NCBI GenBank assembly: GCA_022709525.1
Contig: JAKLIQ010000003.1
Coordinates: forward strand, 129,771 to 193,770
Direction: 5' to 3'
Source: Candidatus Omnitrophota bacterium
Lineage (GTDB): Bacteria > Omnitrophota > Omnitrophia > Omnitrophales > Aquincolibacteriaceae
Length of the DNA stretch: 64,000 bases
In this document: one piece after another, positions 1 through 64,000 of the stretch
How the letters are laid out: every line of letters begins with the position of its first letter
Position numbering within the stretch: position 1 is the first letter of the stretch
Translations under genes and position numbers: made by a program
The notes under the pieces: model-generated
Seen by the model: the letters and a program-made list of their open reading frames with translations, nothing else
What the model was told of the DNA's origin: nothing
Database searches by the model: none

Positions 1-2
1 CC

Positions 3-147
3 GAAAAACATCCGGCGAAAGAATCCGCCAAGTCCGCGGATGTTAAAAAAGAATCCGCGCCGGCAAAACCGGATGAGAAAAAAGATGCCGAGAAAAAAGG
101 CGGTTTCCTGGGCAAGCTCAGGAAATTCCTTAAAGGCGACGACAAGT
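3..147 (+). CDS. C-terminal fragment of an upstream gene; K/E-rich tail (…EKHPAKESAKSADVKKESAPAKPDEKKDAEKKGGFLGKLRKFLKGDDK*)
   Basis: Open frame 3 running in from the window edge, ending at TAA 145-147; 16 bp later the next gene starts with an RBS (aaggag). Confidence 0.3.
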
Positions 148-163
148 AAGGAGTTCTTTCCTT

Positions 164-1330
164 ATGGAACTTTCAAAAAAAGTCCTGGCCGTAAAACCCT
201 CGGTTACGCTTGAGATCGCCGCCAAGGCGAAGGCCATGAAAGGGCAGGGGATCGACGTGATCTCTCTTAGCGCGGGCGAGCCTGATTTTGATACGCCCGC
301 TTTCATCAAGGAAGCGGCGATCGAATCCCTCAAAAAAGGGAACACCAAATACACTCCCGTTCCCGGCACGCTGGAGCTTCGCCAGGCTGTTTGCCGCAAA
401 CTCAAAAGGGACCAAGGGCTTGAGTTCGCGCCCGACCAGATCGTGGTCGGCTGCGGCGCCAAACATGTGATCTTCAATGTGCTTTTTGCGCTGCTTAATC
501 CCGGTGACGAAGTTCTGATCCCTTCCCCGTATTGGCTGAGCTACCCCGAGATGGTCACGGTGCTCGGCGGGACAAGTGTTTTTATCCCGACGGATGAAAA
601 AACGAATTTTAAGATCACACCGCCCGCGCTCGAAAAAGCGATCACGCCAAGGTCGAAGATCCTGATCCTCAATTCACCCTCGAATCCTACGGGCGCGGTC
701 TACACCCAGGAGGAGCTTTTAGCGCTTTGCGCCGTACTCCGCAAACATCCTCAAGTGCTTGTGTTAAGCGACGAGATCTACGAAAAGTTGATCTTTGACG
801 GCCTGAAGCATGTTTCGATCGCGTCTTTGGATCCCGAGATCGCCAAACGCACCGTGATCGTGAATGGCCACAGCAAGGCCTACGCGATGACCGGCTGGCG
901 CTTGGGATACGCCGCGATCCCGGAAAAGACGCTCGCGAAAGCCGTGGAAAGCATCCAAAGCCATTCCACCTCCAATCCTGTTTCTTTTACGCAGCCGGGA
1001 GCGGTCGTCGCGCTTGATCAAGGCGATCAGGAAGCCGGGAAAATGCGCGAAGTGTTCCAAAAGCGCCGCGATCTTTTTATTTCTCTGCTGAAAAAATCCG
1101 TGCCGTCTTTCAAGCCCTTCAAATCGAACGGCGCGTTCTATCTTTTCACCGATATCAGCGGCACCGGTTTAAGCGGTTTTGAAGTCGCCAAGAAACTTCT
1201 CGATGAAGTTCATGTCGCAGTGATCCCTTGCGAACCTTTCGGTAGCGCCCAGCACATCCGCATGAGCTACGCGTGTTCCGAAAAGGACATCGAAGCCGCC
1301 GTAACCCGCATTGCTTCTATCTTTAAATAA
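164..1330 (+). CDS. Class I/II PLP-dependent aminotransferase (aspartate aminotransferase-like)
   Basis: 388 aa; motifs SPSNPTGAVYT and NGHSKAYAMTGWRLGY (PLP-lysine region) typical of AspAT family. Confidence 0.85.
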   Translation: MELSKKVLAVKPSVTLEIAAKAKAMKGQGIDVISLSAGEPDFDTPAFIKEAAIESLKKGNTKYTPVPGTLELRQAVCRKLKRDQGLEFAPDQIVVGCGAKHVIFNVLFALLNPGDEVLIPSPYWLSYPEMVTVLGGTSVFIPTDEKTNFKITPPALEKAITPRSKILILNSPSNPTGAVYTQEELLALCAVLRKHPQVLVLSDEIYEKLIFDGLKHVSIASLDPEIAKRTVIVNGHSKAYAMTGWRLGYAAIPEKTLAKAVESIQSHSTSNPVSFTQPGAVVALDQGDQEAGKMREVFQKRRDLFISLLKKSVPSFKPFKSNGAFYLFTDISGTGLSGFEVAKKLLDEVHVAVIPCEPFGSAQHIRMSYACSEKDIEAAVTRIASIFK

Positions 1331-1399
1331 TCCCGCCAAACAGTCCTCTTTCTTGGAAAATCAGGACGCGATCTTTGTGTTAGAATACCTTTTCTACGG

Positions 1400-1492
1400 A
1401 CCCCGTTAGATCTTTGACGGGGCGGTGACCATTTCAACTAGCGCAGTTAAAATGGTTCATGACGAGTTATGAAATAGGAGATCTAACGGGGT
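1400..1492. repeat. Inverted-repeat mini-element copy A (ACCCCGTTAGATCT ... AGATCTAACGGGGT), no ORF
   Basis: 1401-1413 CCCCGTTAGATCT is the exact reverse complement of 1479-1491 AGATCTAACGGGG; same termini as copies at 8158, 34498, 55687. Confidence 0.6.
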
Positions 1493-3407
1493 GGAGATCA
1501 AACGGCTTAAAGTCAACACCCAGATCGGGATCGGGGAGCTCGAAGCGCTTTTGGCAGAGCTTCATTACCAGAAAAGAGAATATGTCGCTTTGCCGGGGGA
1601 GTTCGCCGTGCGGGGCGGCACAGTCGATATTTATCCCGTAACTTACCGCCTTCCAGTCCGGATCCAGCTCCACGGCGACACGTTGGCCCAGATCCGTGAT
1701 TTCTCGCCCGCTTCCGGCGAAAGCACCGCGGTCTTTGAAGAAGTCTTTCTGATCGAAGTCTCCGACCTTTTCCGCAAAAAACTCCGTCGCATGGAAGAAC
1801 GCCTCGAAACTTTCGAGCCCGTTGCCGGCACGAAAGACCTCGAACGCGGCGATCTCGTCGTCCATCTCAAGTACGGCATCGGCCGTTTTCTCGGCACCAA
1901 AGTCATCCAAATGCAAAAGGTGCGCACCCGCTGCATGGCGATCGAATATGCTGACCGCGAGATCCTCTATCTTTCCATGGAAGAACCCGTCGAGCGCTAC
2001 ATCGGCGGCTCCGGCGTTTCTCCGAAACTTACCAAACTCAACACCCAAGAATGGGAACGGATCAAACACCGGACGCGGACGGCGCTTCACAAAGTCGCCC
2101 AAGACCTGCTGCAGATCCAGGCCAAACGCAGTCTTCTGAAAGGCCTGGCTTTTCCCAAGGACACGCCGTGGCAGCGTGAATTCGAGGAGGAATTCCCGTT
2201 CGAAGAAACGCCGGGACAAAAACGCGCGATCGAGGAAGTTAAACGCGATATGGAATCCGACGGGCCCATGGACCGGCTGCTTTGCGGGGATGTGGGTTAC
2301 GGCAAAACCGAAGTCGCGATGCGGGCCGCCTTCAAAGCGGTCATGGGAGGCAAGCAGGCCGCGTTCCTGGTGCCGACCACGATCCTGGCCGAACAGCATT
2401 ATATTTTACTCAAAGACCGCACCAAAAACTTTCCGGCGTCGGTCGGCCTTCTTTCAAGATTTCAAACGCCGCGGGAGCAAAAAGCGATCGTCAAAGCGCT
2501 CCGGGAGGGTGCGATGGATATTGTGATCGGGACCCACCGCCTCCTTTCCAAAGACATCCAGTTCAAGGACCTCGGCCTTGTGATCATTGATGAGGAACAG
2601 CGTTTCGGCGTCCGCCATAAAGAAAAGCTCAAACAAATGCGCACGCAGGTGGACGTTCTGACGCTTACCGCCACGCCGATCCCGAGGACGCTCCATATGG
2701 CGCTTCTGGGGGTCCGGGATATGTCGGTGATCGATACGCCGCCGGAAAACCGGTTGCCGATCGAAACTTTTGTGATGGAATATCACGAGAATATCGTCAA
2801 ACAGGCCATCGAACGGGAACTTGTCCGCAAGGGGCAGGTCTATTTTGTCCACAACCGCGTCCAATCCATCGAGCGGGTCCATGAAAGACTCAAGAAACTT
2901 CTGCCCGCCGTCCGGTTCGGCGTGATGCACGGGCAGATGAAAGTCGAGATGCTCGAGGGCGTTATGAAACAGTTCCTTAAAGGGGAGATTGATTGCCTTA
3001 TTTCGACCAACATCGTGGAATCCGGCATTGATATCCCGAACGTGAATACTTTGATCGTGGACCGGGCCGATTGCTTTGGCTTGGCCGATCTTTACCAGCT
3101 GCGCGGACGGGTCGGGCGTTTCAAGGAAAAACGGCAGGCCTTCGCCTATTTTTTGATCCCGAAGAACTGGGTCATGACCCAGGACGCGCAGAAGCGGCTT
3201 CACGCCATCGAAAAATTCACGCAACTCGGCTCGGGATTCAAGATCGCGATGGAAGACCTTGAGATCCGCGGAACCGGGAACCTGCTCGGGCACGAGCAAA
3301 GCGGCTTTATCCAGGCCGTCGGGTTCGATCTCTACTGCAAAATGCTTAAAAAAGCGGTCGAAGAGCAGAAAAGCAGTAGCTCGGGACTCGGGACTCGATC
3401 TTTGTAA
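1491..3407 (+). CDS. mfd: Transcription-repair coupling factor Mfd, short form (638 aa; RID + translocase modules only)
   Basis: CarD/TRCF RNAP-interacting motif GDLVVHLKYGIGRFLG; SF2 helicase motifs LLCGDVGYGKTEVA, DEEQRFGV, TLTATPIPRTL; TRG-region IRGTGNLLGHEQSGF. GTG start lies inside right IR of copy A, AGGAG at 1476-1480. Confidence 0.8.
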   Translation: MEIKRLKVNTQIGIGELEALLAELHYQKREYVALPGEFAVRGGTVDIYPVTYRLPVRIQLHGDTLAQIRDFSPASGESTAVFEEVFLIEVSDLFRKKLRRMEERLETFEPVAGTKDLERGDLVVHLKYGIGRFLGTKVIQMQKVRTRCMAIEYADREILYLSMEEPVERYIGGSGVSPKLTKLNTQEWERIKHRTRTALHKVAQDLLQIQAKRSLLKGLAFPKDTPWQREFEEEFPFEETPGQKRAIEEVKRDMESDGPMDRLLCGDVGYGKTEVAMRAAFKAVMGGKQAAFLVPTTILAEQHYILLKDRTKNFPASVGLLSRFQTPREQKAIVKALREGAMDIVIGTHRLLSKDIQFKDLGLVIIDEEQRFGVRHKEKLKQMRTQVDVLTLTATPIPRTLHMALLGVRDMSVIDTPPENRLPIETFVMEYHENIVKQAIERELVRKGQVYFVHNRVQSIERVHERLKKLLPAVRFGVMHGQMKVEMLEGVMKQFLKGEIDCLISTNIVESGIDIPNVNTLIVDRADCFGLADLYQLRGRVGRFKEKRQAFAYFLIPKNWVMTQDAQKRLHAIEKFTQLGSGFKIAMEDLEIRGTGNLLGHEQSGFIQAVGFDLYCKMLKKAVEEQKSSSSGLGTRSL

Positions 3408-3441
3408 ACGGGTCCCGAGGTACGAGTCCCTTTTTCACCTT
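3385..3441 (+). terminator. Hairpin cluster + T-run after mfd (tandem cgggact repeats; GGGACTCG…CGAGTCCC then TTTTT)
   Basis: GGGACTCG (two overlapping copies) pairs with CGAGTCCC at 3429-3436 followed by ttttt; inner CTCGGGAC/GTCCCGAG also complementary. Confidence 0.4.
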
Positions 3442-3463
3442 AGTTATTGTATAATGCTTCCCT

Positions 3464-4447
3464 ATGAAACGTCTTTTGCTGATCTCCATCATGTTATTCG
3501 TTCTGGAAATGCCGAAATGTTTGCCGCCTGTTCAAGCCGCCGAAGAAGAGCTCTTGGACCGCGTGGTGGCTGTGGTCAACGATGAAGTCATTACCCAGGC
3601 GGAGCTCGATACTTTTTTAAGGCCCGTGTACGAGGAATACAGAAAAGAATACAGTGGCGAAGCCCTGATCAAGGCCGTTAATGAGGTCCGCCAGAAGATC
3701 CTGAACCAGATGATCGAAGATAAGCTGGTCTATCAGGAGGCGGTCCGCCAGGAAATCGTGGTCAAAGACGAGGAAGTCGACAAGGAATTCGAGGAATTCA
3801 AATCCAGGCTCGAGAAGCCCGAAGATCTCGAGATGATGCTCGAGCGGGAAGGACTTACCTTAAAAGCGCTTCGAGAGCGTCTTAAAAAACAGGCCATGAT
3901 CCGTCAGTTGCAGGACCGCGAGGTCCGATCCCGGGTGGTCGTTTCTCCGACGGAAGTGGAGGACTTCTTCAGGAATAATCCCGATAAGTTCAAGGCGAAA
4001 GAGCGCATCAAGGTCCGCTCTCTTACGATCAAAAAAAGCGAAGAAGCCCGCTCCAAAGGGCTGACGGACGAAAAAGCGAAGCAGCGGATCGAGCTTTTGC
4101 AACAAAAGATCAAGCTTTACCGGAATTTCGATCAGATCGTGAAGGATTTTTCGGAGGACAGTCTTGCGAAACAGGAAGGCCTCGGGGACTGGATCGAACG
4201 CGGTACCATGATCGAATCGGTCGATAACGTGATCTTCAATACGCCGGTCGGACAAATGACCGGCATTGTGGAAACGCCCATCGGTTACCACATCTTCCGC
4301 ATCGAAGCCAAAGAACCCGAAAAGACGAGGACTTTTGAAGAGGTTAAAGACCAGATCGGCGGGTATCTCTTCCAGCAGGAAAGTAACGAACGTTTTCGCG
4401 CCTGGATGGAAGAGCTTAAGAAGTTGGCTTATATTTCCATAAAGTAA
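3464..4447 (+). CDS. surA: SurA-like periplasmic chaperone/PPIase (one parvulin domain), signal peptide
   Basis: N-terminal signal peptide MKRLLLISIMLFVL…; parvulin motif GYHIFRIE; conserved surA-pdxA-ksgA gene order. Confidence 0.7.
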   Translation: MKRLLLISIMLFVLEMPKCLPPVQAAEEELLDRVVAVVNDEVITQAELDTFLRPVYEEYRKEYSGEALIKAVNEVRQKILNQMIEDKLVYQEAVRQEIVVKDEEVDKEFEEFKSRLEKPEDLEMMLEREGLTLKALRERLKKQAMIRQLQDREVRSRVVVSPTEVEDFFRNNPDKFKAKERIKVRSLTIKKSEEARSKGLTDEKAKQRIELLQQKIKLYRNFDQIVKDFSEDSLAKQEGLGDWIERGTMIESVDNVIFNTPVGQMTGIVETPIGYHIFRIEAKEPEKTRTFEEVKDQIGGYLFQQESNERFRAWMEELKKLAYISIK

Positions 4448-4466
4448 AAAGGATGGAGGCTGGCGG

Positions 4467-5501
4467 ATGGCGGATGGAGTAAAAACGGCTCTGCGAAAAC
4501 GCCCTCCGGTTGTTGCGATCACCATGGGCGATCCCGGCGGGATCGGCCCCGAGATCGCCGTGAAAGCTCTCAAAAAAGAAAGACCCGGCTCCCGCTGCGC
4601 TTATCTTTTGATCGGCTCGAAAAAGGTTTTTGAAATTCTTCGTAAAAAAACAAAACTTTCTCTTCCTTCCCAAACCCTTTCCTCCGTCGCGCCGGGTTCG
4701 CTTCGTCCGGGACATGTTTATTTTCTGGATATCGCTCCTTCGGTTTCGGGTGCCGGAACTTTCAAGATCGGAAAATTATATAAAGAGAATGGCCGGCTCG
4801 CGCTCGCCGCGATCGCGAAAGCGGCCACCCTTGCCCGCCAAAAGATCGTAGATGCGGTTGTCACCGCGCCGGTGAATAAAGCCGCTGTGCGCCTCGTTGA
4901 CCGGCATTTTATCGGACACACGGAATTCCTGGCCCAAAAAGCGGGAAGCCGCCGTTTTGCCATGATGTTCGTCAGTCCCCGGCTTAACGTCACGCTCGCA
5001 ACGATCCACGTTCCGCTCAAAAAGATCAGCGGCCTTCTGACGGCGAGATCCATCCTCGAAAAAATGACGCTGACGGACGCGATGCTGCGGCGGGGCCTGA
5101 AGATCCCAAGGCCCAGGATCGCTGTGTGCGCCTTAAACCCTCACGGGAAAGAATGCGGCGACGAAGAGGAGAAGATCATCGCGCCCGCGGTTCGCGCCGC
5201 GCGCCGTAGAGGTATTCGTGCATTTGGGCCGTTTTCTGCCGATCTTTTGTTCCACGCTGCTTATCACGGCAGATACGATGCCCTTATCAGCATGTATCAT
5301 GATCAGGCGCTTGGGCCATTCAAACTAGTCGCGTTCCATGACGGCGTCAATGTAACGCTCGGTCTTCCTTATGTCCGGACCTCGCCCGATCACGGTACGG
5401 CTTTTGATATCGCTTATCAGGGGAAAGCCGATCCTTCTTCGATGCTTGCCGCGCTCCGCCTTGCCAAAAAAGCCGTTTTGAAGCAATGCTCACGCAAGTA
5501 G
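4467..5501 (+). CDS. pdxA: 4-hydroxythreonine-4-phosphate dehydrogenase PdxA
   Basis: AITMGDPGGIGPEI, GHTEFLA, HDQALGPFK motifs; synteny. Confidence 0.85.
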   Translation: MADGVKTALRKRPPVVAITMGDPGGIGPEIAVKALKKERPGSRCAYLLIGSKKVFEILRKKTKLSLPSQTLSSVAPGSLRPGHVYFLDIAPSVSGAGTFKIGKLYKENGRLALAAIAKAATLARQKIVDAVVTAPVNKAAVRLVDRHFIGHTEFLAQKAGSRRFAMMFVSPRLNVTLATIHVPLKKISGLLTARSILEKMTLTDAMLRRGLKIPRPRIAVCALNPHGKECGDEEEKIIAPAVRAARRRGIRAFGPFSADLLFHAAYHGRYDALISMYHDQALGPFKLVAFHDGVNVTLGLPYVRTSPDHGTAFDIAYQGKADPSSMLAALRLAKKAVLKQCSRK

Positions 5502-6343
5502 AGCTTCTTAAAAAATACAATCTTCGCATCCGCGGCCATCTCGGACAGCATCTCCTGATGGATCCCAACACGATCCGCAAGATCGTGGACGCCCTTGATC
5601 TTAAACCCGGTGAACGCGTTTTAGAGATAGGCCCCGGCCTTGGCGCCGTGACACAGGAAATCCTGAAACGGGGTTTTTCGTTGCTTGCGGTGGAAAAAGA
5701 CAGGAAATTCGTCGAGATCCTTCAAACCGAACTCGCGCCAGCATATGCCGGAAAATTTACGTTGGTCCACGGCGATATCCTGGAAAATAATCTGACAAAA
5801 ACTCTTCAGGAATGGGCGGGGCAAGGCCCGAAAGTCAAAGCGGTCGGCAATTTACCTTACTATATCAGCACGCCGATCCTTTTTCACCTCATCGAGCATG
5901 CGAAAAATTTTTCAAAAGCCGTGCTCATGCTCCAAAAAGAGGTTGCGGCGAGACTTACGGCGAAACCGGGGGAGGATGATTATGGCCGGCTGAGCGTGAC
6001 AACCCGCTTTTACGGAGAAACGAAGTTTCTTTTTGATGTTTCACCCGCCTGTTTTTTGCCCCGGCCGGAAGTCATGTCGCGCGTTATCGCGTTCACTTTC
6101 CGTTCGTTCGCGCCCGGGATATCCACCGTTTATGAAAAGAAATTCTTAGAACTTGTCCAGATCGCTTTCAGCCAGCGGCGCAAGACCCTTCTTTCGCTGC
6201 TTGCCAACGGGTTCAAGCCCCGGAAAAACCGCAAAGACCTGGAGCGTATTTTCCAGGATCTGGGTTTTGCTTTAAATGCCAGGGGGGAAACGCTCTCCCT
6301 GGAGGAATTTCTCTCCCTCTCGGGCCGCCTGGAAGCCGTTTAA
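5486..6343 (+). CDS. rsmA: 16S rRNA (adenine1518/1519-N6)-dimethyltransferase RsmA/KsgA
   Basis: GQHLLMDPNTIRKIV, LEIGPGLGAVT, GNLPYYISTPILFHL. Confidence 0.85.
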   Translation: MLTQVELLKKYNLRIRGHLGQHLLMDPNTIRKIVDALDLKPGERVLEIGPGLGAVTQEILKRGFSLLAVEKDRKFVEILQTELAPAYAGKFTLVHGDILENNLTKTLQEWAGQGPKVKAVGNLPYYISTPILFHLIEHAKNFSKAVLMLQKEVAARLTAKPGEDDYGRLSVTTRFYGETKFLFDVSPACFLPRPEVMSRVIAFTFRSFAPGISTVYEKKFLELVQIAFSQRRKTLLSLLANGFKPRKNRKDLERIFQDLGFALNARGETLSLEEFLSLSGRLEAV

Positions 6344-6402
6344 AACGAGCCCGAAATATCCCTCAAGCGGCAAGAGGTTTTTGTTATAATACAGGCCTCC
6401 TT

Positions 6403-7410
6403 ATGAAAACAACCCTGACTTTGGAAGATATTTATACGCCTGTCCGCGAAGCTTTAAGGAGGATTCCCGCGCTCATTCAGGAAACCCTCCAGACGCCGAA
6501 CAAGCAGATCCGGGAGATCGTTGACTACTTTTTTTCGAAGAACGGGAAATTCTTGCGTCCCGCTTTGCTGCTCTTGGGCGCCGGGCTGGCCCGTTCTCTC
6601 CGGGAAGATGCCGCCGTTCTTTCTGAAAAGAACGAAACAAACGAACTTCATCTGGCATCCGCGACCGAGATCTTTCACGCGGCGACCCTCATCCATGACG
6701 ACATCATCGATTCGGCGCGTCTTCGCCGCGGCATTCCGACGCTCAACGTGAAATGGGGGCCGCAAACCGCGGTGCTCGTGGGGGATTTTTTCCATGACCG
6801 CGCGATGGGCGAGATCTTCCATTACGGGAACGAAAAGATCATCCCGCTTTTTTTAAGGACCGCCGGCGAGATCTGCGACGGGGAAGTCCATGAATTGAAC
6901 GAAAAGAACAATGTCGACCTTCAGGAATCCGCGCATCTTGAGATCATCCGCAAAAAAACGGCTTCCCTTCTTGCCTGCTCGCTCGAGACGGGCGCTTGCG
7001 TTTGGGGGCTGGATGACAAGCGGCTTGCGGCGCTCAGGAATTTCGGCATCTTCTTTGGCATGGCTTTTCAGATCATCGATGATTGTTTGGATTTTACGGG
7101 CGAGGAACGGGAATTCGGGAAATTTCTTGGCGGCGATCTCGAAGAAGGGGTGTACACGCTTCCCGTGATCCGCCTCCTGGGCTCGGCCGATCGCCTCAAA
7201 GCGGTCGAGCTGTTGCGGGATTCCAAAGGCAGCAAAAGATTCGGTATGCTTTTGGAACTGCTTCGCAAGAACGGCGCGTTGGAATACGCCAGGGAAAAAG
7301 CGCGCATGTTCATTGAAAAAGCTCGCCTTGAGCTTCAGAATTTTCCGGACTCGATCTACCGTGCGAGTCTCGAGCAGCTGGCGGATTATGTTCTAGAGCG
7401 GCACCGTTGA
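6403..7410 (+). CDS. Trans-polyprenyl diphosphate synthase (IspB/hepta-octaprenyl type)
   Basis: Two aspartate-rich motifs LIHDDIIDSARLRRG and FQIIDDCLDF. Confidence 0.8.
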   Translation: MKTTLTLEDIYTPVREALRRIPALIQETLQTPNKQIREIVDYFFSKNGKFLRPALLLLGAGLARSLREDAAVLSEKNETNELHLASATEIFHAATLIHDDIIDSARLRRGIPTLNVKWGPQTAVLVGDFFHDRAMGEIFHYGNEKIIPLFLRTAGEICDGEVHELNEKNNVDLQESAHLEIIRKKTASLLACSLETGACVWGLDDKRLAALRNFGIFFGMAFQIIDDCLDFTGEEREFGKFLGGDLEEGVYTLPVIRLLGSADRLKAVELLRDSKGSKRFGMLLELLRKNGALEYAREKARMFIEKARLELQNFPDSIYRASLEQLADYVLERHR

Positions 7411-7416
7411 CCTTTT

Positions 7417-8115
7417 ATGCTGACTATTGTTCCGACGCCGATCGGCCATCTTTCAGATATCACGCTCCGGGCGCTCGAGGCCTTGAAGAGCGCGGATATG
7501 GTTCTTTGCGAGGACACGCGCCAGACACAGAAGCTTTTGCAGCATTATGGGATCGCGAAACCCCTTTTCAGCTATCACGAGCACAGTTCTGCGCGGAAGA
7601 CCGATGAGATCATTTCGCTTTTAAAGGAAGGAAAGCGCCTCGCGCTCGTTTCAGACGGTGGCACGCCGCTTGTCTCCGATCCGGGATTCCAAGCGGTTCA
7701 TGCGGCGATCGCGGAGGGATTGCCGCTTGAGGTATTGCCGGGTCCTTCGGCCGTCATGACAGCCCTTGTGGCAAGCGGTCTTCCGACCGACAGCTTCAGT
7801 TTTTTAGGGTTTCTTTCGAACAAGGGGCAGAAACGGAAAAACGAGCTCAAAGCGTTAGCGGAGCGGGAAGAAACGCTGATCTTTTTTGAATCGCCCTTTC
7901 GGATCGTCAAGGCATTAGAAGATATGTTCCATGTTTTAGGGGATCGCGAAGCCGCGGTCGCGCGGGAACTTACAAAAAAATTCGAGGAGATCCTCCGCGG
8001 GCCTTTGTCGGAGCTGATACAGGATATGATAAAAAAACCGCGCAAAGGTGAAATGGTGGTGTTGGTAGCCGGCAAGGACCGGAAGAGCGTTTTGCCGAAA
8101 AGGAGCCAAGCATGA
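7417..8115 (+). CDS. rsmI: 16S rRNA 2'-O-ribose C1402 methyltransferase RsmI (tetrapyrrole-methylase fold)
   Basis: MLTIVPTPIGHLSDITLRALEALKSADMVLCEDTRQTQKLL N-terminus typical of RsmI. Confidence 0.8.
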   Translation: MLTIVPTPIGHLSDITLRALEALKSADMVLCEDTRQTQKLLQHYGIAKPLFSYHEHSSARKTDEIISLLKEGKRLALVSDGGTPLVSDPGFQAVHAAIAEGLPLEVLPGPSAVMTALVASGLPTDSFSFLGFLSNKGQKRKNELKALAEREETLIFFESPFRIVKALEDMFHVLGDREAAVARELTKKFEEILRGPLSELIQDMIKKPRKGEMVVLVAGKDRKSVLPKRSQA

Positions 8116-8174
8116 AACGGATCGCTTTTTTAGTGTCCGGCAGCGGGACGAATATGGACCCCGTTAGAGATTGA
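8112..8174 (+). pseudogene. purN: Orphaned original 5' end of purN (MKRIAFLVSGSGTNM + DPVRD*), cut off by element insertion
   Basis: ATG overlaps rsmI stop (ATGA); 13/15 aa identical to start of intact purN at 8446; frame runs into left IR and stops at TGA 8172-8174. Confidence 0.55.
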
Positions 8175-8438
8175 GTGTGATGTATTACACTTATGTTTTG
8201 AGAAGTAAAAAGGATGGTCGATTGTACACAGGTTATGCTTCAGATTTACAGAAGCGCTTCAAACAACATAATGCTGGTGAAGTGCCCGCCACTAAATTCA
8301 GGAGGCCTTTGGAACTCATTTACTGTGAAGCATGTGTTCGTGCGGAAGATGCCAGGGCAAGAGAAAGATACTTGAAAACTGGAATGGGGAAACGATATTT
8401 ACGGAATCGTTTGAAGCGCTTCTTATCTCTAACGGGGT
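8158..8438 (+). mobile_element. GIY-YIG-encoding element bounded by perfect 14-bp inverted repeats (ACCCCGTTAGAGAT / ATCTCTAACGGGGT)
   Basis: 8158-8171 and 8425-8438 are exact reverse complements; interior AT-rich vs host; interrupts purN; same termini found ORF-less at 4 other sites. Confidence 0.55.
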
Positions 8439-8449
8439 GGAAAACATGA
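8180..8449 (+). CDS. Small GIY-YIG nuclease-superfamily protein, YhbQ/UPF0213-like (89 aa)
   Basis: MYYTYVLRSKKDGRLYTGYASDLQKRFKQHN…YCEACVRAEDARARERYLK matches GIY…YTG…D…R…QH pattern of YhbQ family (from memory); ORF reads through right IR and stops at purN ATG. Confidence 0.75.
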   Translation: MYYTYVLRSKKDGRLYTGYASDLQKRFKQHNAGEVPATKFRRPLELIYCEACVRAEDARARERYLKTGMGKRYLRNRLKRFLSLTGWKT

Positions 8450-9024
8450 AACGCTTGGCATTTTTAGTTTCTGGAAACGGTACTAATATGGCGAATATCA
8501 TCGCTCGGATCAGGGCGGGCGAGATCTCCGCGGATCCTGCGATCGTGATCTCCAACAAGCCTGGCGCCAAGGCGCTGGAGAAGGCTTCGGCTCTTGGGGT
8601 CAAGACGGCGATGATCGATCATCAATCTTATGCCGATCGCGCGGCTTTTGATAAAGCGCTCGATCGATGCCTGGAAGAAAACAAGATCGACCTTGTGGTA
8701 CTGGCCGGGTTCATGCGCGTTTTGACCGAGGGGTTCGTAAGGAAATATTACGGGCGGCTTATCAATATCCACCCGGCGCTTTTACCGAAATTTCCCGGCG
8801 CTCATGCGATCAGGGACGCTTGGGAAGCGAAGGCAAAAGAGACCGGCGTGACGGTCCATTTTGTCGATACGGGCGTCGATACGGGCCCGCTTATCCTTCA
8901 GCGCAAGATCTCCATTCTTCCCAACGATACCCTGGAAACGCTCGAGACCCGCATCCATGAAGTCGAATACCAGCTTTATCCGGAAGCGCTCGACCTTGTT
9001 CTGAGAGGGAAAGCCAAACCCTAA
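8446..9024 (+). CDS. purN: Phosphoribosylglycinamide formyltransferase PurN (intact copy)
   Basis: MKRLAFLVSGNGTNM…, NIHPALLPKFPG, formyl transferase fold; first 45 nt AT3-rich unlike rest of gene. Confidence 0.85.
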   Translation: MKRLAFLVSGNGTNMANIIARIRAGEISADPAIVISNKPGAKALEKASALGVKTAMIDHQSYADRAAFDKALDRCLEENKIDLVVLAGFMRVLTEGFVRKYYGRLINIHPALLPKFPGAHAIRDAWEAKAKETGVTVHFVDTGVDTGPLILQRKISILPNDTLETLETRIHEVEYQLYPEALDLVLRGKAKP

Positions 9025-9054
9025 GCTTGGAGTTATGGACACTCCCGGCGAATT

Positions 9055-9063
9055 TGCTATAAT
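9055..9063 (+). promoter_or_regulatory. Extended -10 element TGcTATAAT upstream of eno
   Basis: tgctataat at 9055-9063, ~65 nt before ATG; RBS aaaaggag before 9129. Confidence 0.3.
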
Positions 9064-9098
9064 CACGGCCTCAATTTGTCTGTTTTTCTTCGTTATGA

Positions 9099-10891
<1,793 letters not shown>

Positions 10892-10955
10892 AGACCGTCT
10901 TTTTCTCTCCGGTTTATTTTCGAAAAGCGGGTGAAAAGGGCGTTTTTCAGCTCGA

Positions 10956-10983
10956 TTGACAAGGTAAATGTTATCCATATAAT
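10956..10983 (+). promoter_or_regulatory. Near-consensus sigma70 promoter TTGACA-N16-TATAAT
   Basis: TTGACA 10956-10961, TATAAT 10978-10983; followed by GC hairpin (CTGCCTGCC…GGCAGGCA) in 5'UTR of 11065 gene. Confidence 0.4.
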
Positions 10984-11064
10984 AATAACCTCTTTTGTCT
11001 CAAAGAGTTACGCCATTTTAATAACCGCCTGCCTGCCGGGAGGCAGGCAAGATCAGAGGTCCCT

Positions 11065-12081
11065 ATGAGAAGCTGGCAGAAGGGAGTTTTTTTTCTTTTT
11101 TTTGCTGTTTTTTCGATCTCCTTCAGTGTGTTTGTATGGGCCGATGAAGACACGGCGACCATGCAGACCGAGCCCGATGTCGATATGGGTGTGGAAGAAT
11201 CCACCCCGATATCGCCCAAGGCCGAAGAAGCCCAGGTAGAACAAACAGAGCTTCCGGGGGCCCTTGAAGTGGAACCCGCGGCTTTGCCCGGAACTTCAGC
11301 AGATGAGACCGCTTCCGCGTCCCAGGCGCCGAAGCCCGCGGCCGCCGTAGAGCCTATCCCGAGCACTTCGGTGCCCTCCGGGCTTGTGGAAGTGGGCGGG
11401 TTCAAATACCCCGTCTATCTTTTTGTGCCGAAAGATTACAAGCTAGACCGTACGTACGCGATGATCATGATCGCTCCGGCGGAATCCAAAACGGCGCAAG
11501 AACAGATCGAATATTTAACAGGCCTTGCGCAGAGGAAAAGCATTTTTATCTTGGCGCCTTATGAGATCTGGCCAAAATCGGGGACGACCCCTTACCAGCT
11601 GGATGACTGGCTTTTGTCGGTCAAAAAGGATATCGCTGAAAGGTTTCCGATCAATAAAAAAAGGATCTATCTTCTCGGGAAGGGTTCGGGTGCCCAGTAT
11701 GGCGGTTATCTAGCGACAAAATACCCGCAGGAATTTTCAGCGGTCACGCTTCTCGAGGAAGCATGGGACGGGCCTTTTTCGCCGTTGGTGCGCCCCCGGT
11801 CCGACGCGGCCAGCCAGGTCCCTTTTTATGTCGCTTTAAAATCGGACGGGGACGCCGAATCGCGCAATCAGCCCTGGTTCGATGATTTCCAGAAAAAGGG
11901 CTATCCGGTCCATCTCGCGGAATATCAGAACAACGACGAGCTTGATACCTTGGAATTCAAAAAGACTTTTTTTGAGTGGATGGAAACCACAAGCCAGAAT
12001 TGGGCGCTTTCAACGGCTCAGGGCGAGAAGAGTTGGAAGGGAAAATTCAAAAAAGGCGTTAAGGATTTCTTCGCGGTCTAA
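11065..12081 (+). CDS. Secreted protein with acidic low-complexity N-region and alpha/beta-hydrolase-like C-terminal part (possibly catalytically degenerate)
   Basis: Signal peptide MRSWQKGVFFLFFAVFSISFSVFVWA; YLLGKGSGAQYGGYLATKYPQEFSAV resembles esterase nucleophile-elbow region but not canonical GxSxG. Confidence 0.45.
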   Translation: MRSWQKGVFFLFFAVFSISFSVFVWADEDTATMQTEPDVDMGVEESTPISPKAEEAQVEQTELPGALEVEPAALPGTSADETASASQAPKPAAAVEPIPSTSVPSGLVEVGGFKYPVYLFVPKDYKLDRTYAMIMIAPAESKTAQEQIEYLTGLAQRKSIFILAPYEIWPKSGTTPYQLDDWLLSVKKDIAERFPINKKRIYLLGKGSGAQYGGYLATKYPQEFSAVTLLEEAWDGPFSPLVRPRSDAASQVPFYVALKSDGDAESRNQPWFDDFQKKGYPVHLAEYQNNDELDTLEFKKTFFEWMETTSQNWALSTAQGEKSWKGKFKKGVKDFFAV

Positions 12082-12104
12082 TCTCCCCGCACAGGAAACA
12101 AACC

Positions 12105-13790
12105 ATGAAACTCACTGGGGCGCAGATCCTCATCAAATGTCTTGAAAAAGAAGGCGTGAAGCATGTTTTCGGGCTTCCAGGCGGGGTCATTCTGCCCACT
12201 TACGACGTGCTTTATGATTCGAAGATCAAATTGATCCTCACGAAACATGAGCAGGGCGCGACCCATATGGCTGACGGCTATGCTCGCGCGACCGGCCGTC
12301 CCGGCGTTTGCCTTGTAACCTCGGGCCCCGCCGCGACCAATACGGTCACCGGCCTTGCGACGGCTTATATGGATTCCGTGCCGCTCGTCTGTATTACGGG
12401 GCAAGTCACGACGAACGCGATCGGAAGCGACGCTTTCCAGGAAGTGGATATCGTCGGGATCACACGCCCGATCACCAAGCATAATTTTCTGATCAAAGAC
12501 GTCCGCGATATCGCGCGCATCGTGCGCGAAGCGTTCTATATTGCCACGACCGGCAAGCCCGGACCCGTATTGATCGATTTTCCGGTCGATGTCAGCCGCG
12601 CCAAAACGGATTTCGTATGGCCAAAAGATGTTTTTATCCGGAGCTATCAACCGGATGTGGAATGCCCGGGCGTGGAGGAACAACTTCAGAAGGCCGCCGA
12701 TTTGATCCGCGCGAGCAAAAGGCCCGTTCTTTACGTGGGCGGCGGGGCGATCATTTCCGGCGCGGAAAAAGAGATCCGGGAATTCGTGCAAAAAACAGGG
12801 ATCCCGATCACCACCACGATTTTAGGGCTCGGCATTTTTCCGGAGACGCATGCGTCGTCGCTTCGGATGCTCGGGATGCACGGGACTCATTTCGCGAATT
12901 ATGCGGTGCAGAATGCCGATGTCTTGATCGGGATCGGCGCCCGCTTCGATGATCGCGTGACGGGGAATGTGGCGAAGTTCGCCCCGCATGCCAAAGTCAT
13001 CCATGTGGACATCGACCCCTCTTCGATCTCCAAAACGGTGCGCGTGCACGTGCCCGTGGTGAGCGACGTTAAGAGCGCCATGGAAAAACTGAACTGTCTT
13101 GTAACGGACAAGCGTCCGGATATCGAGGGCTGGCTTGCCCAGATCGCCGCGTGGAAACAAAAGCACCCGATGAAATATGATGCGGCCGGGCAGAAGATCC
13201 ATCCGGCCTATGTGATCGAACAGATCGGGGAATTGACCCAACACAAGGCCATCGTGGTGACGGGCGTGGGGCAACATCAGATGTGGGCGGCCCAGTGGTA
13301 CCGGTTCGATCGGCCGCGTACCATGCTCACTTCCGGCGGCCTTGGGACCATGGGGTACGGCTTTCCTGCCTCGATCGGGGCGCAACTCGGAAAACCCCAA
13401 GAGACGGTAATTTGCATCGAGGGGGACGGATCGTTCCAGATGACCATGACCGAACTGGCCACCGCGGCCTACCACAAAGTTCCGATCAAGGTCTTTATCA
13501 TGGATAACGGCTACTATGGCATGGTTCGGCAGTGGCAGGAACTTTTTTACAAACGCCGTTACTCGGGCTCCGTGATCGGGCCGACCAATCCGGATTTTGT
13601 GAAATTGGTGGGGGCCTACGGCATTCTCGCGATCCGCATTCGCGAGAAAAAAGAAGTGATCCCGGCGATCAAGAAAGCATTGGCGCACAAAGGCCCGGTC
13701 GTGGTGCAGTGTCTTGTTTCCAAAGAAGCGAATGTGTATCCGATGGTCCCGGCCGGGAACGCGCTGGACCAGATCATGGATATGGCCTAA
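12105..13790 (+). CDS. ilvB: Acetolactate synthase large subunit (TPP enzyme)
   Basis: TPP-binding GDGSFQMTMTELATA; N-terminal FGLPGGVILPTYD. Confidence 0.85.
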   Translation: MKLTGAQILIKCLEKEGVKHVFGLPGGVILPTYDVLYDSKIKLILTKHEQGATHMADGYARATGRPGVCLVTSGPAATNTVTGLATAYMDSVPLVCITGQVTTNAIGSDAFQEVDIVGITRPITKHNFLIKDVRDIARIVREAFYIATTGKPGPVLIDFPVDVSRAKTDFVWPKDVFIRSYQPDVECPGVEEQLQKAADLIRASKRPVLYVGGGAIISGAEKEIREFVQKTGIPITTTILGLGIFPETHASSLRMLGMHGTHFANYAVQNADVLIGIGARFDDRVTGNVAKFAPHAKVIHVDIDPSSISKTVRVHVPVVSDVKSAMEKLNCLVTDKRPDIEGWLAQIAAWKQKHPMKYDAAGQKIHPAYVIEQIGELTQHKAIVVTGVGQHQMWAAQWYRFDRPRTMLTSGGLGTMGYGFPASIGAQLGKPQETVICIEGDGSFQMTMTELATAAYHKVPIKVFIMDNGYYGMVRQWQELFYKRRYSGSVIGPTNPDFVKLVGAYGILAIRIREKKEVIPAIKKALAHKGPVVVQCLVSKEANVYPMVPAGNALDQIMDMA

Positions 13791-13808
13791 AAAGGCAAAG
13801 GAGTTTTT

Positions 13809-14369
13809 ATGCAGCATACGGTATCAGTGCTCGTGGAAAATCATTTTGGCGTGCTGGCGCGCGTCGCGGGACTTTTTTCCGCGCGCGGGTTCAATATTGA
13901 CAGCCTTGCGGTCGGAGAGACCCAGGATCCTGAAGTGTCGCGGATGACTGTGGTCGCCAAAGGCGATGACCGTGTCGTCGAACAGATCATGAAACAGCTC
14001 AATAAGCTCGTGGACGTGATCCGCGTTGAGGACCTGACGGCCAAGGACATGATCGCGCGCGAACTGGTGTTGATCAAGGTCAGGGCCAACGCCTCGAACC
14101 GTAACGATATCATGCATGTCGTCAACACGTTCCGTGCCAAGATCGTGGATGTCAGTCCCGAATCGCTTACGATCGAAGTGACGGGAAGCGAAGGCAAGAT
14201 CGACGCCATGCTTGAGTTGCTGCGTCCTTTCGACCTCCAGGAAGTCGTCCGGACGGGCCAGATCGCGATGGCGCGCCGGGGCCAGCTTAAAGCGCCGTCC
14301 AAATGCGGCGGAAAATCCGGCCCCTGCAGATCGTCAAAAAAACAGGCAAAGAAAACAAAAAAGAAATAA
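13809..14369 (+). CDS. ilvN: Acetolactate synthase small (regulatory) subunit with Lys-rich C-terminal extension
   Basis: ACT domain HTVSVLVENHFGVLARVAGLFSARGFNIDSLAVG. Confidence 0.8.
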   Translation: MQHTVSVLVENHFGVLARVAGLFSARGFNIDSLAVGETQDPEVSRMTVVAKGDDRVVEQIMKQLNKLVDVIRVEDLTAKDMIARELVLIKVRANASNRNDIMHVVNTFRAKIVDVSPESLTIEVTGSEGKIDAMLELLRPFDLQEVVRTGQIAMARRGQLKAPSKCGGKSGPCRSSKKQAKKTKKK

Positions 14370-14405
14370 TTTCAACCGTATCACGACCGAAGAAAGGATA
14401 AAAAA

Positions 14406-15407
14406 ATGGCAGTTAAAATTTATTACGACAAAGACGCGGATTTGAACCTCCTGAAAGGGAAAAAGGTCGCGATCATCGGTTACGGGATCCAGGGCCGCGG
14501 TCAGGGCTTGAATCTCCGCGATTCCGGCGTGAACGTGATCGTTTCCGAGATCCCCGGAACGCCCAATTACGAGCAGGCGACCAAGGACGGTTTCAAACCC
14601 GTTTCCGCGAGCGAAGCGGCCCAGCAAGGGGATATCATCCAGATCCTCACGCAAGACCATCTCCAGGCCGAGATCTATGAAAAACATATCGCGCCGAACT
14701 TAAAAACCGGTAAATCGCTTTGTTTTTCTCACGGCTTCAATATTCATTTCGGTTATATCAAGCCCGCTAAAGATATCGATGTATTCATGGTCGCCCCGAA
14801 AGGGCCGGGCTCTTTAGTCCGGTCGCAATTTGTGGAAGGTGGCGGCGTGCCTTGCCTTGTCGCGGTCCAGCAAAATCCAAGCGGGAAGGCGCTTCAGACC
14901 GGTCTGGCTTACGCTAAGGCGATCGGCGGAACGCGCGCGGGCGTGATCGAAACAACCTTCAAAGAAGAGACCGAAACCGATCTTTTCGGCGAACAGGCCG
15001 TTCTTTGCGGCGGTCTGACCGAACTGATCGCGGCCGGTTACGATACCTTGGTTGAGGCCGGGTATCAGCCCGAGATGGCTTATTTTGAGTGTCTTCATGA
15101 AGTGAAACTGATCGTCGACGCGATGTTCCTGCACGGCATCTCCGGCATGTACCGCCGGGTCTCGGATACCGCCGAATACGGCGGTTACACGCGCGGGCCG
15201 CGCGTCATCACAAAGGGCACGCGCAAGGAAATGAAAAAAATGCTCAAGGAGATCGTGTCCGGAAAATTCGCCAAGGAGTGGATGGCGGAAAATAAAAAAG
15301 GCCGGCCGAATTTCAAGAAAATGCGCGAAACCTGCGAACAGCATTCGATCGAAAAGGTCGGCGCCAAATTGCGCGATATGATGGAGTTCATCAAAAAAGC
15401 GAAGTAA
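14406..15407 (+). CDS. ilvC: Ketol-acid reductoisomerase
   Basis: [21 protein letters not shown] Rossmann + KARI C-domain. Confidence 0.9.
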
Positions 15408-15429
15408 GAAAGAGAGTTTTTAAAAAACC

Positions 15430-16977
15430 ATGAAAGAAAAACGCAAGATCTACATTTTTGATACGACTTTGAGGGATGGGGAGCAATCGCCGGGCGCGTC
15501 GCTGACGCCGGACGAGAAGCTGAAGATCGCCCGCCAGCTCGAGCGTTTGAATATAGATATCATCGAAGCGGGTTTTCCGGCGTCCTCTCCGGGGGAAATG
15601 AAAGCCGTTTCAATGATCGCGGAAAATGTGCGTAAACCGGTCATCTGCGGCCTTTCGCGGATGATCCCCAAAGACATTGACGCTTGCCGACGGGCTCTCG
15701 AGAAGGCGGCCAAAAAACGCCTTCATGTTTTTTTGGCGACTTCCCAGATCCACCGGGAGTTCAAGCTCAAGAAAGACAAAAAAGAGATCCTCGCCATGAT
15801 CGAACGCGAGATCCGTTCGGCGGCTAAAAGCTTCAAGCAGGTGGAATTCTCTCCGGAAGACGCTTCCAGGACCGAGCGGGATTTTTTGTCGGAAACGGTC
15901 CGGGCGGCGATCCAGGCGGGCGCAACCTCGGTCAATATCCCCGATACGGTCGGTTATGCGGTGCCGCAAGAGTTCGGAGAATTGATACGATTCCTTGTTC
16001 AAAAGAATCCGGGTCTCGGGAAAAAGATAGCACTTTCGGTTCATTGTCATAATGACCTCGGGCTCGCGACCGCGAATTCGCTGGCAGCGGTCTTGGCCGG
16101 CGCCAATCAGGTGGAATGCACTGTCAACGGCATCGGCGAACGGGCGGGGAATGCGTCGCTCGAAGAGATCGCGATGACGATCGATACCCGCGCGGATTTC
16201 ATGGATTGTTATACCGATATCAAGCTTTCGGAGATCACCAAGGCATCCCGCCTCGTTTCGCATTTGACCGGGATGGTCGTTCAACCGAACAAAGCGATCG
16301 TGGGACGCAACGCCTTCTGGCATGCGTCCGGCATCCACCAGGATGGCGTTCTTAAAAAACGTCAAACCTATGAGATCATGGATCCCAAAAAGATCGGACT
16401 TTCCGGCAATCAATTAATGCTCGGCAAGCTCTCCGGAAAACATGCCTTCGGCGTCCGGGTCAATAAGCTCGGGTTCCGTTTGACGGCGCAGGAGATGGAC
16501 CAGGCGTTCGTTCAATTCAAAGCGCTTGCTGATAAGAAAAAATATATCTTTGACGAAGATCTCGAAGCTATTTTGCAAAACGAGATCGCCAAGATCCCCG
16601 AGACCTGGAAACTGGTCTCGATGAAAGTGGTCTCTGAAACCGGGACCAAGCCTTGCGCCGAGATCGCCCTTTCTTATGAAGGAAAGCTTAAAAAGGCAAC
16701 CTCAACCGGCGACGGGCCGGTGGATGCCTGTTATAAGGCGGTCGAGAAGATCGTCGATTCCAAAGCGAAACTGATCCATTACGGCTTGCAGTCGGTCACG
16801 GGTGGCAAGGACGCTTTGGGCGAGGTTTTAGTCAAGCTTGAGATCTGCGGCAAAGAAGTGACGGGGCGCGGCACAAGCACGGACATCATCGAAGCGAGCG
16901 TGCGCGCCTATCTTTTCGCGCTCAACAAAGTTTCGGCGAACTCCCAACGGGCCAAGGGCCGTTCCTGTTCGGTGTGA
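15430..16977 (+). CDS. leuA: 2-isopropylmalate synthase
   Basis: IFDTTLRDGEQSPG, HCHNDLGLATANSLAAV; C-terminal regulatory domain. Confidence 0.85.
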   Translation: MKEKRKIYIFDTTLRDGEQSPGASLTPDEKLKIARQLERLNIDIIEAGFPASSPGEMKAVSMIAENVRKPVICGLSRMIPKDIDACRRALEKAAKKRLHVFLATSQIHREFKLKKDKKEILAMIEREIRSAAKSFKQVEFSPEDASRTERDFLSETVRAAIQAGATSVNIPDTVGYAVPQEFGELIRFLVQKNPGLGKKIALSVHCHNDLGLATANSLAAVLAGANQVECTVNGIGERAGNASLEEIAMTIDTRADFMDCYTDIKLSEITKASRLVSHLTGMVVQPNKAIVGRNAFWHASGIHQDGVLKKRQTYEIMDPKKIGLSGNQLMLGKLSGKHAFGVRVNKLGFRLTAQEMDQAFVQFKALADKKKYIFDEDLEAILQNEIAKIPETWKLVSMKVVSETGTKPCAEIALSYEGKLKKATSTGDGPVDACYKAVEKIVDSKAKLIHYGLQSVTGGKDALGEVLVKLEICGKEVTGRGTSTDIIEASVRAYLFALNKVSANSQRAKGRSCSV

Positions 16978-17855
16978 AAAAAGAAAAAGACCTCAAACTG
17001 TACGGCATTTTCGGGCACCCCCTTTCTCACACACTTTCTCCGGCGATGCACGAGGCCGCGTTCCGCCAGCTTGGCATCAACGCAAGCTATATCGTCCTCG
17101 AACTTGTTCCCGCGGCGTTCAAAAAAATGATGTCACGCTCCTCGGAGCTTGTTCTTTCGGGATTCAACGTTACCGTCCCTTATAAAGAGACGGTCATGCG
17201 TTATCTGGATGAAGTCCGACCGGAAGCGCGCGCGATCGGTGCGGTGAATACGGTTTACCGCCGCGGGAAACGGTGGATTGGGACTAATACGGATATGGAA
17301 GGTTTTCTGATCGCGCTCGGGCGGGACGGGAAATTCCATCCGTTCGGCAAGAATGCCGTGATCTTAGGCGCCGGCGGCGCCGCGCGGGCCGTTGTTTACG
17401 GTCTTTCACGGGAAGGCGCCCGGGAGGTCCTCATCACGGATTGTTTTCCGGAAAAAGCCCGCAGGATCGCGAATGCGATGCGGCGGCTTTTTCCAAAGAC
17501 GCTTTTTCGAGCCGTTCCGGCGGGGAACCAAAAGGTCAAGGAGGCCCTTCAAAAAGCCGATGTTATCATAAACGCGACGCCTCTTGGCTTGAAGCCGGGG
17601 GATCCCGAGATCGTTCCGTCGTCTTGGATCCCCGAGGCGGGTAGGCAAAAGAAATTATTCATGGACCTTGTTTACAATCCGGCGAAAACGTCTTTTTTAA
17701 AGGCCGCGAAAAGCAAAGGCCATAAAACCTTGAACGGGCTCGGTATGCTGCTTCATCAAGGCGCGCGAGCCTTGGAATATTGGACGGGAAGGAAAGCGCC
17801 GGCTGAAACGATGCGAGAGGCGCTTTTTCTGGCACTGAAAGAGAAGAGAGGATGA
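16974..17855 (+). CDS. aroE: Shikimate dehydrogenase
   Basis: LYGIFGHPLSHTLSPAMHEAAF, NTD, VILGAGGAARA. Confidence 0.8.
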   Translation: MKKEKDLKLYGIFGHPLSHTLSPAMHEAAFRQLGINASYIVLELVPAAFKKMMSRSSELVLSGFNVTVPYKETVMRYLDEVRPEARAIGAVNTVYRRGKRWIGTNTDMEGFLIALGRDGKFHPFGKNAVILGAGGAARAVVYGLSREGAREVLITDCFPEKARRIANAMRRLFPKTLFRAVPAGNQKVKEALQKADVIINATPLGLKPGDPEIVPSSWIPEAGRQKKLFMDLVYNPAKTSFLKAAKSKGHKTLNGLGMLLHQGARALEYWTGRKAPAETMREALFLALKEKRG

Positions 17856-17856
17856 C

Positions 17857-18645
17857 ATGGATCCTGTCACACCGTGGTTCATCTTTTGCGTGGGAGCGAT
17901 CGTCGGGAGTTTTTTAAATGTCTGCATTTACCGGATGCCGCGAGATCTCTCGATCGTTTTTCCGAGATCCTTTTGCCCTCAGTGCAAGGCGAAGATCCCA
18001 TGGTATGAGAATATCCCGCTCGTAAGCTATCTCTTGCTTCAGGGAAAATGTTTCCGGTGCCGCCGGCCGATCCCGATCCGTTATTTTCTTGTCGAACTGG
18101 CCTCCGCGTTGATCGCCTGGTCTTTGTGGCGGCAGTACGGCCTTTCGGCGGAATTTTTTACAGGAGTTATCTTTTTTGCGTTGATCCTTGTCGCCACGAT
18201 GACAGATTTTGAGACGGGTTTGATCCCGGACCAGATCACGATCCCCGGGATGCTCTTGGGGCTCGCGCTCAGCGTTACCGGGCACGGGCATTTCCCGCAG
18301 ACATTGTGGCACCAAAAGCTTTTCGAATCCTTTCTTGGCCTTCTGGCCGGCGGCGGCATTCTCTTTTTGGTTGGATGGCTGGGTAAACTCGCTTTCCGGA
18401 AGGACAGTATGGGCGGCGGCGATGTGAAGCTTTTAGCCATGATCGGCGCCTTTATCGGTCTCACGAAGATCGGGCTCGTGTTCCTGCTCGCCCCGTTCCC
18501 GGCGCTGCCCTTCGCGATCTGGCAACGCTTCGTCAAAAAAGAAGAAACGATCCCTTTCGGCCCCTTTCTCGCGCTTGCGGGCGCCGTGATGTTCATGGAG
18601 GGGGACGCGGTCATTAACTTTTTATCAAAATTATACGGAGTCTGA
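17857..18645 (+). CDS. pilD: Type IV prepilin peptidase (A24 family)
   Basis: Zn-finger CPQCKAKIPW…CFRCRRPI, polytopic membrane domain. Confidence 0.75.
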   Translation: MDPVTPWFIFCVGAIVGSFLNVCIYRMPRDLSIVFPRSFCPQCKAKIPWYENIPLVSYLLLQGKCFRCRRPIPIRYFLVELASALIAWSLWRQYGLSAEFFTGVIFFALILVATMTDFETGLIPDQITIPGMLLGLALSVTGHGHFPQTLWHQKLFESFLGLLAGGGILFLVGWLGKLAFRKDSMGGGDVKLLAMIGAFIGLTKIGLVFLLAPFPALPFAIWQRFVKKEETIPFGPFLALAGAVMFMEGDAVINFLSKLYGV

Positions 18646-18646
18646 T

Positions 18647-19765
18647 ATGCTTCGATACATCACAGCGGGAGAATCACACGGACATTACTTGGCGGCCATC
18701 CTCGAAGGATTTCCAAGCGGTCTTGCCATGGACCTTGATTTCATCAACGCGGAAATGCGCCGCCGTCAGGGCGGTTTTGGGCGCGGCAGCAGGCAGAAGA
18801 TCGAGACCGATGGCGTCGAGATCCTGGGGGGCGTGATCAAAAAGGTCACGACCGGCGCGCCGCTCGGGTTTCTTCTGACCAACAAGGATTTTAAGATCGA
18901 AGAAATGCCGGAACTTTTCCGTCCGCGGCCGGGTCATGCCGATCTTGCCGGCTCGGTCAAATACCATCAAGGGATCCGGGCCGTGCTCGAGCGCTCAAGC
19001 GCTCGCGAAACATCGATGCGCGTCGCCGTCGGCGCTGCCTGCAAGCTTTTGCTCAAAGCATTCGGGATTGAGATCGCGGGCCATGTGGTCCAGATCGGAA
19101 ATGTCATGCTTCCCGACGAAGCCATTACGGTCGAAGAGATCCGCAAAGGCTCCAAAGATTCGCCGGTCCGCTGTGTTTGCAAAAAAACCGAGAAGGCGAT
19201 GATGCAAGCGATCGCTAAAGCCATGAAAAACGGCGATTCCCTTGGCGGGAAATATGAGATCCGCGCGACCGGATTGCCGATCGGGCTTGGATCCTATGTC
19301 CATTTCGAGCGGAAGCTTGACGCGCGTCTGGCAATGGTTCTGATGAGCCAGCAATCCGCCAAAGCGGTCGAGATCGGGGACGGTGTGGCGCTGGCCGGCA
19401 TGCTCGGATCGGAAGCGCACGATGAGATCTTCTATAGCAAGGCCCGCGGCTACTTTCATAAGACCAATCATGCCGGCGGGTTCGAAGGCGGGATGACGAA
19501 TGGAGCGGACCTGGTCGTTCGCTTGACCATGAAGCCGATCTCAACGCTTGCTAAGCCGCTTGCGTCGGTCAATATGAAGACTAAAAGGCCCGAAAAAGCG
19601 GACTTCGAGCGGAGCGACGTCTGTGCCGTGCCGGCGGGAAGCGTGATCGGCGAATCGCTTGCGGCGTACGTCCTGGCGGACGCTTTTCTTGAAAAATTCG
19701 GCGGTGATTCGGTCACAGAGATCCATCATAATTACGAAGGGTATCTCAAGCGTGCCCGCGCCTGA
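18647..19765 (+). CDS. aroC: Chorismate synthase
   Basis: GESHGHYLAAILEGFPSGL, RHDVCAVP-like SDVCAVP. Confidence 0.9.
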   Translation: MLRYITAGESHGHYLAAILEGFPSGLAMDLDFINAEMRRRQGGFGRGSRQKIETDGVEILGGVIKKVTTGAPLGFLLTNKDFKIEEMPELFRPRPGHADLAGSVKYHQGIRAVLERSSARETSMRVAVGAACKLLLKAFGIEIAGHVVQIGNVMLPDEAITVEEIRKGSKDSPVRCVCKKTEKAMMQAIAKAMKNGDSLGGKYEIRATGLPIGLGSYVHFERKLDARLAMVLMSQQSAKAVEIGDGVALAGMLGSEAHDEIFYSKARGYFHKTNHAGGFEGGMTNGADLVVRLTMKPISTLAKPLASVNMKTKRPEKADFERSDVCAVPAGSVIGESLAAYVLADAFLEKFGGDSVTEIHHNYEGYLKRARA

Positions 19766-20273
19766 CAATATTTATCTGATCGGAATGATGGGCTCCGGCA
19801 AGACCGTGACGGGGGAGATCCTCGCCGATCTTCTCGACCGTGATTTTGTGGACCTGGACGGCGAGATCCAGAAAAAAGAAAAGCGCACGATCCCCGAGAT
19901 CTTCGCCCAGTCGGGCGAACCGTATTTCCGCGATGTCGAGTCCTCCGTTTTAGATCAATTTTCAAAGAAAAAAGGGCAAGTGGTCGCAACAGGCGGCGGG
20001 ATCGTGCTCCGGGATGGGAACGTGCGTCGCATGAAAGAAACAGGCATCGTCGTGCTGCTGAAAGCATCGGCAGAATCCCTGTGGCAGCGAGTTCGCTACG
20101 CCAAAGACAGGCCGCTTCTTAACAAGCCTGACCCCTTCGGCGCGCTCAAGCAGATCCTGATCGACCGGGAAAGCTTTTATGACGACGCCTGTGATTTTTC
20201 TGTTTCCACCGACGGCAAGATCGCCGAAGATATCGCAGCCGAAGTGCAGGAGATCGTAAAATCCCGCTTATGA
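19752..20273 (+). CDS. aroK: Shikimate kinase
   Basis: Walker A IYLIGMMGSGKTVTG; GTG start chosen overlapping aroC stop (ORF track's 19659 start rejected). Confidence 0.75.
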   Translation: MPAPDNIYLIGMMGSGKTVTGEILADLLDRDFVDLDGEIQKKEKRTIPEIFAQSGEPYFRDVESSVLDQFSKKKGQVVATGGGIVLRDGNVRRMKETGIVVLLKASAESLWQRVRYAKDRPLLNKPDPFGALKQILIDRESFYDDACDFSVSTDGKIAEDIAAEVQEIVKSRL

Positions 20274-21367
20274 AAACGATCACCGTCAAAAGCTTAAAAG
20301 GCAGTTACAAGATCTGCGTGGGCCGCGGTCTTCTGGCCGGGGCCGGAGCCCGGCTCTCTGCCATGTTTCCCGCAGGTTCAAGGATCATGATCGTTTCTCA
20401 AAAAAATCTCGCGCCGTATCTGAAAACGATCAGCGCATCCCTTGCCAAAAAAGGTTTCAAAGTCCATGCGCACATGCTTCCCGACGGCGAGGTCGCCAAG
20501 TCCGGATCGGAACTTTTCCGGCTATGCCACGCTTTACTGGCCCAAGGATTTGAGCGCAAAGGCGGGATCGTTGCCGTCGGTGGCGGGGTCGTCAGCGATC
20601 TGGCGGGATTTGCCGCCTCTGTTTATTTGCGGGGGATCCGCTATGTGAACGTCGCCACGACACTGCTTGCTCAAGTTGACAGCGCGATCGGAGGAAAAAC
20701 CGCGATCGATCTTAAGGACGGAAAGAACCTCATGGGCTCCTTCTGGCCGCCGGCGCTTGTGATCTCGGATGCGGATGTCCTTCGTTCTCTGCCGCAGCGT
20801 GAGCTCAGCGCTTCTTTAGGCGAGGTCGTCAAATACGGCGTGATCAGCGATCCGGCCCTTTTCCGTTTTCTTGAAAAAAACAACAAGAAGATCCTTCGCC
20901 GGGATGCCGCAACAATTGAAAAGATCGTGTTCGCCTGCTCCCAGATCAAGGCGGCGGTCGTCAGCCGCGATGAGTTCGAGACGAAAGGGGAACGCGCGAT
21001 CCTCAATTACGGGCACACCTTCGCCCACGGGATCGAAGGCGCGTCCGGTTACAAAGGTCTTGTGCATGGCGAGGCGGTCGCGATCGGGATGATGATGGCG
21101 GCGCAGCTTGCCGCGGACCTCGGGATTTGTTCCCCGGAGCTTCCCTGGCGGCAGATGAAACTGCTTGTCGCCATGAAATTGCCTGTTTCCGTCAAAAAAT
21201 TCAATTTAAAAGCCGACGCGATCCTCAAGGCCATGATGAAGGATAAGAAAAAAGACCAAGGCGCGCTGCGCTTTGTCCTTCCGCGCCGCATCGGAAAAGT
21301 CACCCTCGAAAAGAATATCCCTCTCCCGAGGGTCCGCAAGATCCTCTGTCTCGCCGGCGCTAAATAA
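20270..21367 (+). CDS. aroB: 3-dehydroquinate synthase
   Basis: GGGVVSDLAGFAASVYLRGIRYVNVATTLLAQVDSAIGGKT. Confidence 0.85.
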   Translation: MKTITVKSLKGSYKICVGRGLLAGAGARLSAMFPAGSRIMIVSQKNLAPYLKTISASLAKKGFKVHAHMLPDGEVAKSGSELFRLCHALLAQGFERKGGIVAVGGGVVSDLAGFAASVYLRGIRYVNVATTLLAQVDSAIGGKTAIDLKDGKNLMGSFWPPALVISDADVLRSLPQRELSASLGEVVKYGVISDPALFRFLEKNNKKILRRDAATIEKIVFACSQIKAAVVSRDEFETKGERAILNYGHTFAHGIEGASGYKGLVHGEAVAIGMMMAAQLAADLGICSPELPWRQMKLLVAMKLPVSVKKFNLKADAILKAMMKDKKKDQGALRFVLPRRIGKVTLEKNIPLPRVRKILCLAGAK

Positions 21368-21397
21368 TTCCGATCCAATCGCTATTTCTTCCCCCAA

Positions 21398-21470
21398 GGG
21401 CTTTTTATAAGATTTATTCATTAAATTAAAATAAATATTGATTTTTAATGAAAAATCAACTAACGTAGAT
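21398..21470. promoter_or_regulatory. AT-rich nested palindrome (TTGATTTTTAATGAAAAATCAA) upstream of dprA
   Basis: 22-bp perfect palindrome with overlapping TTCATTAA…TTAATGAA arms inside ~70 bp of <20% GC. Confidence 0.3.
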
Positions 21471-21472
21471 TT

Positions 21473-22615
21473 ATGGAACAAGACCGCAAAGAAGAAGTCC
21501 AGATATTTTTAACTCTGAGTCAGTTTCCCGCTGAAAAGCGGCGTTCGGTCACATCACTTCTGGCGGAGGGTAAAACCGCCTTGGAAGCGATGGGCCAAAC
21601 GGATCCCAAAGAGCTGTTTGAAAGATCCTCATGCCCGGAAGGGCAAGCATTTTTTGATCCGGAACGGGAGATCGATCAGTGCCTTCAGAAAGGCATCGAT
21701 TTTTTGGTTTTTACGGACCCCGCATATCCTCGCGCGCTTAAAGAGATCGCCGATCCGCCGCTCATTCTCTATAAAAAAGGGAATTTTTCTGAGGATGACA
21801 GGAACGCGATCGCCGTTGTAGGGACCCGCCATCCGAGCTTTTACGGGCGGACACAAGCGAAACGGTTCAGCCAGGAGTTGGCGTCCAAAGGGTTGACGAT
21901 CGTGTCCGGATTGGCACGGGGGATCGACCGGATCGCGCACGAAGCCGCGCTCGGTGTTTCTTATGGGCGGACGATCGCGGTCATGGGATGCGGGCTTGAT
22001 ATTATTTACCCCAAAGAACATGAAGAGCTTTTCCGGATTATTGCCGGGCGCGGGGTCGTTTTAAGCGAATATCCTTTGGGCACACCTCCGCTTCCGGAAA
22101 ATTTTCCGAAACGGAACCGGATCCTTTCCGGACTTTCTTATGCGACGCTGGTGATCGAAGCGCATTCAAGGAGCGGTTCATTGATCACAGCCCACCAGGC
22201 CGTCGAGCAGGGAAGAGAGGTTTTTGCCGTTCCCGGGCCTGTCGACCAATTGACCTCTCACGGGACGCACCGGCTTATCCGCGAAGGCGCTGTTTTAGTG
22301 GAGACGCCCGGCGATATCCTGCTTGCTTTGGCGGACCGTCTTCAATGGGAAAACCCGTTTCAGATCCCGTTAGCCGCTGGTCAACCGACCGCTCCAGCGG
22401 AAAAAGAGGAAACCTCTTTACTTGATCCGCCTGATCTTCAGGAGGAGCATGAAACCATCCAAGAGATCCTCCAAGAAGAAGGCCCCCTCGGCCAGGATGA
22501 GATCCTCGAATTCAGCGGTCTTGACCCTGCAAAACTACCCGTATTTCTTCTACGGCTTGAGATCGCAAGAAAAATAAGGCGGCAAAAAGACGGAAAATAC
22601 GCTTTATCCTCTTAA
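21473..22615 (+). CDS. dprA: DNA-processing protein DprA (Smf)
   Basis: GTRHPSFYG…GLARGIDRIAHEAAL Rossmann-like DprA core + C-terminal WH-like tail. Confidence 0.8.
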   Translation: MEQDRKEEVQIFLTLSQFPAEKRRSVTSLLAEGKTALEAMGQTDPKELFERSSCPEGQAFFDPEREIDQCLQKGIDFLVFTDPAYPRALKEIADPPLILYKKGNFSEDDRNAIAVVGTRHPSFYGRTQAKRFSQELASKGLTIVSGLARGIDRIAHEAALGVSYGRTIAVMGCGLDIIYPKEHEELFRIIAGRGVVLSEYPLGTPPLPENFPKRNRILSGLSYATLVIEAHSRSGSLITAHQAVEQGREVFAVPGPVDQLTSHGTHRLIREGAVLVETPGDILLALADRLQWENPFQIPLAAGQPTAPAEKEETSLLDPPDLQEEHETIQEILQEEGPLGQDEILEFSGLDPAKLPVFLLRLEIARKIRRQKDGKYALSS

Positions 22616-22713
22616 GCTTCCTCGCCGGAAGGCCGTTAAAAGTAGGGCAGTTCCTTTTTGTCCCGTCGGATAAAAAGTTTTGACAGACAGGTCTTTCCTC
22701 TATAGAGTTTTAT

Positions 22714-23157
22714 ATGAAAACCATGTCTTTTTGGCAGGATAAGTTCTTTCAACGAAAGGAGTCAAAGATGGACGGATTGGTTCCAGCAAGCAAAGGAAAA
22801 AGGTTCGCAGCGGGGCTTATCGATCTTGTCATTATTCCCATCGTTCTCGGGATCGTGATCGGTCTGGTCCTTTTGGCGGCCCCGGACGTGGTACGTAGCG
22901 TCGTGCTCGTTCTTGTCAATATCATCTGGTTGGTGTTCCGTGACGCGGTCTATTCTCCCGGCCGGGCGATGATCAAAGTAAAGATCGTTAGCCTGACAGG
23001 CGAGAAAGTGACGCCGCTCCAAGCATTGATCCGGAACGTTCTTTTGATCATTCCGTTCGTGCTCGTGGTCGGTTATATCGTCGAGATCGTGATGCTGCTT
23101 GTGAAAGGGCATCGTCTCGCGGACACTTGGGCGAAAACCCAGGTCGTTGAAGCTTAA
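22714..23157 (+). CDS. RDD-family small membrane protein
   Basis: AGLIDLVIIPIVLG…RDAVYSPGRAMIKVKIV pattern of RDD domain; alternative start ATG 22768. Confidence 0.55.
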   Translation: MKTMSFWQDKFFQRKESKMDGLVPASKGKRFAAGLIDLVIIPIVLGIVIGLVLLAAPDVVRSVVLVLVNIIWLVFRDAVYSPGRAMIKVKIVSLTGEKVTPLQALIRNVLLIIPFVLVVGYIVEIVMLLVKGHRLADTWAKTQVVEA

Positions 23158-23170
23158 ATTTTTTTCAAGA

Positions 23171-23210
23171 AAAGGGACAGGCCTTTCAAAGCGCCTGTCC
23201 CTTTTTTATT
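23171..23210 (+). terminator. Rho-independent terminator (AAAGGGACAGGC-loop-GCCTGTCCCTTT + T-run)
   Basis: 12-bp perfect stem 23171-23182/23193-23204 followed by tttttatt. Confidence 0.65.
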
Positions 23211-23223
23211 GGCGGGTAAGATT

Positions 23224-24429
23224 ATGAACAACAGCCCTTCGATCGTGAGCATGATCCGGTTCTCCTGGGCCAAAACCCTGGAGATCCTTTCCCCGTTCCA
23301 TTTCAAGCGTTGGTTCAAGATCCTGATCATCGTTTCTTTTGCCGGCGCCGGCATCCCGAGTTTTGTTGTGAATTTTAACTTGCCCAATCAATCCGCCTTT
23401 GTGGCTTTTACCCCTCGGAAAATAAAAGCGCCCAAGTTTTCTCCCGTCATAAGACCGCCCACGGTCGAGGAGCTCTCTGTGGCAAGGGCTTCCTCGTCTT
23501 CCGGTGCCTCTGTATGCTGTGCTGATCAAGTTGCCGCACAGCCAAACAGGGGGTTCAAACCGCCTTCCCCAAATCCGGATGCGGAACAAATCAAACGGCT
23601 TCGCTCCCAAGCGCCTTTGTCCAAGCGCAAAGCGTCCCCTATAGGCGTTGCATTTTTTATCGCCGGAATGATCGCGCTTGGATTCGGGTCTTTAGCGCTT
23701 TTGGTATTTTTCTTATGGCTCGCGAGCCGGCTCAACTTTGTGCTCCTGAATACGCTGGTCACCAAGGACCCTTTGATCCAAGGACCTTTTAAACAAAACA
23801 AAGAAATAGGGGATTCCTATTTTCGTTGGTCGCTGGCATTTTTCGGGATCGCCGGAGCCGTTCTTATGATCCTCGCCATGATCGGGGTCGTTCTTTTGAT
23901 GATCGCCAAGAAAAATGCCTGGCTGAGCGTCCTTTTCGGGATCTTTACGGTGCCGGTTTCCGCCGCGATCATTTTGGCGGTTGTTGCGATCGGGACTTTG
24001 ATGCATGATCTGGTAGTGCCCATTATGTACCGGGAGAAAATATCAGCCATGAAAGCGATCAAAAGTTTTCTTGCGTCCGATGCTTTCAGTTTTCCAAGGA
24101 TGATCCAATACCTTCTTCTTATTTTCGGATTTTGGGTCCTTGCGACCGTGATTCAGATGATCATCGCCGTTTTCGTGGGACTTGGGGGTCTTATCGCAGG
24201 AGGCGTCGTGACAATTCCCGGGCTTGTTCTCATGAAGGCGCTTCCTTTCCTTAAAATCCCGATCCTTATTTTAGGCGTTTTTGCGGCGATTTGTTTGATC
24301 CTCGCCGTGGTTATGGTGATCGGCATGGTCATGCTTCCCGCCGTGATCTTTTTCCGGGTTTTTGCTTTGGCCTATTTGGCCAAGATCCGTCCGGATTGTG
24401 ATCTTCTGGGTTTCAGCGGGCAGCGTTAA
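23224..24429 (+). CDS. Polytopic membrane protein of unknown function
   Basis: ~8 predicted TM helices after an S/P-rich linker; no recognisable motifs. Confidence 0.5.
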   Translation: MNNSPSIVSMIRFSWAKTLEILSPFHFKRWFKILIIVSFAGAGIPSFVVNFNLPNQSAFVAFTPRKIKAPKFSPVIRPPTVEELSVARASSSSGASVCCADQVAAQPNRGFKPPSPNPDAEQIKRLRSQAPLSKRKASPIGVAFFIAGMIALGFGSLALLVFFLWLASRLNFVLLNTLVTKDPLIQGPFKQNKEIGDSYFRWSLAFFGIAGAVLMILAMIGVVLLMIAKKNAWLSVLFGIFTVPVSAAIILAVVAIGTLMHDLVVPIMYREKISAMKAIKSFLASDAFSFPRMIQYLLLIFGFWVLATVIQMIIAVFVGLGGLIAGGVVTIPGLVLMKALPFLKIPILILGVFAAICLILAVVMVIGMVMLPAVIFFRVFALAYLAKIRPDCDLLGFSGQR

Positions 24430-24495
24430 ACCATTCGCCCTCTCCCACAAACTTTTCTTTTGTGTGTTAGACTTTCTTTAGCGAGACAAAACACT

Positions 24496-24891
24496 ATGGC
24501 CAAGCGGAAAAAGTCCAGAAAATCCGGTCATGCGCGCGCGGGAAAAGGGAGCTCGCTTCAAGAGATTCTTTCTCTTTCGGCAAAGCTTGCCGACCTTCAA
24601 AAAGATATGGTGAAGGCCACCGGACTCGGAGAGGCCGCCGAGGAACGCCTGGCCGATCTCGAGATCCATGTCAATCTCCTTGCTCGCCTTTTAACGACCC
24701 TTTGCATCGAGAAGCTCGGTATTCGTGTGGGCGCCCTTAAGCGTTTGGTCCGCCGGATCGAGAAAGAAGCGGTGCGCGATTCTCAGATCATGGAACTCGA
24801 GTCCCTCTACAAGCTTTCCGAAGGCAACGCCAAGAAGGCGCCTTCGCCCCATGTGAAGCCCAAAGGCGATCCTTGGGATCAGATTTCGTAA
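24496..24891 (+). CDS. Hypothetical basic/coiled-coil protein
   Basis: MAKRKKSRKSGHARAGKG… then heptad-like region; no homology recognised. Confidence 0.4.
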   Translation: MAKRKKSRKSGHARAGKGSSLQEILSLSAKLADLQKDMVKATGLGEAAEERLADLEIHVNLLARLLTTLCIEKLGIRVGALKRLVRRIEKEAVRDSQIMELESLYKLSEGNAKKAPSPHVKPKGDPWDQIS

Positions 24892-25017
24892 CCTGCTTCT
24901 GATCAAAGGGTTACAAGCGTCCGATAAACTTGCCGTTTACAATCCTCCTCATTTTGATTACAATTTCCCCTCATTTTATCCAGACGTATTCTCTCGAGAA
25001 TCTTTTAAGGGGGCATT

Positions 25018-27117
25018 GTGGTTAAAGCGAAAAAGGAAATAAAAGCCTCAAAATCCGAAAAAGGCGCCAAGCATCTTGTGATCGTTGAATCGCCTGCCAA
25101 AGCCAAGACCATCAATAAGTTCCTGGGGCGGGACTTCCAGGTCGTAGCTTCGATGGGCCATGTCCGCGACCTCCCTAAAAGCCGGATGGGAGTGGACCTC
25201 GAACATGATTTCGCTCCCGAATACATCATTATCCGAAAGGCCACGAAGACGGTTAAACAGCTCAAAAAAGACGCCGAAGGGAAAGAGACGATCTATGTCG
25301 CTCCCGACCCCGACCGCGAAGGCGAAGCCATCAGCTGGCACCTTTCTCATATTTTTTCCGAAGAAGGGCACGGCCCCAAGATCCTCCGCGTCGAATTTAA
25401 TGAAATTACCAAGGAAGCCGTTCGCAAAGCCTTTGACCATCCTCGCAAGATCGACATGAATCTTGTGGACGCTCAACAGGCGCGCCGGGTCCTGGACCGC
25501 GTGGTCGGTTATCAACTAAGCCCTTTACTTTGGCGGAATGTCGGCCGAGGCCTTAGCGCGGGGCGTGTCCAATCAGTGGCTTTGCGTTTTATCGTGGACC
25601 GCGAACGTGAAATACGGAAGTTCGTGCCGCAGGAATACTGGACCCTCGATGCCAAGCTTTCCGCCGCCGAAGGCCCTGAAGAGGCAAAAATTTTCCTTTC
25701 CCGCCTTGTCCAGATCGAACAACTCAAGCCGGAGCTGAAAAATCAATCTGAAATCGATCAACTTAAAGAAGAGCTTCAACATCTTCCTTTTCAGGTAGCC
25801 AATATTGAAAAGACGGAAAAACGTCGCAAACCCCAAGCCCCGTACACCACCAGCAAACTTCAGCAGGAAGCCTACAGCCGTCTCGGATTTTCAGCGGCCA
25901 ACACGATGCGGATCGCCCAGAAACTTTATGAAGGCGTGGAACTTGGCGATGAAGGAAGCGTCGGCCTTATTACCTACATGCGAACGGACTCCGTCAACGT
26001 CGCCGTTTCCGCCCAGGAAGAAGCAGTCCGCTACATTCGCGAACAATTCGGTAAAGATTATCTTCCGGAAGAGCCGCCCGTTTATAAATCCCGCAAAGGC
26101 GCCCAAGAGGCGCATGAAGCGATCCGCCCGACCTCGGCTTTCCGCACGCCAGATTCTGTCAAAAGTTTTCTCGAGGACGAAGCGTTAAAACTTTACGAAC
26201 TGATCTGGCGGAAATTCCTGGCCTCCCAGATGGTGCCCGCGGTGGATGAGCACACGGCCATTTCGATCCTGGCGGGGAAGAAATACGGGTTCCGGACCAC
26301 CGGCAAGAAAAATCTTTTTCCGGGGTTTACGGCCGCGTTCGGGGAGATCAAGACCGAAAAAGAGAATTCCAAGGCAACCGAAGAAGAGGAAGTTCCCGAG
26401 GTTCCGGAATTACCCGATCTCAAGGCCGGGGAGATGCTCAAGCTTCACGAGCTTTTGGGAGAGCAGCATTTTACGAAACCGCCGGCCCGTTTTAACGACG
26501 CCAGCTTGATCAAAATTCTCGAAGAAAAAGGGATCGGCCGGCCGAGCACCTATGCGCCCACGATCTCAACGATCCTGGGCCGGATGTATGCCGAACGTAA
26601 GGGCGGCGCGCTCATTCCGACGGAGCTTGGCGAAACCGTTGTCGACATCTTGGTTGAGCATTTTCCGAAGATCCTCGATACCGAATTTACCGCACTCATG
26701 GAAGAGGAGCTCGACGAGATCGAAGACGGGAAGATGGGATGGGTCAAAGTGCTTAAGGATTTTTACGGGCCTTTCAGCGAGCTTCTCAAGCGCGCCCAGA
26801 CGGAAATGAAAAACGTCAAACCCTCACCCGTTCCCACAGAATACAAATGTGACGTTTGCGGCAAGCAGCTGATGATCAAATTCGGCCGTTTCGGGAAATT
26901 CCTGGCCTGTTCGGGATTTCCGGAATGCAAATACACACGTTCGATCCCGACAGGATTTTATTGCCCCGAGCCGGGTTGCGGCGGCGAGCTGGTGAAGCGC
27001 CGCGCTAAAGGCCGCCGGGCTTTTTACGGATGTTCCAATTATCCCAAATGCACGTATGTGGTCAACGATCTCCCCAAAAAAGAAGACGCCGCGGAGGCTT
27101 CATCCGAAGCGCCATGA
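25018..27117 (+). CDS. topA: DNA topoisomerase I
   Basis: Toprim VIVESPAKAKTI, active-site region GLITYMRTDS, C-terminal Zn-ribbons CDVCGKQL…C…C. Confidence 0.9.
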   Translation: MVKAKKEIKASKSEKGAKHLVIVESPAKAKTINKFLGRDFQVVASMGHVRDLPKSRMGVDLEHDFAPEYIIIRKATKTVKQLKKDAEGKETIYVAPDPDREGEAISWHLSHIFSEEGHGPKILRVEFNEITKEAVRKAFDHPRKIDMNLVDAQQARRVLDRVVGYQLSPLLWRNVGRGLSAGRVQSVALRFIVDREREIRKFVPQEYWTLDAKLSAAEGPEEAKIFLSRLVQIEQLKPELKNQSEIDQLKEELQHLPFQVANIEKTEKRRKPQAPYTTSKLQQEAYSRLGFSAANTMRIAQKLYEGVELGDEGSVGLITYMRTDSVNVAVSAQEEAVRYIREQFGKDYLPEEPPVYKSRKGAQEAHEAIRPTSAFRTPDSVKSFLEDEALKLYELIWRKFLASQMVPAVDEHTAISILAGKKYGFRTTGKKNLFPGFTAAFGEIKTEKENSKATEEEEVPEVPELPDLKAGEMLKLHELLGEQHFTKPPARFNDASLIKILEEKGIGRPSTYAPTISTILGRMYAERKGGALIPTELGETVVDILVEHFPKILDTEFTALMEEELDEIEDGKMGWVKVLKDFYGPFSELLKRAQTEMKNVKPSPVPTEYKCDVCGKQLMIKFGRFGKFLACSGFPECKYTRSIPTGFYCPEPGCGGELVKRRAKGRRAFYGCSNYPKCTYVVNDLPKKEDAAEASSEAP

Positions 27118-27998
27118 AGACCGACAAGCGGGTTGAAGAATTCCTGGGTTTTCTTGCGACGGAAAAAGGCGCTTCCGAACATACGACCAAAAACTACGGG
27201 ATCGATCTTCGTGAATTTATCAAATTCCTTGAAGAAAAAGACCTGAAAGATCTTTCCTATCTTGATATCCGTTCTTTTCTGGCGTTCCTGAAAACGCGCA
27301 ATTACAGCAAAAGCTCCATTTCCAGAAAACTCGCCTGCCTTCGCTCGTTTTTTAAATATCTGGTACGCGAGAATATTTTGGCCCAAAACCCTGCCGCGGG
27401 GATCGCGACCCCTAAAAAGGAAAAACGCCTCCCGTCCTTCCTTAATCCCGAAGAAGTTTCCAAGCTTCTCGAATCGCCCGCCAAAAACAATTGGGAGGAA
27501 AAGCGCGATAAGGCGATCCTCGAAATGCTTTACAGTTCCGGCCTTCGCGTGAGCGAACTTGTCGGGCTGAATCACGATGATCTGGATTTTTTCGGGGGGC
27601 TGGTGCGCGTGCGCGGCAAAGGCAAAAAAGAGCGCATTGTTCCCGTGGGACAGGTCGCGCTTAAAGGGCTGCGGGCTTACCTGGACATCAAACCGCCCAA
27701 AGAGGCCGCGAACGCGATCAAGAAGCCGCTTTTTATCAGCCGGATCGGAAGCCGTCTGACGGACCGGAGCGTCCGGCGCATGATCCTAAAATATGTCAAA
27801 CGAACGGGGCTCGGAAAAGAGATCTCGCCCCACACGTTCCGCCACTCGTTCGCGACGCATATGCTTGACCGGGGAGCGGACCTCCGAAGCGTTCAGGAGC
27901 TTTTAGGGCACGCGAACCTTTCCACCACGCAGATCTACACGCATGTGACGACCCAGCGTCTTAAGGACGCTTATGTCGCCGCCCATCCGAGAGCTTGA
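27114..27998 (+). CDS. Tyrosine recombinase XerC/XerD family
   Basis: RHSFATHMLDRGADLRSVQELLGHANLSTTQIYTHV; ATG overlaps topA stop (ATGA). Confidence 0.8.
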   Translation: MKTDKRVEEFLGFLATEKGASEHTTKNYGIDLREFIKFLEEKDLKDLSYLDIRSFLAFLKTRNYSKSSISRKLACLRSFFKYLVRENILAQNPAAGIATPKKEKRLPSFLNPEEVSKLLESPAKNNWEEKRDKAILEMLYSSGLRVSELVGLNHDDLDFFGGLVRVRGKGKKERIVPVGQVALKGLRAYLDIKPPKEAANAIKKPLFISRIGSRLTDRSVRRMILKYVKRTGLGKEISPHTFRHSFATHMLDRGADLRSVQELLGHANLSTTQIYTHVTTQRLKDAYVAAHPRA

Positions 27999-28004
27999 AG
28001 AGCA

Positions 28005-29324
28005 ATGATGTTTTTACGGACTTTTTTATACAATCTGGCATTTGCGATCTTCGGGATTTTTTATCTGCCTGTTTTTTTGATAAAACTTCGGCAGGCGGAG
28101 GATCCGGGGATCCTTTGGCGGGAACGCCGCGGGATCTTTCCGGCAACATGGAAGGAAAAATTCGCCTCCCGGAAAACCGTTTGGCTTCATGCCGTAAGCG
28201 TCGGGGAAGTGATGGCGGTGGGAAAATTCATTCAAGAATGGCTTGCCGCAACGCCGCAATATGATCTTTTGCTGACCACCGTGACCCCGACCGGGCAAAG
28301 GATCGCGAAAAAATTGGAAGGGGAACGCGTCCATGTCTGTTATTTTCCGTTCGACCTGACGCCGGTCGTAAAACGCTTCCTTGATCTTTTTAAACCGGCC
28401 TGCTTGCTGCTTGTCGAGACCGAGATCTGGCCCAATCTTTTGACCGAAGCCGGCCGCAGGAACATCCCTGTCGGCATGGTCAATGCGCGGCTTTCCGAAC
28501 GTTCTTTTAAGCGTTATAAAGCGTTTTCCTGGTTTTTCAAGCCGCTTTGGGAGGCGATTGATTTTGTGCTCGCGCAATCTGAAGAAGACACCGCCCGTTT
28601 TCGGGGGCTTGGGATCGCGGCGGAATCGGTGCGGGACATGGGGAATATGAAATTTGATGGGGTGGAATGGTCCGGAGCCCAAGACATCGAAGGATTGCGA
28701 CAGGCCTGGGGGTACGCGCCCGAAGATCTTGTCTGGATCGCGGGGAGCACGCATCCTGGAGAGGAAGCAACGCTTTTAAAAGCTTTCGCGGAATTGCGGA
28801 AAAAATTTCCAAAACTGAAACTTATCCTCGCGCCCCGCCACATCGAGCGTTCGGAAGAATTATTGAACAAATTCCGTAGCAATGATCTTGAAATGGTTTT
28901 GGCCACAAGGAAAAAAGAAGGTCCGGCGCCCGCCGTGCAGGTCCTGGACCAGTTGGGTGTTCTCAAAAATTTGTACGGGATCGCGGATCTTGTGTTCATG
29001 GGAGGCAGCCTGGTTCCTCACGGGGGCCAGAACCCCATCGAACCCGCGCGTTTCAGCAAGACGGTCCTTCACGGGCCGCATGTGTTCAATTTTCAAAAGA
29101 TCTACCACCAGCTCGATCATGACGGCTGCGCTTTCAGGATCTCGGCTCCGGACGAATTGTCGTCCGCGGCGGCGGAGTTTCTTGGCGACGAAAGCAAACG
29201 CCGGGAGATGGGGCAAAAGGCTTTTCAGATTATCAACCGTTTACGGGGCGCCAGCAAACGTCAGGCGGGGTGGGTCCTGACCTTTTTGAGCCATCAGCGT
29301 CCCCCAGCACCTGATTTTCGTTGA
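28005..29324 (+). CDS. waaA: 3-deoxy-D-manno-octulosonic acid (Kdo) transferase
   Basis: WLHAVSVGEVMAVGKFI, N-terminal membrane anchor. Confidence 0.85.
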   Translation: MMFLRTFLYNLAFAIFGIFYLPVFLIKLRQAEDPGILWRERRGIFPATWKEKFASRKTVWLHAVSVGEVMAVGKFIQEWLAATPQYDLLLTTVTPTGQRIAKKLEGERVHVCYFPFDLTPVVKRFLDLFKPACLLLVETEIWPNLLTEAGRRNIPVGMVNARLSERSFKRYKAFSWFFKPLWEAIDFVLAQSEEDTARFRGLGIAAESVRDMGNMKFDGVEWSGAQDIEGLRQAWGYAPEDLVWIAGSTHPGEEATLLKAFAELRKKFPKLKLILAPRHIERSEELLNKFRSNDLEMVLATRKKEGPAPAVQVLDQLGVLKNLYGIADLVFMGGSLVPHGGQNPIEPARFSKTVLHGPHVFNFQKIYHQLDHDGCAFRISAPDELSSAAAEFLGDESKRREMGQKAFQIINRLRGASKRQAGWVLTFLSHQRPPAPDFR

Positions 29325-29405
29325 TTAAAATGAGAGGAAATCACCGCGGTCCCGATTTCCAATCAAAAAATCTACGGACAATCGGGACAGAAAGGATTTC
29401 AGGCG

Positions 29406-30455
29406 ATGGACAACATGAAGAATTACTTCCGCCTTTTAGCGGAGGACAAACAAAATGACGCCGCGAGCGCTTTTCTCTCCGTTTTTCTTTCCGTTGCGGC
29501 GTGGGGATACGGCCTCGGGGTAGGTGTATTCCGTTGGCTTTACGAACGGAAGATCCTTCCGCGCAAGAGGCTTCCGTATCCCGTTATAAGCGTCGGCAAT
29601 CTGACTTGGGGAGGCACAGGCAAGACTCCCTTTGTGGAATATCTGGCCCGTAAGATCGGCGCTCACCGCAAGATCCCTCTTGTGCTGACGCGCGGCTACA
29701 GCCACGACGAAGCCCTTGAGCTCCAGCACCATCTTCCGACGGCGGTCATCGGGGTCGGTAAGGACCGGGCCAAAGTGGCGGACCGCGTCCAAAAAGAAAG
29801 AAAACACGTCGATATCGCGATCCTTGACGACGGCCTCCAGCACCAGGCCCTGGAGCGGGATGTGGACATCGCCGTTATCAATTCACTTAATCCTTTCGGC
29901 AATGGCAAGCTGATCCCCCGGGGCATTTTGCGGGAACCGCCCGGAGTCTTGAAGCGCGCGGCCATCGTTGTCCTGACCCATGTCAACCTTGTAAGCCCCG
30001 AAGAGCTTAAAAGACTTAAGGAAAAGATCTCGGTCCTCGCGCCGCAGGCGCAGGTGATCGAGACGGTCATGGAAGTGCTTTTTCTTTACCGGGCCAAGAC
30101 CAAGGTCCGTATGTCGGTCGAAAAAATGAGCGGCCGGCGCGTCGCGACCTTCGCGGCTGTAGGGACCCCCCGTTCTTTTCAGCTCGTTCTCCAGAAATTA
30201 GGCGTTAAAACGGTTCGGAACTTCGAGTTCTTGGATCATCATATTTATACAAAACCGGAGCTTTTAAAGATCAAAGAGATCGCTCAATCCGCGGGCGCCG
30301 AAGAGATCATTACGACCGAAAAGGATTTCTACCGGTCGCGCGAATTGATCACAACCGCGCTCAATCCGTTCGTGCTTGCCGCGCGTCTGCGGGTCGTTTC
30401 AGGCGAAGAGATCCTGACCGACCGGCTTTTCCGCTTGCTCGGAGTAAAAAACTGA
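29406..30455 (+). CDS. lpxK: Tetraacyldisaccharide 4'-kinase
   Basis: ISVGNLTWGGTGKTPFVEYLA P-loop. Confidence 0.85.
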   Translation: MDNMKNYFRLLAEDKQNDAASAFLSVFLSVAAWGYGLGVGVFRWLYERKILPRKRLPYPVISVGNLTWGGTGKTPFVEYLARKIGAHRKIPLVLTRGYSHDEALELQHHLPTAVIGVGKDRAKVADRVQKERKHVDIAILDDGLQHQALERDVDIAVINSLNPFGNGKLIPRGILREPPGVLKRAAIVVLTHVNLVSPEELKRLKEKISVLAPQAQVIETVMEVLFLYRAKTKVRMSVEKMSGRRVATFAAVGTPRSFQLVLQKLGVKTVRNFEFLDHHIYTKPELLKIKEIAQSAGAEEIITTEKDFYRSRELITTALNPFVLAARLRVVSGEEILTDRLFRLLGVKN

Positions 30456-32404
30456 TGGAAGATTTTTTAGACCGTATCGCTTGTTTGTTTGCCAAAGCGC
30501 TCGTTTTCGCCTTAGAACGTTTACCGTTTGAAGCGAGACTGCGTTTCGGAAAAACGATCGGTCATCTTGTTTTCTTTTTTTCAAAGAAACGCCGGATCGC
30601 TTATACCAACTTAAAGGCGGCTCTTGGCGCCAAGCTTTCGGCAAGAGAACGCTGGAAAACAGTTTATGATCATTTGGGGCACATCGGCCAGATGATCGCA
30701 GAAGTCATGTCTTTTCGCCGGCTTACGCGCGAAGATATCGATCAAAATATCAAGATCCACCATCTGGAAAGATTCGAAAAACTTCTTCACTCCGGCCGCG
30801 GCGGCGTTTTGATCACGGCGCATTTCGGCAATTGGGAACTTCTTCAGGTGGTGGCGGGACTTCGCGGGACGCCGATCCATGTATTAGCGCGCGAACAGAA
30901 ATTCCCGCGTTTGAACGAATTCCTTAACAAGCTCCGCGAAACGCACGGATCGGTCGCGATCAGCCGCGGGGCGGGGATCCGTTCCCTTATCCGCGCGCTT
31001 CGCGAAAAACAATTGATCGGAGTTTTAGGGGACCAATCCGCCGGCAAAACCGGAGGCGTTATTCTGCCTTTTTTCGGCAGGAGGACGACGGTACCCACCG
31101 GAGCTTTTGAGCTTGCCCAACGCACCGATTCATTTATTCTCCCGTGTTTCATGGTAAGGACAAACGGCCGACAGCATGAAATTCATATCGGCGAACCGCT
31201 TAAAGACGACCCTTCTCTTGAAGCTTCCGCGCGGGTGGAATTCCAGGTAAAACAATATTTGCATGTCCTCGAAGATTTTATCAGCCGGTTCCCGGACCAG
31301 TGGCTTTGGGAGAATAAACGGTGGAAATACAGCTGGGACCGAAAAATCGTGATTCTTTCGGACGGGAAGGCCGGGCATTTTAAACAGTCGGAAGTGGTGG
31401 CTGGTATGCTAAGTGATTTTAAGGAATTTCACAGCCGTTCCGGATTGCAATTTGAAACCGAAAGGATCCTTGTCGAATACCGTTCCAAGCTCCACAGGAC
31501 CGCTTTGTTCTTGCTGGCGTTCCTGATGAAGCCCTGGATCCAGGGAAGAATCCGCTGGCTTGCTCCTTTTTTTACCGAAGAGACGCAGAGAGCCATCGAA
31601 GAAGTGAACGCGGATTTTCTGATCGCGGCCGGTTCGGGGCTTGCTCCGGTTCAAATGCTTTTGGCGCAAGAAACAGGTGCCAAGAAGATCGTGATCATGA
31701 ACCCGCCTTTTCCTTATTCCATGACCCATTACGATCTTGCGATCGTGCCCGCCCATGACGGCGGCAAAGTTCCCCGGAAAACATTTCGTTCGGTGATCAT
31801 GCCAAGCGGTTACCAGGCCTGCGACCGGACGGCGGATGTCCGGCTACTCGAGACAAAGTTGGGGGATGGGAGGCGCCCGAAGATCGCCGTTTTCTTGGGC
31901 GGCGCGACGCGGAGCTATGACCTGACCGTCTCGGATATGGAAAAGCTCTGTTCGATCCTTAAGCGCGTGGCACCCAGAGCCGGGGATTTTATGATTACGA
32001 CCTCCCGGCGCACCTCGGTCCATGTGGAGCGTTTTCTAAAGAGCACGCTTGCCGAACAGCCCGTCTGCCGGTTCCTTGTGATCGCCTCCGAAGAGAATCC
32101 ATCCTATGCGGCGAGCGGGATGATGGGGCTTGCCGATCTTCTGATCGTGACCGAAGACAGTCTCGCCATGATCTCTGAGGCCGTCGGAACAGGGAAGCGT
32201 GTGATCGTTCTCAGTTTGGGGGAAGGTGACCTGCCGGAGAAACATTACCGCTTTCATCAGATCTTGAGCCAGCGCGGACTCGTGACGCTCAGTTGCCTGG
32301 CGGACCTTGAAAAACATATCGGCGAGCTTTTAAACAAGCCGGCGTTTCCGGTACTTCGCCGGGAGAAAGAAACTTTAAGCGAACGCTTAGGGACCTTGAT
32401 ATGA
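30455..32404 (+). CDS. Fusion: LpxL/HtrB-family lipid A late acyltransferase (aa 1-~290) + ELM1/DUF1022-like domain (aa ~295-649)
   Basis: HFGNWELLQVV…PDQWLWENKRWK (LpxL) then KIVILSDGKAGHFKQSEVVAG (ELM1-like start). Confidence 0.65.
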   Translation: MEDFLDRIACLFAKALVFALERLPFEARLRFGKTIGHLVFFFSKKRRIAYTNLKAALGAKLSARERWKTVYDHLGHIGQMIAEVMSFRRLTREDIDQNIKIHHLERFEKLLHSGRGGVLITAHFGNWELLQVVAGLRGTPIHVLAREQKFPRLNEFLNKLRETHGSVAISRGAGIRSLIRALREKQLIGVLGDQSAGKTGGVILPFFGRRTTVPTGAFELAQRTDSFILPCFMVRTNGRQHEIHIGEPLKDDPSLEASARVEFQVKQYLHVLEDFISRFPDQWLWENKRWKYSWDRKIVILSDGKAGHFKQSEVVAGMLSDFKEFHSRSGLQFETERILVEYRSKLHRTALFLLAFLMKPWIQGRIRWLAPFFTEETQRAIEEVNADFLIAAGSGLAPVQMLLAQETGAKKIVIMNPPFPYSMTHYDLAIVPAHDGGKVPRKTFRSVIMPSGYQACDRTADVRLLETKLGDGRRPKIAVFLGGATRSYDLTVSDMEKLCSILKRVAPRAGDFMITTSRRTSVHVERFLKSTLAEQPVCRFLVIASEENPSYAASGMMGLADLLIVTEDSLAMISEAVGTGKRVIVLSLGEGDLPEKHYRFHQILSQRGLVTLSCLADLEKHIGELLNKPAFPVLRREKETLSERLGTLI

Positions 32405-34497
32405 AAGTGATGCAGCTTCTGCCGGCGCTTGAACTCGGCGGAACAGAGCGCGGTGTGGTCGATCTAGCACGCGCTATGAAAAAAGAAGGGCACGCGACCG
32501 TCGTAGTCTCTTCCGGCGGCGCGCTTGTCGCCGAACTTCAAAAAATGGGGATCCCGCATTATGGTCTTCCGGTCCATCAAAAGTCGCTCGCCGCGTTTTT
32601 TTTAGTCGAAGAACTCGTCAAGATCATCCAGCGGGAACGAGTCGACATCATCCATGCGCGAAGCCGGGTTCCGGCCTGGATCGGCTGGCTGGCGGCGCGC
32701 AAAACAGGCGTTCCGTTCATCACGACATGTCATGGGCATTATTCGGTCCATCTGATGAGTTTTGTCATGGGATGGGGAAAGCGTGTGATCGTCGCATCCC
32801 ACGCGATCGGAAGACGCATGATCGATGAATTCAATGTGCCTCCGGACAGGATCCGCCTGATCCCGCGCGGCGTTGATCTTTCCCAGTTTACTTTTTCTTT
32901 TGCGAAATTTGAGAAACACAAAGGGCCGATGCGAATCGTGCACATCGGAAGATTTTCTCCCGCGAAAGGACAAGTAGAATTTTTAAAGGCGGTCCATTTA
33001 CTTCGCAGCCGCCTTCCTCATTTTGAGGTGTGGATCGTCGGTTCGGAAGGGCGCGGCAAACATCGCTACACGGACCTTATGAAAAAAACGGTCCATCAAT
33101 TCGGCCTTGAATCCTGCGTGAAGATCCTTCCGCCGACCCGCGATGTGGCGGGGCTTCTGGCCCAGGCGGACCTTTTGGTCTTGTCGTCGCTTATCCCCGA
33201 GCCGTTCGGGCGCGTGATCATCGAGGCCGGCGCGGTTGGAACGCCTGTCGCGGCGACCTGGCTCGGCGGTGTACCGGACATTATCGACCATAACGAGAAT
33301 GGATTGCTTTTCCCGCCCAAGAATATTCCTGCAATGGCGGAAGCCATGTACGAACTTTTAACGGACCGGGAAAAAGCCAAGAATTTTGCGGTCAAACTCC
33401 GCAAAAAGGTGGAAGAAAAATTCAATCTCGAACAAATGGTCCGCAAAACGATCGAAGTCTATCAAGAAGTTAGAAAAAGACGGAAAATCCTCGTGATCAA
33501 ACTTGGCGCGATGGGCGATCTGATCCTGGTCGTGCCGAGCCTGCGGATGCTCCGGGAACGTTTTCCGGACGCGTCGATCACGCTTTTAGTCGACCGCAAG
33601 CTCGCTCCGATCGTTTCCGCGTGCCCTTATTTGAACGACATGATCCTTGTGGACCGGAAAAAACTTTCCAATCTTTTTTATCTTTTAAAGACCGCGCGCC
33701 GCGTCCGACGCGAAGGCTTTGATATCTCGGTCGACCTTCATAACAATAAATGGACGCATCTTCTGGCCTATCTTGGAGGTGTGATCCAGCGTTTCGGGTT
33801 CTCACGGGGGAAATGGGGCTTCCTGTTGAACCGTCCCGACAGGACCTTTGAGGTCGGAGATTCGCCCATCCGCCATCAATTCAGGGTGCTTTCCAAAGCC
33901 GGGGTCATCAAATTTGATGATGCGCTGGAGCTTTGGCCGAAGCCCGCAGACCTTGAAAAGGCCAAAGAAGCGATCACGACTTTAGAGCCCAAAGAGCATA
34001 CCAAGATCGTTGGATTCGTGATGGGATCAAGCCCGAATTGGCCGAGCAAACGTTGGCCCGCCGATCATTTCGTAAACCTTGCAAAACGGCTACTCGAAAA
34101 ATATGACGCAAGGATTGTTTTGATCGGTTCGCCGCAGGAAGCGGATCTTGCGAAGCCTTTTTATTCTTTCAAGTCCGGCGCTGTGCTGGACCTCACGGGG
34201 AAAACCGCGCTTGAAGAATTGCCGGCCTTTTTCAAACAGTTCCATCTGGTCGTGACGGGCGATACGGCGCCGCTTCATGTCGCTGCCGCCATGAACATTC
34301 CGACCGTTGCCCTTTTTGGGCCGACGGACGCCAAGCGCCATGTCCCGCCGGGGAAGCGGCTCGACGTCCTTTCCCATCATCTGCCTTGCCAGCCTTGCTA
34401 CAGCGGCACATGCAAGATCAAGGAAACCCAGGCCTGCCTGACGCATATTTCCGTTGAAGAAGTTTTTGAACACTGCCAGAGGATGCTTGGATCATGA
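32401..34497 (+). CDS. Fusion glycosyltransferase: GT4 (GT-B, aa 1-~360) + GT9 heptosyltransferase-like domain (aa ~365-698)
   Basis: EAGAVGTPVAATWLGGVPDIIDHNENGLLF (GT4 EX7E region) then ILVIKLGAMGDLILVVPSL (GT9 N-term). Confidence 0.7.
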   Translation: MKVMQLLPALELGGTERGVVDLARAMKKEGHATVVVSSGGALVAELQKMGIPHYGLPVHQKSLAAFFLVEELVKIIQRERVDIIHARSRVPAWIGWLAARKTGVPFITTCHGHYSVHLMSFVMGWGKRVIVASHAIGRRMIDEFNVPPDRIRLIPRGVDLSQFTFSFAKFEKHKGPMRIVHIGRFSPAKGQVEFLKAVHLLRSRLPHFEVWIVGSEGRGKHRYTDLMKKTVHQFGLESCVKILPPTRDVAGLLAQADLLVLSSLIPEPFGRVIIEAGAVGTPVAATWLGGVPDIIDHNENGLLFPPKNIPAMAEAMYELLTDREKAKNFAVKLRKKVEEKFNLEQMVRKTIEVYQEVRKRRKILVIKLGAMGDLILVVPSLRMLRERFPDASITLLVDRKLAPIVSACPYLNDMILVDRKKLSNLFYLLKTARRVRREGFDISVDLHNNKWTHLLAYLGGVIQRFGFSRGKWGFLLNRPDRTFEVGDSPIRHQFRVLSKAGVIKFDDALELWPKPADLEKAKEAITTLEPKEHTKIVGFVMGSSPNWPSKRWPADHFVNLAKRLLEKYDARIVLIGSPQEADLAKPFYSFKSGAVLDLTGKTALEELPAFFKQFHLVVTGDTAPLHVAAAMNIPTVALFGPTDAKRHVPPGKRLDVLSHHLPCQPCYSGTCKIKETQACLTHISVEEVFEHCQRMLGS

Positions 34498-34562
34498 ACC
34501 CTGTTAGAAACACGAAATATTTTAAAAAGGAAAAATACGATGCACTCCGTCTCTAACAGGGT
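34498..34562. repeat. Inverted-repeat mini-element copy C (ACCCTGTTAGAAAC…GTCTCTAACAGGGT)
   Basis: 13/14 complementary termini, 37-bp AT-rich interior, lies exactly between stop 34497 and GTG start 34561. Confidence 0.5.
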
Positions 34563-35589
34563 GAAGATCCTCGCGGTGATGAAAAATTGGCTCGGAGACC
34601 TTCTTTTCCAGATGCCGGCTCTTGATCTTATTAAACAAAAATATCCGGAGGCCCGGATCACTTGTATCGCCCCCGAACGCTGCCGGGAGATCCTAGAGGC
34701 GCATCCCGCCGTTTCGGATTTTTTGAGCTTTGACGAAAAGGGCGTTCACCGCTCGTGGTTCGCGAGAATAAAATTCCTTTTAGAGCTAAGAAAGAAAGGC
34801 CCTTGGGATCAAGGATATCTTTTCCACAGGTCCCGGAGCCGCGCGCTTTTACTTTTGCTTGCCGGCGTTAAGGAGCGGATCGGTTACAGCCGCGGGAGAA
34901 GGATTTTTTTAAACCGCCCGCTGATCGAGCCTGCGAAACCGATGCATCAACTGGATTATTTTTTTCACTTCATGAAGGAAGCCGGTTTCGAGCTTCCAGG
35001 CGAAAAGACATACCGGTTCTTTTTAAAGCCAGAGGATGAAAAAGAGGCTGCTAAAGCGCTGGAGTCCTCGGAGATTCGAGCCGGAGAAAGATATCTCTGT
35101 TTTCATCTCGGAGCGAATTGGGGCCCCAAGCGCTGGCCTTGCGGCCATTTTGCGGCGCTTGCCGATAAGATCGCGGAAAAAATGCGCGTTCCTATCGTTG
35201 TGACAGGCGCCGCAGGCGACGTGTCTCTTTGGGAGTCTTTCCGTTCTCAAGTTCGGCGCGCAAAAACCGTTTCTCTTATAGGAAAAACCGGGCTACGCGC
35301 GTCCGCAGCGGTCTATAAACGCGCGATCTGTCTTGTGACCGGCGATTCGGGGCCTATGCATATCGCATCCGGGGTCGGAGCTTCCGTCGTGGCGCTTTTT
35401 GGCCCGACCGATCCGAAACTGACCGGTCCGCGGGGAACGGGCGATAGTATTGTGCTACAATACGTTCCACCCGGTCATTCCACCCCATTTTTTGGCGAAG
35501 AAAAAGATCTTCCGGAAGGGGGATGGCTTGCTAAAATATCGCCCGATCAGGTCTTGGAGGCGGTCGAAAGGATCTTGAAAAAAGTATGA
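34561..35589 (+). CDS. ADP-heptose:LPS heptosyltransferase family (GT9)
   Basis: VKILAVMKNWLGDLLFQMPAL…GDSGPMHIASGVG; GTG start inside right IR (34540 start rejected). Confidence 0.7.
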   Translation: MKILAVMKNWLGDLLFQMPALDLIKQKYPEARITCIAPERCREILEAHPAVSDFLSFDEKGVHRSWFARIKFLLELRKKGPWDQGYLFHRSRSRALLLLLAGVKERIGYSRGRRIFLNRPLIEPAKPMHQLDYFFHFMKEAGFELPGEKTYRFFLKPEDEKEAAKALESSEIRAGERYLCFHLGANWGPKRWPCGHFAALADKIAEKMRVPIVVTGAAGDVSLWESFRSQVRRAKTVSLIGKTGLRASAAVYKRAICLVTGDSGPMHIASGVGASVVALFGPTDPKLTGPRGTGDSIVLQYVPPGHSTPFFGEEKDLPEGGWLAKISPDQVLEAVERILKKV

Positions 35590-36548
35590 ACATTCTTGTC
35601 GTGACCTTAAGCAATTTCGGCGACGTGATCATGACCACCCCTGTCATCATGGCGCTTGCCAGGAAATTCCCGCACGCCAAGATCACAACGGTGGTAAGCC
35701 CGCGCGCCCGGAATGTTCTTCAACGGAGCCAGGACATCCACAACATTGTGATCTATAATAAAAAAGCGCCGATCCTGGAAAAGTTGAAATTCATCATGGA
35801 ACTTCGCAAGCGCCCATACGACCTTGTCGTCGATCTGCGCAACACGGCGATCCCGTTCCTGGTCTCCTGCAAGAAAAGGACCCCTCTTTTCAGAAAATTC
35901 AAAAAGGTCAACATGCGGGACCGCCATCTCGAAGTCCTTGGGATGGTGGAAAAAGAGGTCCCGGAGCCACCGCCTTTTCAATTTTTCAATCAGGCCGATG
36001 AAGTATTCGCCTTACGGACGCTGGATGCCGCGGGGATCAAGGAAAAGAGCGGCTGGATCCTTGTTGCGCCAGGCGCTGCCAGCGAACGCAAACGCTGGCC
36101 CGCGGAAAATTTTAAAGAAGTGATCAAAGCGCTTCATGAGCAAACCGGAAAAAAGATCGTTCTGGTCGGGACGCTCGAGGAAAAACCCGTGGCCGACGCC
36201 ATTGCTTCAGACTTGCCCGGCATCGTGGGAAATGTCTGCGGCGAACTGCTGCTTTCGGAAACGGCGGCGCTTGTGGCCAACGCCTCGCTTGTGGTGGCTA
36301 ACGACAGCGCCATCATGCATCTCGGATTTGAATTGGATACCCCCACGCTCGGGATCTTTGGCCCCACCGACCACACCCAATACGGGCACGAGAGCCCGAA
36401 TTTCCGGATCGCCCGGAAAGAGCCCGAAGAATGCGGGTGCAATTCGCATAAGCTGCCTCCCGCCGAAAGAAATTGTTTTCACGGCCTGACCACGAGGAAA
36501 GTGATCGAGCTCTCCCTGGAGCTTTTGAATGAATCTAAAGCTGCCTGA
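35586..36548 (+). CDS. GT9 heptosyltransferase family
   Basis: ILVVTLSNFGDVIMTTPV…NDSAIMHLGFELDTP. Confidence 0.7.
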   Translation: MNILVVTLSNFGDVIMTTPVIMALARKFPHAKITTVVSPRARNVLQRSQDIHNIVIYNKKAPILEKLKFIMELRKRPYDLVVDLRNTAIPFLVSCKKRTPLFRKFKKVNMRDRHLEVLGMVEKEVPEPPPFQFFNQADEVFALRTLDAAGIKEKSGWILVAPGAASERKRWPAENFKEVIKALHEQTGKKIVLVGTLEEKPVADAIASDLPGIVGNVCGELLLSETAALVANASLVVANDSAIMHLGFELDTPTLGIFGPTDHTQYGHESPNFRIARKEPEECGCNSHKLPPAERNCFHGLTTRKVIELSLELLNESKAA

Positions 36549-37575
36549 GGCCCCGCGTATCCTTGTCACGCGAACCGACCGTATCGGCGACCTCGTTCTG
36601 ACAACCCCGCTTTTTGAAGCTCTTCGTAAAAAATTTCCCAAGGCCCATATCGCGGCTCTTGTTTTTTTAGAGCACCGGGAGATCGTCCGCGGCAATCCCT
36701 TTCTTGATGAAGTGATCCTTTATGATAAAAAGGGAAGCGAACGCGGTCTTTGGGGGCAGTTCCGGTTCGGATGGAAATTGCGAGGCAAAAAATTCGATAT
36801 CGCGATCCACGCCCACGGGACCAATCGCGTGCATCTAGCTGCCTGGCTTGCCGGCATTCCGGTCCGCAGGGGCTATGCGCGTCGCGCCGCATGGATGCTG
36901 ACGCATCCCCATCCTTACAATAAAAAAGAAGGGAAAAAGCAGGAAGCCGAATATCTTTTCGATCTTTTGGAGCCGCTGGGCATTTTCCCCCCGCGCGAGA
37001 TCAAGACTTTTTTTCCCGTTTCGGACCGCGCGGAACGCTCTCTTGAAAAACTTCTCGTTTTCCATGAAGTCCCACCAGGAACTCCCATCATCATCCTGAA
37101 CCCTTCGGCGAGCGATCCGACCAAAATGTGGCCGGCCGAGCGTTTCGCCGATCTGGTAACGCGCTTGCAAAAGGAATCTCCCAGGACTTTTATCGTGATC
37201 GGTACTCCCAAGGACCGTTCGATCATTCAAAGACTCAAACAAAGCGCGGGCGCCCCTATCTTAGATTTAAGTGGCAAACTTTCCTTAGGGATGCTCGGAG
37301 CACTTTTAAAAAGATCGGCACTGCTTATTTCGAATGATTCGGGACCGGTCCATGTCGCGACAGCGGTGGGAACACCGGTCGTTTCGATCTTCGGCCGTTA
37401 TGAACCGGGCCTGGGCCCCTCCCGTTGGCGTCCGCTTGGGGACCGTTCACGCGTTGTTGCCAAGGATATTTCCCGCATTCCTCCGGACCAGCGCCGATTC
37501 ACTTATATCGATGAGATCACCGTGGGGGATGTGCACCAAGCCGTATCGGATCTTTTGAAACAGGGAGGTTCATGA
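36529..37575 (+). CDS. GT9 heptosyltransferase family
   Basis: ILVTRTDRIGDLVLTTPL…NDSGPVHVATAVGTP. Confidence 0.7.
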   Translation: MNLKLPEAPRILVTRTDRIGDLVLTTPLFEALRKKFPKAHIAALVFLEHREIVRGNPFLDEVILYDKKGSERGLWGQFRFGWKLRGKKFDIAIHAHGTNRVHLAAWLAGIPVRRGYARRAAWMLTHPHPYNKKEGKKQEAEYLFDLLEPLGIFPPREIKTFFPVSDRAERSLEKLLVFHEVPPGTPIIILNPSASDPTKMWPAERFADLVTRLQKESPRTFIVIGTPKDRSIIQRLKQSAGAPILDLSGKLSLGMLGALLKRSALLISNDSGPVHVATAVGTPVVSIFGRYEPGLGPSRWRPLGDRSRVVAKDISRIPPDQRRFTYIDEITVGDVHQAVSDLLKQGGS

Positions 37576-38672
37576 TGCGGACGTTGCGTCGCGTTCTTAT
37601 CGTTCATCCCTATGGGATCGGGGACCTTCTTTTTGTGACGCCTGTGATGCGCGCCCTGCGTCTCATCCCGACCGTGGAGACCGTAGACCTTCTTTTGGGT
37701 TCCCGCACGCGCGAAGCCGTCGAGCATAACCCGCACATCGATGATATTTTTGTGCTGGATAAAGACCGTGTCCATCGCCAGAACTGGTTTGAAAATTTCC
37801 GCGAATTTATCGCGCTCGGCCGCCAACTGCGCGCCAAGCATTACGACCTCATTCTGGATTATTCACTGCGCCGCGAACATGCCTTCTGGGGCCGGTTCTT
37901 TCTCGGGGTCCCCCGGTGCGCCGGATTCGACTATAAAAAAAGGGCCGTCTTCCATCACATCCGTTACCCGCTTCCGGAAGCCTTCTGGAAGCGGCATACC
38001 GCGGATTTTTATTGTGATCTTGCCGAAGCGGCCGGGATCCCGGTCGAAGACCGTTTTCTGGAGTATTATTTTCCAAGGCCTGTGACCCTGGTCGAAGCGG
38101 AAGTCGCTTTGAAACTCAAACTTCTCCCCGAACATTTCATCGCTGTCGCCCCGGGCGGCGGGGATTCGTGGGGGAAGGACGCCTCTTTTAAGCGTTGGCC
38201 CGTCGAGTATTTTGCGGAACTTATCAAGCGGATCGAGAAAGAACACAAGCTTCACGGCGTCGCGATCCTTGGGAGCCATTCGGAGCGCGGCTTATGCGAA
38301 GAACTGCAGGCGGTGATCAAGCCACCCTCCGTCATTTTGGCAGGGGAGATGACGCTCGCGCAAACGGCCATGACGCTTAAAAAATGTTCGCTTTTTCTCG
38401 GCAATGACGGAGGGCTGGTCCATCTGGCGCGCGCTCTTCGCGTTCCTCTCGTGGCTTTTTACGGGCCGGTGCCGCCGGAAGTATACGGCCCTTACCCGCC
38501 GTCATCGGATGCGGTCGCGATCTCTCATAGGAACCTTGATTGCCGGCCTTGTTACTATCGATTCCGTTACAACAAACAGTGTGAAACGCTCGCTTGCCTG
38601 AAAGATCTTAAGCCGGATCAAGTTATGGAGATGCTTCATACGCATCCGGCGTTTTTAAAGCGCCGGCCTTAA
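37572..38672 (+). CDS. GT9 heptosyltransferase family
   Basis: VLIVHPYGIGDLLFVTPV…NDGGLVHLARALRVP. Confidence 0.7.
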   Translation: MMRTLRRVLIVHPYGIGDLLFVTPVMRALRLIPTVETVDLLLGSRTREAVEHNPHIDDIFVLDKDRVHRQNWFENFREFIALGRQLRAKHYDLILDYSLRREHAFWGRFFLGVPRCAGFDYKKRAVFHHIRYPLPEAFWKRHTADFYCDLAEAAGIPVEDRFLEYYFPRPVTLVEAEVALKLKLLPEHFIAVAPGGGDSWGKDASFKRWPVEYFAELIKRIEKEHKLHGVAILGSHSERGLCEELQAVIKPPSVILAGEMTLAQTAMTLKKCSLFLGNDGGLVHLARALRVPLVAFYGPVPPEVYGPYPPSSDAVAISHRNLDCRPCYYRFRYNKQCETLACLKDLKPDQVMEMLHTHPAFLKRRP

Positions 38673-38690
38673 CTTTTTAGGGAGGGCATC

Positions 38691-39449
38691 ATGCCAAAAC
38701 GAAAGATCATCGAGATCGACCGCGAAAAATGTAATGGCTGCGGGCTCTGCACCAAAGCCTGCGCGGAAGGCGCTCTGGTCCTGGACGAGCATAAAAAGGC
38801 CGTTCTCGCGAAAGAAATTTATTGTGACGGTATGGGCGCATGTCTTGATGTGTGTCCTGTGGGCGCTCTTAAGATCATTGAAAAAGAAAGCGAGGATTAT
38901 GATCCCCAGGCCGCTTTCCAGCATGTCATGAAAACCCAGGGTTTTGAGGCCGCAAAAAAAGTTCACGGGGTCCCGAAGTTCCATGGGCATGCCCCCGCGT
39001 TCGGAGGTTGCCCGGGCTCTATGGCCAGAGAGATCAAGCGCGGGGCATTGGATCAAAAAGAAAATCACGCGGTTTCCGGGGCATCAGAGCTCAGTCAGTG
39101 GCCGATCCAACTTCATTTGATCTCACCGCACGCCCCTTATTTTAAAGATTGCGATCTTTTGATCGCGGCCGACTGCACCGCTTTTACGATCGGAAGTTTT
39201 CATCAGGATCTTTTGAAAGGCAAAAAACTCGTCATCGCTTGCCCTAAACTTGACGACACGGGCGGTTATGTCGAAAAGATCGCGGAACTTTTAAAGAGCA
39301 ACACCGTTTATTCGCTCACAGTTGTTATCATGGAAGTGCCTTGCTGTTCCGGACTCTTTCGAATGGTTCAGGAAGCGGTCGAGCTTTCGGGAACCCGCTT
39401 GCCGATCAAAAAGATCGTGATCGGTCTTGACGGTTCGATCCGGAATTGA
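38691..39449 (+). CDS. 4Fe-4S dicluster ferredoxin-domain protein with Cys-rich C-terminal (FlpD/MvhD-like?) domain
   Basis: CNGCGLCTKACAEGA…CDGMGACLDVCPVGA; C-terminal CPKLDD…VPCCSG. Confidence 0.55.
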   Translation: MPKRKIIEIDREKCNGCGLCTKACAEGALVLDEHKKAVLAKEIYCDGMGACLDVCPVGALKIIEKESEDYDPQAAFQHVMKTQGFEAAKKVHGVPKFHGHAPAFGGCPGSMAREIKRGALDQKENHAVSGASELSQWPIQLHLISPHAPYFKDCDLLIAADCTAFTIGSFHQDLLKGKKLVIACPKLDDTGGYVEKIAELLKSNTVYSLTVVIMEVPCCSGLFRMVQEAVELSGTRLPIKKIVIGLDGSIRN

Positions 39450-39453
39450 TCTC

Positions 39454-40245
39454 ATGAAAAAAATAGCGCGCATCCTCTTCATGGTTTTCTGGCTGATCCC
39501 CGTTGCGATGGCCCAAGAAGGGGAAAAAAAATTTCCGATCTCCGAAAAACCGCCCGCCAGGATCTTTCTCGGTGAAAAATTAACTTTTGAGATCCGCTAT
39601 CTTGGGGTTCCGGTGGGGGATGCCGTTTCTGAGGTCAAAGAGATCGTCCAGATAAACGGCCGCGATGCCTATCATATCGAGATCCATATCGACTCCCGCC
39701 CGGTCCTGGACTGGGTCTACAAAGTCAGGGATGTCCATCACACCTATATCGACGCGGAACATTTTCACTCCCTTCGCTACGAAAAGGATATCCACGAGGG
39801 GAATTACGCGACGCACGAGACCATGGAATACGATCAGACCGAGCACATCGGGCGCTTCCACTCTCTTAAGGACCACAGCCGCAAGGAAATGTTCATTCCC
39901 AAAAATGTCCAGGACCAGATCTCCTGCGGGTATTGGTTCCGGCTCCAGGACGTCAAACCGGACTCCAAGATCACGGTGCCGGTGAACGCTGACGAGAAGA
40001 ACTGGGACCTCGAGGTCCACACGCACGGGATCCAGGAAAGAAAGGCCGAAGGTGTCGGGACTTTTCAGGCGATCGAAGTCGAACCCATTGTTTTATTCGA
40101 AGGATTTTTTGTAAAACGCGGCAAGATCCGCGGCTGGATGAGCATGGACGAGCGCCGGATCCCGCTTGTCATGAAAGTTAAAGTTCCGATCCTGGGCAAT
40201 GTGTCTGCCGTGCTTGTTCGTTACGAACCCGGCGTCGCTTCCTAA
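39454..40245 (+). CDS. Secreted DUF3108-like protein
   Basis: Signal peptide MKKIARILFMVFWLIPVAMA; LTFEIRYLGVPVGDA resembles DUF3108 start (from memory). Confidence 0.45.
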   Translation: MKKIARILFMVFWLIPVAMAQEGEKKFPISEKPPARIFLGEKLTFEIRYLGVPVGDAVSEVKEIVQINGRDAYHIEIHIDSRPVLDWVYKVRDVHHTYIDAEHFHSLRYEKDIHEGNYATHETMEYDQTEHIGRFHSLKDHSRKEMFIPKNVQDQISCGYWFRLQDVKPDSKITVPVNADEKNWDLEVHTHGIQERKAEGVGTFQAIEVEPIVLFEGFFVKRGKIRGWMSMDERRIPLVMKVKVPILGNVSAVLVRYEPGVAS

Positions 40246-40348
40246 GTTTTTTCCCTCAAATTAAGCCGTTTTTTCTTTTGATGCCGCATGTTAAAATCCC
40301 GCCTGTCGTGAATCCAGGGGAGCCGCCAACGCCGTCACGGGAGGGGTC

Positions 40349-41863
40349 ATGAAAAAGACCGGTTTTGATAATGAAAAATATCTGAAAGAACAGTCCGAAG
40401 CCATTCTCAAGCGCGTCAAGAAATACAGCAATAAACTTTATATCGAATTTGGCGGCAAGTTGCTTTTTGATCATCATGCCGCGCGGGTCCTCCCCGGATA
40501 CGACCCGAACGTCAAGATGCGCCTGCTTCAAATCCTCAAGGACAAGATCGACATCATCCTTTGCATTCACGCCGGGGACATCGAAAGGCGGAAACTCCGC
40601 GCCGATTTCGGCATTACATATGACGCGGACGCTTTTAAAATGATCGACGATCTCAAGACGTGGGGGCTCGGGGTCACGGCCGTGGTGATCACCCGCTTTT
40701 CGGAGCAGCCCGCCGCCAAGATCTTCAAGAACAAGCTGGAGCGGCGCGGCATCCGCGTTTACACGCACCGTTTTACCAAAGGTTATCCTACGGATGTGGA
40801 GATGATCGTCAGTCCCGAGGGCTATGGGGCGAACGAACATATCGAGACCAAAAATCCGATCGTGATCGTGACGGGCCCGGGTCCCGGGAGCGGGAAGCTC
40901 GCGACCTGCCTTTCCCAGCTTTACCACGATCACATCAAAGGGCTTGAAAGCGGTTATTCAAAGTTCGAAACTTTTCCGATCTGGAATCTTCCGCTCAAGC
41001 ATCCGGTCAACATCGCCTACGAGGCCGCGACCGCGGATCTTGGCGACGTCAACATGATCGATTCCTTTCATTTGGAAGCCCATAATAAAACGACCGTGAA
41101 CTATAACCGGGACCTCGAGATCTTTCCGGTGCTTCAGCGCATTTTAAAAAAGATCATGGGAGAACGTTCCGTTTATAAATCACCGACCGATATGGGCGTT
41201 AATTGCGCCGGTTTCGGCATCGTGGATGATGAAATAGTCCGAAAGGCCGCCACACAGGAAGTGATCTCAAGGTATTTCCGCTATTCGTGCGAGTATGTGA
41301 TGGGGTTCGTGGAAAAAGAGGCCGTGCAGAGGACCGAGCTTCTCATGAAGGAGCTCGACGCCAAACTGGAAGACCGCCGCGTGGTGCCTTTTGCGCGCGA
41401 AACGGCCCAGGAGGCCCAGCGGCTCGGCCAAGGCAACAAAGGCATTTATTGCGGCGCGGCCATCGAACTTCATGACGGGTCGATCGTAACCGGAAAGAAC
41501 ACCCCGCTGATGCACGCGGCGTCCAGCTTGGTGCTGAACGCCGTCAAAAAATTGGCGGGGATCCCCGACCAGATCCATCTTTTGTCGCTCGGCGTAATCG
41601 AATCGATCGGCCGTTTGAAGCAGGACATTATGGGAGCGCACGCAGTCAGCCTGAATCTCGACGAGATCCTCGTGGCGTTAAGTATCAGCGCCGCCACCAA
41701 TCCTTCAGCGGAGGCCGCGATGGCCAAACTTAAAGAGCTGAACGGATGTGAGGCCCATATGACGCACATCCCGACTTCGGGGGATGATAAGGGACTCAAG
41801 CGTTTAGGGATCAACATTACAAGCGATACTGATTTTTCCACCGTCAGTCTTTTTGACGCTTAA
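40349..41863 (+). CDS. UPF0371/DUF1846-family protein
   Basis: ~500 aa, N-terminus MKKTGFDNEKYLKEQSEAILKRV…LYIEFGGKLLFDHHAARVLPGYDPN characteristic of family (from memory). Confidence 0.55.
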   Translation: MKKTGFDNEKYLKEQSEAILKRVKKYSNKLYIEFGGKLLFDHHAARVLPGYDPNVKMRLLQILKDKIDIILCIHAGDIERRKLRADFGITYDADAFKMIDDLKTWGLGVTAVVITRFSEQPAAKIFKNKLERRGIRVYTHRFTKGYPTDVEMIVSPEGYGANEHIETKNPIVIVTGPGPGSGKLATCLSQLYHDHIKGLESGYSKFETFPIWNLPLKHPVNIAYEAATADLGDVNMIDSFHLEAHNKTTVNYNRDLEIFPVLQRILKKIMGERSVYKSPTDMGVNCAGFGIVDDEIVRKAATQEVISRYFRYSCEYVMGFVEKEAVQRTELLMKELDAKLEDRRVVPFARETAQEAQRLGQGNKGIYCGAAIELHDGSIVTGKNTPLMHAASSLVLNAVKKLAGIPDQIHLLSLGVIESIGRLKQDIMGAHAVSLNLDEILVALSISAATNPSAEAAMAKLKELNGCEAHMTHIPTSGDDKGLKRLGINITSDTDFSTVSLFDA

Positions 41864-41885
41864 ATTAAAAAAAGAAAGAGGATTC

Positions 41886-42242
41886 ATGCCAACCTACGAA
41901 TATGAGTGCGGCGCCTGCGGGCACCGTTTCGAGAAATTCCAATCCATGAAAGACCGCCCGGTCAAAACATGCCCTGCATGCGGCAAGTCCAAAGCCCAGA
42001 GGATCATCCACGGAGGGGCAGGCATCCTTTTCAAAGGGAGCGGTTTTTATCAAACCGATTATCGGTCCAAGGGTTACAAGGAAGCCGCCAAAAAGGACAA
42101 GCCCCATTCTCCATCAAAAGAATTAAAGGTTAATGGGACTAGCCCTGGCAACCTTTCAGGAATAGAAAATAGAAGCCAGGGCAAGCCCTCAACTCCTTCC
42201 TGTTCGGGGGATTGTTCTTCTTGTCCGACCGCCAAAAAGTAG
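41886..42242 (+). CDS. FmdB-family zinc-ribbon protein
   Basis: MPTYEYECGACGHRFE…CPACG CxxC-N-CxxC; SD aagagga upstream. Confidence 0.6.
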   Translation: MPTYEYECGACGHRFEKFQSMKDRPVKTCPACGKSKAQRIIHGGAGILFKGSGFYQTDYRSKGYKEAAKKDKPHSPSKELKVNGTSPGNLSGIENRSQGKPSTPSCSGDCSSCPTAKK

Positions 42243-42275
42243 GCCAAAAACCGTTTGGGCCTATTTTCTCCTTTT
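42241..42275 (+). terminator. Weak intrinsic terminator (AGGCCAAA…TTTGGCCT + tattttctcctttt)
   Basis: 5 GC + 3 AT bp stem with one mismatch, U-rich tail. Confidence 0.3.
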
Positions 42276-42335
42276 CTGATTCCTAAAATAATGCAACTCG
42301 TTTGTTTTCAGTGGGTTATGAAAATTTCCTTTCAT

Positions 42336-42364
42336 TGACACCACCTTTCTCAGGTGTTAAGATA
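42336..42364 (+). promoter_or_regulatory. Candidate promoter TTGACA-N17-TAAGAT for heptose kinase gene
   Basis: ttcattgacaccacctttctcaggtgttaagat. Confidence 0.3.
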
Positions 42365-42441
42365 AACCCTTCCGATTTTTAATCACCAAAGGGACAGGCC
42401 TATAGGGAAAAAACGCGCCTGTCTCTTGTGCTAAAGGAACA

Positions 42442-43461
42442 ATGAAAAACACCTCTTTGCCGATCTCAACTTCAGAAAAAAGGCGTTTTCTCGAGATCTT
42501 GGAAGGGTTTAAAGAAGCCCGTATCCTTGTGATCGGCGACTTTATCCTGGATCAATTCGTCTGGGGAAGCGTTAAACGTATTTCCCCGGAGGCGCCGGTT
42601 CCCGTTGTCAAAGTCGAGCGGGAATCCTATATGCCGGGAGGCTCTCTTAACGTCGCCAACAACATCCGTTCGCTAAAAGGGCAGGTCTTTCCCTGTGGCG
42701 TGGTCGGCCGCGACCTTTTCGGGCGCATGCTGGTCAAAGTGATGCGCCAGCAGGGAATCGAGACCGGCGGCGTCGTTTATGATCCGATGCGGCCGACGTC
42801 TTTAAAGACCCGCGTGATCGCGCATTCCCAGCAAGTTGTCCGGTTCGACCGGGAAAAAACAGACGATGTTTCCCAAACGGATCTCCATAAGATCCTGAAA
42901 TTTGTCCGTGAAAATATCCGTCAGATGGATGTCGTGATCTTGGAAGATTACGGCAAAGGCGTGATGCAGCCCTTTCTTTTAAGAGAGATCGTGCGTCTTG
43001 CCAAAAAATTCAAAAAACCCGTTCTAGTCGATCCCAAAGAAAAGCATTTTGTTTACTACCAGGGGGTTACCTGCATCACTCCCAATCGCAGCGAAGCCTA
43101 TATCGGCTATGAAAGGACCCACAAATCTTTTTATAAAACACCAGAGCTCGAGACCGTCGGCTGGGGATTGATGAAAAAATTGAAGCTGGATTCCGTGCTT
43201 GTCACGCTTGGCGAGGACGGCATGGCGCTTTTTGAGAAAAATAAAAAATTAACCAGGATCCCGACCGCGGCGCGCGAAGTTTATGATGTTTCCGGCGCCG
43301 GCGACACGGTCATTGCGACGCTTGCGCTTGCTTTGGCGGCGGGGGCGAAGATGCAGGAAGCAGCGAAGATCTCGAACCTTGCCGCAGGCATCGTGGTCGG
43401 CAAGCTCGGAACGGCGACGGTCGCTCCCGAAGAGCTCGAAGAAGCCGTCCGGAAAGCATGA
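42442..43461 (+). CDS. D-glycero-beta-D-manno-heptose-7-phosphate kinase (HldE/RfaE domain I only, pfkB fold)
   Basis: ILVIGDFILDQFVWGSVKRISPEAPVPVV, DVSGAGDTVIATLALALAAG. Confidence 0.8.
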   Translation: MKNTSLPISTSEKRRFLEILEGFKEARILVIGDFILDQFVWGSVKRISPEAPVPVVKVERESYMPGGSLNVANNIRSLKGQVFPCGVVGRDLFGRMLVKVMRQQGIETGGVVYDPMRPTSLKTRVIAHSQQVVRFDREKTDDVSQTDLHKILKFVRENIRQMDVVILEDYGKGVMQPFLLREIVRLAKKFKKPVLVDPKEKHFVYYQGVTCITPNRSEAYIGYERTHKSFYKTPELETVGWGLMKKLKLDSVLVTLGEDGMALFEKNKKLTRIPTAAREVYDVSGAGDTVIATLALALAAGAKMQEAAKISNLAAGIVVGKLGTATVAPEELEEAVRKA

Positions 43462-44213
43462 GCATCAATCCCGTGAAAGCCATCGGCGTGATTCCCGCGC
43501 GTTTAGGCTCTACCCGTTTATCCGAGAAGATCCTCCGCTCGGTCGCCGGCAAACCGATGATCCAGCATGTCTGGGAACGCGCCAAGCAGGCAAAAAAATT
43601 TGAAGATGTGATCATTGCGACCGATGACGCGCGTATCGAAGCCTGCGTCAGAGGATTCGGCGGCAAGGCCTGTATGACCCGCAAAGACCATCCTAACGGC
43701 ACTTCGCGCATCGCAGAAGTGACGGAGCGTTTCAAGCAGGATATCGTGATCAACATCCAAGGCGACCAGCCGCTTGTGGATCCGAAAGCCCTGGATGAAA
43801 TGGTGAGCATCTTTGAAAAAGAAAAAAATGTGGAAATGCTGACCTTGGCCGTGCGGATGACGGACAAAGCGAGTTATGAAAATCCGAACGTTGTGAAAGT
43901 CGTTTGCGATGCCGAAGGCAACGCGCTTTATTTTTCGCGCGCCGCGATCCCTTTTTTTCAGGGAAAACAAGATTGTGCGTTCAGTTTTTTAAAACATCTC
44001 GGGGTTTACGGATACCGGCGGGATTTTCTCAAGGAATTTATCGGATGGGGGCCGGGGGTGCTGGAAAATACCGAGAAGCTTGAGCAGCTCAGGGTCCTTG
44101 AAAGGGGCCGTTCCATTCGCGTGATCGAAACGGCGTATGATTTCATCAGCGTGGACACGGAAGAGGACTTGCAAGAAGTGGAAAAACGTTTGCAGGTCAG
44201 GTCAACCCCGTGA
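43458..44213 (+). CDS. kdsB: 3-deoxy-manno-octulosonate cytidylyltransferase (CMP-Kdo synthetase)
   Basis: AIGVIPARLGSTRLSEKIL…NIQGDQPL. Confidence 0.85.
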   Translation: MSINPVKAIGVIPARLGSTRLSEKILRSVAGKPMIQHVWERAKQAKKFEDVIIATDDARIEACVRGFGGKACMTRKDHPNGTSRIAEVTERFKQDIVINIQGDQPLVDPKALDEMVSIFEKEKNVEMLTLAVRMTDKASYENPNVVKVVCDAEGNALYFSRAAIPFFQGKQDCAFSFLKHLGVYGYRRDFLKEFIGWGPGVLENTEKLEQLRVLERGRSIRVIETAYDFISVDTEEDLQEVEKRLQVRSTP

Positions 44214-44221
44214 GGAATTAG

Positions 44222-46733
<2,512 letters not shown>

Positions 46734-46737
46734 AACC

Positions 46738-47709
46738 ATGAAAAAATCGAACATCCTTAAGCTCGCGAAAGAGGTTCTTGAGATCGAGGCGCTTGCGATC
46801 TCGCGGCTTCGCGCGAAGATCGGCAAAGATTTCGAAAAGGCGGTCCAGTGGATCTCGGATTGTAAAGGCCGCGTGATCCTGACAGGCATGGGAAAACCCG
46901 GTTTTATCGCCCGCAAGATCGCGGCGACCATGGCTTCCACAGGCACTCCGAGTCTTTACCTCCACCCGGCGGAAGCGGTTCACGGCGACTTCGGAATGGT
47001 GACTTCGCAAGACCTTGTGATCGCGATCTCGCAAAGCGGTGAGAGCGAAGAGATCGTGAGACTGATCCCCCTGATCAAGAAAAAAGGCATGAGGTTGATC
47101 GCTTTAACAAGCGTTCCTCGTTCGACGCTCGGGCGCAACGCGGATATCACGCTCGACTTGGGCGTGAGGCGGGAAGCGTGCCCCCTTAATCTTGCCCCGT
47201 CGGCTTCCACGACCGCTTCGCTTGCGTTGGGCGACGCGCTGGCCCTGTCTCTTCTTAAGAAAAAAGGTTTTCGTTCCGAGGACTTCGCGGAACTGCATCC
47301 GGCCGGAACCCTCGGAAGGCGGCTCCTCAAGGTCGAAGAGATCATGCGTACGGGGAAGGCTAATCCGATCGTCAAAACAAAGACCACGGTGCGGCAGGCC
47401 CTCCTGAAGATCACGGCCTCAAGAGCGGGCAGCTGTACGATCGTGGATGGAAAAGGGAAGTTGGTCGGTGTTTTTACCGACGGCGACCTGAGGCGGCATC
47501 TCAAGCGTCAGGGGGAGAAGATCCTGGAAAAACCCATAGCGCAGCTAGCCACGCTGAAACCTCGCTTTATCCAAAAAGACAAACTTGCGGAAGAGGCATT
47601 CCATATCATGGAAACCCTTCGCATCGATGAATTGCCGGTCCTGGACGCTTCGCGTCGCGTCGTAGGCCTTTTAGACGTTCAGGATCTGATGAGGGCGGGG
47701 CGGGTTTAA
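46738..47709 (+). CDS. kdsD: Arabinose-5-phosphate isomerase (SIS + tandem CBS)
   Basis: GRVILTGMGKPGFIARKIAATMASTGTP; C-terminal CBS pair. Confidence 0.8.
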   Translation: MKKSNILKLAKEVLEIEALAISRLRAKIGKDFEKAVQWISDCKGRVILTGMGKPGFIARKIAATMASTGTPSLYLHPAEAVHGDFGMVTSQDLVIAISQSGESEEIVRLIPLIKKKGMRLIALTSVPRSTLGRNADITLDLGVRREACPLNLAPSASTTASLALGDALALSLLKKKGFRSEDFAELHPAGTLGRRLLKVEEIMRTGKANPIVKTKTTVRQALLKITASRAGSCTIVDGKGKLVGVFTDGDLRRHLKRQGEKILEKPIAQLATLKPRFIQKDKLAEEAFHIMETLRIDELPVLDASRRVVGLLDVQDLMRAGRV

Positions 47710-47716
47710 TCCGTTT

Positions 47717-48658
47717 ATGGCCAAGCGAAAGTTCTATCGCTACCCGCTTTACCTTTTAACCCGGTTGGGCGCCGGCCTTTTGTTGATTCTGCCCAGGCGA
47801 TGGGCGCTGGCGCTGGCGAATGGGGCGGGGCGTTTAGGTTACCGGCTTGTTTCGCGGCAGAGAACAAGGATCCTTGAAAATTTGAAGCTCGCCTACAAGG
47901 ATACAAAAAGTCCTTGGGAGCTGGAAGTGATCGGCCGGCAGGTCATGGGGCATATGCTTTGTACGGCAGTCGATTTCCTGCGTTTCGCGACGCTTTCCCG
48001 GGATAAGGCCGCTTCGTTCATCGAAGCGGGAAGTGCTTATTCGGTCTGTAAAGATATTTTGCAAGAAGGGAATGGGCTCATTATAATGACTGCCCATATG
48101 GGGAACTGGGAGCTTCTGGCCGGCAGTTTCGGCCTTCAGGGCTTCCGGGGCGCCGTGGTCGGTCGGCGGATCTATTACGAGCCCTACAACCGCTGGATTA
48201 CCGGCCTGCGGCGTTCGGTGGGCGTGGAAACGATCTATCAGGACCAAGCGGTAAGACAGATCCATCATCACCTAAGGGCCGGCGAGATCGTCGGGTTGTT
48301 GCCCGACCAGGATATGGACCGGGTCCGCGGCATCTTTGTGGATTTCTTCGGAGAACCGGCTTATACATCCGTGGCGCCGGTGAAATTCGCTATGGCGTCA
48401 AAAGCGCCGATTCTTCCGGCCTTTATGATACGGATGCCGGATCATCGTTACCGGCTTTTATTAGGAGATTTGATACGGCCGAAGATCGAAGGCGGTGACC
48501 GGGAAGCATCGATCCGTAAATACACGGAAGCATGGATGAAAGTTTTTGAAGGAATGATCCGTCGGTATCCGGAACAGTGGGGATGGATGCATGACCGCTG
48601 GAGAACAACACCCGAAGAGATAGCAGCGGAAGCCAAGGAGACAGTGAAACGATCATGA
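47717..48658 (+). CDS. Lipid A biosynthesis acyltransferase, LpxL/HtrB family (second copy)
   Basis: MTAHMGNWELLAGSF, EQWGWMHDRWR. Confidence 0.7.
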   Translation: MAKRKFYRYPLYLLTRLGAGLLLILPRRWALALANGAGRLGYRLVSRQRTRILENLKLAYKDTKSPWELEVIGRQVMGHMLCTAVDFLRFATLSRDKAASFIEAGSAYSVCKDILQEGNGLIIMTAHMGNWELLAGSFGLQGFRGAVVGRRIYYEPYNRWITGLRRSVGVETIYQDQAVRQIHHHLRAGEIVGLLPDQDMDRVRGIFVDFFGEPAYTSVAPVKFAMASKAPILPAFMIRMPDHRYRLLLGDLIRPKIEGGDREASIRKYTEAWMKVFEGMIRRYPEQWGWMHDRWRTTPEEIAAEAKETVKRS

Positions 48659-49539
48659 TCAAACGTTTGATCCTTATTTTTGTGGCGCTCGTCGTTTTCT
48701 ACGTGTTTTTTGTGCAGGTGCAAGTGGTGATCACTCGCAAGCAGAGGGCTGATCGGGCCGCGGAAAAACCCTCGGAACAGAGGCCGCAGAAGGTTTTCGC
48801 TTTTTCATTCACCAAATACACACCGGAAGGCCAGCGCGAGATCGAGATCGAAGGGGATTCCGCGGACATTCTTTCGAATACCGTTCAGTTGATGAATGTC
48901 ATGGCGAAGGCGTATGCCGAAGAAGTGCCGGTGACCGTGACCGCCGATCGCGGCGAGTACGACAAAAAAAACAACAAGATCCATATTGAGCAAAATGTGG
49001 TCGCGACCACCGATGACGGCACCCGCCTCGTGACCGAGGCGCTCGATATGCACCCGAGCGACCATATCGTGGAAACTGAGCTGCCGACGCAGGTCAAAAA
49101 AGACAACATCAACGTCGAGGGGACCGGCGCCCGGGCGGATACGCGGCTTAAAAAAGTAAAATTCAAAAAGAACGTCACTGTAGTGGTTCAGAATCCGGAA
49201 GACAAAGAAACCGGGCCGACCACCATCACTTGCGACGGGCCGCTCGTGGTCGATTACGAAAAGAACATCGCGCATTTCAAAGATAATGTTGTGGCGCAGG
49301 ATTCCCGCGGCAAACTCGTGGCCGATACGATGGATGTTTATTACAATCGTGTCAGCCGCCGCGTCTCAAAGATCGTCGCCGCGGGCGATGTGGTGATCGA
49401 GAATCCAGACGGCAACAAAACTTACTCTGATAGCGTGATCTACCTGGCCGACGAGGGCCGGATCATCCTGGGCGGCGATACGGAAGCCCTTTATTTCGGC
49501 GGTGACGGCCCCAAAGATTTCGAAAAAGGAGTTTTCTAA
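48655..49539 (+). CDS. LptC/LptA-family (OstA-like beta-jellyroll) LPS transport protein, membrane-anchored
   Basis: N-terminal TM; position between kdsD/lpxL and lptB as in lptC-lptA-lptB. Confidence 0.5.
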   Translation: MIKRLILIFVALVVFYVFFVQVQVVITRKQRADRAAEKPSEQRPQKVFAFSFTKYTPEGQREIEIEGDSADILSNTVQLMNVMAKAYAEEVPVTVTADRGEYDKKNNKIHIEQNVVATTDDGTRLVTEALDMHPSDHIVETELPTQVKKDNINVEGTGARADTRLKKVKFKKNVTVVVQNPEDKETGPTTITCDGPLVVDYEKNIAHFKDNVVAQDSRGKLVADTMDVYYNRVSRRVSKIVAAGDVVIENPDGNKTYSDSVIYLADEGRIILGGDTEALYFGGDGPKDFEKGVF

Positions 49540-50265
49540 ATGAATTTGCTTGAAACAAAACAGCTCACCAAAAGTTACAAGGGCCGCACCGTGGTCAATC
49601 AGGTCAATATCCAGATCTCGCGCGGCGAGATCGTGGGTCTTTTAGGCCCGAACGGCGCCGGTAAAACAACGTCCTTTTACATGGTGGTCGGCGTGATCCG
49701 GCCGGATTCCGGGCAGATCTTTTTCCGCGGCGAGGAGATCACGAACCTCCCGATGTTCGAGCGCGCGCGCCTCGGGATCGGCTATCTTTCCCAGGAGCCT
49801 TCCGTATTTCGCAAGCTGACCGTGGAAGAGAACATCATGGCGATCCTGGAGACCCTCGAGATCCCGCAGGAAGAACGCGATCGCCGCCTCAAACGGCTTT
49901 TGAACGATCTGGACATCGCGTATCTCGCGAAAAACAAGGCCTACACGCTTTCCGGCGGCGAACGGCGGCGGCTTGAGATCACGCGCGCCCTTGTCACGAA
50001 CCCTTCGCTTATCCTTCTGGATGAACCCTTCAGCGGCGTGGACCCGATCGCGGTCTTCGAGGTGCAAAAGATCCTGCAGCGGCTCAAGGCCCAGGGGCTC
50101 AGCATCCTTCTGACGGACCATAGCGTCCGCGAAACGCTTTCGATCACCGACCGATCTTATCTTCTTTTTGAGGGCAAGGTGGAGGTCTCCGGAACTTCAG
50201 AATTCCTTGCGTCCGACCCCAAAGCCAGAGAGATCTATCTGGGAGAAAGGTTCACGCTAGCGTAA
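49540..50265 (+). CDS. lptB: LPS export ABC ATPase LptB
   Basis: GLLGPNGAGKTT, LSGGERRRLEI, ILLDEPF. Confidence 0.8.
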   Translation: MNLLETKQLTKSYKGRTVVNQVNIQISRGEIVGLLGPNGAGKTTSFYMVVGVIRPDSGQIFFRGEEITNLPMFERARLGIGYLSQEPSVFRKLTVEENIMAILETLEIPQEERDRRLKRLLNDLDIAYLAKNKAYTLSGGERRRLEITRALVTNPSLILLDEPFSGVDPIAVFEVQKILQRLKAQGLSILLTDHSVRETLSITDRSYLLFEGKVEVSGTSEFLASDPKAREIYLGERFTLA

Positions 50266-50319
50266 TCCGACAGCCGCTTCGTTCAGCGTTCCCATAAACA
50301 TCCTTAGGAGGAAATCATA

Positions 50320-50871
50320 GTGGATATCCGTTTTTCAGGGCAAAACCTCAAGATCACCGACGGTATGAAGGAGCATTTGGCGGACCGGCTCCCCAAATTC
50401 GAAAAATACGCGCCGCGCCTTGTGGAGGCGCATGTATTCCTCAAAAAAGAAAAATATATCTTTAAAGCCGAGATCACGCTTTCAGCCAAGAATTTCCATG
50501 CCTTCGGGGTCGGAGAGGCCAAAGACAATATTTTTGCGGCGATGGACGAAGCCTACGCGCGCGTTGAAAAACAGCTGAAGAAATTCCGCGCCAAGGCCAA
50601 GGACCATCATAAGAAGAACCTCAAAGGATCCGCGAAGGTCGCGCGCGCGCTCGGAATGATCGAGACCGAAACCGTTCTGCCGGAGGGCCATCCGAAGATC
50701 GTCCGTTCTTCGGCGTTTGCGGCCAAGCCGATGTCGGTGGAGGAAGCGAGCCTGCAGCTTGAGATCTCCCCGCAGTCTTTTCTTGTTTTCATGAACCAGA
50801 ACACCGAAACCATCAATGTGATCCATAAACTTAAGGACGGGAATCACGGGCTCATCGAGCCGGGGTTCTAA
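50320..50871 (+). CDS. hpf: Ribosome hibernation promoting factor (long HPF/RaiA family)
   Basis: MDIRFSGQNLKITDGMKEHLADRLPKFEKY. Confidence 0.8.
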   Translation: MDIRFSGQNLKITDGMKEHLADRLPKFEKYAPRLVEAHVFLKKEKYIFKAEITLSAKNFHAFGVGEAKDNIFAAMDEAYARVEKQLKKFRAKAKDHHKKNLKGSAKVARALGMIETETVLPEGHPKIVRSSAFAAKPMSVEEASLQLEISPQSFLVFMNQNTETINVIHKLKDGNHGLIEPGF

Positions 50872-50896
50872 GCCGCAACTTTTTTAAACCGGAGGA

Positions 50897-51370
50897 ATGC
50901 TTGATATGAAGATCACCGATTTTTTAAGCGTGAAAGGCATCAAAGTCGATCTAGAAGCGACCGACAAAGAAGGTATTTTAAAAGAGATGGTCGATCTCCT
51001 TGCCGAGGTCAAGGACGTGGGGGATAAGAAAAATATCCTCCGGGCCCTCATCGAACGCGAAAATCTTGGTTCGACCGGCATCGGACAAGGGATCGCGATC
51101 CCGCACGGCAAGACCGACAAAGTGGACGGCCTTGTGGCCGTGCTCGGTGTGAGCCGCAAGGGCGTGAATTTCGAGGCGCTGGACGGCGAGCCGGTCTACA
51201 TCCTTTTTCTGCTTGTCGCGCCTAAAGACACCGCGGGACCGCATCTTAAAGCGCTCGCCCAGATCTCACGGCTCCTTCGCGACACCTATTTTTGCGAACT
51301 GATCCGGAAGTGCAAGACCCCCAAAGATATTTTTGATCTGATCGCGAAAGAAGAGAACCGGAAGAATTGA
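50897..51370 (+). CDS. ptsN: PTS IIA(Ntr)-type protein
   Basis: GIAIPHGKTDKV…VYILFLLVAP. Confidence 0.75.
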   Translation: MLDMKITDFLSVKGIKVDLEATDKEGILKEMVDLLAEVKDVGDKKNILRALIERENLGSTGIGQGIAIPHGKTDKVDGLVAVLGVSRKGVNFEALDGEPVYILFLLVAPKDTAGPHLKALAQISRLLRDTYFCELIRKCKTPKDIFDLIAKEENRKN

Positions 51371-51398
51371 TCCGGGAAAAATTCCAAGGCGATCACCT

Positions 51399-52658
51399 AT
51401 GAAATTCTTTAAGTGGCTCTATCCGGGGATCGGCATCAAGCGATGGATCATCCTCTGTTCGCTGGGGCTTGGGTTCATCGTGGTGGTGGCGCTTCTGACG
51501 GTCAAGACCATGTCCAAAACGAGCGTGCTTTTGGCCTCTTTTGCCACAGCCCTTTTGATCCTCGGGATCTTTCTCATTTATACCTCGATCAAGCATATGG
51601 TGCGGATCTTTGTCCGCGCCTTGATGCCTTTAAACGGCGATGACTCGCTGGTCGATATCGTTTATCAAAAACGCCGGGTGGACTCCTTGCTCCACGGCCC
51701 GCGCGTTGTGGCTATCGGCGGCGGCACCGGCCTAAGCACCATGCTTTCGGGTATCAAGACCGTGACAAGCAACATCACGGCGATCGTGACCGTGACCGAT
51801 ACCGGCGGCAGTTCCGGCCGGCTGCGCGACGAAATGGATATTTTGCCACCGGGCGATATCCGTAACTGTCTCGTCGCTTTGGCGGACGCGGGTCCGCTCA
51901 TCCGGGACCTTTTTCAGTACCGTTTTGAGCTTGGCGAGGGGCTGAAAGGGCACAGCTTTGGGAATCTTTTCATCACGGCGCTTTCAATGGTCACGGGCGA
52001 TTTTGAAAAAGCGATCGCGGAATCCAGCAAAGTGCTTGCCATCCGCGGGCGTGTGCTTCCCTCTACGCTTGAAAAAGTGACGATCGTTGGCGAGTTCATG
52101 GATGGGACCTCCGCCGAAGGCGAGACCCATATCACGGGGCTGAAGAAGCCCCTGCGTAGCATCCGTCTCCGTCCCGACGATTGTAAGGCGTGCCAGGAAG
52201 CCCTCGATGCGATCGAGATCGCGGATCTGATCATCATGGGACCGGGGAGCCTTTATACGAGCATTCTGCCGAATCTTTTGATCAAGGACATCCGCGAAGC
52301 GGTGCTGCGTTCCGATGCTTACAAGGTCTATATCATGAACGCCATGACCCAGCCGGGCGAGACCACGGGCATGAGCGCGTGGGATCATTTGAACGTGATC
52401 ATCGATCACACCGATCCGCGGATCATCGACGCCTGTTTTGTGAACACCGCGACGATCCCGGAGGGGATGCTCCAGCGTTACGCCAAGCAAGGATCGGTGC
52501 CCGTGAAGTTGAACATTGAAAAGATCCGCGAAAAAGGGTATCGCATTATCCAGGGGGACGTGCTCCAAGAAGGGGAACAGGTGCGCCACGATTCGGAGCG
52601 CCTCATGAAATTGATCCTGGATCATTACAAAGAACACATCCAACGGGCGAAGGAATAA
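51399..52658 (+). CDS. YvcK/CofD-family (UPF0052, gluconeogenesis factor) protein with ~90-aa N-terminal two-TM extension
   Basis: VVAIGGGTGLSTMLSGIK…VTVTDTGGSSGRLR. Confidence 0.7.
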   Translation: MKFFKWLYPGIGIKRWIILCSLGLGFIVVVALLTVKTMSKTSVLLASFATALLILGIFLIYTSIKHMVRIFVRALMPLNGDDSLVDIVYQKRRVDSLLHGPRVVAIGGGTGLSTMLSGIKTVTSNITAIVTVTDTGGSSGRLRDEMDILPPGDIRNCLVALADAGPLIRDLFQYRFELGEGLKGHSFGNLFITALSMVTGDFEKAIAESSKVLAIRGRVLPSTLEKVTIVGEFMDGTSAEGETHITGLKKPLRSIRLRPDDCKACQEALDAIEIADLIIMGPGSLYTSILPNLLIKDIREAVLRSDAYKVYIMNAMTQPGETTGMSAWDHLNVIIDHTDPRIIDACFVNTATIPEGMLQRYAKQGSVPVKLNIEKIREKGYRIIQGDVLQEGEQVRHDSERLMKLILDHYKEHIQRAKE

Positions 52659-52665
52659 AAAGGCG

Positions 52666-52962
52666 ATGCCAACAAGACGTAAAAAAACCGGACTAGGAAC
52701 CGTCGAACGGACCTTTGTGATCGGCAGCAAGTTGGGTCTTCACGCGCGCCCCGCCGCGGTGTTCGTCCAAACCGCCAACCGTTTTGAATCTTCGGTGGAA
52801 GTTCAAAAAGACGATCTTAAAGTGGACGGTAAATCGATCATGGGGATCATGACCCTGGCGGCAGAGGTGGGTTCCTCCGTCACGGTCCGGCTCACCGGCA
52901 AAGACGCCGCAGAGGCCATGGAAGCGTTGGCCAAACTTTTCGATTCTAACTTCGGAGAATAA
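52666..52962 (+). CDS. ptsH: HPr/NPr phosphocarrier protein
   Basis: FVIGSKLGLHARPAAVFVQTA (His-15 region). Confidence 0.8.
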   Translation: MPTRRKKTGLGTVERTFVIGSKLGLHARPAAVFVQTANRFESSVEVQKDDLKVDGKSIMGIMTLAAEVGSSVTVRLTGKDAAEAMEALAKLFDSNFGE

Positions 52963-52965
52963 ACC

Positions 52966-54714
52966 ATGAAAGAATACCAGGGGATCGGGGTTTCGCCGGG
53001 AGTCGCCATCGGAAAGGTTTTCGTGCTGCACAGCGGCGAATCCTTCAATCTGCCCAAGCGCGTCGTCGGCCCGGAGCAGATCTCCAACGAGATCGCGCGG
53101 TTCGAAGAGGCGCTGACACGCACCCGCACCGAGATCCTCGGGATCCGCCGGAAGCTTTCCGACCAGATCGGCCGGGAGAGCTCCGATATTTTTACAGCGC
53201 ATCTTTTGATCCTTGAAGACCGTACCTTGATCGAGGACGTGATCGAAGTGATCAAGAACGAAAGGGTCGGCGCGGAATACGCTTTCGCGGCCGTGATCCA
53301 GCGCTACTTTCAGGCTTTTTCCCAGATCAATGACGAATACCTCAAAGAACGCATCTCGGATATCCGCGATGTGGGCAAACGCCTTCTCGGGAACCTTTGC
53401 GGTGAGGAGAAAAAACGCCTCGAGGAATTTCAGGGGAAAGTGATCATCGCTTCACACGATCTCTCGCCTTCGGATACCGCTTCCCTTGATAAGAACAAGG
53501 TCCTGGCGTTCGTGACCGAGATCGGAGGGCCCACCTCGCATACGGCTATTCTCGGCCGTTCGCTCGAGATCCCCGCGATCGTCGGCATCGATAAGATCGT
53601 CAATGAACTCCAAGACGATGACACGATCATTGTGGACGGGACGCACGGTGTCGTGGTCATCAATCCCGACCAGCATACGATCGACAAGTTCAATTCTCAG
53701 GGGGACCGTTTTGTCCAGCTGACCAATGAGCTCGATAAACTTCGCGAGCTTCCGGCCGAGACGCTCGACGGAAAACGCATTATTTTAAGCGCCAATATCG
53801 AGTTCCATCATGAAATACCTTCCGTGTTCTCGCACGGCGGCGAAGGGGTCGGGCTTTACCGCACGGAATATTTTTATATGAACCGGACAACGCTTCCGAC
53901 CGAGCAGGAACAGTATGAGGCCTACCGCAAAGTGGCCGAGACTATGCACCCGCATCAGGTCATCATCCGCACCCTTGATCTCGGCGGGGACAAGTTTGCC
54001 TCGTCCTTAGAGATCCCGCATGAAATGAACCCCTCGCTTGGCTGGCGCGCCATCCGGTTCTGCCTGATGCGCAAGGATATCTTCAAAACGCAACTGCGGG
54101 CCATTCTCCGGGCCAGCGCCCACGGGAACTTGAAGATCATGTATCCAATGATCGCAAGCGTCTACGAGATCCGCGCGGCGCGGGAGGTCCTGAACGAAGC
54201 AAAAACCGAACTTGAAAGGGAGGGATTCCCGTTCAATAAAGATATCCGCGTGGGTGCCATGGTCGAGATCCCCTCAGCGGCGCTCGCCAGCGATGTGCTC
54301 GCTAAGGAAGTGGATTTCTTCTCCCTTGGCACGAACGACCTCATCCAGTATGTGCTCGCGATCGATCGCATGAATGAAAAGATCGCCTATATTTACGAGC
54401 CGACCCATCCGGCCATTATCCGTTTGATCGATATGACGATCCGCAACGGCCACGGCCACAATATCTGGGTGGGAAGTTGCGGCGAGATGTCTTCGGACCC
54501 CGCGATCGCGCTCTTCCTTGTCGGGCTCGGGATCGACGAGATCAGTGCAAGCCCGGTGGCCCTTCCCAAGATCAAAAAAGCGATCCGTTCGGTCCGCTAT
54601 GCGGACGCTTGCGAGATCGCTCAGCGGGCCCTCGCGTTCCATACAGGCAAAGAAGTTTATGATTTCCTGAAAGAAAAACTCAAAGGCGTTTGTCAGGAAC
54701 TGGTCGACGAATAA
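52966..54714 (+). CDS. ptsI: PEP-protein phosphotransferase Enzyme I
   Basis: GGPTSHTAILGRSLEIPAIVG, PEP-utilizing C-domain. Confidence 0.85.
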   Translation: MKEYQGIGVSPGVAIGKVFVLHSGESFNLPKRVVGPEQISNEIARFEEALTRTRTEILGIRRKLSDQIGRESSDIFTAHLLILEDRTLIEDVIEVIKNERVGAEYAFAAVIQRYFQAFSQINDEYLKERISDIRDVGKRLLGNLCGEEKKRLEEFQGKVIIASHDLSPSDTASLDKNKVLAFVTEIGGPTSHTAILGRSLEIPAIVGIDKIVNELQDDDTIIVDGTHGVVVINPDQHTIDKFNSQGDRFVQLTNELDKLRELPAETLDGKRIILSANIEFHHEIPSVFSHGGEGVGLYRTEYFYMNRTTLPTEQEQYEAYRKVAETMHPHQVIIRTLDLGGDKFASSLEIPHEMNPSLGWRAIRFCLMRKDIFKTQLRAILRASAHGNLKIMYPMIASVYEIRAAREVLNEAKTELEREGFPFNKDIRVGAMVEIPSAALASDVLAKEVDFFSLGTNDLIQYVLAIDRMNEKIAYIYEPTHPAIIRLIDMTIRNGHGHNIWVGSCGEMSSDPAIALFLVGLGIDEISASPVALPKIKKAIRSVRYADACEIAQRALAFHTGKEVYDFLKEKLKGVCQELVDE

Positions 54715-55703
54715 TGGAAGCTTATCTTAAAGATCTGGGTCCTCAGATCGTCAAAGCCCGCGCGATCGCCGCCGGCATCAGTCTTTCCCCGTCTTTCATC
54801 AAACGGCCCGCGAAGGTCCTCTATTGCGGGATGGGCGGATCCGCCATTAGCGGCGACATTCTCGGAACGATCGCTCAAAGCCGTTCCCGTATCCATTGGA
54901 CCGTGAACCGCACTTCGCGCCTTCCCGAATGGGTCGACTCCAAAACGATCGTGATCCTTTCCAGTTATTCCGGCAACACTCATGAGGTCCGGTCGATCTT
55001 TGAACAGGCTGTGGCGCGAAAGGCCCATTTTCTGGTGGTAGCTTCCGGGGGATGGCTTGCGGAGGAAGCGTTAAAAAGGAAGATCCCGTTCTTCCGCCTG
55101 CCGCAGGGTTATCCGCCGCGGTTCGCGATCGGCTATACGACCTTTTCGCTTCTTTTTCTTTTCATGCGTTACAAATGGTTCTCGGTCTCCGGAAAAGAGA
55201 TCCAGGAAGTGATCCGGGCCGTGAAACGCTTTCCTCAAAAAGAAGCCCACCGCCTTGCCAAACGGCTTTTTGAAAAAAATATTGCGATCTACGGGGGCGG
55301 CCTCATGCAATCGGCCGCTTTGCGGTGGCGCACCCAATTGGCGGAAAATGCGAAAACACTCGCTTCCTGCGAAGCGTTGCCCGAAATGTTCCACCATGAG
55401 ATCGAAGGATGGACCTTCCCGGTTTTTAAGGTCAAAAATTCCGTCGCGATCTTCTTGACGGACCGGAATGAACCGGACTGGCTTTTAAAGAAAAAACAAG
55501 TGGCCATGAAAGTGATCCGCGAAGGCGGCGCCGAGACGATCGAACTGAAGACGGCCGGCCAAGGGGCCCTGGCCCGTATTTTTTCCATGATCCTGCTCGG
55601 CGATTGGACAAGCTGTGAGCTTGCGAAGCTCTGCAAGGTCGATCCGATGTCGATCGGGGCGATCGATCGCATCAAAAAGGCGGTTCACCCCGTTAGAGAC
55701 TAA
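54714..55703 (+). CDS. SIS-domain bifunctional phosphoglucose/phosphomannose isomerase family protein
   Basis: VLYCGMGGSAISGDILGT; last residues HPVRD* encoded by left IR of copy D. Confidence 0.6.
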   Translation: MEAYLKDLGPQIVKARAIAAGISLSPSFIKRPAKVLYCGMGGSAISGDILGTIAQSRSRIHWTVNRTSRLPEWVDSKTIVILSSYSGNTHEVRSIFEQAVARKAHFLVVASGGWLAEEALKRKIPFFRLPQGYPPRFAIGYTTFSLLFLFMRYKWFSVSGKEIQEVIRAVKRFPQKEAHRLAKRLFEKNIAIYGGGLMQSAALRWRTQLAENAKTLASCEALPEMFHHEIEGWTFPVFKVKNSVAIFLTDRNEPDWLLKKKQVAMKVIREGGAETIELKTAGQGALARIFSMILLGDWTSCELAKLCKVDPMSIGAIDRIKKAVHPVRD

Positions 55704-55816
55704 CAGGGGAACGCTTTGTGATTTTTTGAGATGAAAAAGATGGGATCTCTGAAGAAACTCTTCAATCATTATTTAACGGAAGCGCCCGAAAAGGCGCTTC
55801 CTGTCTCTAACGGGGT
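55687..55816. repeat. Inverted-repeat mini-element copy D (ACCCCGTTAGAGAC…GTCTCTAACGGGGT)
   Basis: Perfect 14-bp reverse-complement termini 55687-55700 / 55803-55816; interior has strong hairpin GAAGCGCC-cgaaaa-GGCGCTTC and a 31-codon ORF. Confidence 0.55.
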
Positions 55817-55822
55817 AAATTC

Positions 55823-56587
55823 ATGAGCTTAAAAGTCATCATTCTTTGCGCCGGTTACGCGACCCGCCTTTACCCCTTGACGGAGAATATGCCAAAGCCG
55901 CTTCTTCCGGTCGGGAAGAAGCCCATCCTTGAATGGATCTTGGAAAGGGTCCAAAAAGTCCGTGAAGTGGAAGCCGTTTATCTCGTGAGCAACCAAAAGT
56001 TCGCCGGGCATTTCGAGAACTGGGCCGAAAAAGCGAAATACCCCTGGCCTATTCAGGTTGTGAACGATCACACGACAAGCAACGAGACCCGCCTGGGGGC
56101 CATCGGGGACCTGGCTTATGTGATCGAAACGGAAAAGCTCGCTCCTTCGGACCTTTTGGTGATCGCCGGCGATAATTTCTTCGATTTCGATCTTGTTTCG
56201 TTCGTGGATTTCGGCAACAGAAAAAGGCCGCACGGCGTGATCGCGGTTTATGACGTCGGGGATAAAGAGCTTGCAAAGCGCTATGGCCTGGTGCGGGTCG
56301 ATCCGGAAGGGAAGATCCTCGAATTCCAGGAAAAACCGCCGCAGCCGGCCACCACGCTTGCCTCCAGCGGCATTTACTGGCTCCCGAAGGAGGCCTGGAC
56401 CTTGCTTGACAGGTATATCGCTAGCGGCCATAATACAGACCAACCCGGCCATTATATGCGCTGGCTGGCCGAAACATCGGGCCTTTTCGCTTTTTCTCTC
56501 AAGGGGAAGTGGTTGGATATAGGCGACCTTGCCTCCTATGAGAAAGCCAACGCCATCGTCAATACCCCAAACAAACCAAAGGAGTAG
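55823..56587 (+). CDS. Sugar-1-phosphate nucleotidyltransferase (RmlA/HddC-like)
   Basis: [30 protein letters not shown]. Confidence 0.7.
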
Positions 56588-56594
56588 CATTGTC

Positions 56595-57782
56595 ATGAAA
56601 AAAGGGCATTATTTCTTCACTTCCGAATCCGTTTCTGAGGGTCATCCGGACAAGCTTTGCGATCAGGTTTCCGACGCCATATTGGACGCTTATCTTGCCG
56701 GGGATCCCGCTTCCCGCGTGGCCTGCGAATGTCTCGCCACGACCGATCGCTTGACCATCGCCGGCGAGATCACAAGCAAGACCAAAGTTGACGCCGAAAA
56801 AGTCGCGCGTGAGGTCATCAAGAAGATCGGTTATACGGATCCCAAGATCGGCTTTGACTACAAGGCCTGCAAGATCGATATTGCGCTTCACACCCAGTCT
56901 CCCGATATCGCAATGGGAGTCGACACCGGCGGCGCCGGCGACCAAGGCATGATGTTCGGATACGCGACCGATGAAACGGAAGAGCTGATGCCGCTTCCGA
57001 TCGTGCTCGCGCATAAACTGGTCCGCTATTTGACCGCGGTCAGAAAATCCGGCAAGATCAAATACCTTCGGCCGGATTCCAAAAGCCAGGTGACGGTCGA
57101 GTATGACAATGAAAAACCTCTACGCGTGGATGCGATCGTGCTTTCTTCGCAACATGACGGGGATGTCACGCTTCCGACGATCACCAAGGACCTCACGGAA
57201 AAAGTGATCAAAAAAGTCATTCCGGCGAACTTGCTGGATAAGAACACCAAGATCTTTATCAACCCGACCGGGCGTTTTGAAGTCGGCGGGCCGCACGGGG
57301 ACACGGGCCTCACGGGCCGCAAGATCATCGTCGACACGTATGGCGGCATGGGGCGCCACGGCGGCGGCGCTTTCAGCGGCAAAGATCCTTCCAAAGTGGA
57401 CCGTTCCGCGGCTTATTTTGCGCGCTATGTCGCCAAGAATATCGTGGCTGCGGGCCTCGCGGGCAGTTGCGAGATCCAGGTCTCTTACGCGATCGGCGTC
57501 GCGCAGCCCGTTTCGATCCGCGTGGACACCTTCGGCACGAACAAGGTCAGCGAAGAGGCGATCTCGGAAGCTGTCACAAAGGTGTTCGATTTTACGCCGC
57601 GCGGGATCATCAGCACTCTTGATCTTCGCCGTCCGATCTATAACAAGACCGCCGCGTACGGGCATTTCGGCCGAAGCGAAGCCGGGTTTACTTGGGAGAA
57701 AACGGACAAGGTTGAAGCGCTTCGTAAAGCTTTGAAGCTCAAGACCGGTTGTTCTTGCAGTAAGGTAACGGCGGCATGCTGA
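56595..57782 (+). CDS. metK: S-adenosylmethionine synthetase
   Basis: [34 protein letters not shown]. Confidence 0.9.
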
Positions 57783-57805
57783 TCGCGGCCCCAAGAAAGA
57801 AAGTT

Positions 57806-59227
57806 ATGAAAAAAAGTACGCTCAAAGCCAAAAACGATTTCAAGGTCGCGGACCTTTCTCTGGCTGATTGGGGCCGCAAAGAGATCGATATGGCGGAAAA
57901 AGAAATGCCGGGGCTTATGGCGACCCGCAAGAAATACGGGGCGCAAAAACCTCTCAAAGGAAAGCGGATCATGGGCAGTCTCCACATGACGATCCAGACC
58001 GCGGTCCTCATTGAGACTTTGGTCGAGCTTGGCGCCGACGTGCGTTGGTGCTCTTGCAATATTTTCTCGACACAGGACCATGCCGCGGCGGCGATCGCGG
58101 CCAAAGGCATTCCGGTCTTTGCGTGGAAAGGGGAAACCCTTGAGGAATACTGGTGGTGCACGCTTCAGGCTCTTAGTTTTCCGGGCGGCAAGGGGCCGAA
58201 CCTCGTCGTTGATGACGGCGGTGATGCGACGCTCATGATCCATCTGGGTTATGAGGCGGAAAAAAATCCCAGGATCCTGGATAAAAAAGTCGAGACCAAG
58301 GACGAGATCGAGCTGTTTGGTCTTTTGAAAAGAACTCTTAAGGAAGAGCCAAAAAAATGGCACGGCGTTGTCAAGGAGTGGGAAGGTGTTTCCGAAGAGA
58401 CCACAACCGGTGTTCACCGGCTTTACAAGATGCAGGAAGAAGGCAAACTTCTTGTTCCGGCCATCAATGTTAACGACTCGGTGACCAAATCCAAGTTCGA
58501 TAATCTTTACGGTTGCCGCGAATCCTTAGCCGACGGCATCAAGCGCGCGACCGATGTCATGGTTGCGGGCAAGATTGCCGTGATCCTGGGTTATGGGGAC
58601 GTGGGGAAAGGCAGCGCGCAGTCCCTGGCCGGGTTAAAGGCCCGCATCATTGTGACCGAGATCGATCCCATCTGCGCCCTCCAGGCGGCGATGGCCGGCT
58701 ATCAGGTGGCGCGGCTTGAAGATGTCCTTGCGACCGGCGATATTTTTGTCACAGCCACGGGGAATGTGGATGTGATCACCGCGGAACACATGTCTAAGAT
58801 GAAAGACGAAGCGATCGTCTGCAACATCGGGCACTTCGATAACGAGATCCAGGTCGCCCAGCTTGAAAAATGGCCGGGCATCAAAAAGATCAACATCAAA
58901 CCTCAGGTCGACAAATATGTTTTCCCGGACGGGCATTCCGTGATTCTTTTGGCGGAAGGCCGTCTCGTGAACCTCGGCTGCGCGACGGGCCATCCGAGCT
59001 TTGTGATGTCGAATTCCTTCACAAACCAAACACTTGCGCAGATCGATCTGGCGCTTCATCCGAAAAAACCGGGCGTTTACCGCCTCGATAAAAAACTCGA
59101 TGAGGAAGTCGCGCGGCTGCATCTTGATAAGCTCGGAGCGCGGCTCACCAAACTTACGAAAAAACAGGCCGACTATCTCGGTATTCCTTCCGACGGCCCG
59201 TTCAAACCCGACCACTACAAGTACTAA
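57806..59227 (+). CDS. ahcY: Adenosylhomocysteinase
   Basis: NAD-binding [20 protein letters not shown]. Confidence 0.9.
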
Positions 59228-59256
59228 ACCCCGCAGAGACCCGGTCTCTACGGGGT
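59228..59256. repeat. Compact hairpin related to the IR family (ACCCCGCAGAGAC-ccg-GTCTCTACGGGGT)
   Basis: Arms differ from family consensus by one indel each; abuts ahcY stop. Confidence 0.4.
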
Positions 59257-59279
59257 AGAGTGCGTCGCACCGGAAAGCC

Positions 59280-60422
59280 ATGCAAAACTTCACGTTCAAA
59301 AATCCCACGGAGATCCTCTTCGGCAAAGGCATGATCCGCGAGGTCGCGGGCCGCCTCCCGAAGGACCAATCCGTCCTTTTTCTTTACGGCGGCGGCTCGA
59401 TCAAGAAAAATGGCGTCTATGAGCAGGTGAGATCGGCGCTCAAAGGTTATCGCGTGACGGAATTCTCCGGGATCGAAGCGAACCCGCTTTATGAGACCTG
59501 CCTCAAAGCCGTTGATGTCGTCAAAAAAGAAAAGATCGGCTTTATTCTCGCGGTGGGGGGCGGTTCGGTCCTTGATGCCGCCAAATTCATCGCGGCCGCA
59601 GCCTGTTTTAAAGGAAATGATCTTTGGTCGATCCTCCGTGAATGCGGCAACAATGTAAAAGACGCGCTTCCTGTCGGCGCTGTTTTGACGCTTCCGGCGA
59701 CCGGCTCTGAAGCCAACGGCAATTCTGTGATCTCCCGGCAGTCGACCCAAGAAAAATTATACTTTCATTCTCCTTATGTTTATCCTGTCTTTTCCGTTTT
59801 GGACCCCGAAACGACCTTTTCACTTTCCGCCAAGCAGGTTCGCAACGGGATCGTGGATACCTTTGTTCACATCATGGAGCAATACATGACTTATCCGGCG
59901 CAAACGCCTCTCCAGGACCGGCTTGCGGAATCGCTTCTCCAAACCTTAATTGAAGTGACGCCCGTGCTTTTCAAGAAGCCCAAGGATTATGAATCCCGGG
60001 CGACTTTTATGTGGACCGCTACGCTGGCCCTGAACGGTTTGATCGGATGCGGCGTGCCGGAGGACTGGTCGACGCACATGATCGCTCACGAGCTCACCGC
60101 GTTCTACGGCCTTGACCACGCCGAAACGCTTGCCATCGTCATGCCGGGGGTTTGGCAGTACAAGCTGACCGCAAAAAAGAAAAAACTCGAACAATACGGC
60201 CGCCGCGTTTGGAACGTGAAGACCGCCAAAGACGCGATGACCCGGACTGAGGCGTTCTTTCATTCGATCAAAATGCTGACCCGTTTCGGAGATTATAAAA
60301 TTTCCGCCAAAGAGGCGGCCCGGAAAGTACGCGAGCGTTTTGCGGAACGCGACTCCGTTTTTGGCGAACACGAGGATATTACACCGGACGCCGTTGCGAA
60401 GATCCTTTTGTCGCGCGCTTGA
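59280..60422 (+). CDS. Iron-containing alcohol dehydrogenase (YqhD/BdhA-like)
   Basis: GGGSVLDAAKFIA, Fe-ADH signature region GLDHAETLAIVMP. Confidence 0.8.
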   Translation: MQNFTFKNPTEILFGKGMIREVAGRLPKDQSVLFLYGGGSIKKNGVYEQVRSALKGYRVTEFSGIEANPLYETCLKAVDVVKKEKIGFILAVGGGSVLDAAKFIAAAACFKGNDLWSILRECGNNVKDALPVGAVLTLPATGSEANGNSVISRQSTQEKLYFHSPYVYPVFSVLDPETTFSLSAKQVRNGIVDTFVHIMEQYMTYPAQTPLQDRLAESLLQTLIEVTPVLFKKPKDYESRATFMWTATLALNGLIGCGVPEDWSTHMIAHELTAFYGLDHAETLAIVMPGVWQYKLTAKKKKLEQYGRRVWNVKTAKDAMTRTEAFFHSIKMLTRFGDYKISAKEAARKVRERFAERDSVFGEHEDITPDAVAKILLSRA

Positions 60423-60493
60423 TTTGTCCTGAAAATCAAAGAAACAGCGGGCTTTTTAGAGCGGCCCTTCCCGATAAAAAATAAAAATTAATC

Positions 60494-62299
60494 ATGGTCC
60501 TTCTTCAAGTCAATGAACTCCGGAAAGCTTACGGGGCGGCCACGATCCTCGACGACGCGACCGCGGCCTTCGGGGACGATCAAAAAATAGGCGTGATCGG
60601 CCGTAACGGCGCCGGAAAATCCACGCTTTGCCGGATCATCACGGGTCACGAACAGGCGGATGGCGGTACGATCACGCGCAACACGGCCTTGCGTCTTTCC
60701 TATCTGGAACAGCACGATACATTCAAGCCGGGAGAAAAAGTCCTGGATTTCCTGATGCGCACCACCGGGAGCGAGCATTGGGAATGCGGCCAGATGGCCG
60801 CCCGGTTTCAGCTGAAAAATGAACTTCTTGAAGAGGCCGTCCAGAACCTGCCCGGAGGGTTTCAAACGCGCGTGAAGCTCGCGGCCATGTTGCTGGGGGA
60901 CCCGAACTTCCTGATCCTGGACGAACCGAGCAACTATCTCGACCTGAGCACGCTGATCCTTTTGGAGAATTTCCTTCTTAATTTCAAGGGAGGCTATCTC
61001 GTGGTCTCGCACGACCGTGAATTCCTGAAGCGGACCTGTGATCACACGCTGGAAGTCGAGAACGGACAGTTGACGCTTTATCCGGGGGATATTGAGGAGT
61101 ATTTCGAGTTTAAGGAAGAACAACTCGCTCAGAAAGAGGCCTATAACCGGGGGCTCGACAAAAAACGCGAACAGCTCCAGGCTTTTATCGACCGGTTCCG
61201 CGCTAAGGCATCCACGGCGACGCGCGCCCAGTCCAAAATGAAACAGCTCGCGAGGCTCAAGACGATCGAGATCGCGCACCCTATGAGCACGGTCAAGATC
61301 CACATCCCGCGCGTGGAACGCAAGGCCGGGGTGGCGCTCGATTGTGAAGACCTCACGATCGGCTATCCGGAAAAAGATGTCGCGCGCCACATCCGGGTCG
61401 AGATCGACCGCGGCAAGCATGTCGCTATCCTTGGCAATAACGGCGAAGGTAAAACGACTTTCTTAAGAACGCTCGCCGGGGGTCTGGCGCCTAAGGCCGG
61501 CGGGTTCCGGTGGGGATCGGGACTCAAGATCGCTTATTACGCCCAGCACGTTTTTTCGGTCCTGGACCCGGAAGACGACATTTATGCTTACCTTTCGCGC
61601 GAAAGCGCGCCCGGTGTTACAAGCCAGGACGTCCTGACCATGGCCGGATGTTTTCTTTTTAAGGGGGACGATGTTGAAAAAAAAGTGAAGGTCTTAAGCG
61701 GCGGCGAACGGGCGCGGTTGGTCCTGGCGGGGCTGCTTCTTTCCAAAAGTCATGTCCTGCTCTTAGACGAACCGACGAACCATCTGGATTTCGAGACCGT
61801 GGAAGCGCTGGGCCGCGCGCTTAAATCGTTCGCCGGCACGGTCCTTTTTATCAGCCACGACAGGACTTTCGTGAACCTGCTGGCCTCCAGCATCTTGGAG
61901 GTCAAAAAAGGCCGCATCCTTCATTATCCGGGGAGTTACGAAGATTACGTTTATCATCTCGAACAGGTGGCCCGCGGCGAAGAGGAAGATCCGCAGGAGG
62001 ACTTCTCTCCCGCGCCCGAAAAAAAATCGGCCCCAGCGGAAAGCATCCAGGCCCCGCCGCCCAAGAAGAACGAACAAAAAGTCGAACTTAAAAAACTCCA
62101 AAAAAGCATCGAAAAAGCCGAAGGGCGTGCGAAACATTTTACCGAGGAGCGGGATAAGATCCTCGCCGAGATGGCGAAGAACCCGCTGCATTATTCCAAG
62201 GACCGTAATGCGCGACTGAAGGAATGTCAGATCAAGATCGAAGAAGCCGAGGCGGAATGGAACCTCCTCGCGAAAAAAATGGAGAAACTTCAAAAATGA
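60494..62299 (+). CDS. ABC-F family ATPase (two ABC domains + C-terminal coiled coil)
   Basis: Two Walker A (GRNGAGKST, GNNGEGKTT), two signature motifs, no TMD. Confidence 0.8.
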   Translation: MVLLQVNELRKAYGAATILDDATAAFGDDQKIGVIGRNGAGKSTLCRIITGHEQADGGTITRNTALRLSYLEQHDTFKPGEKVLDFLMRTTGSEHWECGQMAARFQLKNELLEEAVQNLPGGFQTRVKLAAMLLGDPNFLILDEPSNYLDLSTLILLENFLLNFKGGYLVVSHDREFLKRTCDHTLEVENGQLTLYPGDIEEYFEFKEEQLAQKEAYNRGLDKKREQLQAFIDRFRAKASTATRAQSKMKQLARLKTIEIAHPMSTVKIHIPRVERKAGVALDCEDLTIGYPEKDVARHIRVEIDRGKHVAILGNNGEGKTTFLRTLAGGLAPKAGGFRWGSGLKIAYYAQHVFSVLDPEDDIYAYLSRESAPGVTSQDVLTMAGCFLFKGDDVEKKVKVLSGGERARLVLAGLLLSKSHVLLLDEPTNHLDFETVEALGRALKSFAGTVLFISHDRTFVNLLASSILEVKKGRILHYPGSYEDYVYHLEQVARGEEEDPQEDFSPAPEKKSAPAESIQAPPPKKNEQKVELKKLQKSIEKAEGRAKHFTEERDKILAEMAKNPLHYSKDRNARLKECQIKIEEAEAEWNLLAKKMEKLQK

Positions 62300-63309
62300 G
62301 AAGATCCGATCACGGATACCGGCCCGGCCAAGGCCAGCGCCCGCGACATCATCATGGCCCGCACCGCCCGCAGCAGCGTCCCGCAAACGGCTACGCTCCC
62401 TACTATGCTAACGGCCAGCGCCCGCAGGAAGACGAGGTCTTAAGGAAATTCAAGGAAAGTATCGCGATCGATCCCTCGCCGCGCATCCGGCTTGAAGATG
62501 GCTCAAAGGAAATGACGATGCGCGTGATGGACCTGATCTGTCCGATCGGCATGGGCCAGCGCGGCCTCATTGTCGCGCCTCCGGGCTCCGGAAAAACGAC
62601 CTTCTTAAAACATATTTGCCACGCCGTCGCCAAAAGCCGCCCCGAAATGAAAGTTTATTGCCTTCTTATCGACGAAAGGCCTGAGGAAGTCACCGATTTC
62701 AGGCGGAGCGTCACGGCCGAAGTCCGCTGGTCCTCTTCGGATGAATCCTATGAGCATCACATTGAAACGGCGAACACGCTCATGAAACAAGTCTATCGCG
62801 AGGCGCTGGCGGGGGAGAACGTCATGGTGCTCGTCGATTCTCTTACGCGGCTTGCGCGCGTGCATAACGCCGAACGGATCTCAAGCGGGCGGACGCTTTC
62901 AGGGGGCGTGGACGCGCGGGCGCTGGAGGTGCCGCGGCGGATTTTTGGGTCCGCGCGTAAGATCGAGAACGGCGGTTCGCTTACGATCCTCGCCACGATC
63001 TTAGTCGACACCGGAAGCCGCATGGACCAGATCATTTTCGAGGAATTCAAAGGCACGGGCAATATGGAGATCTATCTTTCCCGCGAGATCTCGAACCAGC
63101 GCATTTATCCCGCGGTCGATATCTCCAAAAGCGGCACCCGCAAGGAAGAACGCCTCTTCGAACCCGACGAACTTGAACCGGCGCGCCGGATGCGCCGCGC
63201 GCTCGCGGGCTTAAAACCGATCGAAGCGATCACGGCGCTTATCACCCAGCTCCAGAAATATCCGGAGAACAAGGCGCTTCTTACCGCTGTGAGCAGGCTG
63301 CAGGAATGA
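62296..63309 (+). CDS. rho: Transcription termination factor Rho, short form (337 aa) lacking recognisable N-terminal OB-fold RNA-binding domain
   Basis: RVMDLICPIGMGQRGLIVAPPGSGKTT…LIDERPEEVTD…VDSLTRLARVHN…GTGNMEIYLSREI…YPAVDISKSGTRKEE match Rho ATPase domain almost colinearly; N-terminal 45 aa are R/H/Q/P-rich low complexity. Confidence 0.75.
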   Translation: MRRSDHGYRPGQGQRPRHHHGPHRPQQRPANGYAPYYANGQRPQEDEVLRKFKESIAIDPSPRIRLEDGSKEMTMRVMDLICPIGMGQRGLIVAPPGSGKTTFLKHICHAVAKSRPEMKVYCLLIDERPEEVTDFRRSVTAEVRWSSSDESYEHHIETANTLMKQVYREALAGENVMVLVDSLTRLARVHNAERISSGRTLSGGVDARALEVPRRIFGSARKIENGGSLTILATILVDTGSRMDQIIFEEFKGTGNMEIYLSREISNQRIYPAVDISKSGTRKEERLFEPDELEPARRMRRALAGLKPIEAITALITQLQKYPENKALLTAVSRLQE

Positions 63310-63548
63310 ACGGCCAAAAGAACATCAACGATCTCGGCACGCAGCCGCTGGATGCCTTGATGACAAAGCTCGGGATCACGAACCACGCGCTTGTCGCGGC
63401 CTCGACCGAGCAGCTTTCGCATAAAGTCGTCCAAAAAGGGCGAAAGGGAAGGCGGCTGACGCCCAAGGCCAAGACCAAGATCCTGGACGCGCTCCACGCG
63501 CTGCTTCCGGAGCAGAAATTCGCGCACCGGGACCTTTTTAATTATTAG
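63306..63548 (+). CDS. Small hypothetical protein (80 aa)
   Basis: ATG overlaps rho stop (ATGA); no recognisable motif. Confidence 0.35.
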   Translation: MNGQKNINDLGTQPLDALMTKLGITNHALVAASTEQLSHKVVQKGRKGRRLTPKAKTKILDALHALLPEQKFAHRDLFNY

Positions 63549-63556
63549 GCGTACGA

Positions 63557-64000
63557 TGCCACAGATCTCTTTTGAAAATATCCAAAAATTTTTTACCGGC
63601 CCCTCTCAGGAACTTTTGATCCTCACGCTTGCCGGCTGGGCCTCCGGGATCAGCCTTTACCTGACCGCGGGCCTCTTGGGCCTCTGCGGCCATTTCGGAT
63701 GGATCCATCTTCCCGGGGAGCTCGGGATCTTCGCGAATCCCGTCATTTTTTCTTTGGCGTTCATTATTTTCTCGATCGAATTCATTGCCGATAAAGTGCC
63801 CTATGTCGATTCGGTCTGGGATTCGGTCCATACATTCATCCGCCCGGCCGGCGCTATCGCGATCGGTTTTCTGGCCGGTTCCGAACACGGGCCCGTGATC
63901 CAGACCGCGTACGCGATGTTCGCCGGAACTTTGACCTTGAATACCCATACGGCCAAAGCCGCCGAACGCCTTGCCATCAACACCTCTCCGGAACCGTTCT
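63557..64000 (+). CDS. DUF4126-like membrane protein (partial, continues beyond window)
   Basis: Multiple TM helices; motif FIADKVPYVDSVWD typical of DUF4126 (from memory). Confidence 0.5.

Follow-up and report, generated by a model that had tools for sequence, protein, structure and literature searches.

Small repeat-bounded elements with a GIY-YIG nuclease gene in Omnitrophota and other phyla: evidence of mobility and a proposed hairpin-based mechanism

The Ssn nucleases and their hairpin repeats, NTS and SRM, have been described by Chenal et al. (2025, Nat Commun 16:2388; PMC11893778). The Ssn enzymes cut only single-stranded DNA beside a hairpin, including a hairpin assembled from two halves, and the enzymes studied leave RNA untouched (PMC11893778). 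In Neisseria, NTS/SsnA has been proposed to trim incoming or replicating single-stranded DNA (PMC11893778). It was remarked that NTS-ssnA-NTS resembles an insertion sequence, and the mobility of Ssn was only hypothesised (PMC11893778). We analysed a gene of similar organization that lies between two short inverted repeats at purN in the window, that is, in the whole 64-kb stretch of DNA under analysis. This locus, called copy B, has the following features.

8112..8174, + strand: truncated native 5' end of purN, 15 codons, identical to the purN start in the empty allele of L136/L137
8159..8437, + strand: copy B, full-length, 279 bp, CCCCGTTAGAGAT...ATCTCTAACGGGG; arms in the first-pass annotation 8158-8171 and 8425-8438, 14/14 complementary
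8180..8449, + strand: GIY-YIG nuclease gene, 89 aa, Pfam PF01541 with E = 2.9e-16
8250..8264, + strand: 5' arm of stem P3, codons around DLQKRF, pairing with 8409-8423 (15/15 complementary)
8409..8423, + strand: 3' arm of P3, codons LKRFL, just before the 13-nt right repeat at 8425-8437
8438..8505, + strand: foreign flank brought with copy B, 68 nt, TGGAAAAC plus purN codons 1-20 of another lineage

Copy B is regarded as the autonomous form. Its 89-aa protein is single-domain, with PF01541 alone (residues 1-68), and the AlphaFold2 model is compact (pLDDT 92.6). The nearest solved folds are the UPF0213 protein BH0048 and the Slx1 nuclease domain, and plasmid and PDB searches rank UPF0213 proteins (YazA, BH0048) above others. 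In hhalign, the nuclease profile matched an SRM-flanked Azospirillum gene with a probability of 96.7% (E = 4.5e-10, 35% identity). The nuclease thus appears to be of a kind homologous to Ssn, without placement relative to CDD cd10448 or to N. meningitidis SsnA NMB0047. As in the Ssn/SRM systems, a single-domain GIY-YIG gene of about 90 aa lies between short repeats capable of forming hairpins, and extra gene-less repeats occur at gene borders. The Azospirillum gene also lies in an operon in the sense orientation, between sufB and sufC, and the two-halves hairpin cut by Ssn corresponds to the situation of the two repeats here. However, the repeat sequence differs. The published SRM pattern (HGTCWY...RNCYNB) recovers four copies around the Azospirillum gene; it was found in none of our 91 elements with flanks, and its one match in the window is at chance level. 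The gene is flanked on either side by half a hairpin rather than a whole one, with a right half that is coding, and a second stem, P3, lies inside the gene. The last codons, TCT CTA ACG GGG (SLTG), are the right repeat, and the stop overlaps the purN ATG (ATGA). The ending ...RFLSLTG occupies the right-repeat position in 14 of 17 aligned homologs, 11 of which end there and three of which run on for a few residues; variants at the SLTG position (ILTG, SLTV, SLTE) were found in 3/17. The hosts here are uncultured phyla, across which the protein is about 70% identical. Finally, empty sites, a nested copy and an imported flank are seen here, whereas mobility was merely hypothesised for Ssn.

Using the motif ACCCYGTTAGARAY with up to two mismatches, we found nine matches in the 64-kb window against 1.53 expected, and none of 100 shuffles reached nine. 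The first-pass annotation had claimed five copies, A to E, and all were present at its coordinates. The ninth match (44205-44218) is a single arm without a partner. The unit is CCCCGTTAGAGAY...RTCTCTAACGGGG, with 13-bp inverted repeats and a 4-mer TNNA outside each end. The copies other than B are listed below, with the arms of the first-pass annotation in brackets.

1401..1491, no strand: copy A, putative ORF-less relic, 91 bp, arms 1401-1413 CCCCGTTAGATCT and 1479-1491 AGATCTAACGGGG (1400-1413 and 1479-1492, 14/14 complementary, 93 bp counted over 1400-1492)
34499..34561, no strand: copy C, putative ORF-less relic, 63 bp, CCCTGTTAGAAAC...GTCTCTAACAGGG (34498-34511 and 34549-34562, 13/14 complementary)
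55688..55815, + strand: copy D, ORF-less derivative of the ~120-nt class, 128 bp (55687-55700 and 55803-55816)
55778..55801, + strand: compact P3 hairpin of copy D, GGAAGCGCC-CGAAAA-GGCGCTTCC
59229..59255, no strand: copy E, minimal hairpin, CCCCGCAGAGACC-C-GGTCTCTACGGGG (59228-59256)

Among elements sampled in other genomes, full copies of the autonomous type are about 275 bp long, and an ORF-less class is about 120 bp long. The ORF-less copies of this class keep a covarying hairpin adjoining the right repeat. To judge from their sequences, they are internal-deletion derivatives of full copies. In L003 and L050, an ORF-less copy beside a full copy can still be read as the GIY-YIG gene minus its middle. 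Copy D matched the profile of the 120-nt class in nhmmer (E = 4e-20), and it also matched the full-copy profile at its right end (E = 1.1e-7) and in its left part (E = 0.02). It is, as far as these alignments indicate, a GIY-YIG copy without codons 28-77 that keeps the repeats and the subterminal hairpin P3. The ORF-less copies in L003 and L050, together with the match of copy D to the full-copy DNA profile, bear out the suggestion that the GIY-YIG copy and the ORF-less copies form one family. Alignment of the interiors had been proposed as a check on derivation from the GIY-YIG copy. Such derivation held for copy D; by DNA profiles, copies A, C and E have only the termini in common with full copies and are presumably shorter relics. 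Copy A gave no match to the profiles of full or 120-nt copies. In copy E, each arm is one base shorter (ACCCCGCAGAGACC / GGTCTCTACGGGGT), and the copy is a diverged minimal form whose family membership would rest on arm similarity alone. L087 and L101 contain comparable minimal forms, 34-42 nt in length. It should be noted that the search pattern used to sample other genomes extends over the last bases of P3. The sample is therefore biased towards elements with a retained P3, which copies A, C and E of the window lack.

The family was originally described as MITE-like, with the GIY-YIG copy as its autonomous member. This description finds support, with one exception: the copies do not represent a burst of identical MITEs. 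Like the Correia elements of Neisseria and the Rickettsia palindromic elements, the ORF-less units are short, have terminal inverted repeats, lie in or near genes and alter the expression signals of their neighbours. The terminal inverted repeats are common with a coding element. A small, ORF-less internal deletion of a partner, as in MITEs, holds for copy D and the 120-nt class, and is not demonstrable for A, C and E. In contrast to MITEs, the partner encodes a hydrolytic nuclease and not a DDE transposase, the copies are not near-identical, and only 38% of elements have the same 4-mer at both ends. The identity of derivative interiors was 0.58 within a genome and 0.55 between genomes. Since the interiors are no more alike within a genome than between genomes, recent mobilisation of the derivatives in trans is not shown, and many of them may be old insertions that decayed in place.

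The family is widespread. There are 1386 homologs of the GIY-YIG protein in several phyla, about 70% identical and mostly 86 aa long, and the exact right-end pattern was found in at least 119 places in other genomes. The right-end matches listed include Omnitrophota, many Patescibacteria, Elusimicrobia, Planctomycetota, Ratteibacteria, Clostridia, Acidobacteria and others. With this narrow pattern, one MAG has up to eight places among the matches listed; the window has five copies in 64 kb. The right-end pattern was not found in viral contigs, and the protein has no NCBIfam or PHROGs family. Searches of the literature on GIY-YIG with transposase, TIR, MITE, Omnitrophota or Patescibacteria did not turn up this repeat or element.

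The elements are mobile: they are gained, are missing in close relatives and are able to nest. Presence/absence variation, which had been named as a check on the repeat-element reading, was found for two copies of the window. Copy B is missing in L136 and L137, which are of the same species at 98.7-99.1% DNA identity. Copy D is missing in a relative whose neighbouring NTP-transferase protein is 90% identical. L146 has the empty site GGCGGTGAGATCATGAGC at the place of copy D, and L147/L148 carry a different derivative at this junction. An extra derivative of L003 is missing in L126. In L017, an element is nested in a GIY-YIG gene, and the intact genes of L078 and L135 lack this insert. At the place of copy E, relatives have a longer, unrelated spacer.

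The first-pass annotation had also proposed that the elements shape the starts and stops of their neighbours, and this was confirmed at copies A and D. At copy A, L138 and L139 read ...gtgttagaatcttcgcATGGAAATCAAACGG, from which it follows that copy A is inserted in the TGGA within ATGGAG, the start of mfd. The sequence in relatives is ATGGAAATC (MEI...), and in the window it is GGGG joined to TGGAGATC. The mfd ATG was destroyed, and a GTG was created at the junction:

1491..1493, + strand: mfd GTG start, the last G of copy A joined to the TG of TGGA

The mfd protein of the window starts with VEIKRLKVN, and those of relatives start from ATG with MEIKRLKVN or MEIRRLRIN. An AGGAG lies 10 nt upstream of the GTG, within copy A. 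The outside 4-mers are CGGA (1397-1400) and TGGA (1492-1495), and an identical copy A is present in L001 and L002. Read-through in frame across copy A can be rejected, because TAG 1407 stops the frame and relatives place the true mfd start at the insertion point. At copy C, TGAA stands on both sides (34495-34498, which contains the upstream stop TGA, and 34562-34565). Its junction forms GTG 34561, from which the product begins VKILAV...; an in-frame ATG 34540 lies inside the element. The overlap of both GTG codons, 1491 and 34561, with the right repeat was seen as had been claimed. At copy D (outside 4-mers TTCA, 55684-55687, and TAAA, 55816-55819), the native overlapping stop/start ATGA has given way to a stop located within or beyond the left repeat, and a new spacer precedes ATG 55823, which lies 6 nt past the right repeat. 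The right repeat was said to end 0-15 nt before a start in every copy. The purN ATG (8446) lies 7 nt past the right repeat of copy B, but the rule fails at E, where ATG 59280 lies 23 nt past the hairpin; the 4-mers outside E are TAAA (59225-59228, containing the stop TAA) and TAGA (59256-59259).

The GC content of copy B is 43% against 53.8% for the window. Upstream frames ending in PVRD and a stop had been noted at B and D. At D, this is the SIS/PGI-like ORF 54690-55703; at B, the frame is not the upstream gene, which is of the TP_methylase family (rsmI) and stops at 8115, and its ending DPVRD plus stop arises where the first 15 codons of purN run into the left repeat. These 15 codons are duplicated because copy B entered with 68 nt of a foreign purN 5' end. 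Of the first 20 purN codons, 12 differ between the foreign flank and the native allele (7 synonymous, 5 non-synonymous), and the GC3 of purN is 0.43 in codons 1-21 and 0.65 in the remainder. Apparently, the foreign flank was joined to native purN by a homologous crossover past 8505. The left TGGA (8155-8158) is native purN codons 15-16, and the right TGGA (8438-8441) was imported with the element. Metagenome scans gave no matches, either for a donor of the foreign purN end or for the native left flank.

Insertion sites include mfd, purN, pgk-tpiA, the PGI-like/NTP-transferase junction and another GIY-YIG gene, with only TNNA in common, and the elements are located at operon junctions between co-directional genes. 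Both flanks fit TNNA. Of 98 elements, 37 have the same 4-mer on both sides, against 7.4 +/- 2.4 expected, with a maximum of 19 in 10,000 shuffles. Within one genome, the flanking 4-mers vary from copy to copy. Insertions are 4 nt longer than the repeat-to-repeat unit. The left 4-mer is native and the right one imported in B and L017 (flanks TTTA...TAAA), and the opposite is seen in L147. Neither a simple 4-bp target duplication nor a simple IS608-type rule fits all filled/empty pairs. A recurrent left YTTG, found with right TRAA in about 14 elements, is predicted neither by simple duplication nor by a simple rule of insertion beside a tetranucleotide. The elements resemble IS200/IS605, PATEs and REP/RAYT (REPIN) in hairpin-forming ends, gene-less palindromic derivatives and a significant 4-mer adjoining the end. 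B and L017 resemble IS608 in having a left 4-mer that belongs to the target and a right 4-mer that belongs to the element. Unlike IS200/IS605, the sole ORF is GIY-YIG without an HUH/Y1 transposase, the terminal inverted repeats are true ones, and the imported 4-mer is on the left in L147.

We consider it probable that this is a family of tiny selfish elements, whose autonomous form, about 280 bp long, has a single gene encoding a GIY-YIG nuclease of 86-89 aa of the type represented by Slx1, UPF0213 and Ssn, and that they move by Ssn-like cutting and host joining, both of which are inferred. As in Ssn, the nuclease would recognise the hairpin formed in single-stranded DNA by the two repeats stacked on P3 and would cut at the TNNA boundary. 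Host repair or ligation would then paste or copy the element into another TNNA site, and the 4-nt flank would frequently be carried along. Such carriage would account for one 4-mer being native and the other imported, and for their often being identical. Copy B may be a one-sided variant, with its left end joined at the common TGGA and its right side entering by homologous recombination in purN. There is no biochemistry for TNNA cutting, the single-stranded substrate or the joining step, and all three are inferred. Since GIY-YIG enzymes can hydrolyse DNA but not religate it, the participation of a host partner must be assumed. That the flanking 4-mers are identical in only 37 of the 98 elements counts against the mechanism, as does the recurrent left YTTG.

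Compensatory changes preserve the complementarity between the two repeats and between the two arms of P3. In 22 full copies, P3 is 97.6% paired, with both-sided change in 5 of 11 pairs and 20 doubly changed cells, which none of 500 shuffles reached. An independent RNAalifold prediction on 50 derivatives recovered the hairpin, with both-sided change in 4/6 pairs. Position 10 of the terminal stem is T:A, C:G or A:T and is Watson-Crick in 76 of 78 elements. The arms of copies A and C covary: the identical variant AGATCT in both arms of A keeps its complementarity, and in C a left-arm C-to-T is matched by a right-arm G-to-A.

It is possible that these stems act mainly in RNA, with the terminal stem and P3 folding the insert compactly in a polycistronic mRNA. 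Selection on the RNA fold would then keep the arms complementary. The fold could bring the upstream stop or Shine-Dalgarno beside the downstream start, or make a processing site, so that translation of the operon is kept. The sense orientation indeed predominates (13 sense and 1 antisense for full copies, 25 and 6 for derivatives). In sampled elements, upstream stops lie in or just before the left repeat and starts 0-18 nt past the right repeat. AGGAGG stands just before the left YTTG in about 14 elements, and YTTG could pair with the right TRAA through G.U. At the terminal-stem position adjoining CCCC, G.T occurs 25 times and A.C once, and the covariation includes synonymous sites of the gene. 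However, the mismatches of P3 in derivatives (G.U 7, A.C 8) are not biased towards the sense strand and do not discriminate DNA from RNA. Rfam gave no gathering-level family in the window, and around B and D even a threshold of E <= 1 brought up no meaningful match; known ribozymes or riboswitches are rejected for want of Rfam support. Those relatives of the nuclease that have been studied leave RNA alone (PMC11893778). Across phyla, conservation of the 13-bp repeat extends to its sequence and is not limited to pairing, which indicates recognition by a protein. An RNA role also leaves gain and loss, the TNNA flanks, nesting and the nuclease gene unexplained. It would be an added layer at best, and as the main explanation we find it unlikely.

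Another possibility is a free-standing homing endonuclease gene, which cuts chromosomes without the element and is copied by double-strand-break repair. The ORF-less copies would then be dead remnants, and the repeats would be part of the cut site or expression signals. GIY-YIG enzymes are a classical homing family, and a GIY-YIG catalytic domain in a selfish gene recalls the free-standing Seg, Mob and I-TevI relatives. The co-transferred donor flank and one-sided homologous crossover at copy B, the only copy with such flank co-conversion on entry, fit this explanation, as do three full copies in one MAG whose left flanks agree over about 20 nt and whose right flanks all have TAAAGGAGGA. On the other hand, the protein lacks a DNA-binding domain, and the many insertion sites are unrelated except for TNNA. 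Clean insertions of repeat-to-repeat plus 4 nt have no common flank, the left junction of copy B is non-homologous, and, unlike free-standing homing genes, the elements have defined inverted-repeat ends and gene-less derivatives. We regard homing as quite improbable. Still harder to accept is a domesticated Ssn-like host system, in which repeats mark the trimming of incoming or replicating single-stranded DNA and the copies are maintained for genome dynamics. The homologous nuclease kind and its association with repeats (PMC11893778), as well as the repeats at gene borders, are in its favour. Yet the nuclease gene is present or absent between 99%-identical strains, is AT-rich relative to the host, and is interrupted or decayed in places while the protein is about 70% identical across phyla. 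Moreover, 7-16 kb of the corresponding regions in close relatives is free of copies. That the palindromes are ordinary terminators or operators recurring by chance or shared regulation is hardly tenable: their intergenic location and the terminator-like hairpin of copy E agree with it, but 9 motif matches against 1.5 expected, an identical 13-bp sequence flanking the nuclease gene in many phyla, the presence/absence at orthologous sites and the lack of a T run 3' of the hairpins contradict it.

Other known elements were also rejected. Integron attC sites, suggested by GTTAGAG / CTCTAAC, do not fit, since an integrase is missing, the sites occur singly within operons of housekeeping genes, and the gene lies between the repeats. 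Group I/II introns and small self-cleaving ribozymes are excluded by the small size, the absence of an Rfam match and the new starts that the neighbours have of their own.

Returning to the selfish-element reading, it can be extended only tentatively, and we would not yet rely on the extension. Taken together, the data might describe the smallest autonomous transposable element yet seen (about 280 bp, one 86-aa protein) and a new class of DNA transposon, in which a hydrolytic GIY-YIG nuclease acts on a hairpin made of the two ends. Such an element would carry 4-nt flanks, cross phyla freely and be adapted to operons by its stop, spacer and start signals, and Ssn enzymes may originally have been the nucleases of such elements. 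IS200 is about 700 bp long. If the element transposes on its own, the known minimum size of an autonomous element falls by more than half. With 280 bp, 13-bp ends and TNNA, it is compact enough to be rebuilt in a test tube or in E. coli, and the nuclease with its 13-nt site joins the candidates for single-stranded-DNA tools of the sort suggested for Ssn. In the annotation of uncultured genomes, such inserts make false short ORFs, shift starts (ATG to GTG in mfd), alter C-termini (PVRD plus stop) and can duplicate gene starts (purN). The Ssn kind of nuclease with hairpin repeats is known; the repeat, the architecture and the direct evidence of mobility are new. The guess left open in 2025, that the Ssn gene with its repeats might be a mobile element, lacked the kinds of evidence found in this family: empty and filled sites, a nested copy, an imported flank and defined ends.

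Allowing up to two mismatches, the motif ACCCYGTTAGARAY matched nine times in the window, while 1.53 matches were expected and none of 100 shuffles reached nine. Eight of the nine matches build the inverted pairs of copies A to D. The first-pass annotation had proposed these pairs, and they were recovered with only small corrections to it. The elements are as follows:

1400-1413 and 1479-1492: copy A, inverted pair of arms
8158-8171 and 8425-8438: copy B, inverted pair of arms
8180-8449: copy B ORF, 89 aa, with GIY-YIG as the sole Pfam domain (E = 2.9e-16)
34498-34511 and 34549-34562: copy C, inverted pair of arms
55687-55700 and 55803-55816: copy D, inverted pair of arms
59228-59256: copy E, a compact hairpin with each arm shorter by one base

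Right on a gene junction (stop TGA 44211-44213, next ATG 44225), the arm-like sequence ACCCCGTGAGGAAT at 44205-44218 stands alone, without a partner arm. It could be a solo remnant or a chance match.

The search with the copy B nuclease returned 1386 relatives, and the best 120 of the 1386 have 66-79% identity and are mostly 86 aa long. The few relatives with a name belong to Omnitrophota, WOR-3 and Minisyncoccia. A groundwater study counts GIY-YIG genes among the genes that Patescibacteria have passed on to other bacteria (PMC12455944). Two NCBI MAG contigs under the name Candidatus Omnitrophota bacterium encode an identical protein and carry copy A just as in the window. The catalytic-type residues are invariant across the nuclease alignment. 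The AlphaFold2 model has a pLDDT of 92.6, and the nearest solved structures are the UPF0213 protein BH0048 and the Slx1 nuclease domain. Stand-alone prokaryotic GIY-YIG proteins were previously grouped with Slx1 as a minimal form (Dunin-Horkawicz et al. 2006, PMC1564403). Searches of NCBIfam and PHROG gave no family covering the copy B nuclease. In an 18-sequence alignment, 14 of the 17 homologs carry ...KRFLSLTG at the position of the right repeat (11 end exactly there and 3 run a few residues on), and the other 3 carry a variant. The right repeat is the four codons TCT CTA ACG GGG (SLTG) of the nuclease gene, and the repeat thus belongs to the gene itself. One homolog runs on as ...SLTGVNPVRD, which is the right repeat followed immediately by the left repeat.

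To sample the family, species-representative genomes were scanned for the right end together with the two preceding codons (TTYYTNTCTCTAACGGGGT). This pattern occurs in at least 119 places. Among the matches listed, these places belong to Omnitrophota, many Patescibacteria lineages, Elusimicrobia, Planctomycetota, Ratteibacteria, Stahlbacteria, Clostridia, Acidobacteria, Bacteroidales, Deltaproteobacteria and others, with up to 8 places in a single MAG. When each CCGTTAGAGA was paired with the next TCTCTAACGG inside 600 nt, 117 units resulted, with a bimodal length distribution: full units with the gene present measure 266-280 nt, ORF-less ones 101-142 nt (mostly 112-124), and a few are 34-90 nt long. 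Once duplicates were dropped, 98 units remained (28 full, 56 of the 120-nt class and 14 others). Since the scan pattern includes the last bases of P3, a second stem inside the gene, the sample is enriched in elements that retain P3; window copies A, C and E, and the elements picked up only as bystanders in the same loci, are without it.

The element proper spans CCCC to GGGG, and its layout is TNNA + CCCCGTTAGAGAT...ATCTCTAACGGGG + TNNA, where TNNA is the 4-mer outside each end. Across the 98 elements, the left 4-mer begins with T in 75 and ends with A in 66 or G in 27; the right one begins with T in 95 and ends with A in 87. Both flanking 4-mers are identical in 37 of the 98, compared to 7.4 +/- 2.4 with shuffled partners (maximum 19 in 10,000). 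The left/right 4-mers in the window are CGGA/TGGA (A), TGGA/TGGA (B), TGAA/TGAA (C), TTCA/TAAA (D) and TAAA/TAGA (E). Two flank patterns recur: TTYA...TRAA, with three or four of the four bases complementary in 17 elements, and YTTG...TRAA in about 14. In the terminal stem, the innermost of the variable positions covaries (T:A, C:G, A:T) and is Watson-Crick in 76 of 78 elements. Unusual arm variants are matched within a copy: A has AGATCT on both arms, and C has T opposite A. Some elements stand head to tail with only the 4-mer between them, as in GGGGG TAAA CCCC (L003 3354-3785, L026, L045, L047, L076 and L133, all loci in other genomes). New insertions seem to favour the end of an existing element.

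The origin of the ORF-less copies can be read from several of them. Locus L003 has a full copy between pgk and tpiA, then four bases, then a 142-nt ORF-less copy that is plainly the first ~100 nt plus the last ~25 nt of the GIY-YIG gene. Translation of the ORF-less copy at L050 still gives MAYTYLIRSRKNNKWY... Copy D matches the DNA profile of the 120-nt class (E = 4e-20); against the profile of full copies its right end matches with E = 1.1e-7 and its left part only faintly (E = 0.02). Copies A and C gave no match to either profile. Judged from their sequences, the L003, L050 and copy D elements are internal-deletion derivatives of the GIY-YIG element that have lost codons 28-77. The deletion is bordered by the complementary sequences of P3, in the regions of codons 24-27 (GGAAACGCTTC) and codons 78-82 (GAAGCGTTTCC). 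P3 is 97.6% paired in 22 full genes, and both sides have changed in 5 of 11 pairs (20 cells), mostly at synonymous sites. None of 500 shuffles was as good, and sliding the partner by 1-3 columns lowered the pairing to 42-56%. In the derivatives P3 becomes a compact hairpin just 5' of the right repeat; RNAalifold recovered it unaided from 50 derivative tails, with 4 of 6 pairs compensated (e.g., A:U in 22 vs G:C in 22). Identity of derivative interiors is 0.58 within a genome and 0.55 between genomes. Being no more alike within than between genomes, they look like independently shrunken or long-decayed copies rather than products of a recent burst from one master.

We compared filled sites with their empty counterparts. 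Copy B is absent from two Logan contigs that represent the same species (DNA identity 98.7-99.1% to either side of the site); in them rsmI, as we call the TP_methylase-family gene, directly overlaps purN. The empty allele reads ...GGGACGAATATGGAGAATCTGATCAAACGGATCAGG, and the window reads ...AATATGGA[CCCC...GGGG]TGGAAAACATGAAACGCTTGGCA...AATATGGCGAATATCATCGCTCGGATCAGG. This comparison indicates that the left TGGA is native (purN codons 15-16). The new DNA runs from 8159 to 8505: after the element come a spacer of 8 nt and then codons 1-20 of another purN. The foreign 5' end begins MKRLAFLVSGNGTNMANIIAR, and copy B ends 8 nt upstream of its start. It differs from the native gene in 12 of the first 20 codons, 7 of them synonymously, and its GC3 is 0.43 (codons 1-21) vs 0.65 in the rest of the gene. 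As far as sequence comparison can tell, the right junction is a homologous crossover and the left one a join at the shared TGGA. The first 15 purN codons are doubled: 8112-8174 is native and cut off by the element, and 8446-8505 comes from another lineage. The purN gene at copy B is a natural example of foreign DNA entry with one side homologous and the other a 4-nt join.

At copy A, relatives have ...TGTTAGAATCTTCGC ATG GAA ATC AAA CGG, and the window has ...TGTTAGAATACCTTTTCTA CGGA[CCCC...GGGG]TGGA GATCAAACGG. The target was the TGGA of the mfd start ATGGAG; the A of ATG was split off and a GTG was remade with the last G of the element. Sites A and B therefore have the target TATGGAGA in common. 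The copy D site is empty in L146 (NTP-transferase protein 90% identical), with stop overlapping start in GGCGGTGAGATCATGAGC; the window has GGCGG TTCA[128 bp]TAAA TTCATGAGC. In a third lineage, ELA295, this PGI-like/NTP-transferase junction (L147 5887-5993, L148 4840-4946; NTP-transferase protein 89% identical) holds a different ORF-less derivative of ~100 nt, GGCGG TTTG[...]TGAA CTAATGGGG, whose right 4-mer looks native and whose left 4-mer looks extra. Either the junction is a hot spot struck twice, or an old insertion was precisely lost once. At copy E, relatives have an unrelated spacer, and in close relatives no repeat was found across 7-16 kb of matching regions. L126 has the same pgk-GIY-tpiA order as L003, and the second ORF-less copy is absent.

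A 110-bp ORF-less member of the family has landed inside a GIY-YIG gene at L017 3775-4158 (minus strand), which reads CATGTTTA[CCTCGTTAGAG...CTCTAACGGGG]TAAACATAAAG, compared to CATGTTTACATAAAG in the intact genes of L078 and L135. The insertion adds four bases beyond the unit itself. The left 4-mer belonged to the target, and the right 4-mer does not repeat it. This nested copy is the cleanest filled/empty comparison that we obtained. The three full copies of MAG JAHJGZ01 (L017, L078 and L135) have ~20 nt of left flank in common (..cgtaaatta..cgaagccag) and TAAAGGAGGA on the right. In this lineage the spreading unit extends beyond the two repeats and includes a Shine-Dalgarno sequence. The filled/empty pairs show gain and loss of elements with defined ends and four added bases, the imported 4-mer being on either side. 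Longer stretches of donor flank occasionally moved along as well (at copy B and in the three JAHJGZ01 copies), and compensatory changes have preserved the complementarity of both the ends and P3. The deletion derivatives and the presence/absence at orthologous sites bear out, in essence, the first-pass reading of GIY-YIG and ORF-less copies as a single MITE-like family.

The elements occupy a few bases between co-directional genes. Where enough flank was available, full copies were sense to the flanking genes in 13 cases and antisense in 1, and derivatives in 25 and 6. Most downstream starts lie at -1 to +18 of the element end. Upstream stops are supplied by the left 4-mer (TAA/TGA of TAAA/TGAA), by the TAG of CCCCGTTAG, or fall a few bases further on. 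With a TGNA 4-mer, the G|TG junction creates a GTG start (copies A and C). The right flank of many elements is TAAAGGAG(G), and others have AGGAGG just to the left. Comparison with the empty sites upheld the earlier suggestion that the elements shape the starts and stops of their neighbours. The window (1376-1386), L138 and L139 share a conserved TGTGTTAGAAT, which resembles an extended -10 element and lies 6-12 nt upstream of where the mfd ATG originally stood. The mfd gene may be leaderless in relatives, in which case window copy A would be its whole 5' leader, with its own AGGAG. Mfd itself has only 631-638 aa in this lineage (window 1491-3407, L138 1523-3418, L139 2612-4507); the UvrB-interaction, CarD/TRCF RID and helicase domains were found, and the C-terminal TRCF domain and the long N-terminal module were not. 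Near copy C, 32401-34497 encodes a 698-aa fusion of a GT4 glycosyltransferase and a GT9 heptosyltransferase, directly upstream of a separate heptosyltransferase gene.

We infer that in single-stranded DNA the nuclease would bind the hairpin formed by the two ends stacked on P3 and nick at TNNA, and that host functions would place the element at another TNNA by joining or copying. Hypothetically, the excised unit retains 4-nt single-stranded flanks, which would anneal to a TNNA-cut target via the outer T and A. Segregation of the heteroduplex would then give either the old left with the native right 4-mer or the native left with the old right; a donor 4-mer equal to that of the target would leave identical flanks. 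All the filled/empty pairs fit this scheme, which remains a hypothesis. As for the stems acting in mRNA, mismatch types in the conserved stems gave no clear strand signal.

The closest known systems are those of the Ssn family, ~94-aa single-domain GIY-YIG proteins (Chenal et al. 2025, PMC11893778). The only substrate that Ssn proteins cut is single-stranded DNA, at a point a few bases 5' of the hairpin repeat NTS/SRM; these repeats bracket the ssn genes and number hundreds of copies (PMC11893778). The authors pointed out that the layout resembles that of an IS and drew a parallel to IS200/IS605 and REP/RAYT; mobility was not demonstrated (PMC11893778). The window protein matches a gene on the Azospirillum lipoferum plasmid AZO_p3 (L150 2879-3390, sense, between sufB and sufC) that has on each side two inverted copies of CGTCATCCCCGCGAAGGCGGGGATCCAG, a canonical SRM. 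The profile of the present family aligns to the Azospirillum protein with 96.7% probability and 35% identity over 66 columns, and this SRM-flanked gene, too, lives inside a housekeeping operon. The alignment and the operon setting indicate that the kind of nuclease and the lifestyle are common to both. However, the published SRM pattern matches 0 of 91 present elements, and the best sequence and fold matches of the present nuclease are UPF0213 proteins. We therefore file the family as Ssn-like in its working, with a repeat that fails the SRM criterion; membership of the Ssn clade is not established. The literature search found no paper describing the present repeat or element. The finding is real, and several of its features are unreported for the Ssn kind: a hairpin with one half on each side of the gene, a repeat that doubles as coding sequence, an internal covarying stem that marks a recurrent deletion, TNNA flanks, direct evidence of movement (its chemistry being inferred) and spread across phyla.

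Follow-up and report, generated by a model that had tools for sequence, protein, structure and literature searches.

A short Mfd of Omnitrophota with D2, RNA-polymerase interaction domain and translocase, and without D1a, D1b, D3 and D7

The mfd gene lies at 1491..3407 on the plus strand of the window (the whole 64-kb stretch of Omnitrophota DNA that was analysed). According to the ORF list, it starts with GTG, ends with a TAA stop at 3405-3407 and encodes 638 aa (72 kDa). In-frame stops are located close upstream of the GTG, and the next gene follows after 56 nt. It is flanked by housekeeping genes whose order is conserved. The following features were assigned.

1378 to 1386, plus strand: extended -10-like element TGTTAGAAT; no other columns are nearly invariant when the upstream regions are aligned
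1400 to 1492, plus strand: MITE-like insert of 93 nt with perfect 14-nt terminal inverted repeats, ACCCCGTTAGATCT / AGATCTAACGGGGT, at 1400-1413 / 1479-1492 (repeat I9)
1506 to 1751, plus strand: D2 (UvrB-homology / UvrA-interaction domain), aa 6-87; Pfam PF17757 UvrB_inter, E 1.7e-17
1752 to 1838, plus strand: linker, aa 88-116; one helix (92-105) and a low-confidence loop in the AF2 model
1839 to 2000, plus strand: D4, the RNA-polymerase interaction domain (RID), aa 117-170; Pfam CarD_TRCF_RID PF02559, E 3.7e-10, aa 117-164
2049 to 2132, plus strand: relay helix, aa 187-214, an AF2 helix over the same residues
2166 to 2750, plus strand: translocase TD1/D5, aa 226-420; Pfam DEAD, E 6.5e-26; Walker A GDVGYGKT and motif II DEEQRFG
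2751 to 3374, plus strand: translocase TD2/D6, aa 421-628; Pfam Helicase_C, E 4.4e-21; TRG motif R593; two hook helices (601-632) in the AF2 model
3375 to 3404, plus strand: non-conserved 10-aa C-terminal tail (SSSSGLGTRSL region), varying in length and sequence in all homologues
3379 to 3435, plus strand: terminator-like hairpin over the stop codon with a tandem CGGGACT repeat; stem about 3379-3427, TTTTT at 3431-3435

The 638-aa protein passed the TIGR00580 mfd equivalog model (869.2 bits, cutoff 800) and failed the full-length enterobacterial-type model NF007966 (611.9 bits, cutoff 1329). Pfam placed UvrB_inter at residues 6-87, CarD_TRCF_RID at 117-164, DEAD at 240-402 and Helicase_C at 440-544. 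ORF, Pfam and TIGR00580 results agree with the original prediction of a 638-aa Mfd carrying a RID and an SF2 translocase. The translation contains both peptides, GDLVVHLKYGIGRFLG and GFDLYCKMLKKAVEEQK, as well as the tail SSSSGLGTRSL, and the TRG region was located as claimed, with R593 corresponding to E. coli R953. In a BLASTP alignment the RID-TD2 region was 48% identical to E. coli Mfd over 548 residues. An identical protein, P0001, is annotated as 'transcription-repair coupling factor [Candidatus Omnitrophota bacterium]'. An AF2 model was calculated from a 72-sequence alignment and reached a pLDDT of 79.8; it was used instead of an earlier, poorer run with 36 sequences (pLDDT 66, pTM 0.46). 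The best Foldseek matches of this model were Mfd structures (E 1.7e-61). RecG has a homologous motor with a TRG motif, and its structure 1GM5 was among the matches. However, the protein scored below the cutoff of every RecG NCBIfam model (best 404 bits, cutoff 718), and D2 and RID stand where RecG has its N-terminal wedge domain. A RecG identity was therefore rejected. By its sequence, the ORF is a genuine Mfd.

The order of the parts is D2, linker, RID, relay helix, TD1, TD2, TRG and hook helices, with D2 joined to the RID via one helix, as read from alignment and model. In canonical Mfd, D2 recruits UvrA and D7 auto-inhibits D2. The UvrA-recruiting part had been thought absent; residues 6-87 are D2. 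They align with M. smegmatis Mfd 176-248 and E. coli Mfd 130-211, have AF2 pLDDT values of 85-92, and form the sole surviving piece of the UvrB-homology module. A D2 HMM made from full-length Mfds matched the short genes at E 1e-21 to 1e-25. UvrB domain 2 belongs to the same Pfam family and shares the signature G-x-F-x-x-R-G ... D ... R ... F. This domain is inserted within domain 1 in UvrB and canonical Mfd, whereas in the short Mfd it is N-terminal and domain 1 is missing. The linker aligns by BLASTP with E. coli Mfd 443-478, the end of D3 and the D3-D4 linker. Its pLDDT drops below 50 at residues 100-112 and its mean pairwise identity is 28%; only the C-terminal tail (9%) is less conserved. 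The RID aligns with E. coli Mfd 473-530, and I139 sits where E. coli has L499. At the relay helix, W188 (E. coli W550) is invariant in 72 sequences, as are Walker A, motif II and R593 across the family. The function of W550 and of the interface between hook and relay helices is known from E. coli Mfd (PMC3488230).

Four of the eight Mfd domains, D1a, D1b, D3 and D7, are absent, about 510 residues in total. The missing residues are ~125 at the N-terminus (D1a), ~230 internally (D1b and most of D3, E. coli 212-442) and D7. Thus the ORF, described before as late-starting, is indeed shortened; by the alignments it is not a simple N-terminal truncation, because D2 is kept and the internal stretch is gone. 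At the other end, BLASTP places the C-terminus at E. coli Mfd residue ~988, 10 aa past the hook helices, and Pfam found no PF03461 (TRCF/D7) in the protein or in the Pfam sets of 240 homologues. The claimed absence of D7 was borne out. The HMM scan proposed for TRCF and UvrB-interacting domains gave a divided answer: TRCF D7 was lacking as expected, and UvrB_inter was present.

We searched for the missing domains in 64 kb of the source genome and ~14 kb per relative. HMMs for D1a, D1b, D3 and D7 were built from 139 full-length Mfds. On 6822 six-frame ORFs nothing better than i-E ~0.024 was obtained, whereas the D2 control reached 1e-25; the best D7 value in the window and related loci was i-E 1.6. 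Several loci gave marginal D3 matches (i-E 0.025) ~4.4 kb upstream of mfd; these were judged spurious, because they covered 29 residues in 38-aa stop-to-stop ORFs, too short for a domain. Comparisons with M. smegmatis and E. coli Mfd gave no alignment of D1a, D1b or D3 with the short Mfd. Similarly, tblastn with full-length Mfd of E. coli and Brevibacillus matched D2 and D4-D6 only, all within the mfd gene. A split Mfd, in which separate genes (one or several) at other sites of the genome would provide the missing domains in trans, is very improbable given these results and the conserved housekeeping neighbourhood, although a distant gene would lie beyond the stretches searched.

We then compared Mfd length in relatives. 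More than 240 protein clusters (90% identity) share the short architecture, with 599-653 aa and 47-100% identity. All have the same Pfam set, PF03461 occurs in none, and nearly all are labelled Omnitrophota. The closest named relative belongs to the class Omnitrophia, genus Aquincolibacterium. Start and end of the protein are the same across 36 aligned homologues, and short ORFs were verified in loci L019-L024. As many as 25 species-level genomes keep the gene order aspAT-mfd-surA-pdxA-ksgA-ispB. A neighbour-joining tree of the RID-TD2 core placed all 72 short forms on one side of a single split against 149 full-length forms (bootstrap 46/60 with a half-size set), which suggests a single origin. 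Two further proteins, P0229 (929 aa) and P0250 (953 aa), have D1-D6 and no D7. They may represent further D7-less variants, or contig ends may have cut them short, and they were left out of the evidence. A literature search found no published natural short Mfd forms. By these sequence comparisons, the short Mfd is a real, lineage-wide form in Omnitrophota.

The start of the gene had been placed inside an inverted-repeat copy, with the suggestion that insertion of the element could have truncated mfd. The first point is correct: the start codon lies in the right arm (1479-1492) of the MITE-like insert, whose right end provides AGGAG (1476-1480) and the first two bases of the GTG. The insert folds with -38.9 kcal/mol (z = -4.9), and further copies are found at 8158-8438 and 55687-55815. 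A whole-window repeat search (>=30 nt) showed no long inverted repeat at the mfd start; the 14-nt repeat was seen in the local search only. The insert is missing from L005, L006, L009 and L013, in which the extended -10 is followed by 9 nt and then ATGGAGATC. These relatives have the same MEI... N-terminus, beginning at ATG, with the aspAT stop only ~70 nt upstream. Thus the insert did not cause the shortening. Frameshift or misassembly would be the other forms of artefact or recent damage. Here too the comparative data are decisive, since identical or near-identical proteins come from independent NCBI, ENA, JGI and Logan assemblies, in-frame stops and a gene 56 nt downstream bound the ORF, and dN/dS is well under 1. 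We consider an artefact refuted, the position of the start codon in the insert notwithstanding.

Conservation of D2 was analyzed at the UvrA surface. R41 (E. coli R165) is arginine in 66 of 72 short forms and 144 of 148 full-length representatives; R57 (E. coli R181) in 71/72 and 148/148, respectively. G42 and P55 are invariant in the short family. The dN/dS of D2 was 0.10-0.20, rough values as dS is saturated. D2 is under purifying selection by this sequence measure. The low dN/dS and the two nearly invariant arginines suggest a functional domain. Three observations count against UvrA coupling. The position of E. coli F185, the third residue of the UvrA-interaction triad, is aromatic in 108 of 148 full-length representatives and is D/E/R/H in the short family (H61 here). 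R69 (E. coli R193) is less conserved. Finally, D2 evolves 2-4 times faster than the motor and has the lowest mean pairwise identity of the folded domains (39%). No isolated D2 is known to fold or work when D1a and D1b do not flank it.

The repair partners were searched with E. coli proteins by tblastn. uvrA and uvrB were not found in the 64-kb window or in 25 Omnitrophota loci; the only matches were a generic ABC ATPase (49882-50211) and mfd's own D2 and motor. In the accessible part of Seymour et al. (2023), KOs for uvrA, uvrB, uvrC and mfd are all listed in two Omnitrophota genomes, and the repair partner thus occurs within the phylum. A full-text search for Omnitrophota and uvrA found no paper, and the main text of two Omnitrophota genomics papers does not mention Mfd or Uvr.

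With canonical Mfd (E. coli 2EYQ and 6X26, M. smegmatis 6AC6) the short form has RID, relay helix, TD1, TD2, TRG and hook helices in common, together with a homologous D2 that keeps the R165 and R181 equivalents. In contrast to canonical Mfd, it has no D1a, D1b, D3, D7 or D2:D7 clamp, its D2-RID linker is ~30 residues long and its F185 equivalent is non-aromatic. From the intact RID and motor we infer that the protein uses ATP to displace stalled RNA polymerase. Going by its E. coli homologue, the RID would dock on the beta subunit of the stalled enzyme, and TD1/TD2 would move along the duplex upstream of it, driving the polymerase ahead or releasing it from DNA. As neither a D2:D7 clamp nor contacts of D1-D3 with the motor exist, ATPase and translocation would not be autoinhibited in that way, and the hook-relay helix would be the sole remaining control point. 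D2 would never be masked; it could recruit UvrA directly, and an unmasking step would be needless.

Engineered de-repressed derivatives of E. coli Mfd, the D7 deletion among them, are reported in Smith 2007, Murphy 2009 and Manelyte 2010 (PMC3025350). In E. coli, removing D7 de-represses Mfd, which can still carry out strand-specific (transcription-coupled) repair both in vitro and in vivo; a D2 triple mutation or deletion of the UvrB-homology module abolishes this repair (PMC3025350). The short Mfd likewise has no D7 and an exposed D2. By this analogy its ATPase and translocase should be de-repressed and its competence for transcription-coupled repair retained. The engineered proteins kept the whole UvrB-homology module or none, whereas the short Mfd is natural and also lacks D1a, D1b and D3. 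A natural precedent is T. thermophilus Mfd (978 aa; PDB 6M6A, 13JQ), in which no stable D2:D7 clamp imposes autoinhibition (PMC13453472), as proposed for the short Mfd. It keeps D1a-D2-D1b and D7 with a dynamic clamp, whereas here the clamp is deleted.

The original prediction suggested that this Mfd cannot couple to NER. This does not follow, because D2 is kept and conserved and E. coli Mfd without D7 still repairs (PMC3025350). An RNAP-displacing or anti-backtracking translocase without NER coupling, with D2 kept as structural cap, DNA contact or substitute regulatory element, seems unlikely to us. Such a protein would account for the family-wide loss of the F185 aromatic, the relaxed R193 position, the low conservation of D2 and the absence of D1a and D1b, between which D2 lies in UvrB and in all Mfds characterised so far; NER-independent roles of Mfd have also been reported, for example in PMC5053507. 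However, RID and motor suffice for RNAP displacement in E. coli (PMC3025350), which would leave no reason to keep D2 if displacement were all that is needed. D2 alone of the UvrB-homology module was kept while all around it was deleted, both UvrA-surface arginines are nearly invariant and D2 dN/dS is 0.1-0.2. We consider it probable that this is the normal mfd of an Omnitrophota lineage, whose ancestor lost D1a, D1b, D3 and D7 and kept D2, RID and motor in a de-repressed protein recruiting UvrA directly. On the E. coli analogy, the short Mfd is most likely constitutively de-repressed, with D2 permanently exposed, and probably still couples transcription to repair; it would bind UvrA and speed up repair of the transcribed strand. 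Somewhat more tentatively, the Omnitrophota protein may be a minimal coupling factor, in which a free-standing D2 on RID and motor suffices to hand stalled-polymerase sites to UvrA. It would do so without D1/D3 scaffold, D7 mask or the ATP-dependent unmasking choreography of E. coli.

Among bacterial transcription-repair coupling factors Mfd serves as the model, and it has been put forward as a target for anti-evolution drugs. Current models stress the D2:D7 clamp, a swinging D1-D3 module and staged unmasking of the UvrA site as proofreading (PMC7864632). A phylum-level lineage that dropped clamp and scaffold and kept D2 offers a natural experiment on which parts of Mfd are essential, and adds to the recent result that not every Mfd is autoinhibited (PMC13453472). 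If it is a minimal coupling factor, the gating steps would be lineage-specific additions and not core mechanism, and the family-wide change of the F185 aromatic to an acidic residue would mark a re-tuned D2-UvrA interface. The compact 72-kDa protein is suited to structural and single-molecule work. In annotation, the family is named just 'transcription-repair coupling factor', and the absence of half the protein is not flagged.

Both ends of the gene carry further elements. Upstream, the -10-like element lies ~9 nt before the ATG in relatives without the insert, in which the aspAT-mfd gap is only ~70 nt, and TGTTAGAAT may act as a promoter. In these relatives the mfd start may be leaderless, and the insert may bring a promoter of its own, with a candidate at 1425-1453. 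Downstream, the last mfd codons and the stop lie inside the CGGGACT-CGGGACT hairpin, which contains the inverted repeats I11, I14 and I15. The tail SSSSGLGTRSL is thus encoded by a tandem cgggact repeat, as had been noticed. The hairpin folds with -28.3 kcal/mol (z = -3.37), and 0 of 200 shuffles folded as well.

The mfd gene of the window is an ordinary, intact and conserved gene with an unusual architecture. In-frame stop codons lie a short way 5' of its ORF. Gene positions and Pfam matches are as follows.

upstream of mfd, ends 1330: class I/II aminotransferase gene
1491-3407, + strand: mfd ORF, 638 aa, GTG start
downstream of mfd, starts 3464: SurA-like PPIase gene
aa 6-87 of the mfd product: UvrB_inter (PF17757), E 1.7e-17
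aa 117-164 of the mfd product: CarD_TRCF_RID
aa 240-402 of the mfd product: DEAD
aa 440-544 of the mfd product: Helicase_C

The 638-aa protein scored 869 bits with TIGR00580, the NCBIfam mfd equivalog (cutoff 800). RecG was rejected as an identity; every NCBIfam RecG model scored far under its own cutoff. All peptides quoted in the original prediction were found in the ORF product. Its claim that D7 is absent was confirmed, as the Pfam scan gave no TRCF/D7 match in the 638-aa protein and the E. coli alignment stops at 988. It had also described the UvrA-recruiting N-terminus as missing. This was not correct, since D2 is retained (the UvrB_inter match) as the sole surviving piece of that region. 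Apart from this point the original observation stands.

In alignments to solved structures, residues 6-78 and 110-632 of the short Mfd correspond to M. smegmatis Mfd 176-248 and 532-1054. E. coli Mfd 130-211 (domain D2) aligns with residues 6-87 and 443-988 with residues 87-628, the latter at 48% identity. These alignments place the domains in the order D2, short linker, D4 (RID), relay helix, D5 and D6 with the TRG motif and hook helices. Missing are D1a (~125 residues at the N-terminus), D1b with most of D3 (~230 internal residues) and D7 with its linker (~160 residues at the C-terminus). The tail at the C-terminal end varies among homologues and overlaps a hairpin that resembles a terminator; the original prediction had already placed a hairpin there. 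An AF2 model from a 72-homologue alignment had a mean pLDDT of 79.8 and a pTM of 0.63. D2 reached a pLDDT of 85-92 and linker residues 100-112 alone were low. The top Foldseek matches were mycobacterial and E. coli Mfd structures (E down to 1.7e-61, query-normalised TM ~0.72).

A separately encoded D1-D2 polypeptide, named as a check, was found neither by tblastn nor by domain HMMs in the sequence surrounding mfd. When full-length E. coli and Brevibacillus Mfd were compared by tblastn with the 64-kb window plus 25 Omnitrophota loci, D2 and D4-D6 alone were detected, all within mfd. HMMs for D1a, D1b, D3 and D7, built from 139 full-length Mfds, gave a best i-E of 0.024 among 6822 six-frame ORFs in and around short mfd genes. 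As a positive control, the D2 HMM scored 1e-21 to 1e-25 on each short gene.

The short form is genuine and spans the lineage. A 5.8-billion-protein collection was searched twice, once with the 638-aa protein and once with a cluster representative 55% identical to it, which gave 240 distinct clusters at 90% identity. Apart from one partial sequence these measure 615-653 aa; their precomputed Pfam sets are identical, and PF03461 is in none of them. Named clusters carry the label Candidatus Omnitrophota or Omnitrophica, except for one Verrucomicrobiae and one Elusimicrobia label. When 1.84 billion 50%-identity representatives were searched, short proteins took the first two places (640 and 642 aa), and the following 148 matches had 929-1337 aa. 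In GTDB species genomes, close relatives were found at 25 loci. The ORFs measured there (L019-L024) have 599-648 aa, and the next-best matches, from Bacillota, Hydrogenedentota and others, have 1092-1225 aa. Both termini coincide in 36 aligned homologues, starting M-x-x-x-x-L/I-K and ending AVEE-x-K before the variable tail. The order aspAT-mfd-surA-pdxA-ksgA-ispB is kept down to ~60% identity. Its part surA-pdxA-ksgA (rsmA), at 3464-6343 in the window, matches the E. coli surA-pdxA-rsmA cluster in gene order, and the examined Omnitrophota loci share this order. The related locus L005 (88% identity) comes from GCA_001804345.1, classified as Omnitrophia; Omnitrophales; Aquincolibacterium (Seymour et al. 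2023, supplementary table). A single origin is favoured, because the 72 short forms all fall on one side of a split in the neighbour-joining tree built from the RID-TD2 core, with 149 full-length forms on the other (bootstrap 46/60, on a half-size set). No description of a natural D2-RID-motor Mfd was found in the literature searched for it. Mfd itself is known; this architecture is apparently new to that literature. The representative search also gave two Mfd homologues, P0229 (929 aa) and P0250 (953 aa), that contain D1-D6, lack a TRCF/D7 Pfam match and stop right behind the motor. Either these are further D7-less forms that occur naturally outside Omnitrophota, or contig ends have truncated them.

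The E. coli D2AAA mutant, substituted at R165, R181 and F185 on D2, loses transcription-coupled repair (PMC3025350). The equivalent positions are as follows.

E. coli R165: short family R41, R 66/72 and K 5/72; full-length representatives R 144/148
E. coli R181: short family R57, R 71/72 and K 1/72; full-length representatives R 148/148
E. coli F185: short family position 61, D/E/R/H (H61 in the 638-aa protein); full-length representatives aromatic (F or W) 108/148

Within the short family, G42 and P55 of D2 are invariant and D46 and P49 almost so. Of the folded domains D2 shows the lowest conservation, with a mean pairwise identity of 39% versus 63-70% for the motor. Its dN/dS is 0.10-0.20 versus 0.03-0.10 for the motor, rough values as dS is saturated. 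At the sequence level D2 is under purifying selection, and in our reading it would still serve a function, UvrA binding being the simplest candidate, with a re-tuned surface. The 64-kb window does not contain uvrA. Among the rows listed in 'KO counts per genome' of Seymour et al., both Omnitrophota genomes have K03701, K03702 and K03703 (uvrA, uvrB, uvrC) and K03723 (mfd).

In Mfd, RID attaches to RNAP beta, and TD1/TD2 move along the DNA upstream, pushing the polymerase (PMC3488230, PMC7864632). In E. coli, the D2:D7 clamp and D1-D3 contacts repress free Mfd and keep the UvrA surface covered until Mfd has fully loaded (PMC3488230, PMC7864632). Loss of D7 or of the UvrB-homology module de-represses ATPase and translocation; strand-specific repair is still performed without D7, in vitro and in vivo, and is abolished in D2AAA and by deletion of the UvrB-homology module (PMC3025350). 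Thus the predicted loss of NER coupling is unsupported, given that D2 is kept. T. thermophilus Mfd is de-repressed by nature (PMC13453472). By analogy with the E. coli deletion forms and T. thermophilus Mfd, the Omnitrophota short Mfd should be a constitutively active translocase with D2 always open to UvrA. The sole known control point left would be the interface between hook and relay helices, where W188 is invariant. A possible cost of unshielded D2 in E. coli is UvrA sequestration (PMC3025350), which the short Mfd may tolerate or may counter with a weaker interface.

As originally predicted, the mfd start codon lies in an inverted repeat. The arms of this repeat are 14 nt long and match perfectly (1400-1413 / 1479-1492; fold -38.9 kcal/mol, z = -4.9), and the right one holds the start codon. 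Comparison of upstream regions identified the insert.

window 1400-1492; L004 5892-6002: 93-nt MITE-like element with ACCCCGTTAGATCT as terminal repeats, inserted precisely where mfd starts

The insert-free loci L005, L006, L009 and L013 have TGnTAAAAT, 9 nt, then ATGGAGATC. TGnTAAAAT is a conserved extended -10-like motif (window 1378-1386) and lies ~9 nt before the ATG there, which suggests that in this lineage mfd is normally translated from a leaderless or near-leaderless mRNA. In the window and L004 the insert sits between the -10-like element and the old start, which is ACG in the window and still ATG in L004. The window GTG consists of the last two repeat bases and the first flanking G, with AGGAG, provided by the right end of the element, 10 nt upstream. 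A candidate sigma-70-like site within the element (GTGACC-17-TAAAAT, 1425-1453) might drive transcription. Judged from these upstream regions, what the insert altered is the mfd leader and start codon, not the protein N-terminus, and the suggested truncation by insertion does not hold. A different small element (ends TCCCAAC... / ...GTTGGGA) occupies the same interval in L002 (~5925-6000) and equivalent positions in L007 and L026. Between -10-like element and ATG there seems to be a hot spot for insertion.

A larger member of the 93-nt element's repeat family, with ends ACCCCGTTAGAG / CTCTAACGGGGT, was found at window 8158-8438 and L017 12831-13107. It contains a 92-aa GIY-YIG nuclease ORF (Pfam E 3.3e-16) and looks like a homing-type mobile element. 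It lies between rsmI and purN, at the same site in L017, and is missing from 12 other relatives. On its left, 15 codons of the purN 5' end survive as a relic (8112-8158, MKRIAFLVSGSGTNM), and on its right is an intact purN start (8446). From this arrangement, insertion seems to have occurred in purN codon 15-16, at the target AATATGG^A that L006 has intact, and a replacement for the 5' end seems to have been either brought along or kept downstream. A third copy (~130 nt, 55687-55815) is directly upstream of an ORF starting at 55823, and the stop codon of the preceding ORF (55701-55703) is inside its left terminal repeat. None of the three window copies is more than a few dozen bases away from a gene start; L003 and L004 hold more copies of the family. 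Two apparent fusions were also observed in a cell-envelope gene cluster of the window: Lip_A_acyltrans (lipid A acyltransferase) with an ELM1-like domain (649 aa, 30455-32401) and a glycosyltransferase GT4 with a GT9 heptosyltransferase (698 aa, 32401-34494).

What the first reader, a model, noticed from the sequence alone, without database searches (positions are those of the whole stretch)
8112..8490. GIY-YIG gene flanked by perfect 14-bp inverted repeats, inserted 15 codons into purN and followed by a foreign-looking replacement copy of the purN 5' end
Seen in sequence: ACCCCGTTAGAGAT (8158-8171) and ATCTCTAACGGGGT (8425-8438) are exact reverse complements. Between them is an 89-codon ORF whose product (MYYTYVLRSKKDGRLYTGYASDLQKRFKQHN…) has the GIY…YTG…D…R…QH pattern of the YhbQ/UPF0213 small GIY-YIG nucleases. 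The interval 8171 to about 8490 is conspicuously AT-rich against a GC-rich, GATC-rich host. Immediately upstream, an ATG overlapping the rsmI stop (ATGA, the usual coupling arrangement) encodes MKRIAFLVSGSGTNM and then runs into the left IR (DPVRD*). The intact purN begins 8 bp after the right IR with MKRLAFLVSGNGTNM. The two 45-nt segments are 35/45 identical. The upstream copy is G/C-rich at third codon positions like the host, and the downstream functional copy is A/T-rich at third positions like the element. Inference: the element inserted after codon 15 of purN and brought its own copy of the first 15 purN codons plus an SD (GGGGTGGA inside the right IR), restoring the gene. This is conceptually like SXT/R391 restoring prfC, but here the only encoded protein is a minimal GIY-YIG domain. 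A GIY-YIG-only, TIR-bounded, target-restoring element of this kind is not something I recognise as described.
Basis: partly seen in the sequence, partly recalled or inferred. Interest (0 to 1): 0.85.

Follow-up and report, generated by a model that had tools for sequence, protein, structure and literature searches.

The report
Mini GIY-YIG hairpin mobile element
A 280-bp selfish DNA element that encodes only a tiny nuclease and folds into one long hairpin sits 15 codons into a purine-synthesis gene, which was patched with a borrowed copy of its own start. The same element family is scattered across many uncultivated bacterial phyla, and I found no description of it as mobile.

Summary

**What the element is.** Window 8158-8438 is an intact member of a large family, with at least 520 hits in species-representative genomes of more than 10 phyla.
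- Each member is an 86-89-aa single-domain GIY-YIG gene embedded in a split hairpin.
- The hairpin has a 13-14-bp terminal inverted repeat and a 14-bp inner stem made of coding sequence. Both stems covary.
- Three ORF-less derivatives lie in the same window.

**Evidence for insertion.**
- Relatives have rsmI running directly into purN, which is an empty site.
- A second empty/filled pair shows a 4-bp duplication (TGAA).
- Insertions are sense-oriented at gene junctions. The left arm supplies stop codons and the right arm supplies an SD or start codon.

**The duplicated purN 5' end.** It is real and imported from a diverged allele. Such patches flank only about 6% of copies, and in two loci they lie beyond residual target bases. 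They therefore look like repair patches, not cargo.

**Closest known system.** This is the Ssn/NTS system (single-domain GIY-YIG ssDNA nucleases flanked by hairpin repeats, 2025). This family has a different protein subfamily, a different repeat and a different architecture, and it adds direct evidence of mobility.

**Verdict.** It is a new variant of a known kind and of high interest.

The parts
7417..8115 (+). rsmI (TP_methylase). Its stop codon TGA overlaps the ATG of the purN stub (ATGA).
8112..8174 (+). Stub ORF MKRIAFLVSGSGTNM-DPVRD*. Positions 8112-8157 are the displaced original first 15 codons (+1 nt) of purN. The ORF ends at a TGA just past the left arm.
   Evidence: empty-site relatives; GC3 0.67
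8155..8158 (.). Left copy of the TGGA direct repeat that flanks the covarying core.
8158..8171 (+). Left arm of the terminal inverted repeat (outer stem).
8180..8449 (+). GIY-YIG nuclease ORF of 89 aa. All family-invariant residues are present. It reads through the right arm, and its stop overlaps the purN ATG.
8250..8264 (+). 5' arm of the inner stem (codons for QKRFK).
8409..8423 (+). 3' arm of the inner stem (codons for RLKRF). It lies 1 nt before the right terminal arm.
8425..8438 (+). Right arm of the terminal inverted repeat. It encodes S-L-T-G, and its GGGG(TGGA) serves as the Shine-Dalgarno sequence for purN.
8438..8441 (.). Right copy of the TGGA direct repeat.
8442..8491 (+). Imported patch: AAAC plus the first 15 codons (+1 nt) of a diverged purN allele. 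GC3 is 0.33, and the closest match is the relative L094 (40/45).
8446..9024 (+). Functional purN. It is host-like from codon 16 onward.
1400..1492 (+). ORF-less element with the same termini (ACCCCGTTAGATCT / AGATCTAACGGGGT). The GTG start of the downstream mfd-like ORF lies in its right arm.
34498..34562 (+). ORF-less element inserted in the ATGA stop/start overlap of two GT9 genes, flanked by TGAA on each side. It supplies a GTG start.
   Evidence: empty site L170 and second filled site L171
55687..55816 (+). Internally deleted derivative of a GIY-YIG element. It keeps the 5' region and an inner hairpin (55778-55801) 1 nt before the right arm. The upstream ORF ends HPVRD* in the left arm.

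Best explanation
Window 8158-8438 is an intact copy of a widespread family of about 280-bp selfish elements. Each is a single-domain GIY-YIG nuclease gene built into one long split hairpin. The hairpin has a 13-14-bp terminal stem and a 14-bp inner stem formed by two KRF-coding stretches of the gene.

**Shown**
- The family and its ORF-less derivatives are insertions. Empty sites exist for both tested loci.
- Insertions carry 3-4-bp direct repeats of consensus T-N-N-A.
- They lie in sense orientation at gene junctions. The left arm supplies stop codons and the right arm supplies an SD or start codon.
- Both stems are maintained by compensatory changes.
- The ORF is under purifying selection.

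**Inferred**
- The nuclease probably recognises the folded hairpin on single-stranded DNA and nicks at its base, with host replication or repair doing the copying and joining. This rests on analogy with Ssn, the only characterised single-domain GIY-YIG nucleases flanked by hairpin repeats. It also rests on the Slx1/UPF0213-like fold of the protein.
- At purN the element interrupted the gene after codon 15.
- Function was then restored by a patch of about 50 nt (4 nt plus codons 1-15). The patch was copied from a purN allele of another lineage during break repair. The right junction is at the break and the left junction uses TGG microhomology.
- The original 15 codons remain as a stub coupled to rsmI.
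- Elements flanked by diverged repeats persist because identical repeats would recombine and delete the element.
For: **Family**
- There are 1386 homologues, and the top 120 listed are 66-79% identical.
- At least 520 hits occur in species-representative genomes. The phyla include Patescibacteria, Omnitrophota, Planctomycetota, Thermodesulfobacteriota, Nitrospirota and Clostridia.
- The same IR brackets the ORF in 75 of about 80 loci, and 28 ORF-less copies are present.

**Structure**
- The outer stem is 99.3% paired. Pair 5-295 is CG40/UA23/GC3 and pair 17-282 is UA42/CG15/AU11.
- The inner stem is 90% paired, with compensatory synonymous changes such as AU40/GC22/CG4 and CG28/UA24/GC9.
- 0 of 500 shuffles reach the observed values on four of the five measures and 1 of 500 on the fifth. 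Slid controls are 30-49% paired.
- RNAalifold finds the same helices.
- The ssDNA fold gives z=-3.84.
- ORF-less copies keep a hairpin next to the right arm.

**Insertion**
- purN empty sites are.
- The GT9 empty site reads CATGAAGATC and the filled site reads CATGAA[core]TGAAGATC.
- 4-nt direct repeats occur 27 times against 7.1+/-2.2 expected, and 3-nt repeats 16 times against 6.3.

**Gene-boundary features**
- The downstream gene is co-directional in 58 of 64 cases.
- 25 of 95 start codons span the right junction, and 11 upstream ORFs stop at the TAG in the left arm.

**ORF and protein**
- 64 of 71 ORFs are intact, and column entropy by codon position is 0.64/0.46/1.32.
- The model has pLDDT 92.5. 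The nearest structures are UPF0213 BH0048 and then Slx1.

**Ssn precedent**
- PMC11893778.

**Patch**
-.
- An independent parallel is L177, where the stub MNILVVTLSNFGDVILTTP faces the functional MNILVITLSNFGDVILTTP.
- L029 shows the mirror image at a gene 3' end.
- L019 and L051 show the element inside the stub.
Against: - No biochemistry exists, and nothing shows that this nuclease is what moves the element.
- GIY-YIG enzymes are hydrolytic and form no covalent intermediate, so the joining step is unexplained.
- Known GIY-YIG enzymes leave 1-2-nt 3' overhangs, not a 4-nt stagger (my own knowledge).
- Only 27% of flanks are exact 4-nt repeats. The commonest flank pairs are non-identical (TTTA...TGAA and TTCA...TAAA).
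- The four window elements differ at inner IR positions, so there has been no recent burst here.
- G.T versus A.C mismatches (35 versus 22) do not identify the active strand or distinguish DNA from RNA.
- W and L019 share both junctions, yet the W stub is undecayed and the L019 stub is decayed. One event versus two is unresolved.
- No donor allele for the patch was found.
Confidence: 0.6

Rival explanations
1. This is a domesticated Ssn/REP-RAYT-like host system. A resident hairpin-specific nuclease and its dispersed hairpins would serve the host, for example by restricting or shaping recombination of incoming ssDNA. They would no longer be selfish or mobile.
For: - The Ssn precedent and its authors' domestication hypothesis.
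- Only one ORF-bearing copy occurs in 64 kb.
- The window's ORF-less copies are diverged from one another.
- Insertion positions are harmless to neighbouring genes.
Against: - Protein identity is 63-79% across unrelated phyla.
- Presence and absence differ at orthologous sites.
- 7 of 71 ORFs are dead or lack a start codon.
- Tandem and internally deleted copies occur.
- Insertions lie inside coding regions that then needed patching.
Confidence: 0.2
2. These are ordinary MITEs moved in trans by an unrelated (for example DDE) transposase, and the GIY-YIG gene is a passenger.
For: Terminal inverted repeats plus a 4-bp duplication are typical of DDE elements (my own knowledge).
Against: - No larger element with these termini was found in 689 kb scanned.
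- The right terminus is inside the GIY-YIG ORF.
- The inner stem is coding sequence kept paired by synonymous compensatory changes.
- ORF-less copies are deletion derivatives of the ORF-bearing one.
- The gene-repeat association holds across more than 10 phyla.
Confidence: 0.08
3. The conserved stems act mainly in the mRNA, for example as an RNase III site, a stabiliser, or a device that couples translation of neighbouring cistrons.
For: - Sense orientation in 85-91% of cases.
- The right arm acts as SD or start, and stop/start overlaps are common.
- The stems would also form in RNA.
Against: - This does not explain the insertions, the duplications or the spread.
- No Rfam family matches.
- There is no significant excess of G.U over A.C mismatches.
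- SsnA does not bind RNA.
- This role could coexist with a DNA-level role.
Confidence: 0.1
4. This is a classical free-standing GIY-YIG homing endonuclease gene. It would spread only between alleles by double-strand-break repair, with co-conversion of the flanks.
For: - Presence and absence differ at orthologous sites.
- The same site inside ORF6N-family genes is occupied in several phyla.
- Imported flanking gene ends occur.
Against: - There is no DNA-binding domain. The protein is 86 aa of catalytic fold plus one helix.
- Dozens of unrelated insertion sites are used.
- Short target duplications occur.
- ORF-less derivatives are abundant.
- The purN site is still intact in the occupied allele.
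Confidence: 0.12
5. This is the first reader's model: an integrative element that carries the target's 5' end as cargo, in the style of SXT/prfC.
For: The window and L177 show an element followed by a diverged replacement 5' end.
Against: - About 93% of copies have no such segment.
- The segment lies outside the covarying termini.
- In L019 and L051 residual target bases separate it from the element.
- L029 duplicates a 3' end on the other side.
- There is no recombinase.
Confidence: 0.07

Closest known systems
Ssn / NTS (SRM) system: single-domain GIY-YIG site-specific ssDNA nucleases (CDD cd10448), Chenal et al., Nat Commun 2025 (PMC11893778)
   Same: - The nuclease is about 90 aa and consists of the GIY-YIG domain only.
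- The gene is bracketed by inverted hairpin-forming repeats.
- Many ORF-less repeat copies lie in intergenic DNA.
- The hairpin can be re-formed from two separate halves.
- The authors themselves noted the IS-like and REP/RAYT-like architecture.
- The N. gonorrhoeae locus I retrieved has an NTS directly after the stop codon and an inverted NTS upstream.
   Different: - Identity to N. gonorrhoeae SsnA is only 33% over 64 aa, and the C-terminal 20 aa are unrelated. The nearest solved relatives are UPF0213 and Slx1.
- The published SRM motif matches none of the window elements.
- Here the two flanking repeats are half-sites of one hairpin that encloses the gene.
- The right half and the inner stem are coding sequence.
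- This work has direct evidence of insertion: empty sites, 4-bp duplication and deletion derivatives. None is reported for Ssn in the sections I read.
- The hosts are mostly uncultivated phyla.
REP / RAYT (REPIN) systems and IS200/IS605
   Same: A small nuclease gene is flanked by inverted palindromic repeats with dispersed non-autonomous copies. By inference, recognition is of hairpins on single-stranded DNA, and the subterminal hairpin lies next to one end.
   Different: - The enzyme here is a GIY-YIG hydrolase, not an HUH/Y1 transposase with a covalent intermediate.
- True terminal inverted repeats and short target duplications are present here.
- Distribution here is horizontal across phyla, whereas RAYTs are vertically inherited single copies.
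Free-standing GIY-YIG homing endonucleases (T4 Seg proteins, I-TevI family)
   Same: They share the GIY-YIG catalytic fold. Presence and absence differ at orthologous sites, and flanking sequence from a donor is co-inherited.
   Different: This element has no DNA-binding domain. It has terminal repeats, target duplications, ORF-less derivatives and dozens of unrelated sites.
Gene-proximal bacterial MITEs and in-gene palindromic elements (Neisseria Correia elements, Rickettsia palindromic elements)
   Same: These are short IR-bounded or palindromic elements at gene boundaries or read through in-frame. Compare the heptosyltransferase homologues beginning MNPVSG..., which read through the element.
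   Different: Those families have no GIY-YIG-encoding full-length member described with them. This comparison rests on my own knowledge and was not tested here.
UPF0213 / YhbQ / YazA small GIY-YIG proteins
   Same: These are the closest relatives by sequence and fold: BH0048 1ZG2 at E=3.6e-10 and YazA at 42% identity.
   Different: As I recall, those are single-copy genes at fixed loci without these repeats; this was not tested here. This family has a distinct C-terminus, K(T/S)GMGKRYLKNRLKRFLSLTG, that doubles as the right end of the element.

Membership tests
Ssn nuclease family (cd10448) | Single-domain GIY-YIG protein of about 90-100 aa | tested here: met
   The protein is 86-89 aa. Pfam finds GIY-YIG only. 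The model shows the GIY-YIG fold plus one C-terminal helix.
Ssn nuclease family (cd10448) | Homology to N. meningitidis SsnA at the paper's working threshold (E<1e-10), or assignment to CDD cd10448 | tested here: inconclusive
   Against N. gonorrhoeae SsnA, identity is 33% over 64 aa with pairwise E=2e-9. hhalign gives 95.9% probability over residues 4-68 only. The database-wide tblastn E-value is 5. CDD is not available here.
Ssn nuclease family (cd10448) | Gene flanked by SRM repeats (HGTCWY...hairpin...RNCYNB) | tested here: not met
   The published degenerate motif has 0 matches in or beside any of the four window elements, and 1 chance hit elsewhere.
Ssn nuclease family (cd10448) | Hairpin-forming inverted repeats on both sides of the gene, and many ORF-less copies in the genome | tested here: met
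   The difference is that the two sides form one hairpin together.
Ssn nuclease family (cd10448) | Strand-specific cleavage of ssDNA next to the hairpin, with no activity on dsDNA or RNA | not testable with these tools
   This needs purified protein.
Transposable element with non-autonomous derivatives (IS/MITE sense) | Terminal inverted repeats | tested here: met
   13-14 bp, 99.3% paired across 71 copies.
Transposable element with non-autonomous derivatives (IS/MITE sense) | Target-site duplication shown by empty versus filled sites | tested here: met
   TGAA occurs once in L170 and twice in the window and in L171. Exact 4-nt repeats occur 27 times against 7.1 expected. Only 27% of flanks are exact.
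Transposable element with non-autonomous derivatives (IS/MITE sense) | Encodes a transposase of a known class (DDE, DEDD, HUH, Ser, Tyr, Cas1) | tested here: not met
   The only ORF is GIY-YIG. No larger element with the same ends was found.
Transposable element with non-autonomous derivatives (IS/MITE sense) | Internally deleted copies that keep the ends | tested here: met
   L005 1763-1910 and window 55687-55816.
Free-standing GIY-YIG homing endonuclease | GIY-YIG domain joined to a DNA-binding domain | tested here: not met
   There is no second domain.
Free-standing GIY-YIG homing endonuclease | Occupied and empty alleles at the same locus, with donor flanks co-inherited | tested here: met
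UPF0213 / YhbQ housekeeping protein | Sequence and fold similarity to UPF0213 proteins | tested here: met
   1ZG2 at E=3.6e-10. It is also the Foldseek top hit.
UPF0213 / YhbQ housekeeping protein | Conserved single-copy gene at a fixed genomic position | tested here: not met
   The gene is absent from the rsmI-purN junction of relatives and sits in dozens of different contexts.
Integrative element that restores its target gene (SXT/prfC type) | Site-specific recombinase, and a gene-end copy carried as a constant part of the element | tested here: not met
   There is no recombinase. A flank copy is present in about 6-7% of elements and lies outside the termini.

The most novel reading that the evidence does not exclude
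This may be a new class of prokaryotic transposable element. Its only protein would be an 86-aa GIY-YIG nuclease that acts on its own folded single-stranded hairpin. Its cis-acting structure is written into its coding sequence. It spreads across more than 10 bacterial phyla, inserts at operon junctions while supplying stop and start signals, and occasionally triggers patch repair of the genes it interrupts. It would stand as an independent analogue of IS200/IS605 and REP/RAYT built on a different nuclease fold.
Probability: 0.45. Interest if true: 0.9.

Novelty: new variant of a known kind. Interest (0 to 1): 0.8.

Why it matters
- No insertion-sequence family that I know of is moved by a GIY-YIG nuclease. 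If this 86-aa enzyme mobilises its own hairpin, it adds a nuclease fold to the list of transposition chemistries. It would also be among the smallest autonomous mobile elements.
- It gives the newly described Ssn-type nucleases something they lacked: direct genomic evidence of mobility, in the form of empty sites, target duplications and deletion derivatives.
- It provides a second, very different protein/hairpin pair for ssDNA-cutting tools.
- The coding sequence doubles as a conserved nucleic-acid structure, which makes it a clean case of overlapping constraints.
- The recurrent patching of interrupted genes with diverged 5' or 3' ends is a distinctive repair footprint that can be searched for.
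- The element is common in Patescibacteria and Omnitrophota. Its read-through products and shifted start codons also matter for annotating those genomes.

Tried and rejected
- **Rfam** on 8050-8550 at E<=10 gave only noise.
- **The published SRM motif of Ssn repeats** does not match the elements.
- **Phage and plasmid collections** hold only YazA-like relatives at about 35-42% identity. IMG/VR holds 4 weaker relatives, so there is no obvious viral vector.
- **A larger element with the same termini** that might encode a conventional transposase was not found in 689 kb.
- **A nucleotide-level screen for flank duplications** found only the window. The protein-level screen was needed to find the others.
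- **G.T versus A.C mismatch counts**, tried as a test of RNA versus DNA or of the active strand, were not significant.
- **GC skew and gene-strand census** could not separate replication orientation from transcription orientation. About 50 of 53 long ORFs are on the + strand, so the test is uninformative.
- **AT-richness as proof of foreign origin** was rejected because empty-site relatives show it too.
- **In-situ duplication followed by drift** was rejected as the origin of the two purN copies. The stub has no amino-acid change from the consensus despite 22% nucleotide difference.
- **RNA splicing or ribosomal bypass of the element** was considered and dropped, because interrupted genes needed a DNA patch.
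- **An integron attC reading of GTTAGAG** was dropped, because the arm order is the reverse of attC.
- **PADLOC and NCBIfam** have no family for the protein.
- **Ten literature searches** found no description other than Ssn.
Full report
**1.
- The two 14-nt arms (8158-8171 and 8425-8438) are perfect reverse complements.
- The 89-codon ORF (8180-8449) is a GIY-YIG domain, Pfam E=2.9e-16.
- The ATG at 8112 overlaps the rsmI stop and encodes MKRIAFLVSGSGTNM before running into the left arm (DPVRD*).
- purN starts at 8446 with MKRLAFLVSGNGTNM.
- The two 45-nt copies are 35/45 identical, with GC3 0.67 and 0.33.
- The interval is AT-rich relative to its flanks.
- New details:
  - The ORF reads through the right arm, and its TGA overlaps the purN ATG.
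  - A second perfect 15-nt inverted repeat lies inside the element (8250-8264 and 8409-8423).
  - TGGA flanks the core on both sides.

**2. The termini belong to a repeat family in this window.**
- The arm sequence with up to 2 mismatches occurs 7 times against 0.28 expected. The hits form four convergent pairs.
- Besides the GIY-YIG copy there are three ORF-less elements: 1400-1492, 34498-34562 and 55687-55816.
- All three sit at gene boundaries:
  - An upstream ORF ends HPVRD* in a left arm.
  - GTG starts of an mfd-like gene and a GT9 gene lie in right arms.

**3. The family is very large.**
- The host is a Candidatus Omnitrophota MAG.
- The protein has 1386 detected homologues. The top 120 listed are typically 86 aa and 66-79% identical.
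The best 80 span the following taxa at 63-72% identity:
  - many Patescibacteria lineages
  - Omnitrophota
  - Planctomycetota
  - Thermodesulfobacteriota
  - Nitrospirota
  - Clostridia
  - Bdellovibrionales
  - Schekmanbacteria
- In 75 of these loci the ORF is bracketed by the same repeat. The left arm NCCCGTTAGAGA lies about 20 nt before the ATG. The right arm TCTCTAACGGGN forms the last codons (SLTG), and the stop codon lies just outside it.
- The same loci hold 28 short ORF-less elements. Some are plain internal deletions of a GIY-YIG copy, such as L005 1763-1910 and window 55687-55816.
- 64 of 71 full-length copies have intact ORFs. Column variability is concentrated at third codon positions (0.64/0.46/1.32).
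- The window copy has every family-invariant residue.

**4. A conserved two-stem structure overlaps the coding sequence.** This was tested on 71 aligned elements.
- The 13-bp outer stem is 99.3% paired, with covariation at its outer and inner ends.
- The 14-bp inner stem pairs codons around L-R-K-R-F with codons around R-L-K-R-F. It is 90% paired, with many compensatory synonymous changes.
- None of 500 shuffles reaches the observed values on four of the five measures, and 1 of 500 does on the fifth. Slid registers give 30-49% pairing.
- RNAalifold independently predicts the same helices.
- The window copy folds as ssDNA at -40.5 kcal/mol, z=-3.84.
- ORF-less copies keep a 7-10-bp hairpin 1-3 nt before the right arm.
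- The shortest copies (45-47 nt) are just this nested hairpin.
- Mismatch types do not reveal the active strand or distinguish DNA from RNA.

**5. These are insertions.**
- **purN.**
  - Five metagenomic relatives (70-76% PurN identity) have the rsmI 3' end running directly into the purN ATG, with no stub and no element. Two others also lack the element.
  - Removing 8158-8491 restores a purN collinear with theirs.
- **GT9 site.**
  - Most homologues of the downstream gene start MKI....
  - The empty site L170 reads ...CTCATGAAGATCC..., with the upstream stop and downstream start overlapping as ATGA.
  - The window reads ...ATCATGAA[CCCTG...CAGGG]TGAAGATCC.... L171 carries a different family member at the same place with the same TGAA on each side.
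  - The insertion therefore equals the core plus a 4-bp duplication. An equivalent reading is an element ending in TGAA that inserted 3' of a TGAA.
- **Flank statistics over 101 elements.**
  - Exact 4-nt direct repeats occur 27 times against 7.1+/-2.2 expected.
  - Exact 3-nt repeats occur 16 times against 6.3.
  - Exact 5-nt repeats never occur.
  - Flank consensus is T-(T/G)-N-A on the left and T-(G/A)-A-A on the right.

**6. The element has gene-friendly ends.**
- The downstream gene is co-directional in 58 of 64 cases and the upstream gene in 51 of 60.
- In 56 of 95 elements a long ORF starts within 40 nt of the right end.
- In 25 of those, the start codon is the last element base plus TG of the flank. 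In others it lies 5-8 nt after GGGG.
- 11 upstream ORFs stop at the TAG inside the left arm.
- One element sits between pgk and tpiA.
- Several lie at one identical point inside ORF6N-family genes in different phyla.

**7. The duplicated purN 5' end.**
- **It is exceptional.** At nucleotide level it scores 45 against a null 99th percentile of 21.
- **One copy is imported.**
  - The stub still encodes the exact family consensus.
  - 8 of the 10 differences are third-position changes.
  - The copies therefore diverged as functional genes in separate lineages, not by in-situ duplication and drift.
  - The downstream copy is closest to the relative L094 (40/45).
  - AT-richness by itself is not diagnostic, because L094 and L095 show it too.
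- **The pattern recurs.** A protein-level screen found six further significant cases among about 104 elements. One of them, L073, is an artefact, which leaves six real cases including the window.
  - L177 carries the closest homologue (79% identity). It has a 19-codon stub and a functional copy that differ by 1 aa but about 16 nt.
  - L019 is another Omnitrophota genome with the same purN arrangement, a decayed stub and a dead nuclease gene.
  - L029 is the mirror image at the 3' end of an upstream gene.
  - The other two real cases are L051 and L072. L031, at 38, is only marginally above the threshold.
- **The new copy is not cargo.** In L051 and L019 the element sits inside the stub with its own 3-4-nt repeat. 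A few residual target bases follow before the new copy begins.
- **My reading (inference).**
  - The element inserted into the 5' part of the gene.
  - A break beside it was then repaired from a diverged allele.
  - About 50-65 nt were copied and joined by microhomology.
  - Only versions with diverged repeats survive, because identical repeats would delete the element.
- **One event or two is unresolved.**
  - For a single event: W and L019 share both junctions, and a four-point test weakly pairs them.
  - Against a single event: the W stub is pristine and the L019 stub is decayed.

**8. Comparison with what is known.**
- Ten literature searches found no description of this element. The closest system is Ssn (PMC11893778):
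  - Ssn proteins are about 94-aa single-domain GIY-YIG nucleases (cd10448).
  - Their genes are flanked by hairpin repeats that also occur in hundreds of ORF-less copies.
  - SsnA binds the hairpin on one strand of ssDNA only and cuts just 5' of it.
  - It also works on a hairpin re-formed from two oligonucleotides.
  - The authors noted the IS-like layout and the REP/RAYT analogy and proposed domestication.
- I recovered the N. gonorrhoeae orthologue with its flanking NTS repeats.
- The window protein is 33% identical to it over 64 aa (pairwise E=2e-9) and has an unrelated C-terminus.
- By sequence and by predicted fold (pLDDT 92.5) the window protein is nearest to UPF0213 BH0048 and then to Slx1, a structure-specific nuclease.
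- The published SRM motif matches none of the elements.
- The element therefore works like Ssn/NTS, but I cannot file it as a member. The protein subfamily, the repeat and the architecture all differ, since here one split hairpin encloses the gene and partly consists of coding sequence.
- This work also has direct evidence of insertion, which the Ssn sections I read do not report.

**9. Verdict.**
- The finding is real.
- It is mechanistically different in one respect: the restoring copy is a repair patch, not cargo.
- That the nuclease mobilises the element through ssDNA hairpin recognition is inference, and the joining chemistry is unknown.

Noticed in passing
flanks of about 100 elements (L010-L089 and the window), positions -4..-1 and +1..+4: The commonest flank pairs are TTTA...TGAA and TTCA...TAAA. 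These pair as T.G or C.A at the second position from the stem. The perfectly complementary partners (TTTA...TAAA and TTCA...TGAA) were never seen. This looks like a conserved mismatch at the base of the hairpin, and its meaning is unknown.
   Followed up: partly
L020 1480-3005 (Nitrospirota MAG, CAVYLT010000096.1): Five IR-bounded elements, mostly ORF-less, are packed into about 1.5 kb next to a GIY-YIG copy. This local cluster is reminiscent of BIME/NTS clusters.
   Followed up: no
L013, L016, L023, L038, L043, L056, L078, L011 (match at about 2480-2760): The element lies at the same point inside ORF6N-family genes (...DAIRQL | element | MAPPE...) in Planctomycetota, Desulfobacterota-like and Schekmanbacteria genomes. 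This is either a preferred homing site or co-transfer with the ORF6N gene.
   Followed up: partly
P0127, P0134, P0167, P0176, P0179, P0196, P0208 (homologues of window 34561-35586): Heptosyltransferase homologues in other Omnitrophota have N-terminal extensions such as MNPVSGESVFGGQ.... These come from gene callers reading through an element inserted at the same start-codon site, so these hairpins distort the annotation of start codons.
   Followed up: partly
L179 100-600 (GCA_036705545.1): Two family members lie in tandem in the 3' region of an ORF6N-like gene. A diverged repeat of the C-terminal ...K(P/K)KRKIG(Y/F) segment lies on either side of the second element.
   Followed up: partly
L072 and L083 (same contig CAVZUR010000004.1, about 97 kb apart): Two GIY-YIG copies in one Moranbacteria contig have identical flanks (catcgcctcg | element | ctagctctat). 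This is either a segmental duplication or paralogous targets.
   Followed up: no
L092 700-798: In one purN relative, the rsmI-purN junction carries a different palindromic insertion of about 70 nt (CTAGTCGTCGGCCTCTAGTCTTTGGACTAGCGACTAGAGAC...) that is unrelated to the GIY-YIG family.
   Followed up: no
L172 1440-1800 (IMGVR_UViG_2871698510_000001): A viral or prophage contig carries a diverged family member (57% identity) with covarying arms TTTACCCCGTAGGATTT / AAATCCAACGGGGTGAATG.
   Followed up: partly
window 1491-3407: The mfd-like ORF is only 638 aa. As I recall, Mfd is usually about 1100-1200 aa, though this was not checked. Its only in-frame start is a GTG inside the right arm of the element at 1400-1492.
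   Followed up: no
NZ_CP119140.1 in the plasmid collection (L176): A 2.17-Mb Neisseria gonorrhoeae replicon is filed as a plasmid. This let me recover ssnA, but it looks like a mislabelled chromosome.
   Followed up: no

Follow-up and report, generated by a model that had tools for sequence, protein, structure and literature searches.

Can a Rho protein that lacks the primary RNA-binding site still be a Rho, and how might such a protein load onto RNA? Current models have Rho-dependent termination begin at the OB-fold primary binding site, which picks C-rich unstructured RNA and triggers ring closure. In the main recent survey, Rho was counted as functional only when the RNA-binding domain was present (PMC11347177). 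The question is raised by a gene at 62296..63309 on the + strand of a 64,000-nucleotide stretch of an Omnitrophota contig (the window). This gene encodes a short Rho (sRho) of 337 amino acids (plus stop), recognized by its open reading frame and sequence, by a Rho profile, and by PDB matches. A first-pass annotation had proposed that its OB fold was replaced by a disordered segment of ~45 residues. A literature search on Omnitrophota or Velamenicoccus in connection with Rho, or on OB-less Rho, found nothing relevant beyond PMC11347177.

The identity of the protein was examined with family models, sequence searches, and structural comparison. sRho scored 378.6 bits against the Rho model NF006886 (cutoff, 315), 360.3 bits against the stricter equivalog TIGR00767 (below the cutoff of 509.45), and 336.5 bits against NF041509 (paralog_Rho2; cutoff, 628), to which it aligned from profile position 66 only (66–359 of 360). 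The top PDB sequence matches were Rho proteins (E = 7e-86 to 1e-72), and Foldseek aligned ~285 columns to Rho C-terminal domains only (TM 0.76–0.80). Residues 45–337 form a canonical Rho connector and ATPase, identical to E. coli Rho 120–418 at about 45% of positions, and profile, PDB search, and alignment all bear out the earlier observation that the ATPase domain is colinear with E. coli Rho to the C-terminus. PF00006 is the only Pfam domain in sRho, and matches to FliI, SctN, and F1 beta were significant, as would be expected if the protein were a FliI/SctN-type export ATPase or an F1-like subunit that merely shares this domain. These matches were weak, however, with at most 86.5 bits for the FliI, SctN, and F1 models (cutoffs, 380–750), and the Rho models gave 336–379 bits versus ≤86 bits for every other family. 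In addition, sRho has the Q-loop, R-loop, and SGTRKEE motifs that are specific to Rho, and the 50 best structural matches were all Rho. Because of this score gap and motif content, the non-Rho identity is refuted, and the chance we leave to it is negligible.

The residues of the motor are intact. The RecA-type ATPase core (PF00006) spans residues 75–279 (62518..63132; this and all other features of sRho and its neighbors lie on the + strand) according to Pfam and Foldseek, with a TM of 0.78 to Rho C-terminal domains. Pairwise alignment to E. coli Rho placed the Walker A motif (P-loop) PPGSGKT at residues 95–101 (62578..62598), compared with 179–185 in E. coli, and matched sRho K100, T101, E127, R128, D181, and R282 to E. 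coli K184, T185, E211, R212, D265, and R366, respectively; E. coli K181 is replaced by Gly. The secondary RNA-binding site comprises the Q-loop RISSGRTLSGGVD (residues 194–206, 62875..62913), which corresponds to E. coli 278–290 VPASGKVLTGGVD and is nearly invariant in the family, and the R-loop DTGSR (residues 238–242, 63007..63021), which corresponds to E. coli 322–326 DTGSK, with R242 in place of K326. The segment VDSLTRLARVHN, labeled Q-loop/R-loop-like in the first-pass annotation, is instead the Walker B/R269 region, in which D181 is equivalent to E. coli D265. The arginine finger R282 (63139..63141) lies in SGTRKEE and is invariant in an alignment of 27 homologs (A1), as are the catalytic and central-channel residues. 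Judged by its sequence, sRho is a true member of the Rho family of RNA translocases, with connector, RecA-type ATPase, and C-terminal helical subdomain all retained.

The whole N-terminal domain, that is, the helix bundle and the OB-fold primary binding site, was confirmed to be missing. Pfam found PF00006 (E = 4e-21) in sRho and neither PF07497 (Rho_RNA_bind) nor PF07498 (Rho_N) at E ≤ 1, and both were likewise absent from all 27 family members. In the NCBIfam comparison, residues 39–331 aligned to positions 120–412 of the 413-position Rho model, and both PDB sequence search and pairwise alignment equated residue 51 with E. coli residue 132. The connector (residues 45–74, 62428..62517) corresponds to approximately E. 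coli 126–158 and carries a helix at 47–54 and a conserved DPSPRIRLE motif; family conservation starts at residue 45, the helix was predicted with high confidence by AlphaFold2, and the region aligned pairwise to E. coli 120–160. Ahead of it, residues 1–44 (62296..62427) form a basic, low-complexity, disordered tail in place of the Rho N-terminal domain. In a monomer AlphaFold2 model built from a 27-sequence alignment (pTM 0.80), this tail had pLDDT < 50 and no secondary structure, and no beta-rich fold was present ahead of residue 75. Since tblastn with the E. coli N-terminal domain was too insensitive (2 of ~20 OB-containing loci found), we used an iterated OB HMM made for this analysis, which detects 135 of the 150 nearest representatives and all positive controls. 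It gave no match, even at E ≤ 10, in six-frame translations of the window and of 19 related loci (L001–L019, within 10 kb). Pfam, the OB HMM, and AlphaFold2 thus agree on the proposed replacement and rule out a hidden OB fold in residues 1–95.

The borders of the gene were also clear. Its ATG overlaps the stop codon of an upstream ABC-F ATPase gene (60494..62299; 601 aa, with two ABC_tran domains and ABC_tran_Xtn) in the sequence ATGA, and the order ABC-F followed by sRho is kept in loci L001–L008 and L081. As this complete gene abuts and overlaps the sRho start, there is no room upstream for an in-frame exon encoding a Rho N-terminus. An alternative longer start at 62224 is unlikely, given homolog N-termini and upstream stops in close homologs: M[RK]x[FY] is the N-terminus in 63 of 120 homologs, and L001, L002, and L005–L007 have an in-frame stop three codons ahead of the equivalent Met. 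Between 62296 and the start of family conservation in the connector there is no in-frame ATG, GTG, or TTG, which means that the tail has to be translated. At the other end, the sRho stop overlaps, again as ATGA, the ATG of an 80-aa ORF (orf80, 63306..63548).

Some database homologs do start at an internal Met or end at a contig edge (P0008, P0041, P0057, P0083, and P0089), and an apparent rho-orf80 fusion in L002 proved to be an artefact of a masked run of N. Such cases lend some color to the idea that sRho is itself an artefact, whether of truncation, of a wrongly assigned start, of a frameshift in a canonical rho, or of misassembly. Against it stand the complete ABC-F gene that terminates at the sRho start codon, the in-frame stops just 5′ of the start in close relatives, and the absence of OB-coding sequence from all frames of the window and within 10 kb at the 19 related loci. 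The same architecture moreover occurs in >100 independent assemblies (NCBI, JGI, ENA, and Logan), on contigs of up to 1.78 Mb. The artefact explanation is effectively refuted and, in our estimate, very improbable.

A primary binding site supplied by a separate polypeptide was considered as well. The first-pass annotation had suggested looking for a separately encoded Rho-N or cold-shock-domain partner, and none came to light: the window and the 19 loci contained no OB match, and no neighbor was universally conserved, or partner gene consistently adjacent, beside sRho across loci. orf80, which is translationally coupled to sRho, encodes a small helix-turn-helix-like, Omnitrophota-specific protein, with 407 homologs, of which every organism-named match was Omnitrophota or Omnitrophica. 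It had no Pfam match; its AlphaFold2 model, built with database homologs, was helical (pLDDT 85.6) and weakly resembled XRE/lambda-repressor-like proteins (E about 0.4). We rejected it as an OB or cold-shock-domain partner because of this helix-turn-helix-like character and its position beside sRho only in the closest relatives. Separately, a scan of 44–64 kb for intrinsic terminators found 42, compared with 30.6 ± 6.4 expected, mostly within genes, and was uninformative.

We analyzed the distribution of the short form among relatives. The best 120 homologs were all short (252–380 aa) with PF00006 only, and most of the named ones were Omnitrophota or Omnitrophica. The OB fold was absent in all of the GTDB loci L001–L019, a set gathered with the sRho query and biased to loci sharing motifs such as MDQIIFEE. 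In neighbor-joining trees of the C-terminal domain, which are simple distance trees, a clade of Omnitrophota, gammaproteobacterial sRho, and P0130 was recovered in 91 of 100 bootstrap replicates; monophyly of Omnitrophota without the gammaproteobacterial forms had only 34% support. Identity in this domain was 66–74% within the OB-less clade versus about 50% to OB-containing Rho. The gammaproteobacterial members (309–348 aa) come from marine isolates and MAGs, and carriers include Glaciecola punicea ACAM 611, Colwellia sp. Bg11-28, Shewanella benthica, Spartinivicinus ruber, and Paraglaciecola. By Pfam and the OB HMM, all members of the clade lack the OB fold, and the window sRho falls inside it. 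From these sequence comparisons, the short OB-less form is an inherited, clade-wide trait and not a truncation.

The tail retains its composition across the family and not its length. In the 120 homologs, tails contain 20% R, 14% P, 11% H, and 10% S, with a median net charge of +7 and lengths of ~4 to ~135 aa (median, 36 aa); the window tail has a net charge of +7 and five His. The tail had been described as rich in arginine and aromatic residues; the arginine holds across homologs, whereas the Tyr richness is peculiar to the window protein. Separate OB-less clades (Rokubacteria-labeled, Eisenbacteria-type, Hydrogenedentes-named, and gammaproteobacterial forms) also carry Arg- or Lys-rich tails. 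This basic composition fits nucleic-acid binding, in keeping with part of the earlier suggestion that the disordered segment substitutes for RNA capture. Some apparently full-length members, however, are nearly tailless (P0087, which begins MRNFRDEAE, P0104, P0082, and P0101), so the tail cannot be something that every member needs in place of the primary binding site. We infer that it is probably an optional aid, an enhancer or tether, rather than an essential part.

The tail might instead be a flexible spacer with an N-terminal docking motif (M-R-N-F variants) or a driver of condensates, with loading left wholly to other factors. The extreme N-terminal M[RK]x[FY] is the only recurrent sequence feature of the tails and is kept even in near-tailless members (MRNFRDEAE and MRNFERH), and gammaproteobacterial sRho begin with a related basic-hydrophobic MT[RK]KIL. 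Phase separation is predicted for the disordered regions in other Rho proteins and has been shown in Bacteroides thetaiotaomicron (PMC11347177). Yet independent OB-less clades retain strongly positive tails with hardly any acidic residues, a charge pattern for which nucleic-acid binding is the simpler expectation. The median tail of 36 aa is also short for a phase-separation domain, and a docking partner gene is not consistently adjacent to sRho. We regard a spacer, docking, or condensate role as unlikely.

The best explanation overall is an inherited OB-less Rho motor with intact ring residues and altered RNA loading, to which we assign a probability of about 0.6. The C-terminal domains would probably assemble the usual six-subunit ring, which may bind RNA in its central channel through the Q- and R-loops, hydrolyze ATP, and track 5′ to 3′. 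The C-terminal face would reach RNA polymerase, as does the face contacting RNA exit in the Thermus engaged complex; Thermus Rho C-terminal domains bind the elongation complex around the RNA exit (PMC9908020). Loading would have to differ, with pyrimidine-specific clefts absent for rut reading and ring closure, and because these clefts are absent, RNA capture is probably sequence-agnostic. Six basic tails, located where the N-terminal crown would sit, may aid capture. Recruitment and ring closure may rely on binders of the C-terminal domain, such as the NusG KOW domain or RNA polymerase itself; as summarized in PMC7819879 (citing Lawson 2018), the KOW domain of NusG binds to the C-terminal domain of Rho and helps the ring to close on RNA that lacks C.

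Termination by an OB-less Rho is not a given, since E. coli Rho without its first 27 residues, which lie within the N-terminal domain, lost RNA binding, as PMC11347177 relates from the original work it cites. Hexamer formation, RNA-dependent ATPase, termination activity, and the role of the tail are properties that we infer only from sequence. The earlier claim that both transcription-coupled motors of this genome have lost their loading modules is not supported: Mfd (1491–3407, 638 aa) keeps the UvrB-interaction and the RNAP-interacting CarD_TRCF_RID domains.

Whether sRho works alone in its host bears on its role. A canonical OB-containing Rho may be encoded outside the window, in which case sRho would be a specialized second motor and not the general terminator, acting, for example, on particular transcripts or R-loops or by modulating Rho. 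The occurrence of the same clade in marine gammaproteobacterial isolates and MAGs argues for this, as none of 1045 Pseudomonadota genomes was without functional Rho (PMC11347177) and the gammaproteobacterial sRho must therefore be second copies. This makes a canonical Rho elsewhere in the window genome a live possibility. Because canonical Rho must coexist in the closest cultured carriers (Glaciecola, Colwellia, and Shewanella benthica), the role of sRho there need not be general termination. In Glaciecola, the genes around sRho are ordinary chromosomal ones and the GC content is that of the host, which indicates a long-resident accessory gene. Duplicated rho genes are frequent in the PVC group (PMC11347177). 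On the other side, no OB-containing Rho among the matches listed was labeled Omnitrophota, and the Omnitrophota-named matches and loci were all short, which argues weakly against a second copy; when the clusters of 30 representatives were looked up, few carried an organism name, and no OB-containing Rho from Omnitrophota was among them. sRho is also highly conserved across Omnitrophota (74% mean C-terminal-domain identity), and in the window it lies in a housekeeping operon (SAM synthetase, AdoHcy hydrolase, Fe-ADH, ABC-F, and sRho). One near-complete assembly, read within 10 kb of the gene, is small (1.78 Mb contig), and two rho genes are less likely to be retained when a genome is small. We put the accessory role not far short of an even chance.

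The other reading, which we hold tentatively and below even odds, is that sRho is the only Rho of Omnitrophota and that OB-less forms likewise serve alone in other uncultivated lineages such as the Rokubacteria-labeled, Eisenbacteria-type, and Hydrogenedentes-named groups. General, housekeeping termination in whole phyla would then proceed without a primary binding site or rut reading, with loading by basic tails and/or contacts of NusG or RNA polymerase on the C-terminal domain.

In either case, the clade as a whole conserves a Rho motor whose channel is intact and whose primary site is missing, a natural experiment on the motor alone and on alternative loading. As the sole Rho of Omnitrophota, it would represent a rut-independent mode of factor-dependent termination and call for a different way of scoring Rho in uncultivated phyla; domain-based surveys in which the RNA-binding domain is required would wrongly record these phyla as without functional Rho. 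As an accessory copy like those of Glaciecola, Colwellia, and Shewanella, it would define an unstudied second Rho-like motor with cultivable hosts available for genetics.

Compared with canonical Rho (E. coli type; Type 1 of PMC11347177), the inherited OB-less motor is colinear in connector, RecA-type ATPase, and C-terminal subdomain and shares Walker A/B, catalytic Glu, Arg valve, Arg finger, Q-loop, and R-loop. E. coli residues 1–130 (helix bundle and OB fold), and hence the rut-reading site, have no sRho counterpart. The sRho gene overlaps the preceding gene and so has no leader, and an E. coli-style autoregulatory attenuator is not possible. Type 4 or “Group B” Rho and NF041509 “Rho, short form” are shortened too (~360–370 aa) and are often second copies in PVC-group and actinobacterial genomes; Type 4-like examples were found in Tepidisphaerales and Phycisphaerales loci (L020–L024, L044, and L055) and in Calditrichota (P0155). 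These lack the helix bundle only and keep the OB fold (OB HMM E about 1e-33), whereas the window sRho lacks both. By the definitions of PMC11347177, it is “Rho-like,” a class with one Rho domain only that was set aside as non-functional, and not Type 4.

Type 2 Rho (M. tuberculosis, Micrococcus luteus, and Bacteroides) likewise has compositionally biased N-terminal segments, predicted to be disordered and rich in R, Q, N, and G, that raise RNA affinity or drive condensation (PMC11347177). In these proteins, to whose actinobacterial and Bacteroidetes insertion domains the sRho tail had been likened, the OB fold is intact and the disordered region comes on top of it, not in its place. The sRho tail has no OB fold beside it, is much shorter, and can be dispensed with in some members. 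The gammaproteobacterial short Rho, which PGAP names “transcription termination factor Rho,” belongs to the same clade and is equally OB-less, with PF00006 only and 66% C-terminal-domain identity. It differs in its Lys-rich tail of ~27 aa with a conserved MT[RK]KILSL start and in being monocistronic among unrelated genes, in genomes that must also carry canonical Rho. The Rokubacteria/Methylomirabilota-labeled, Eisenbacteria-type, and Hydrogenedentes-named forms resemble sRho in having a Rho C-terminal domain after an arginine-rich low-complexity segment only, with N-termini such as LSRRSHRRRHSGNRPPQGQGQG or MRPRRRRPRG followed by 100–250 aa rich in G, P, Q, and R. They form separate clades, with about 52% identity, no closer than OB-containing Rho, and the OB-less architecture thus probably arose more than once.

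The ORF at 62296-63309 (+) encodes a 337-aa short Rho (sRho), whose residues 45-337 constitute a Rho C-terminal domain by concordant sequence and structural evidence. PF00006 (residues 75-279) is the sole Pfam domain in the protein. The NCBIfam Rho model NF006886 aligned residues 39-331 with positions 120-412 of 413 at 378.6 bits (cutoff, 315), and non-Rho ATPase family models of NCBIfam reached at most 86 bits. The top PDB sequence matches were the Rho proteins of Thermus, M. tuberculosis, E. coli, and Thermotoga, and sRho residue 51 fell opposite E. coli Rho residue 132 in this search. The AF2 model (pTM 0.80) superimposed on Rho C-terminal domains with TM values of 0.76-0.80 over ~285 columns. 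Membership of sRho in the Rho family is certain. Pairwise alignment with E. coli Rho 120-418 (44.6% identity) paired the Walker A residues K184 and T185 with sRho K100 and T101, the catalytic glutamate E211 with E127, the arginine valve R212 with R128, Walker B D265 with D181, and the arginine finger R366 with R282. The Q-loop (E. coli 278-290, VPASGKVLTGGVD) corresponds to sRho 194-206 (RISSGRTLSGGVD), and the R-loop (322-326, DTGSK) to 238-242 (DTGSR); E. coli K181 is changed to G97. The motif VDSLTRLARVHN, labeled Q-loop/R-loop-like in the first-pass annotation, is the Walker B region in this alignment.

Pfam matched neither N-terminal element of Rho, the helix bundle (Rho_N, PF07498) or the OB fold that forms the primary RNA-binding site (Rho_RNA_bind, PF07497), in sRho; the outcome was the same for all 27 family members. 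In the AF2 model, residues 1-44 (the tail) scored below 50 in pLDDT and formed no secondary structure, and structure begins at a connector helix (residues 47-54). An OB-fold HMM, iterated from the E. coli OB region over full-length Rho proteins, recognized this fold in every control locus and in 135 of the 150 nearest representatives clustered at 50% identity. The same HMM detected nothing, even at E ≤ 10, in six frames of the entire 64-kb window and of the 19 closest loci, each taken with 10 kb on either side, and no split N-terminal partner gene was found nearby in these regions. The OB-fold loss first noted from the sequence was thus confirmed: Pfam, the HMM, and AF2 revealed no hidden OB fold, and the gene upstream is complete, leaving no upstream in-frame exon. 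The accompanying interpretation, in which the tail substitutes in RNA capture, held in part.

That upstream gene encodes an ABC-F ATPase (60494-62299; two ABC_tran domains and ABC_tran_Xtn), and its TGA overlaps the sRho ATG. Because sRho overlaps the preceding gene, an E. coli-like autoregulatory attenuator has no leader to occupy. An M[RK]x[FY] N-terminus in 63 of 120 homologues favors the start at 62296, and reading of the sequence found no other in-frame start codon ahead of the conserved region; translation through the low-complexity segment is thus unavoidable. The ORF listing also has a longer frame, beginning at 62224; it is disfavored, as the frame of close homologues is shut three codons before the equivalent methionine. 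Downstream, an 80-aa ORF (63306-63548, +) is translationally coupled, its ATG overlapping the sRho TGA (ATGA). It has 407 homologues of ~76-105 aa, all organism-named matches being Omnitrophota or Omnitrophica, and no Pfam match. AF2 modeled it as a helical bundle (pLDDT 85.6), for which the top PDB matches were weak and fell on XRE/lambda-repressor-like helix-turn-helix proteins such as C.AhdI. This ORF adjoins sRho only in the closest relatives (homologous loci L001-L008 and L081); an apparent in-frame fusion of the two in a MAG (L002, 10995-11095) is an artifact of a masked run of N. A 1.78 Mb contig of GCA_040767405.1 (JAXGOQ010000001.1) has the same succession of genes: AdoHcy hydrolase, Fe-ADH, ABC-F, sRho, the small ORF, and DUF4126.

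Across the window (1-64000), the + strand holds essentially all gene-like long ORFs, and adjacent ones overlap or are separated by very short junctions. Searches for tRNAs and Rfam families gave no hit within the 64 kb. Two envelope-biosynthesis fusion genes are present, one joining Lip_A_acyltrans (lipid A acyltransferase) to an ELM1-like domain (30455-32404, +; 649 aa) and one joining a GT4 glycosyltransferase to a GT9 heptosyltransferase (32401-34497, +; 698 aa). A short Mfd-like protein is encoded at 1491-3407 (+; 638 aa, GTG start); E. coli Mfd has ~1150 aa. It was initially described as lacking its canonical loading module, a description that Pfam does not support, since the modules contacting UvrA and RNA polymerase are kept: UvrB-interaction (6-87) and CarD_TRCF_RID (117-164) accompany DEAD and Helicase_C. 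From its domain content, neither the flanking N-terminal subdomains nor the C-terminal regulatory domain appears to be present.

The OB-less architecture is inherited and clade-wide in Omnitrophota. The best 120 database matches to sRho (69-99% identity) are all 252-380 aa long with PF00006 only, and those named by source are mostly Candidatus Omnitrophota or Omnitrophica. An OB fold was found in 0 of 19 homologous loci from GTDB species genomes (L001-L019; 59-83% best-segment identity). Conservation sets in abruptly at about residue 45 (DE..RKF..S.AIDPSPRIRLE). The tail ahead of it has a median length of 36.5 aa and a median net charge of +7 among 120 homologues, with R 20%, P 14%, H 11%, S 10%, G 8%, N 7%, and almost no acidic residues. 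The tyrosines described at first pass are peculiar to the sRho sequence of the window. The steadiest element of the tail is an M-R-N-F-like motif at the extreme N-terminus. Tail length ranges from ~4 to ~135 aa, the longest (L015) being made up of HPQRPG-type repeats. After removal of obvious internal-Met calls and contig-end fragments, nearly tailless members remained: P0087 (MRNFRDEAE...), P0104, P0082, P0101, P0111, and P0114. Comparison of these sequences argues that the tail's basic character is selected and that a long tail is not obligatory, because charge is kept across homologues, yet several members are almost tailless.

The ring interfaces, the ATPase, and the central-channel RNA site all lie within the retained part of sRho, and in the Thermus engaged complex, Rho C-terminal domains touch RNA polymerase around the RNA exit (PMC9908020). 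Since motor parts and polymerase contacts sit there, a motor consisting of this domain only could plausibly translocate and release RNA; termination and translocation by sRho are thus predicted functions. Pyrimidine-specific capture and ring closure triggered by primary-site occupancy would be missing. They might be replaced by non-specific electrostatic RNA capture by six basic tails at the position of the N-terminal crown, or by factors binding the C-terminal domain; the NusG KOW domain is reported to close the Rho ring even on C-less RNA (PMC7819879). As near-tailless members exist, such factors are the favored putative core route of loading, and the tail would act as an enhancer.

OB-less Rho also occurs in marine gammaproteobacteria. 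The isolate Glaciecola punicea ACAM 611 carries such a gene (L018; NZ_BAET01000030.1, 9902-10948), with a GC content equal to that of its flanks and ordinary chromosomal genes around it. The 120 matches listed in a search with its product (P0438-P0557) are 309-348 aa long with PF00006 only, from hosts including Glaciecola, Paraglaciecola, Colwellia sp. Bg11-28, Shewanella benthica, Spartinivicinus ruber, Halioglobus, and Oceanicoccus. Their tails are Lys-rich, ~27 aa long, and start with MT[RK]KILSL. These hosts are cultivable and hence usable for testing. In a bootstrapped neighbor-joining tree of C-terminal domains (100 replicates), the Omnitrophota and gammaproteobacterial forms grouped with the database protein P0130 in 91 replicates, the gammaproteobacterial group was recovered in 100, and Omnitrophota alone in only 34. 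Mean C-terminal-domain identity was 74% within Omnitrophota, 66% between Omnitrophota and gammaproteobacterial forms, and ~50% between either group and OB-containing Rho. P0130 (MEZ0371657.1), an OB-less Rho of 301 aa on a 4.2-kb contig, carries the name Candidatus Sericytochromatia. Photosynthetic Cyanobacteria are reported to have no Rho at all, so P0130 is either an interesting exception or from a mis-binned contig.

In a survey of 2730 genomes, functional Rho was missing in 0 of 1045 Pseudomonadota (PMC11347177). The gammaproteobacterial proteins are therefore presumably second copies beside a canonical Rho, which makes it a serious possibility that the Omnitrophota genome also carries a canonical Rho outside the window. 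That sRho is the sole Rho of the phylum has, in our estimate, somewhat less than even odds; if true, it would give the finding greater weight. This survey was the sole relevant work found in the literature, in which we found no paper on Rho in Omnitrophota. It covers cultured, complete genomes with 0 Omnitrophota, defines functional Rho as an RNA-binding domain plus an ATPase, and sets single-domain "Rho-like" sequences aside in its supplement. Complete primary-site loss as a conserved, clade-wide state of Rho appears to be undescribed.

Other Rho proteins in which the OB fold is missing and a low-complexity, arginine-rich N-terminus spans 30 to >200 aa form clades apart from that of Omnitrophota by neighbor-joining (loci L025, L026, L060, L063-L066, L068, L069, L071-L074, and L077; L028-L058; proteins P0124, P0129, P0133, P0136, P0148, and P0235). 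They include loci of MAGs labeled Rokubacteria or Methylomirabilota (~330-350 aa, LSRRSHRRRHSGNRPPQGQGQG...), an Eisenbacteria type from MAGs and, as one example, the complete chromosome OY970342.1 (MRPRRRRPRG..., then a 100-250-aa stretch in which G, P, Q, and R abound), and a Hydrogenedentes-named protein with an arginine-rich N-terminus. Labels of soil-bin MAGs look inconsistent, near-identical sequences being labeled Gemmatimonadales and Methylomirabilota. The separate clades of OB-less forms suggest that the N-terminal domain has been lost repeatedly in Rho. The ~370-aa Rho proteins of Tepidisphaerales, Phycisphaerales, and Calditrichota differ in that only the helix bundle is gone and the OB fold is kept, whereas sRho is without both. 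Those proteins correspond to the published Type 4/Group B class; NCBIfam NF041509, for which sRho falls below the cutoff (336 versus 628 bits), probably describes them as well.
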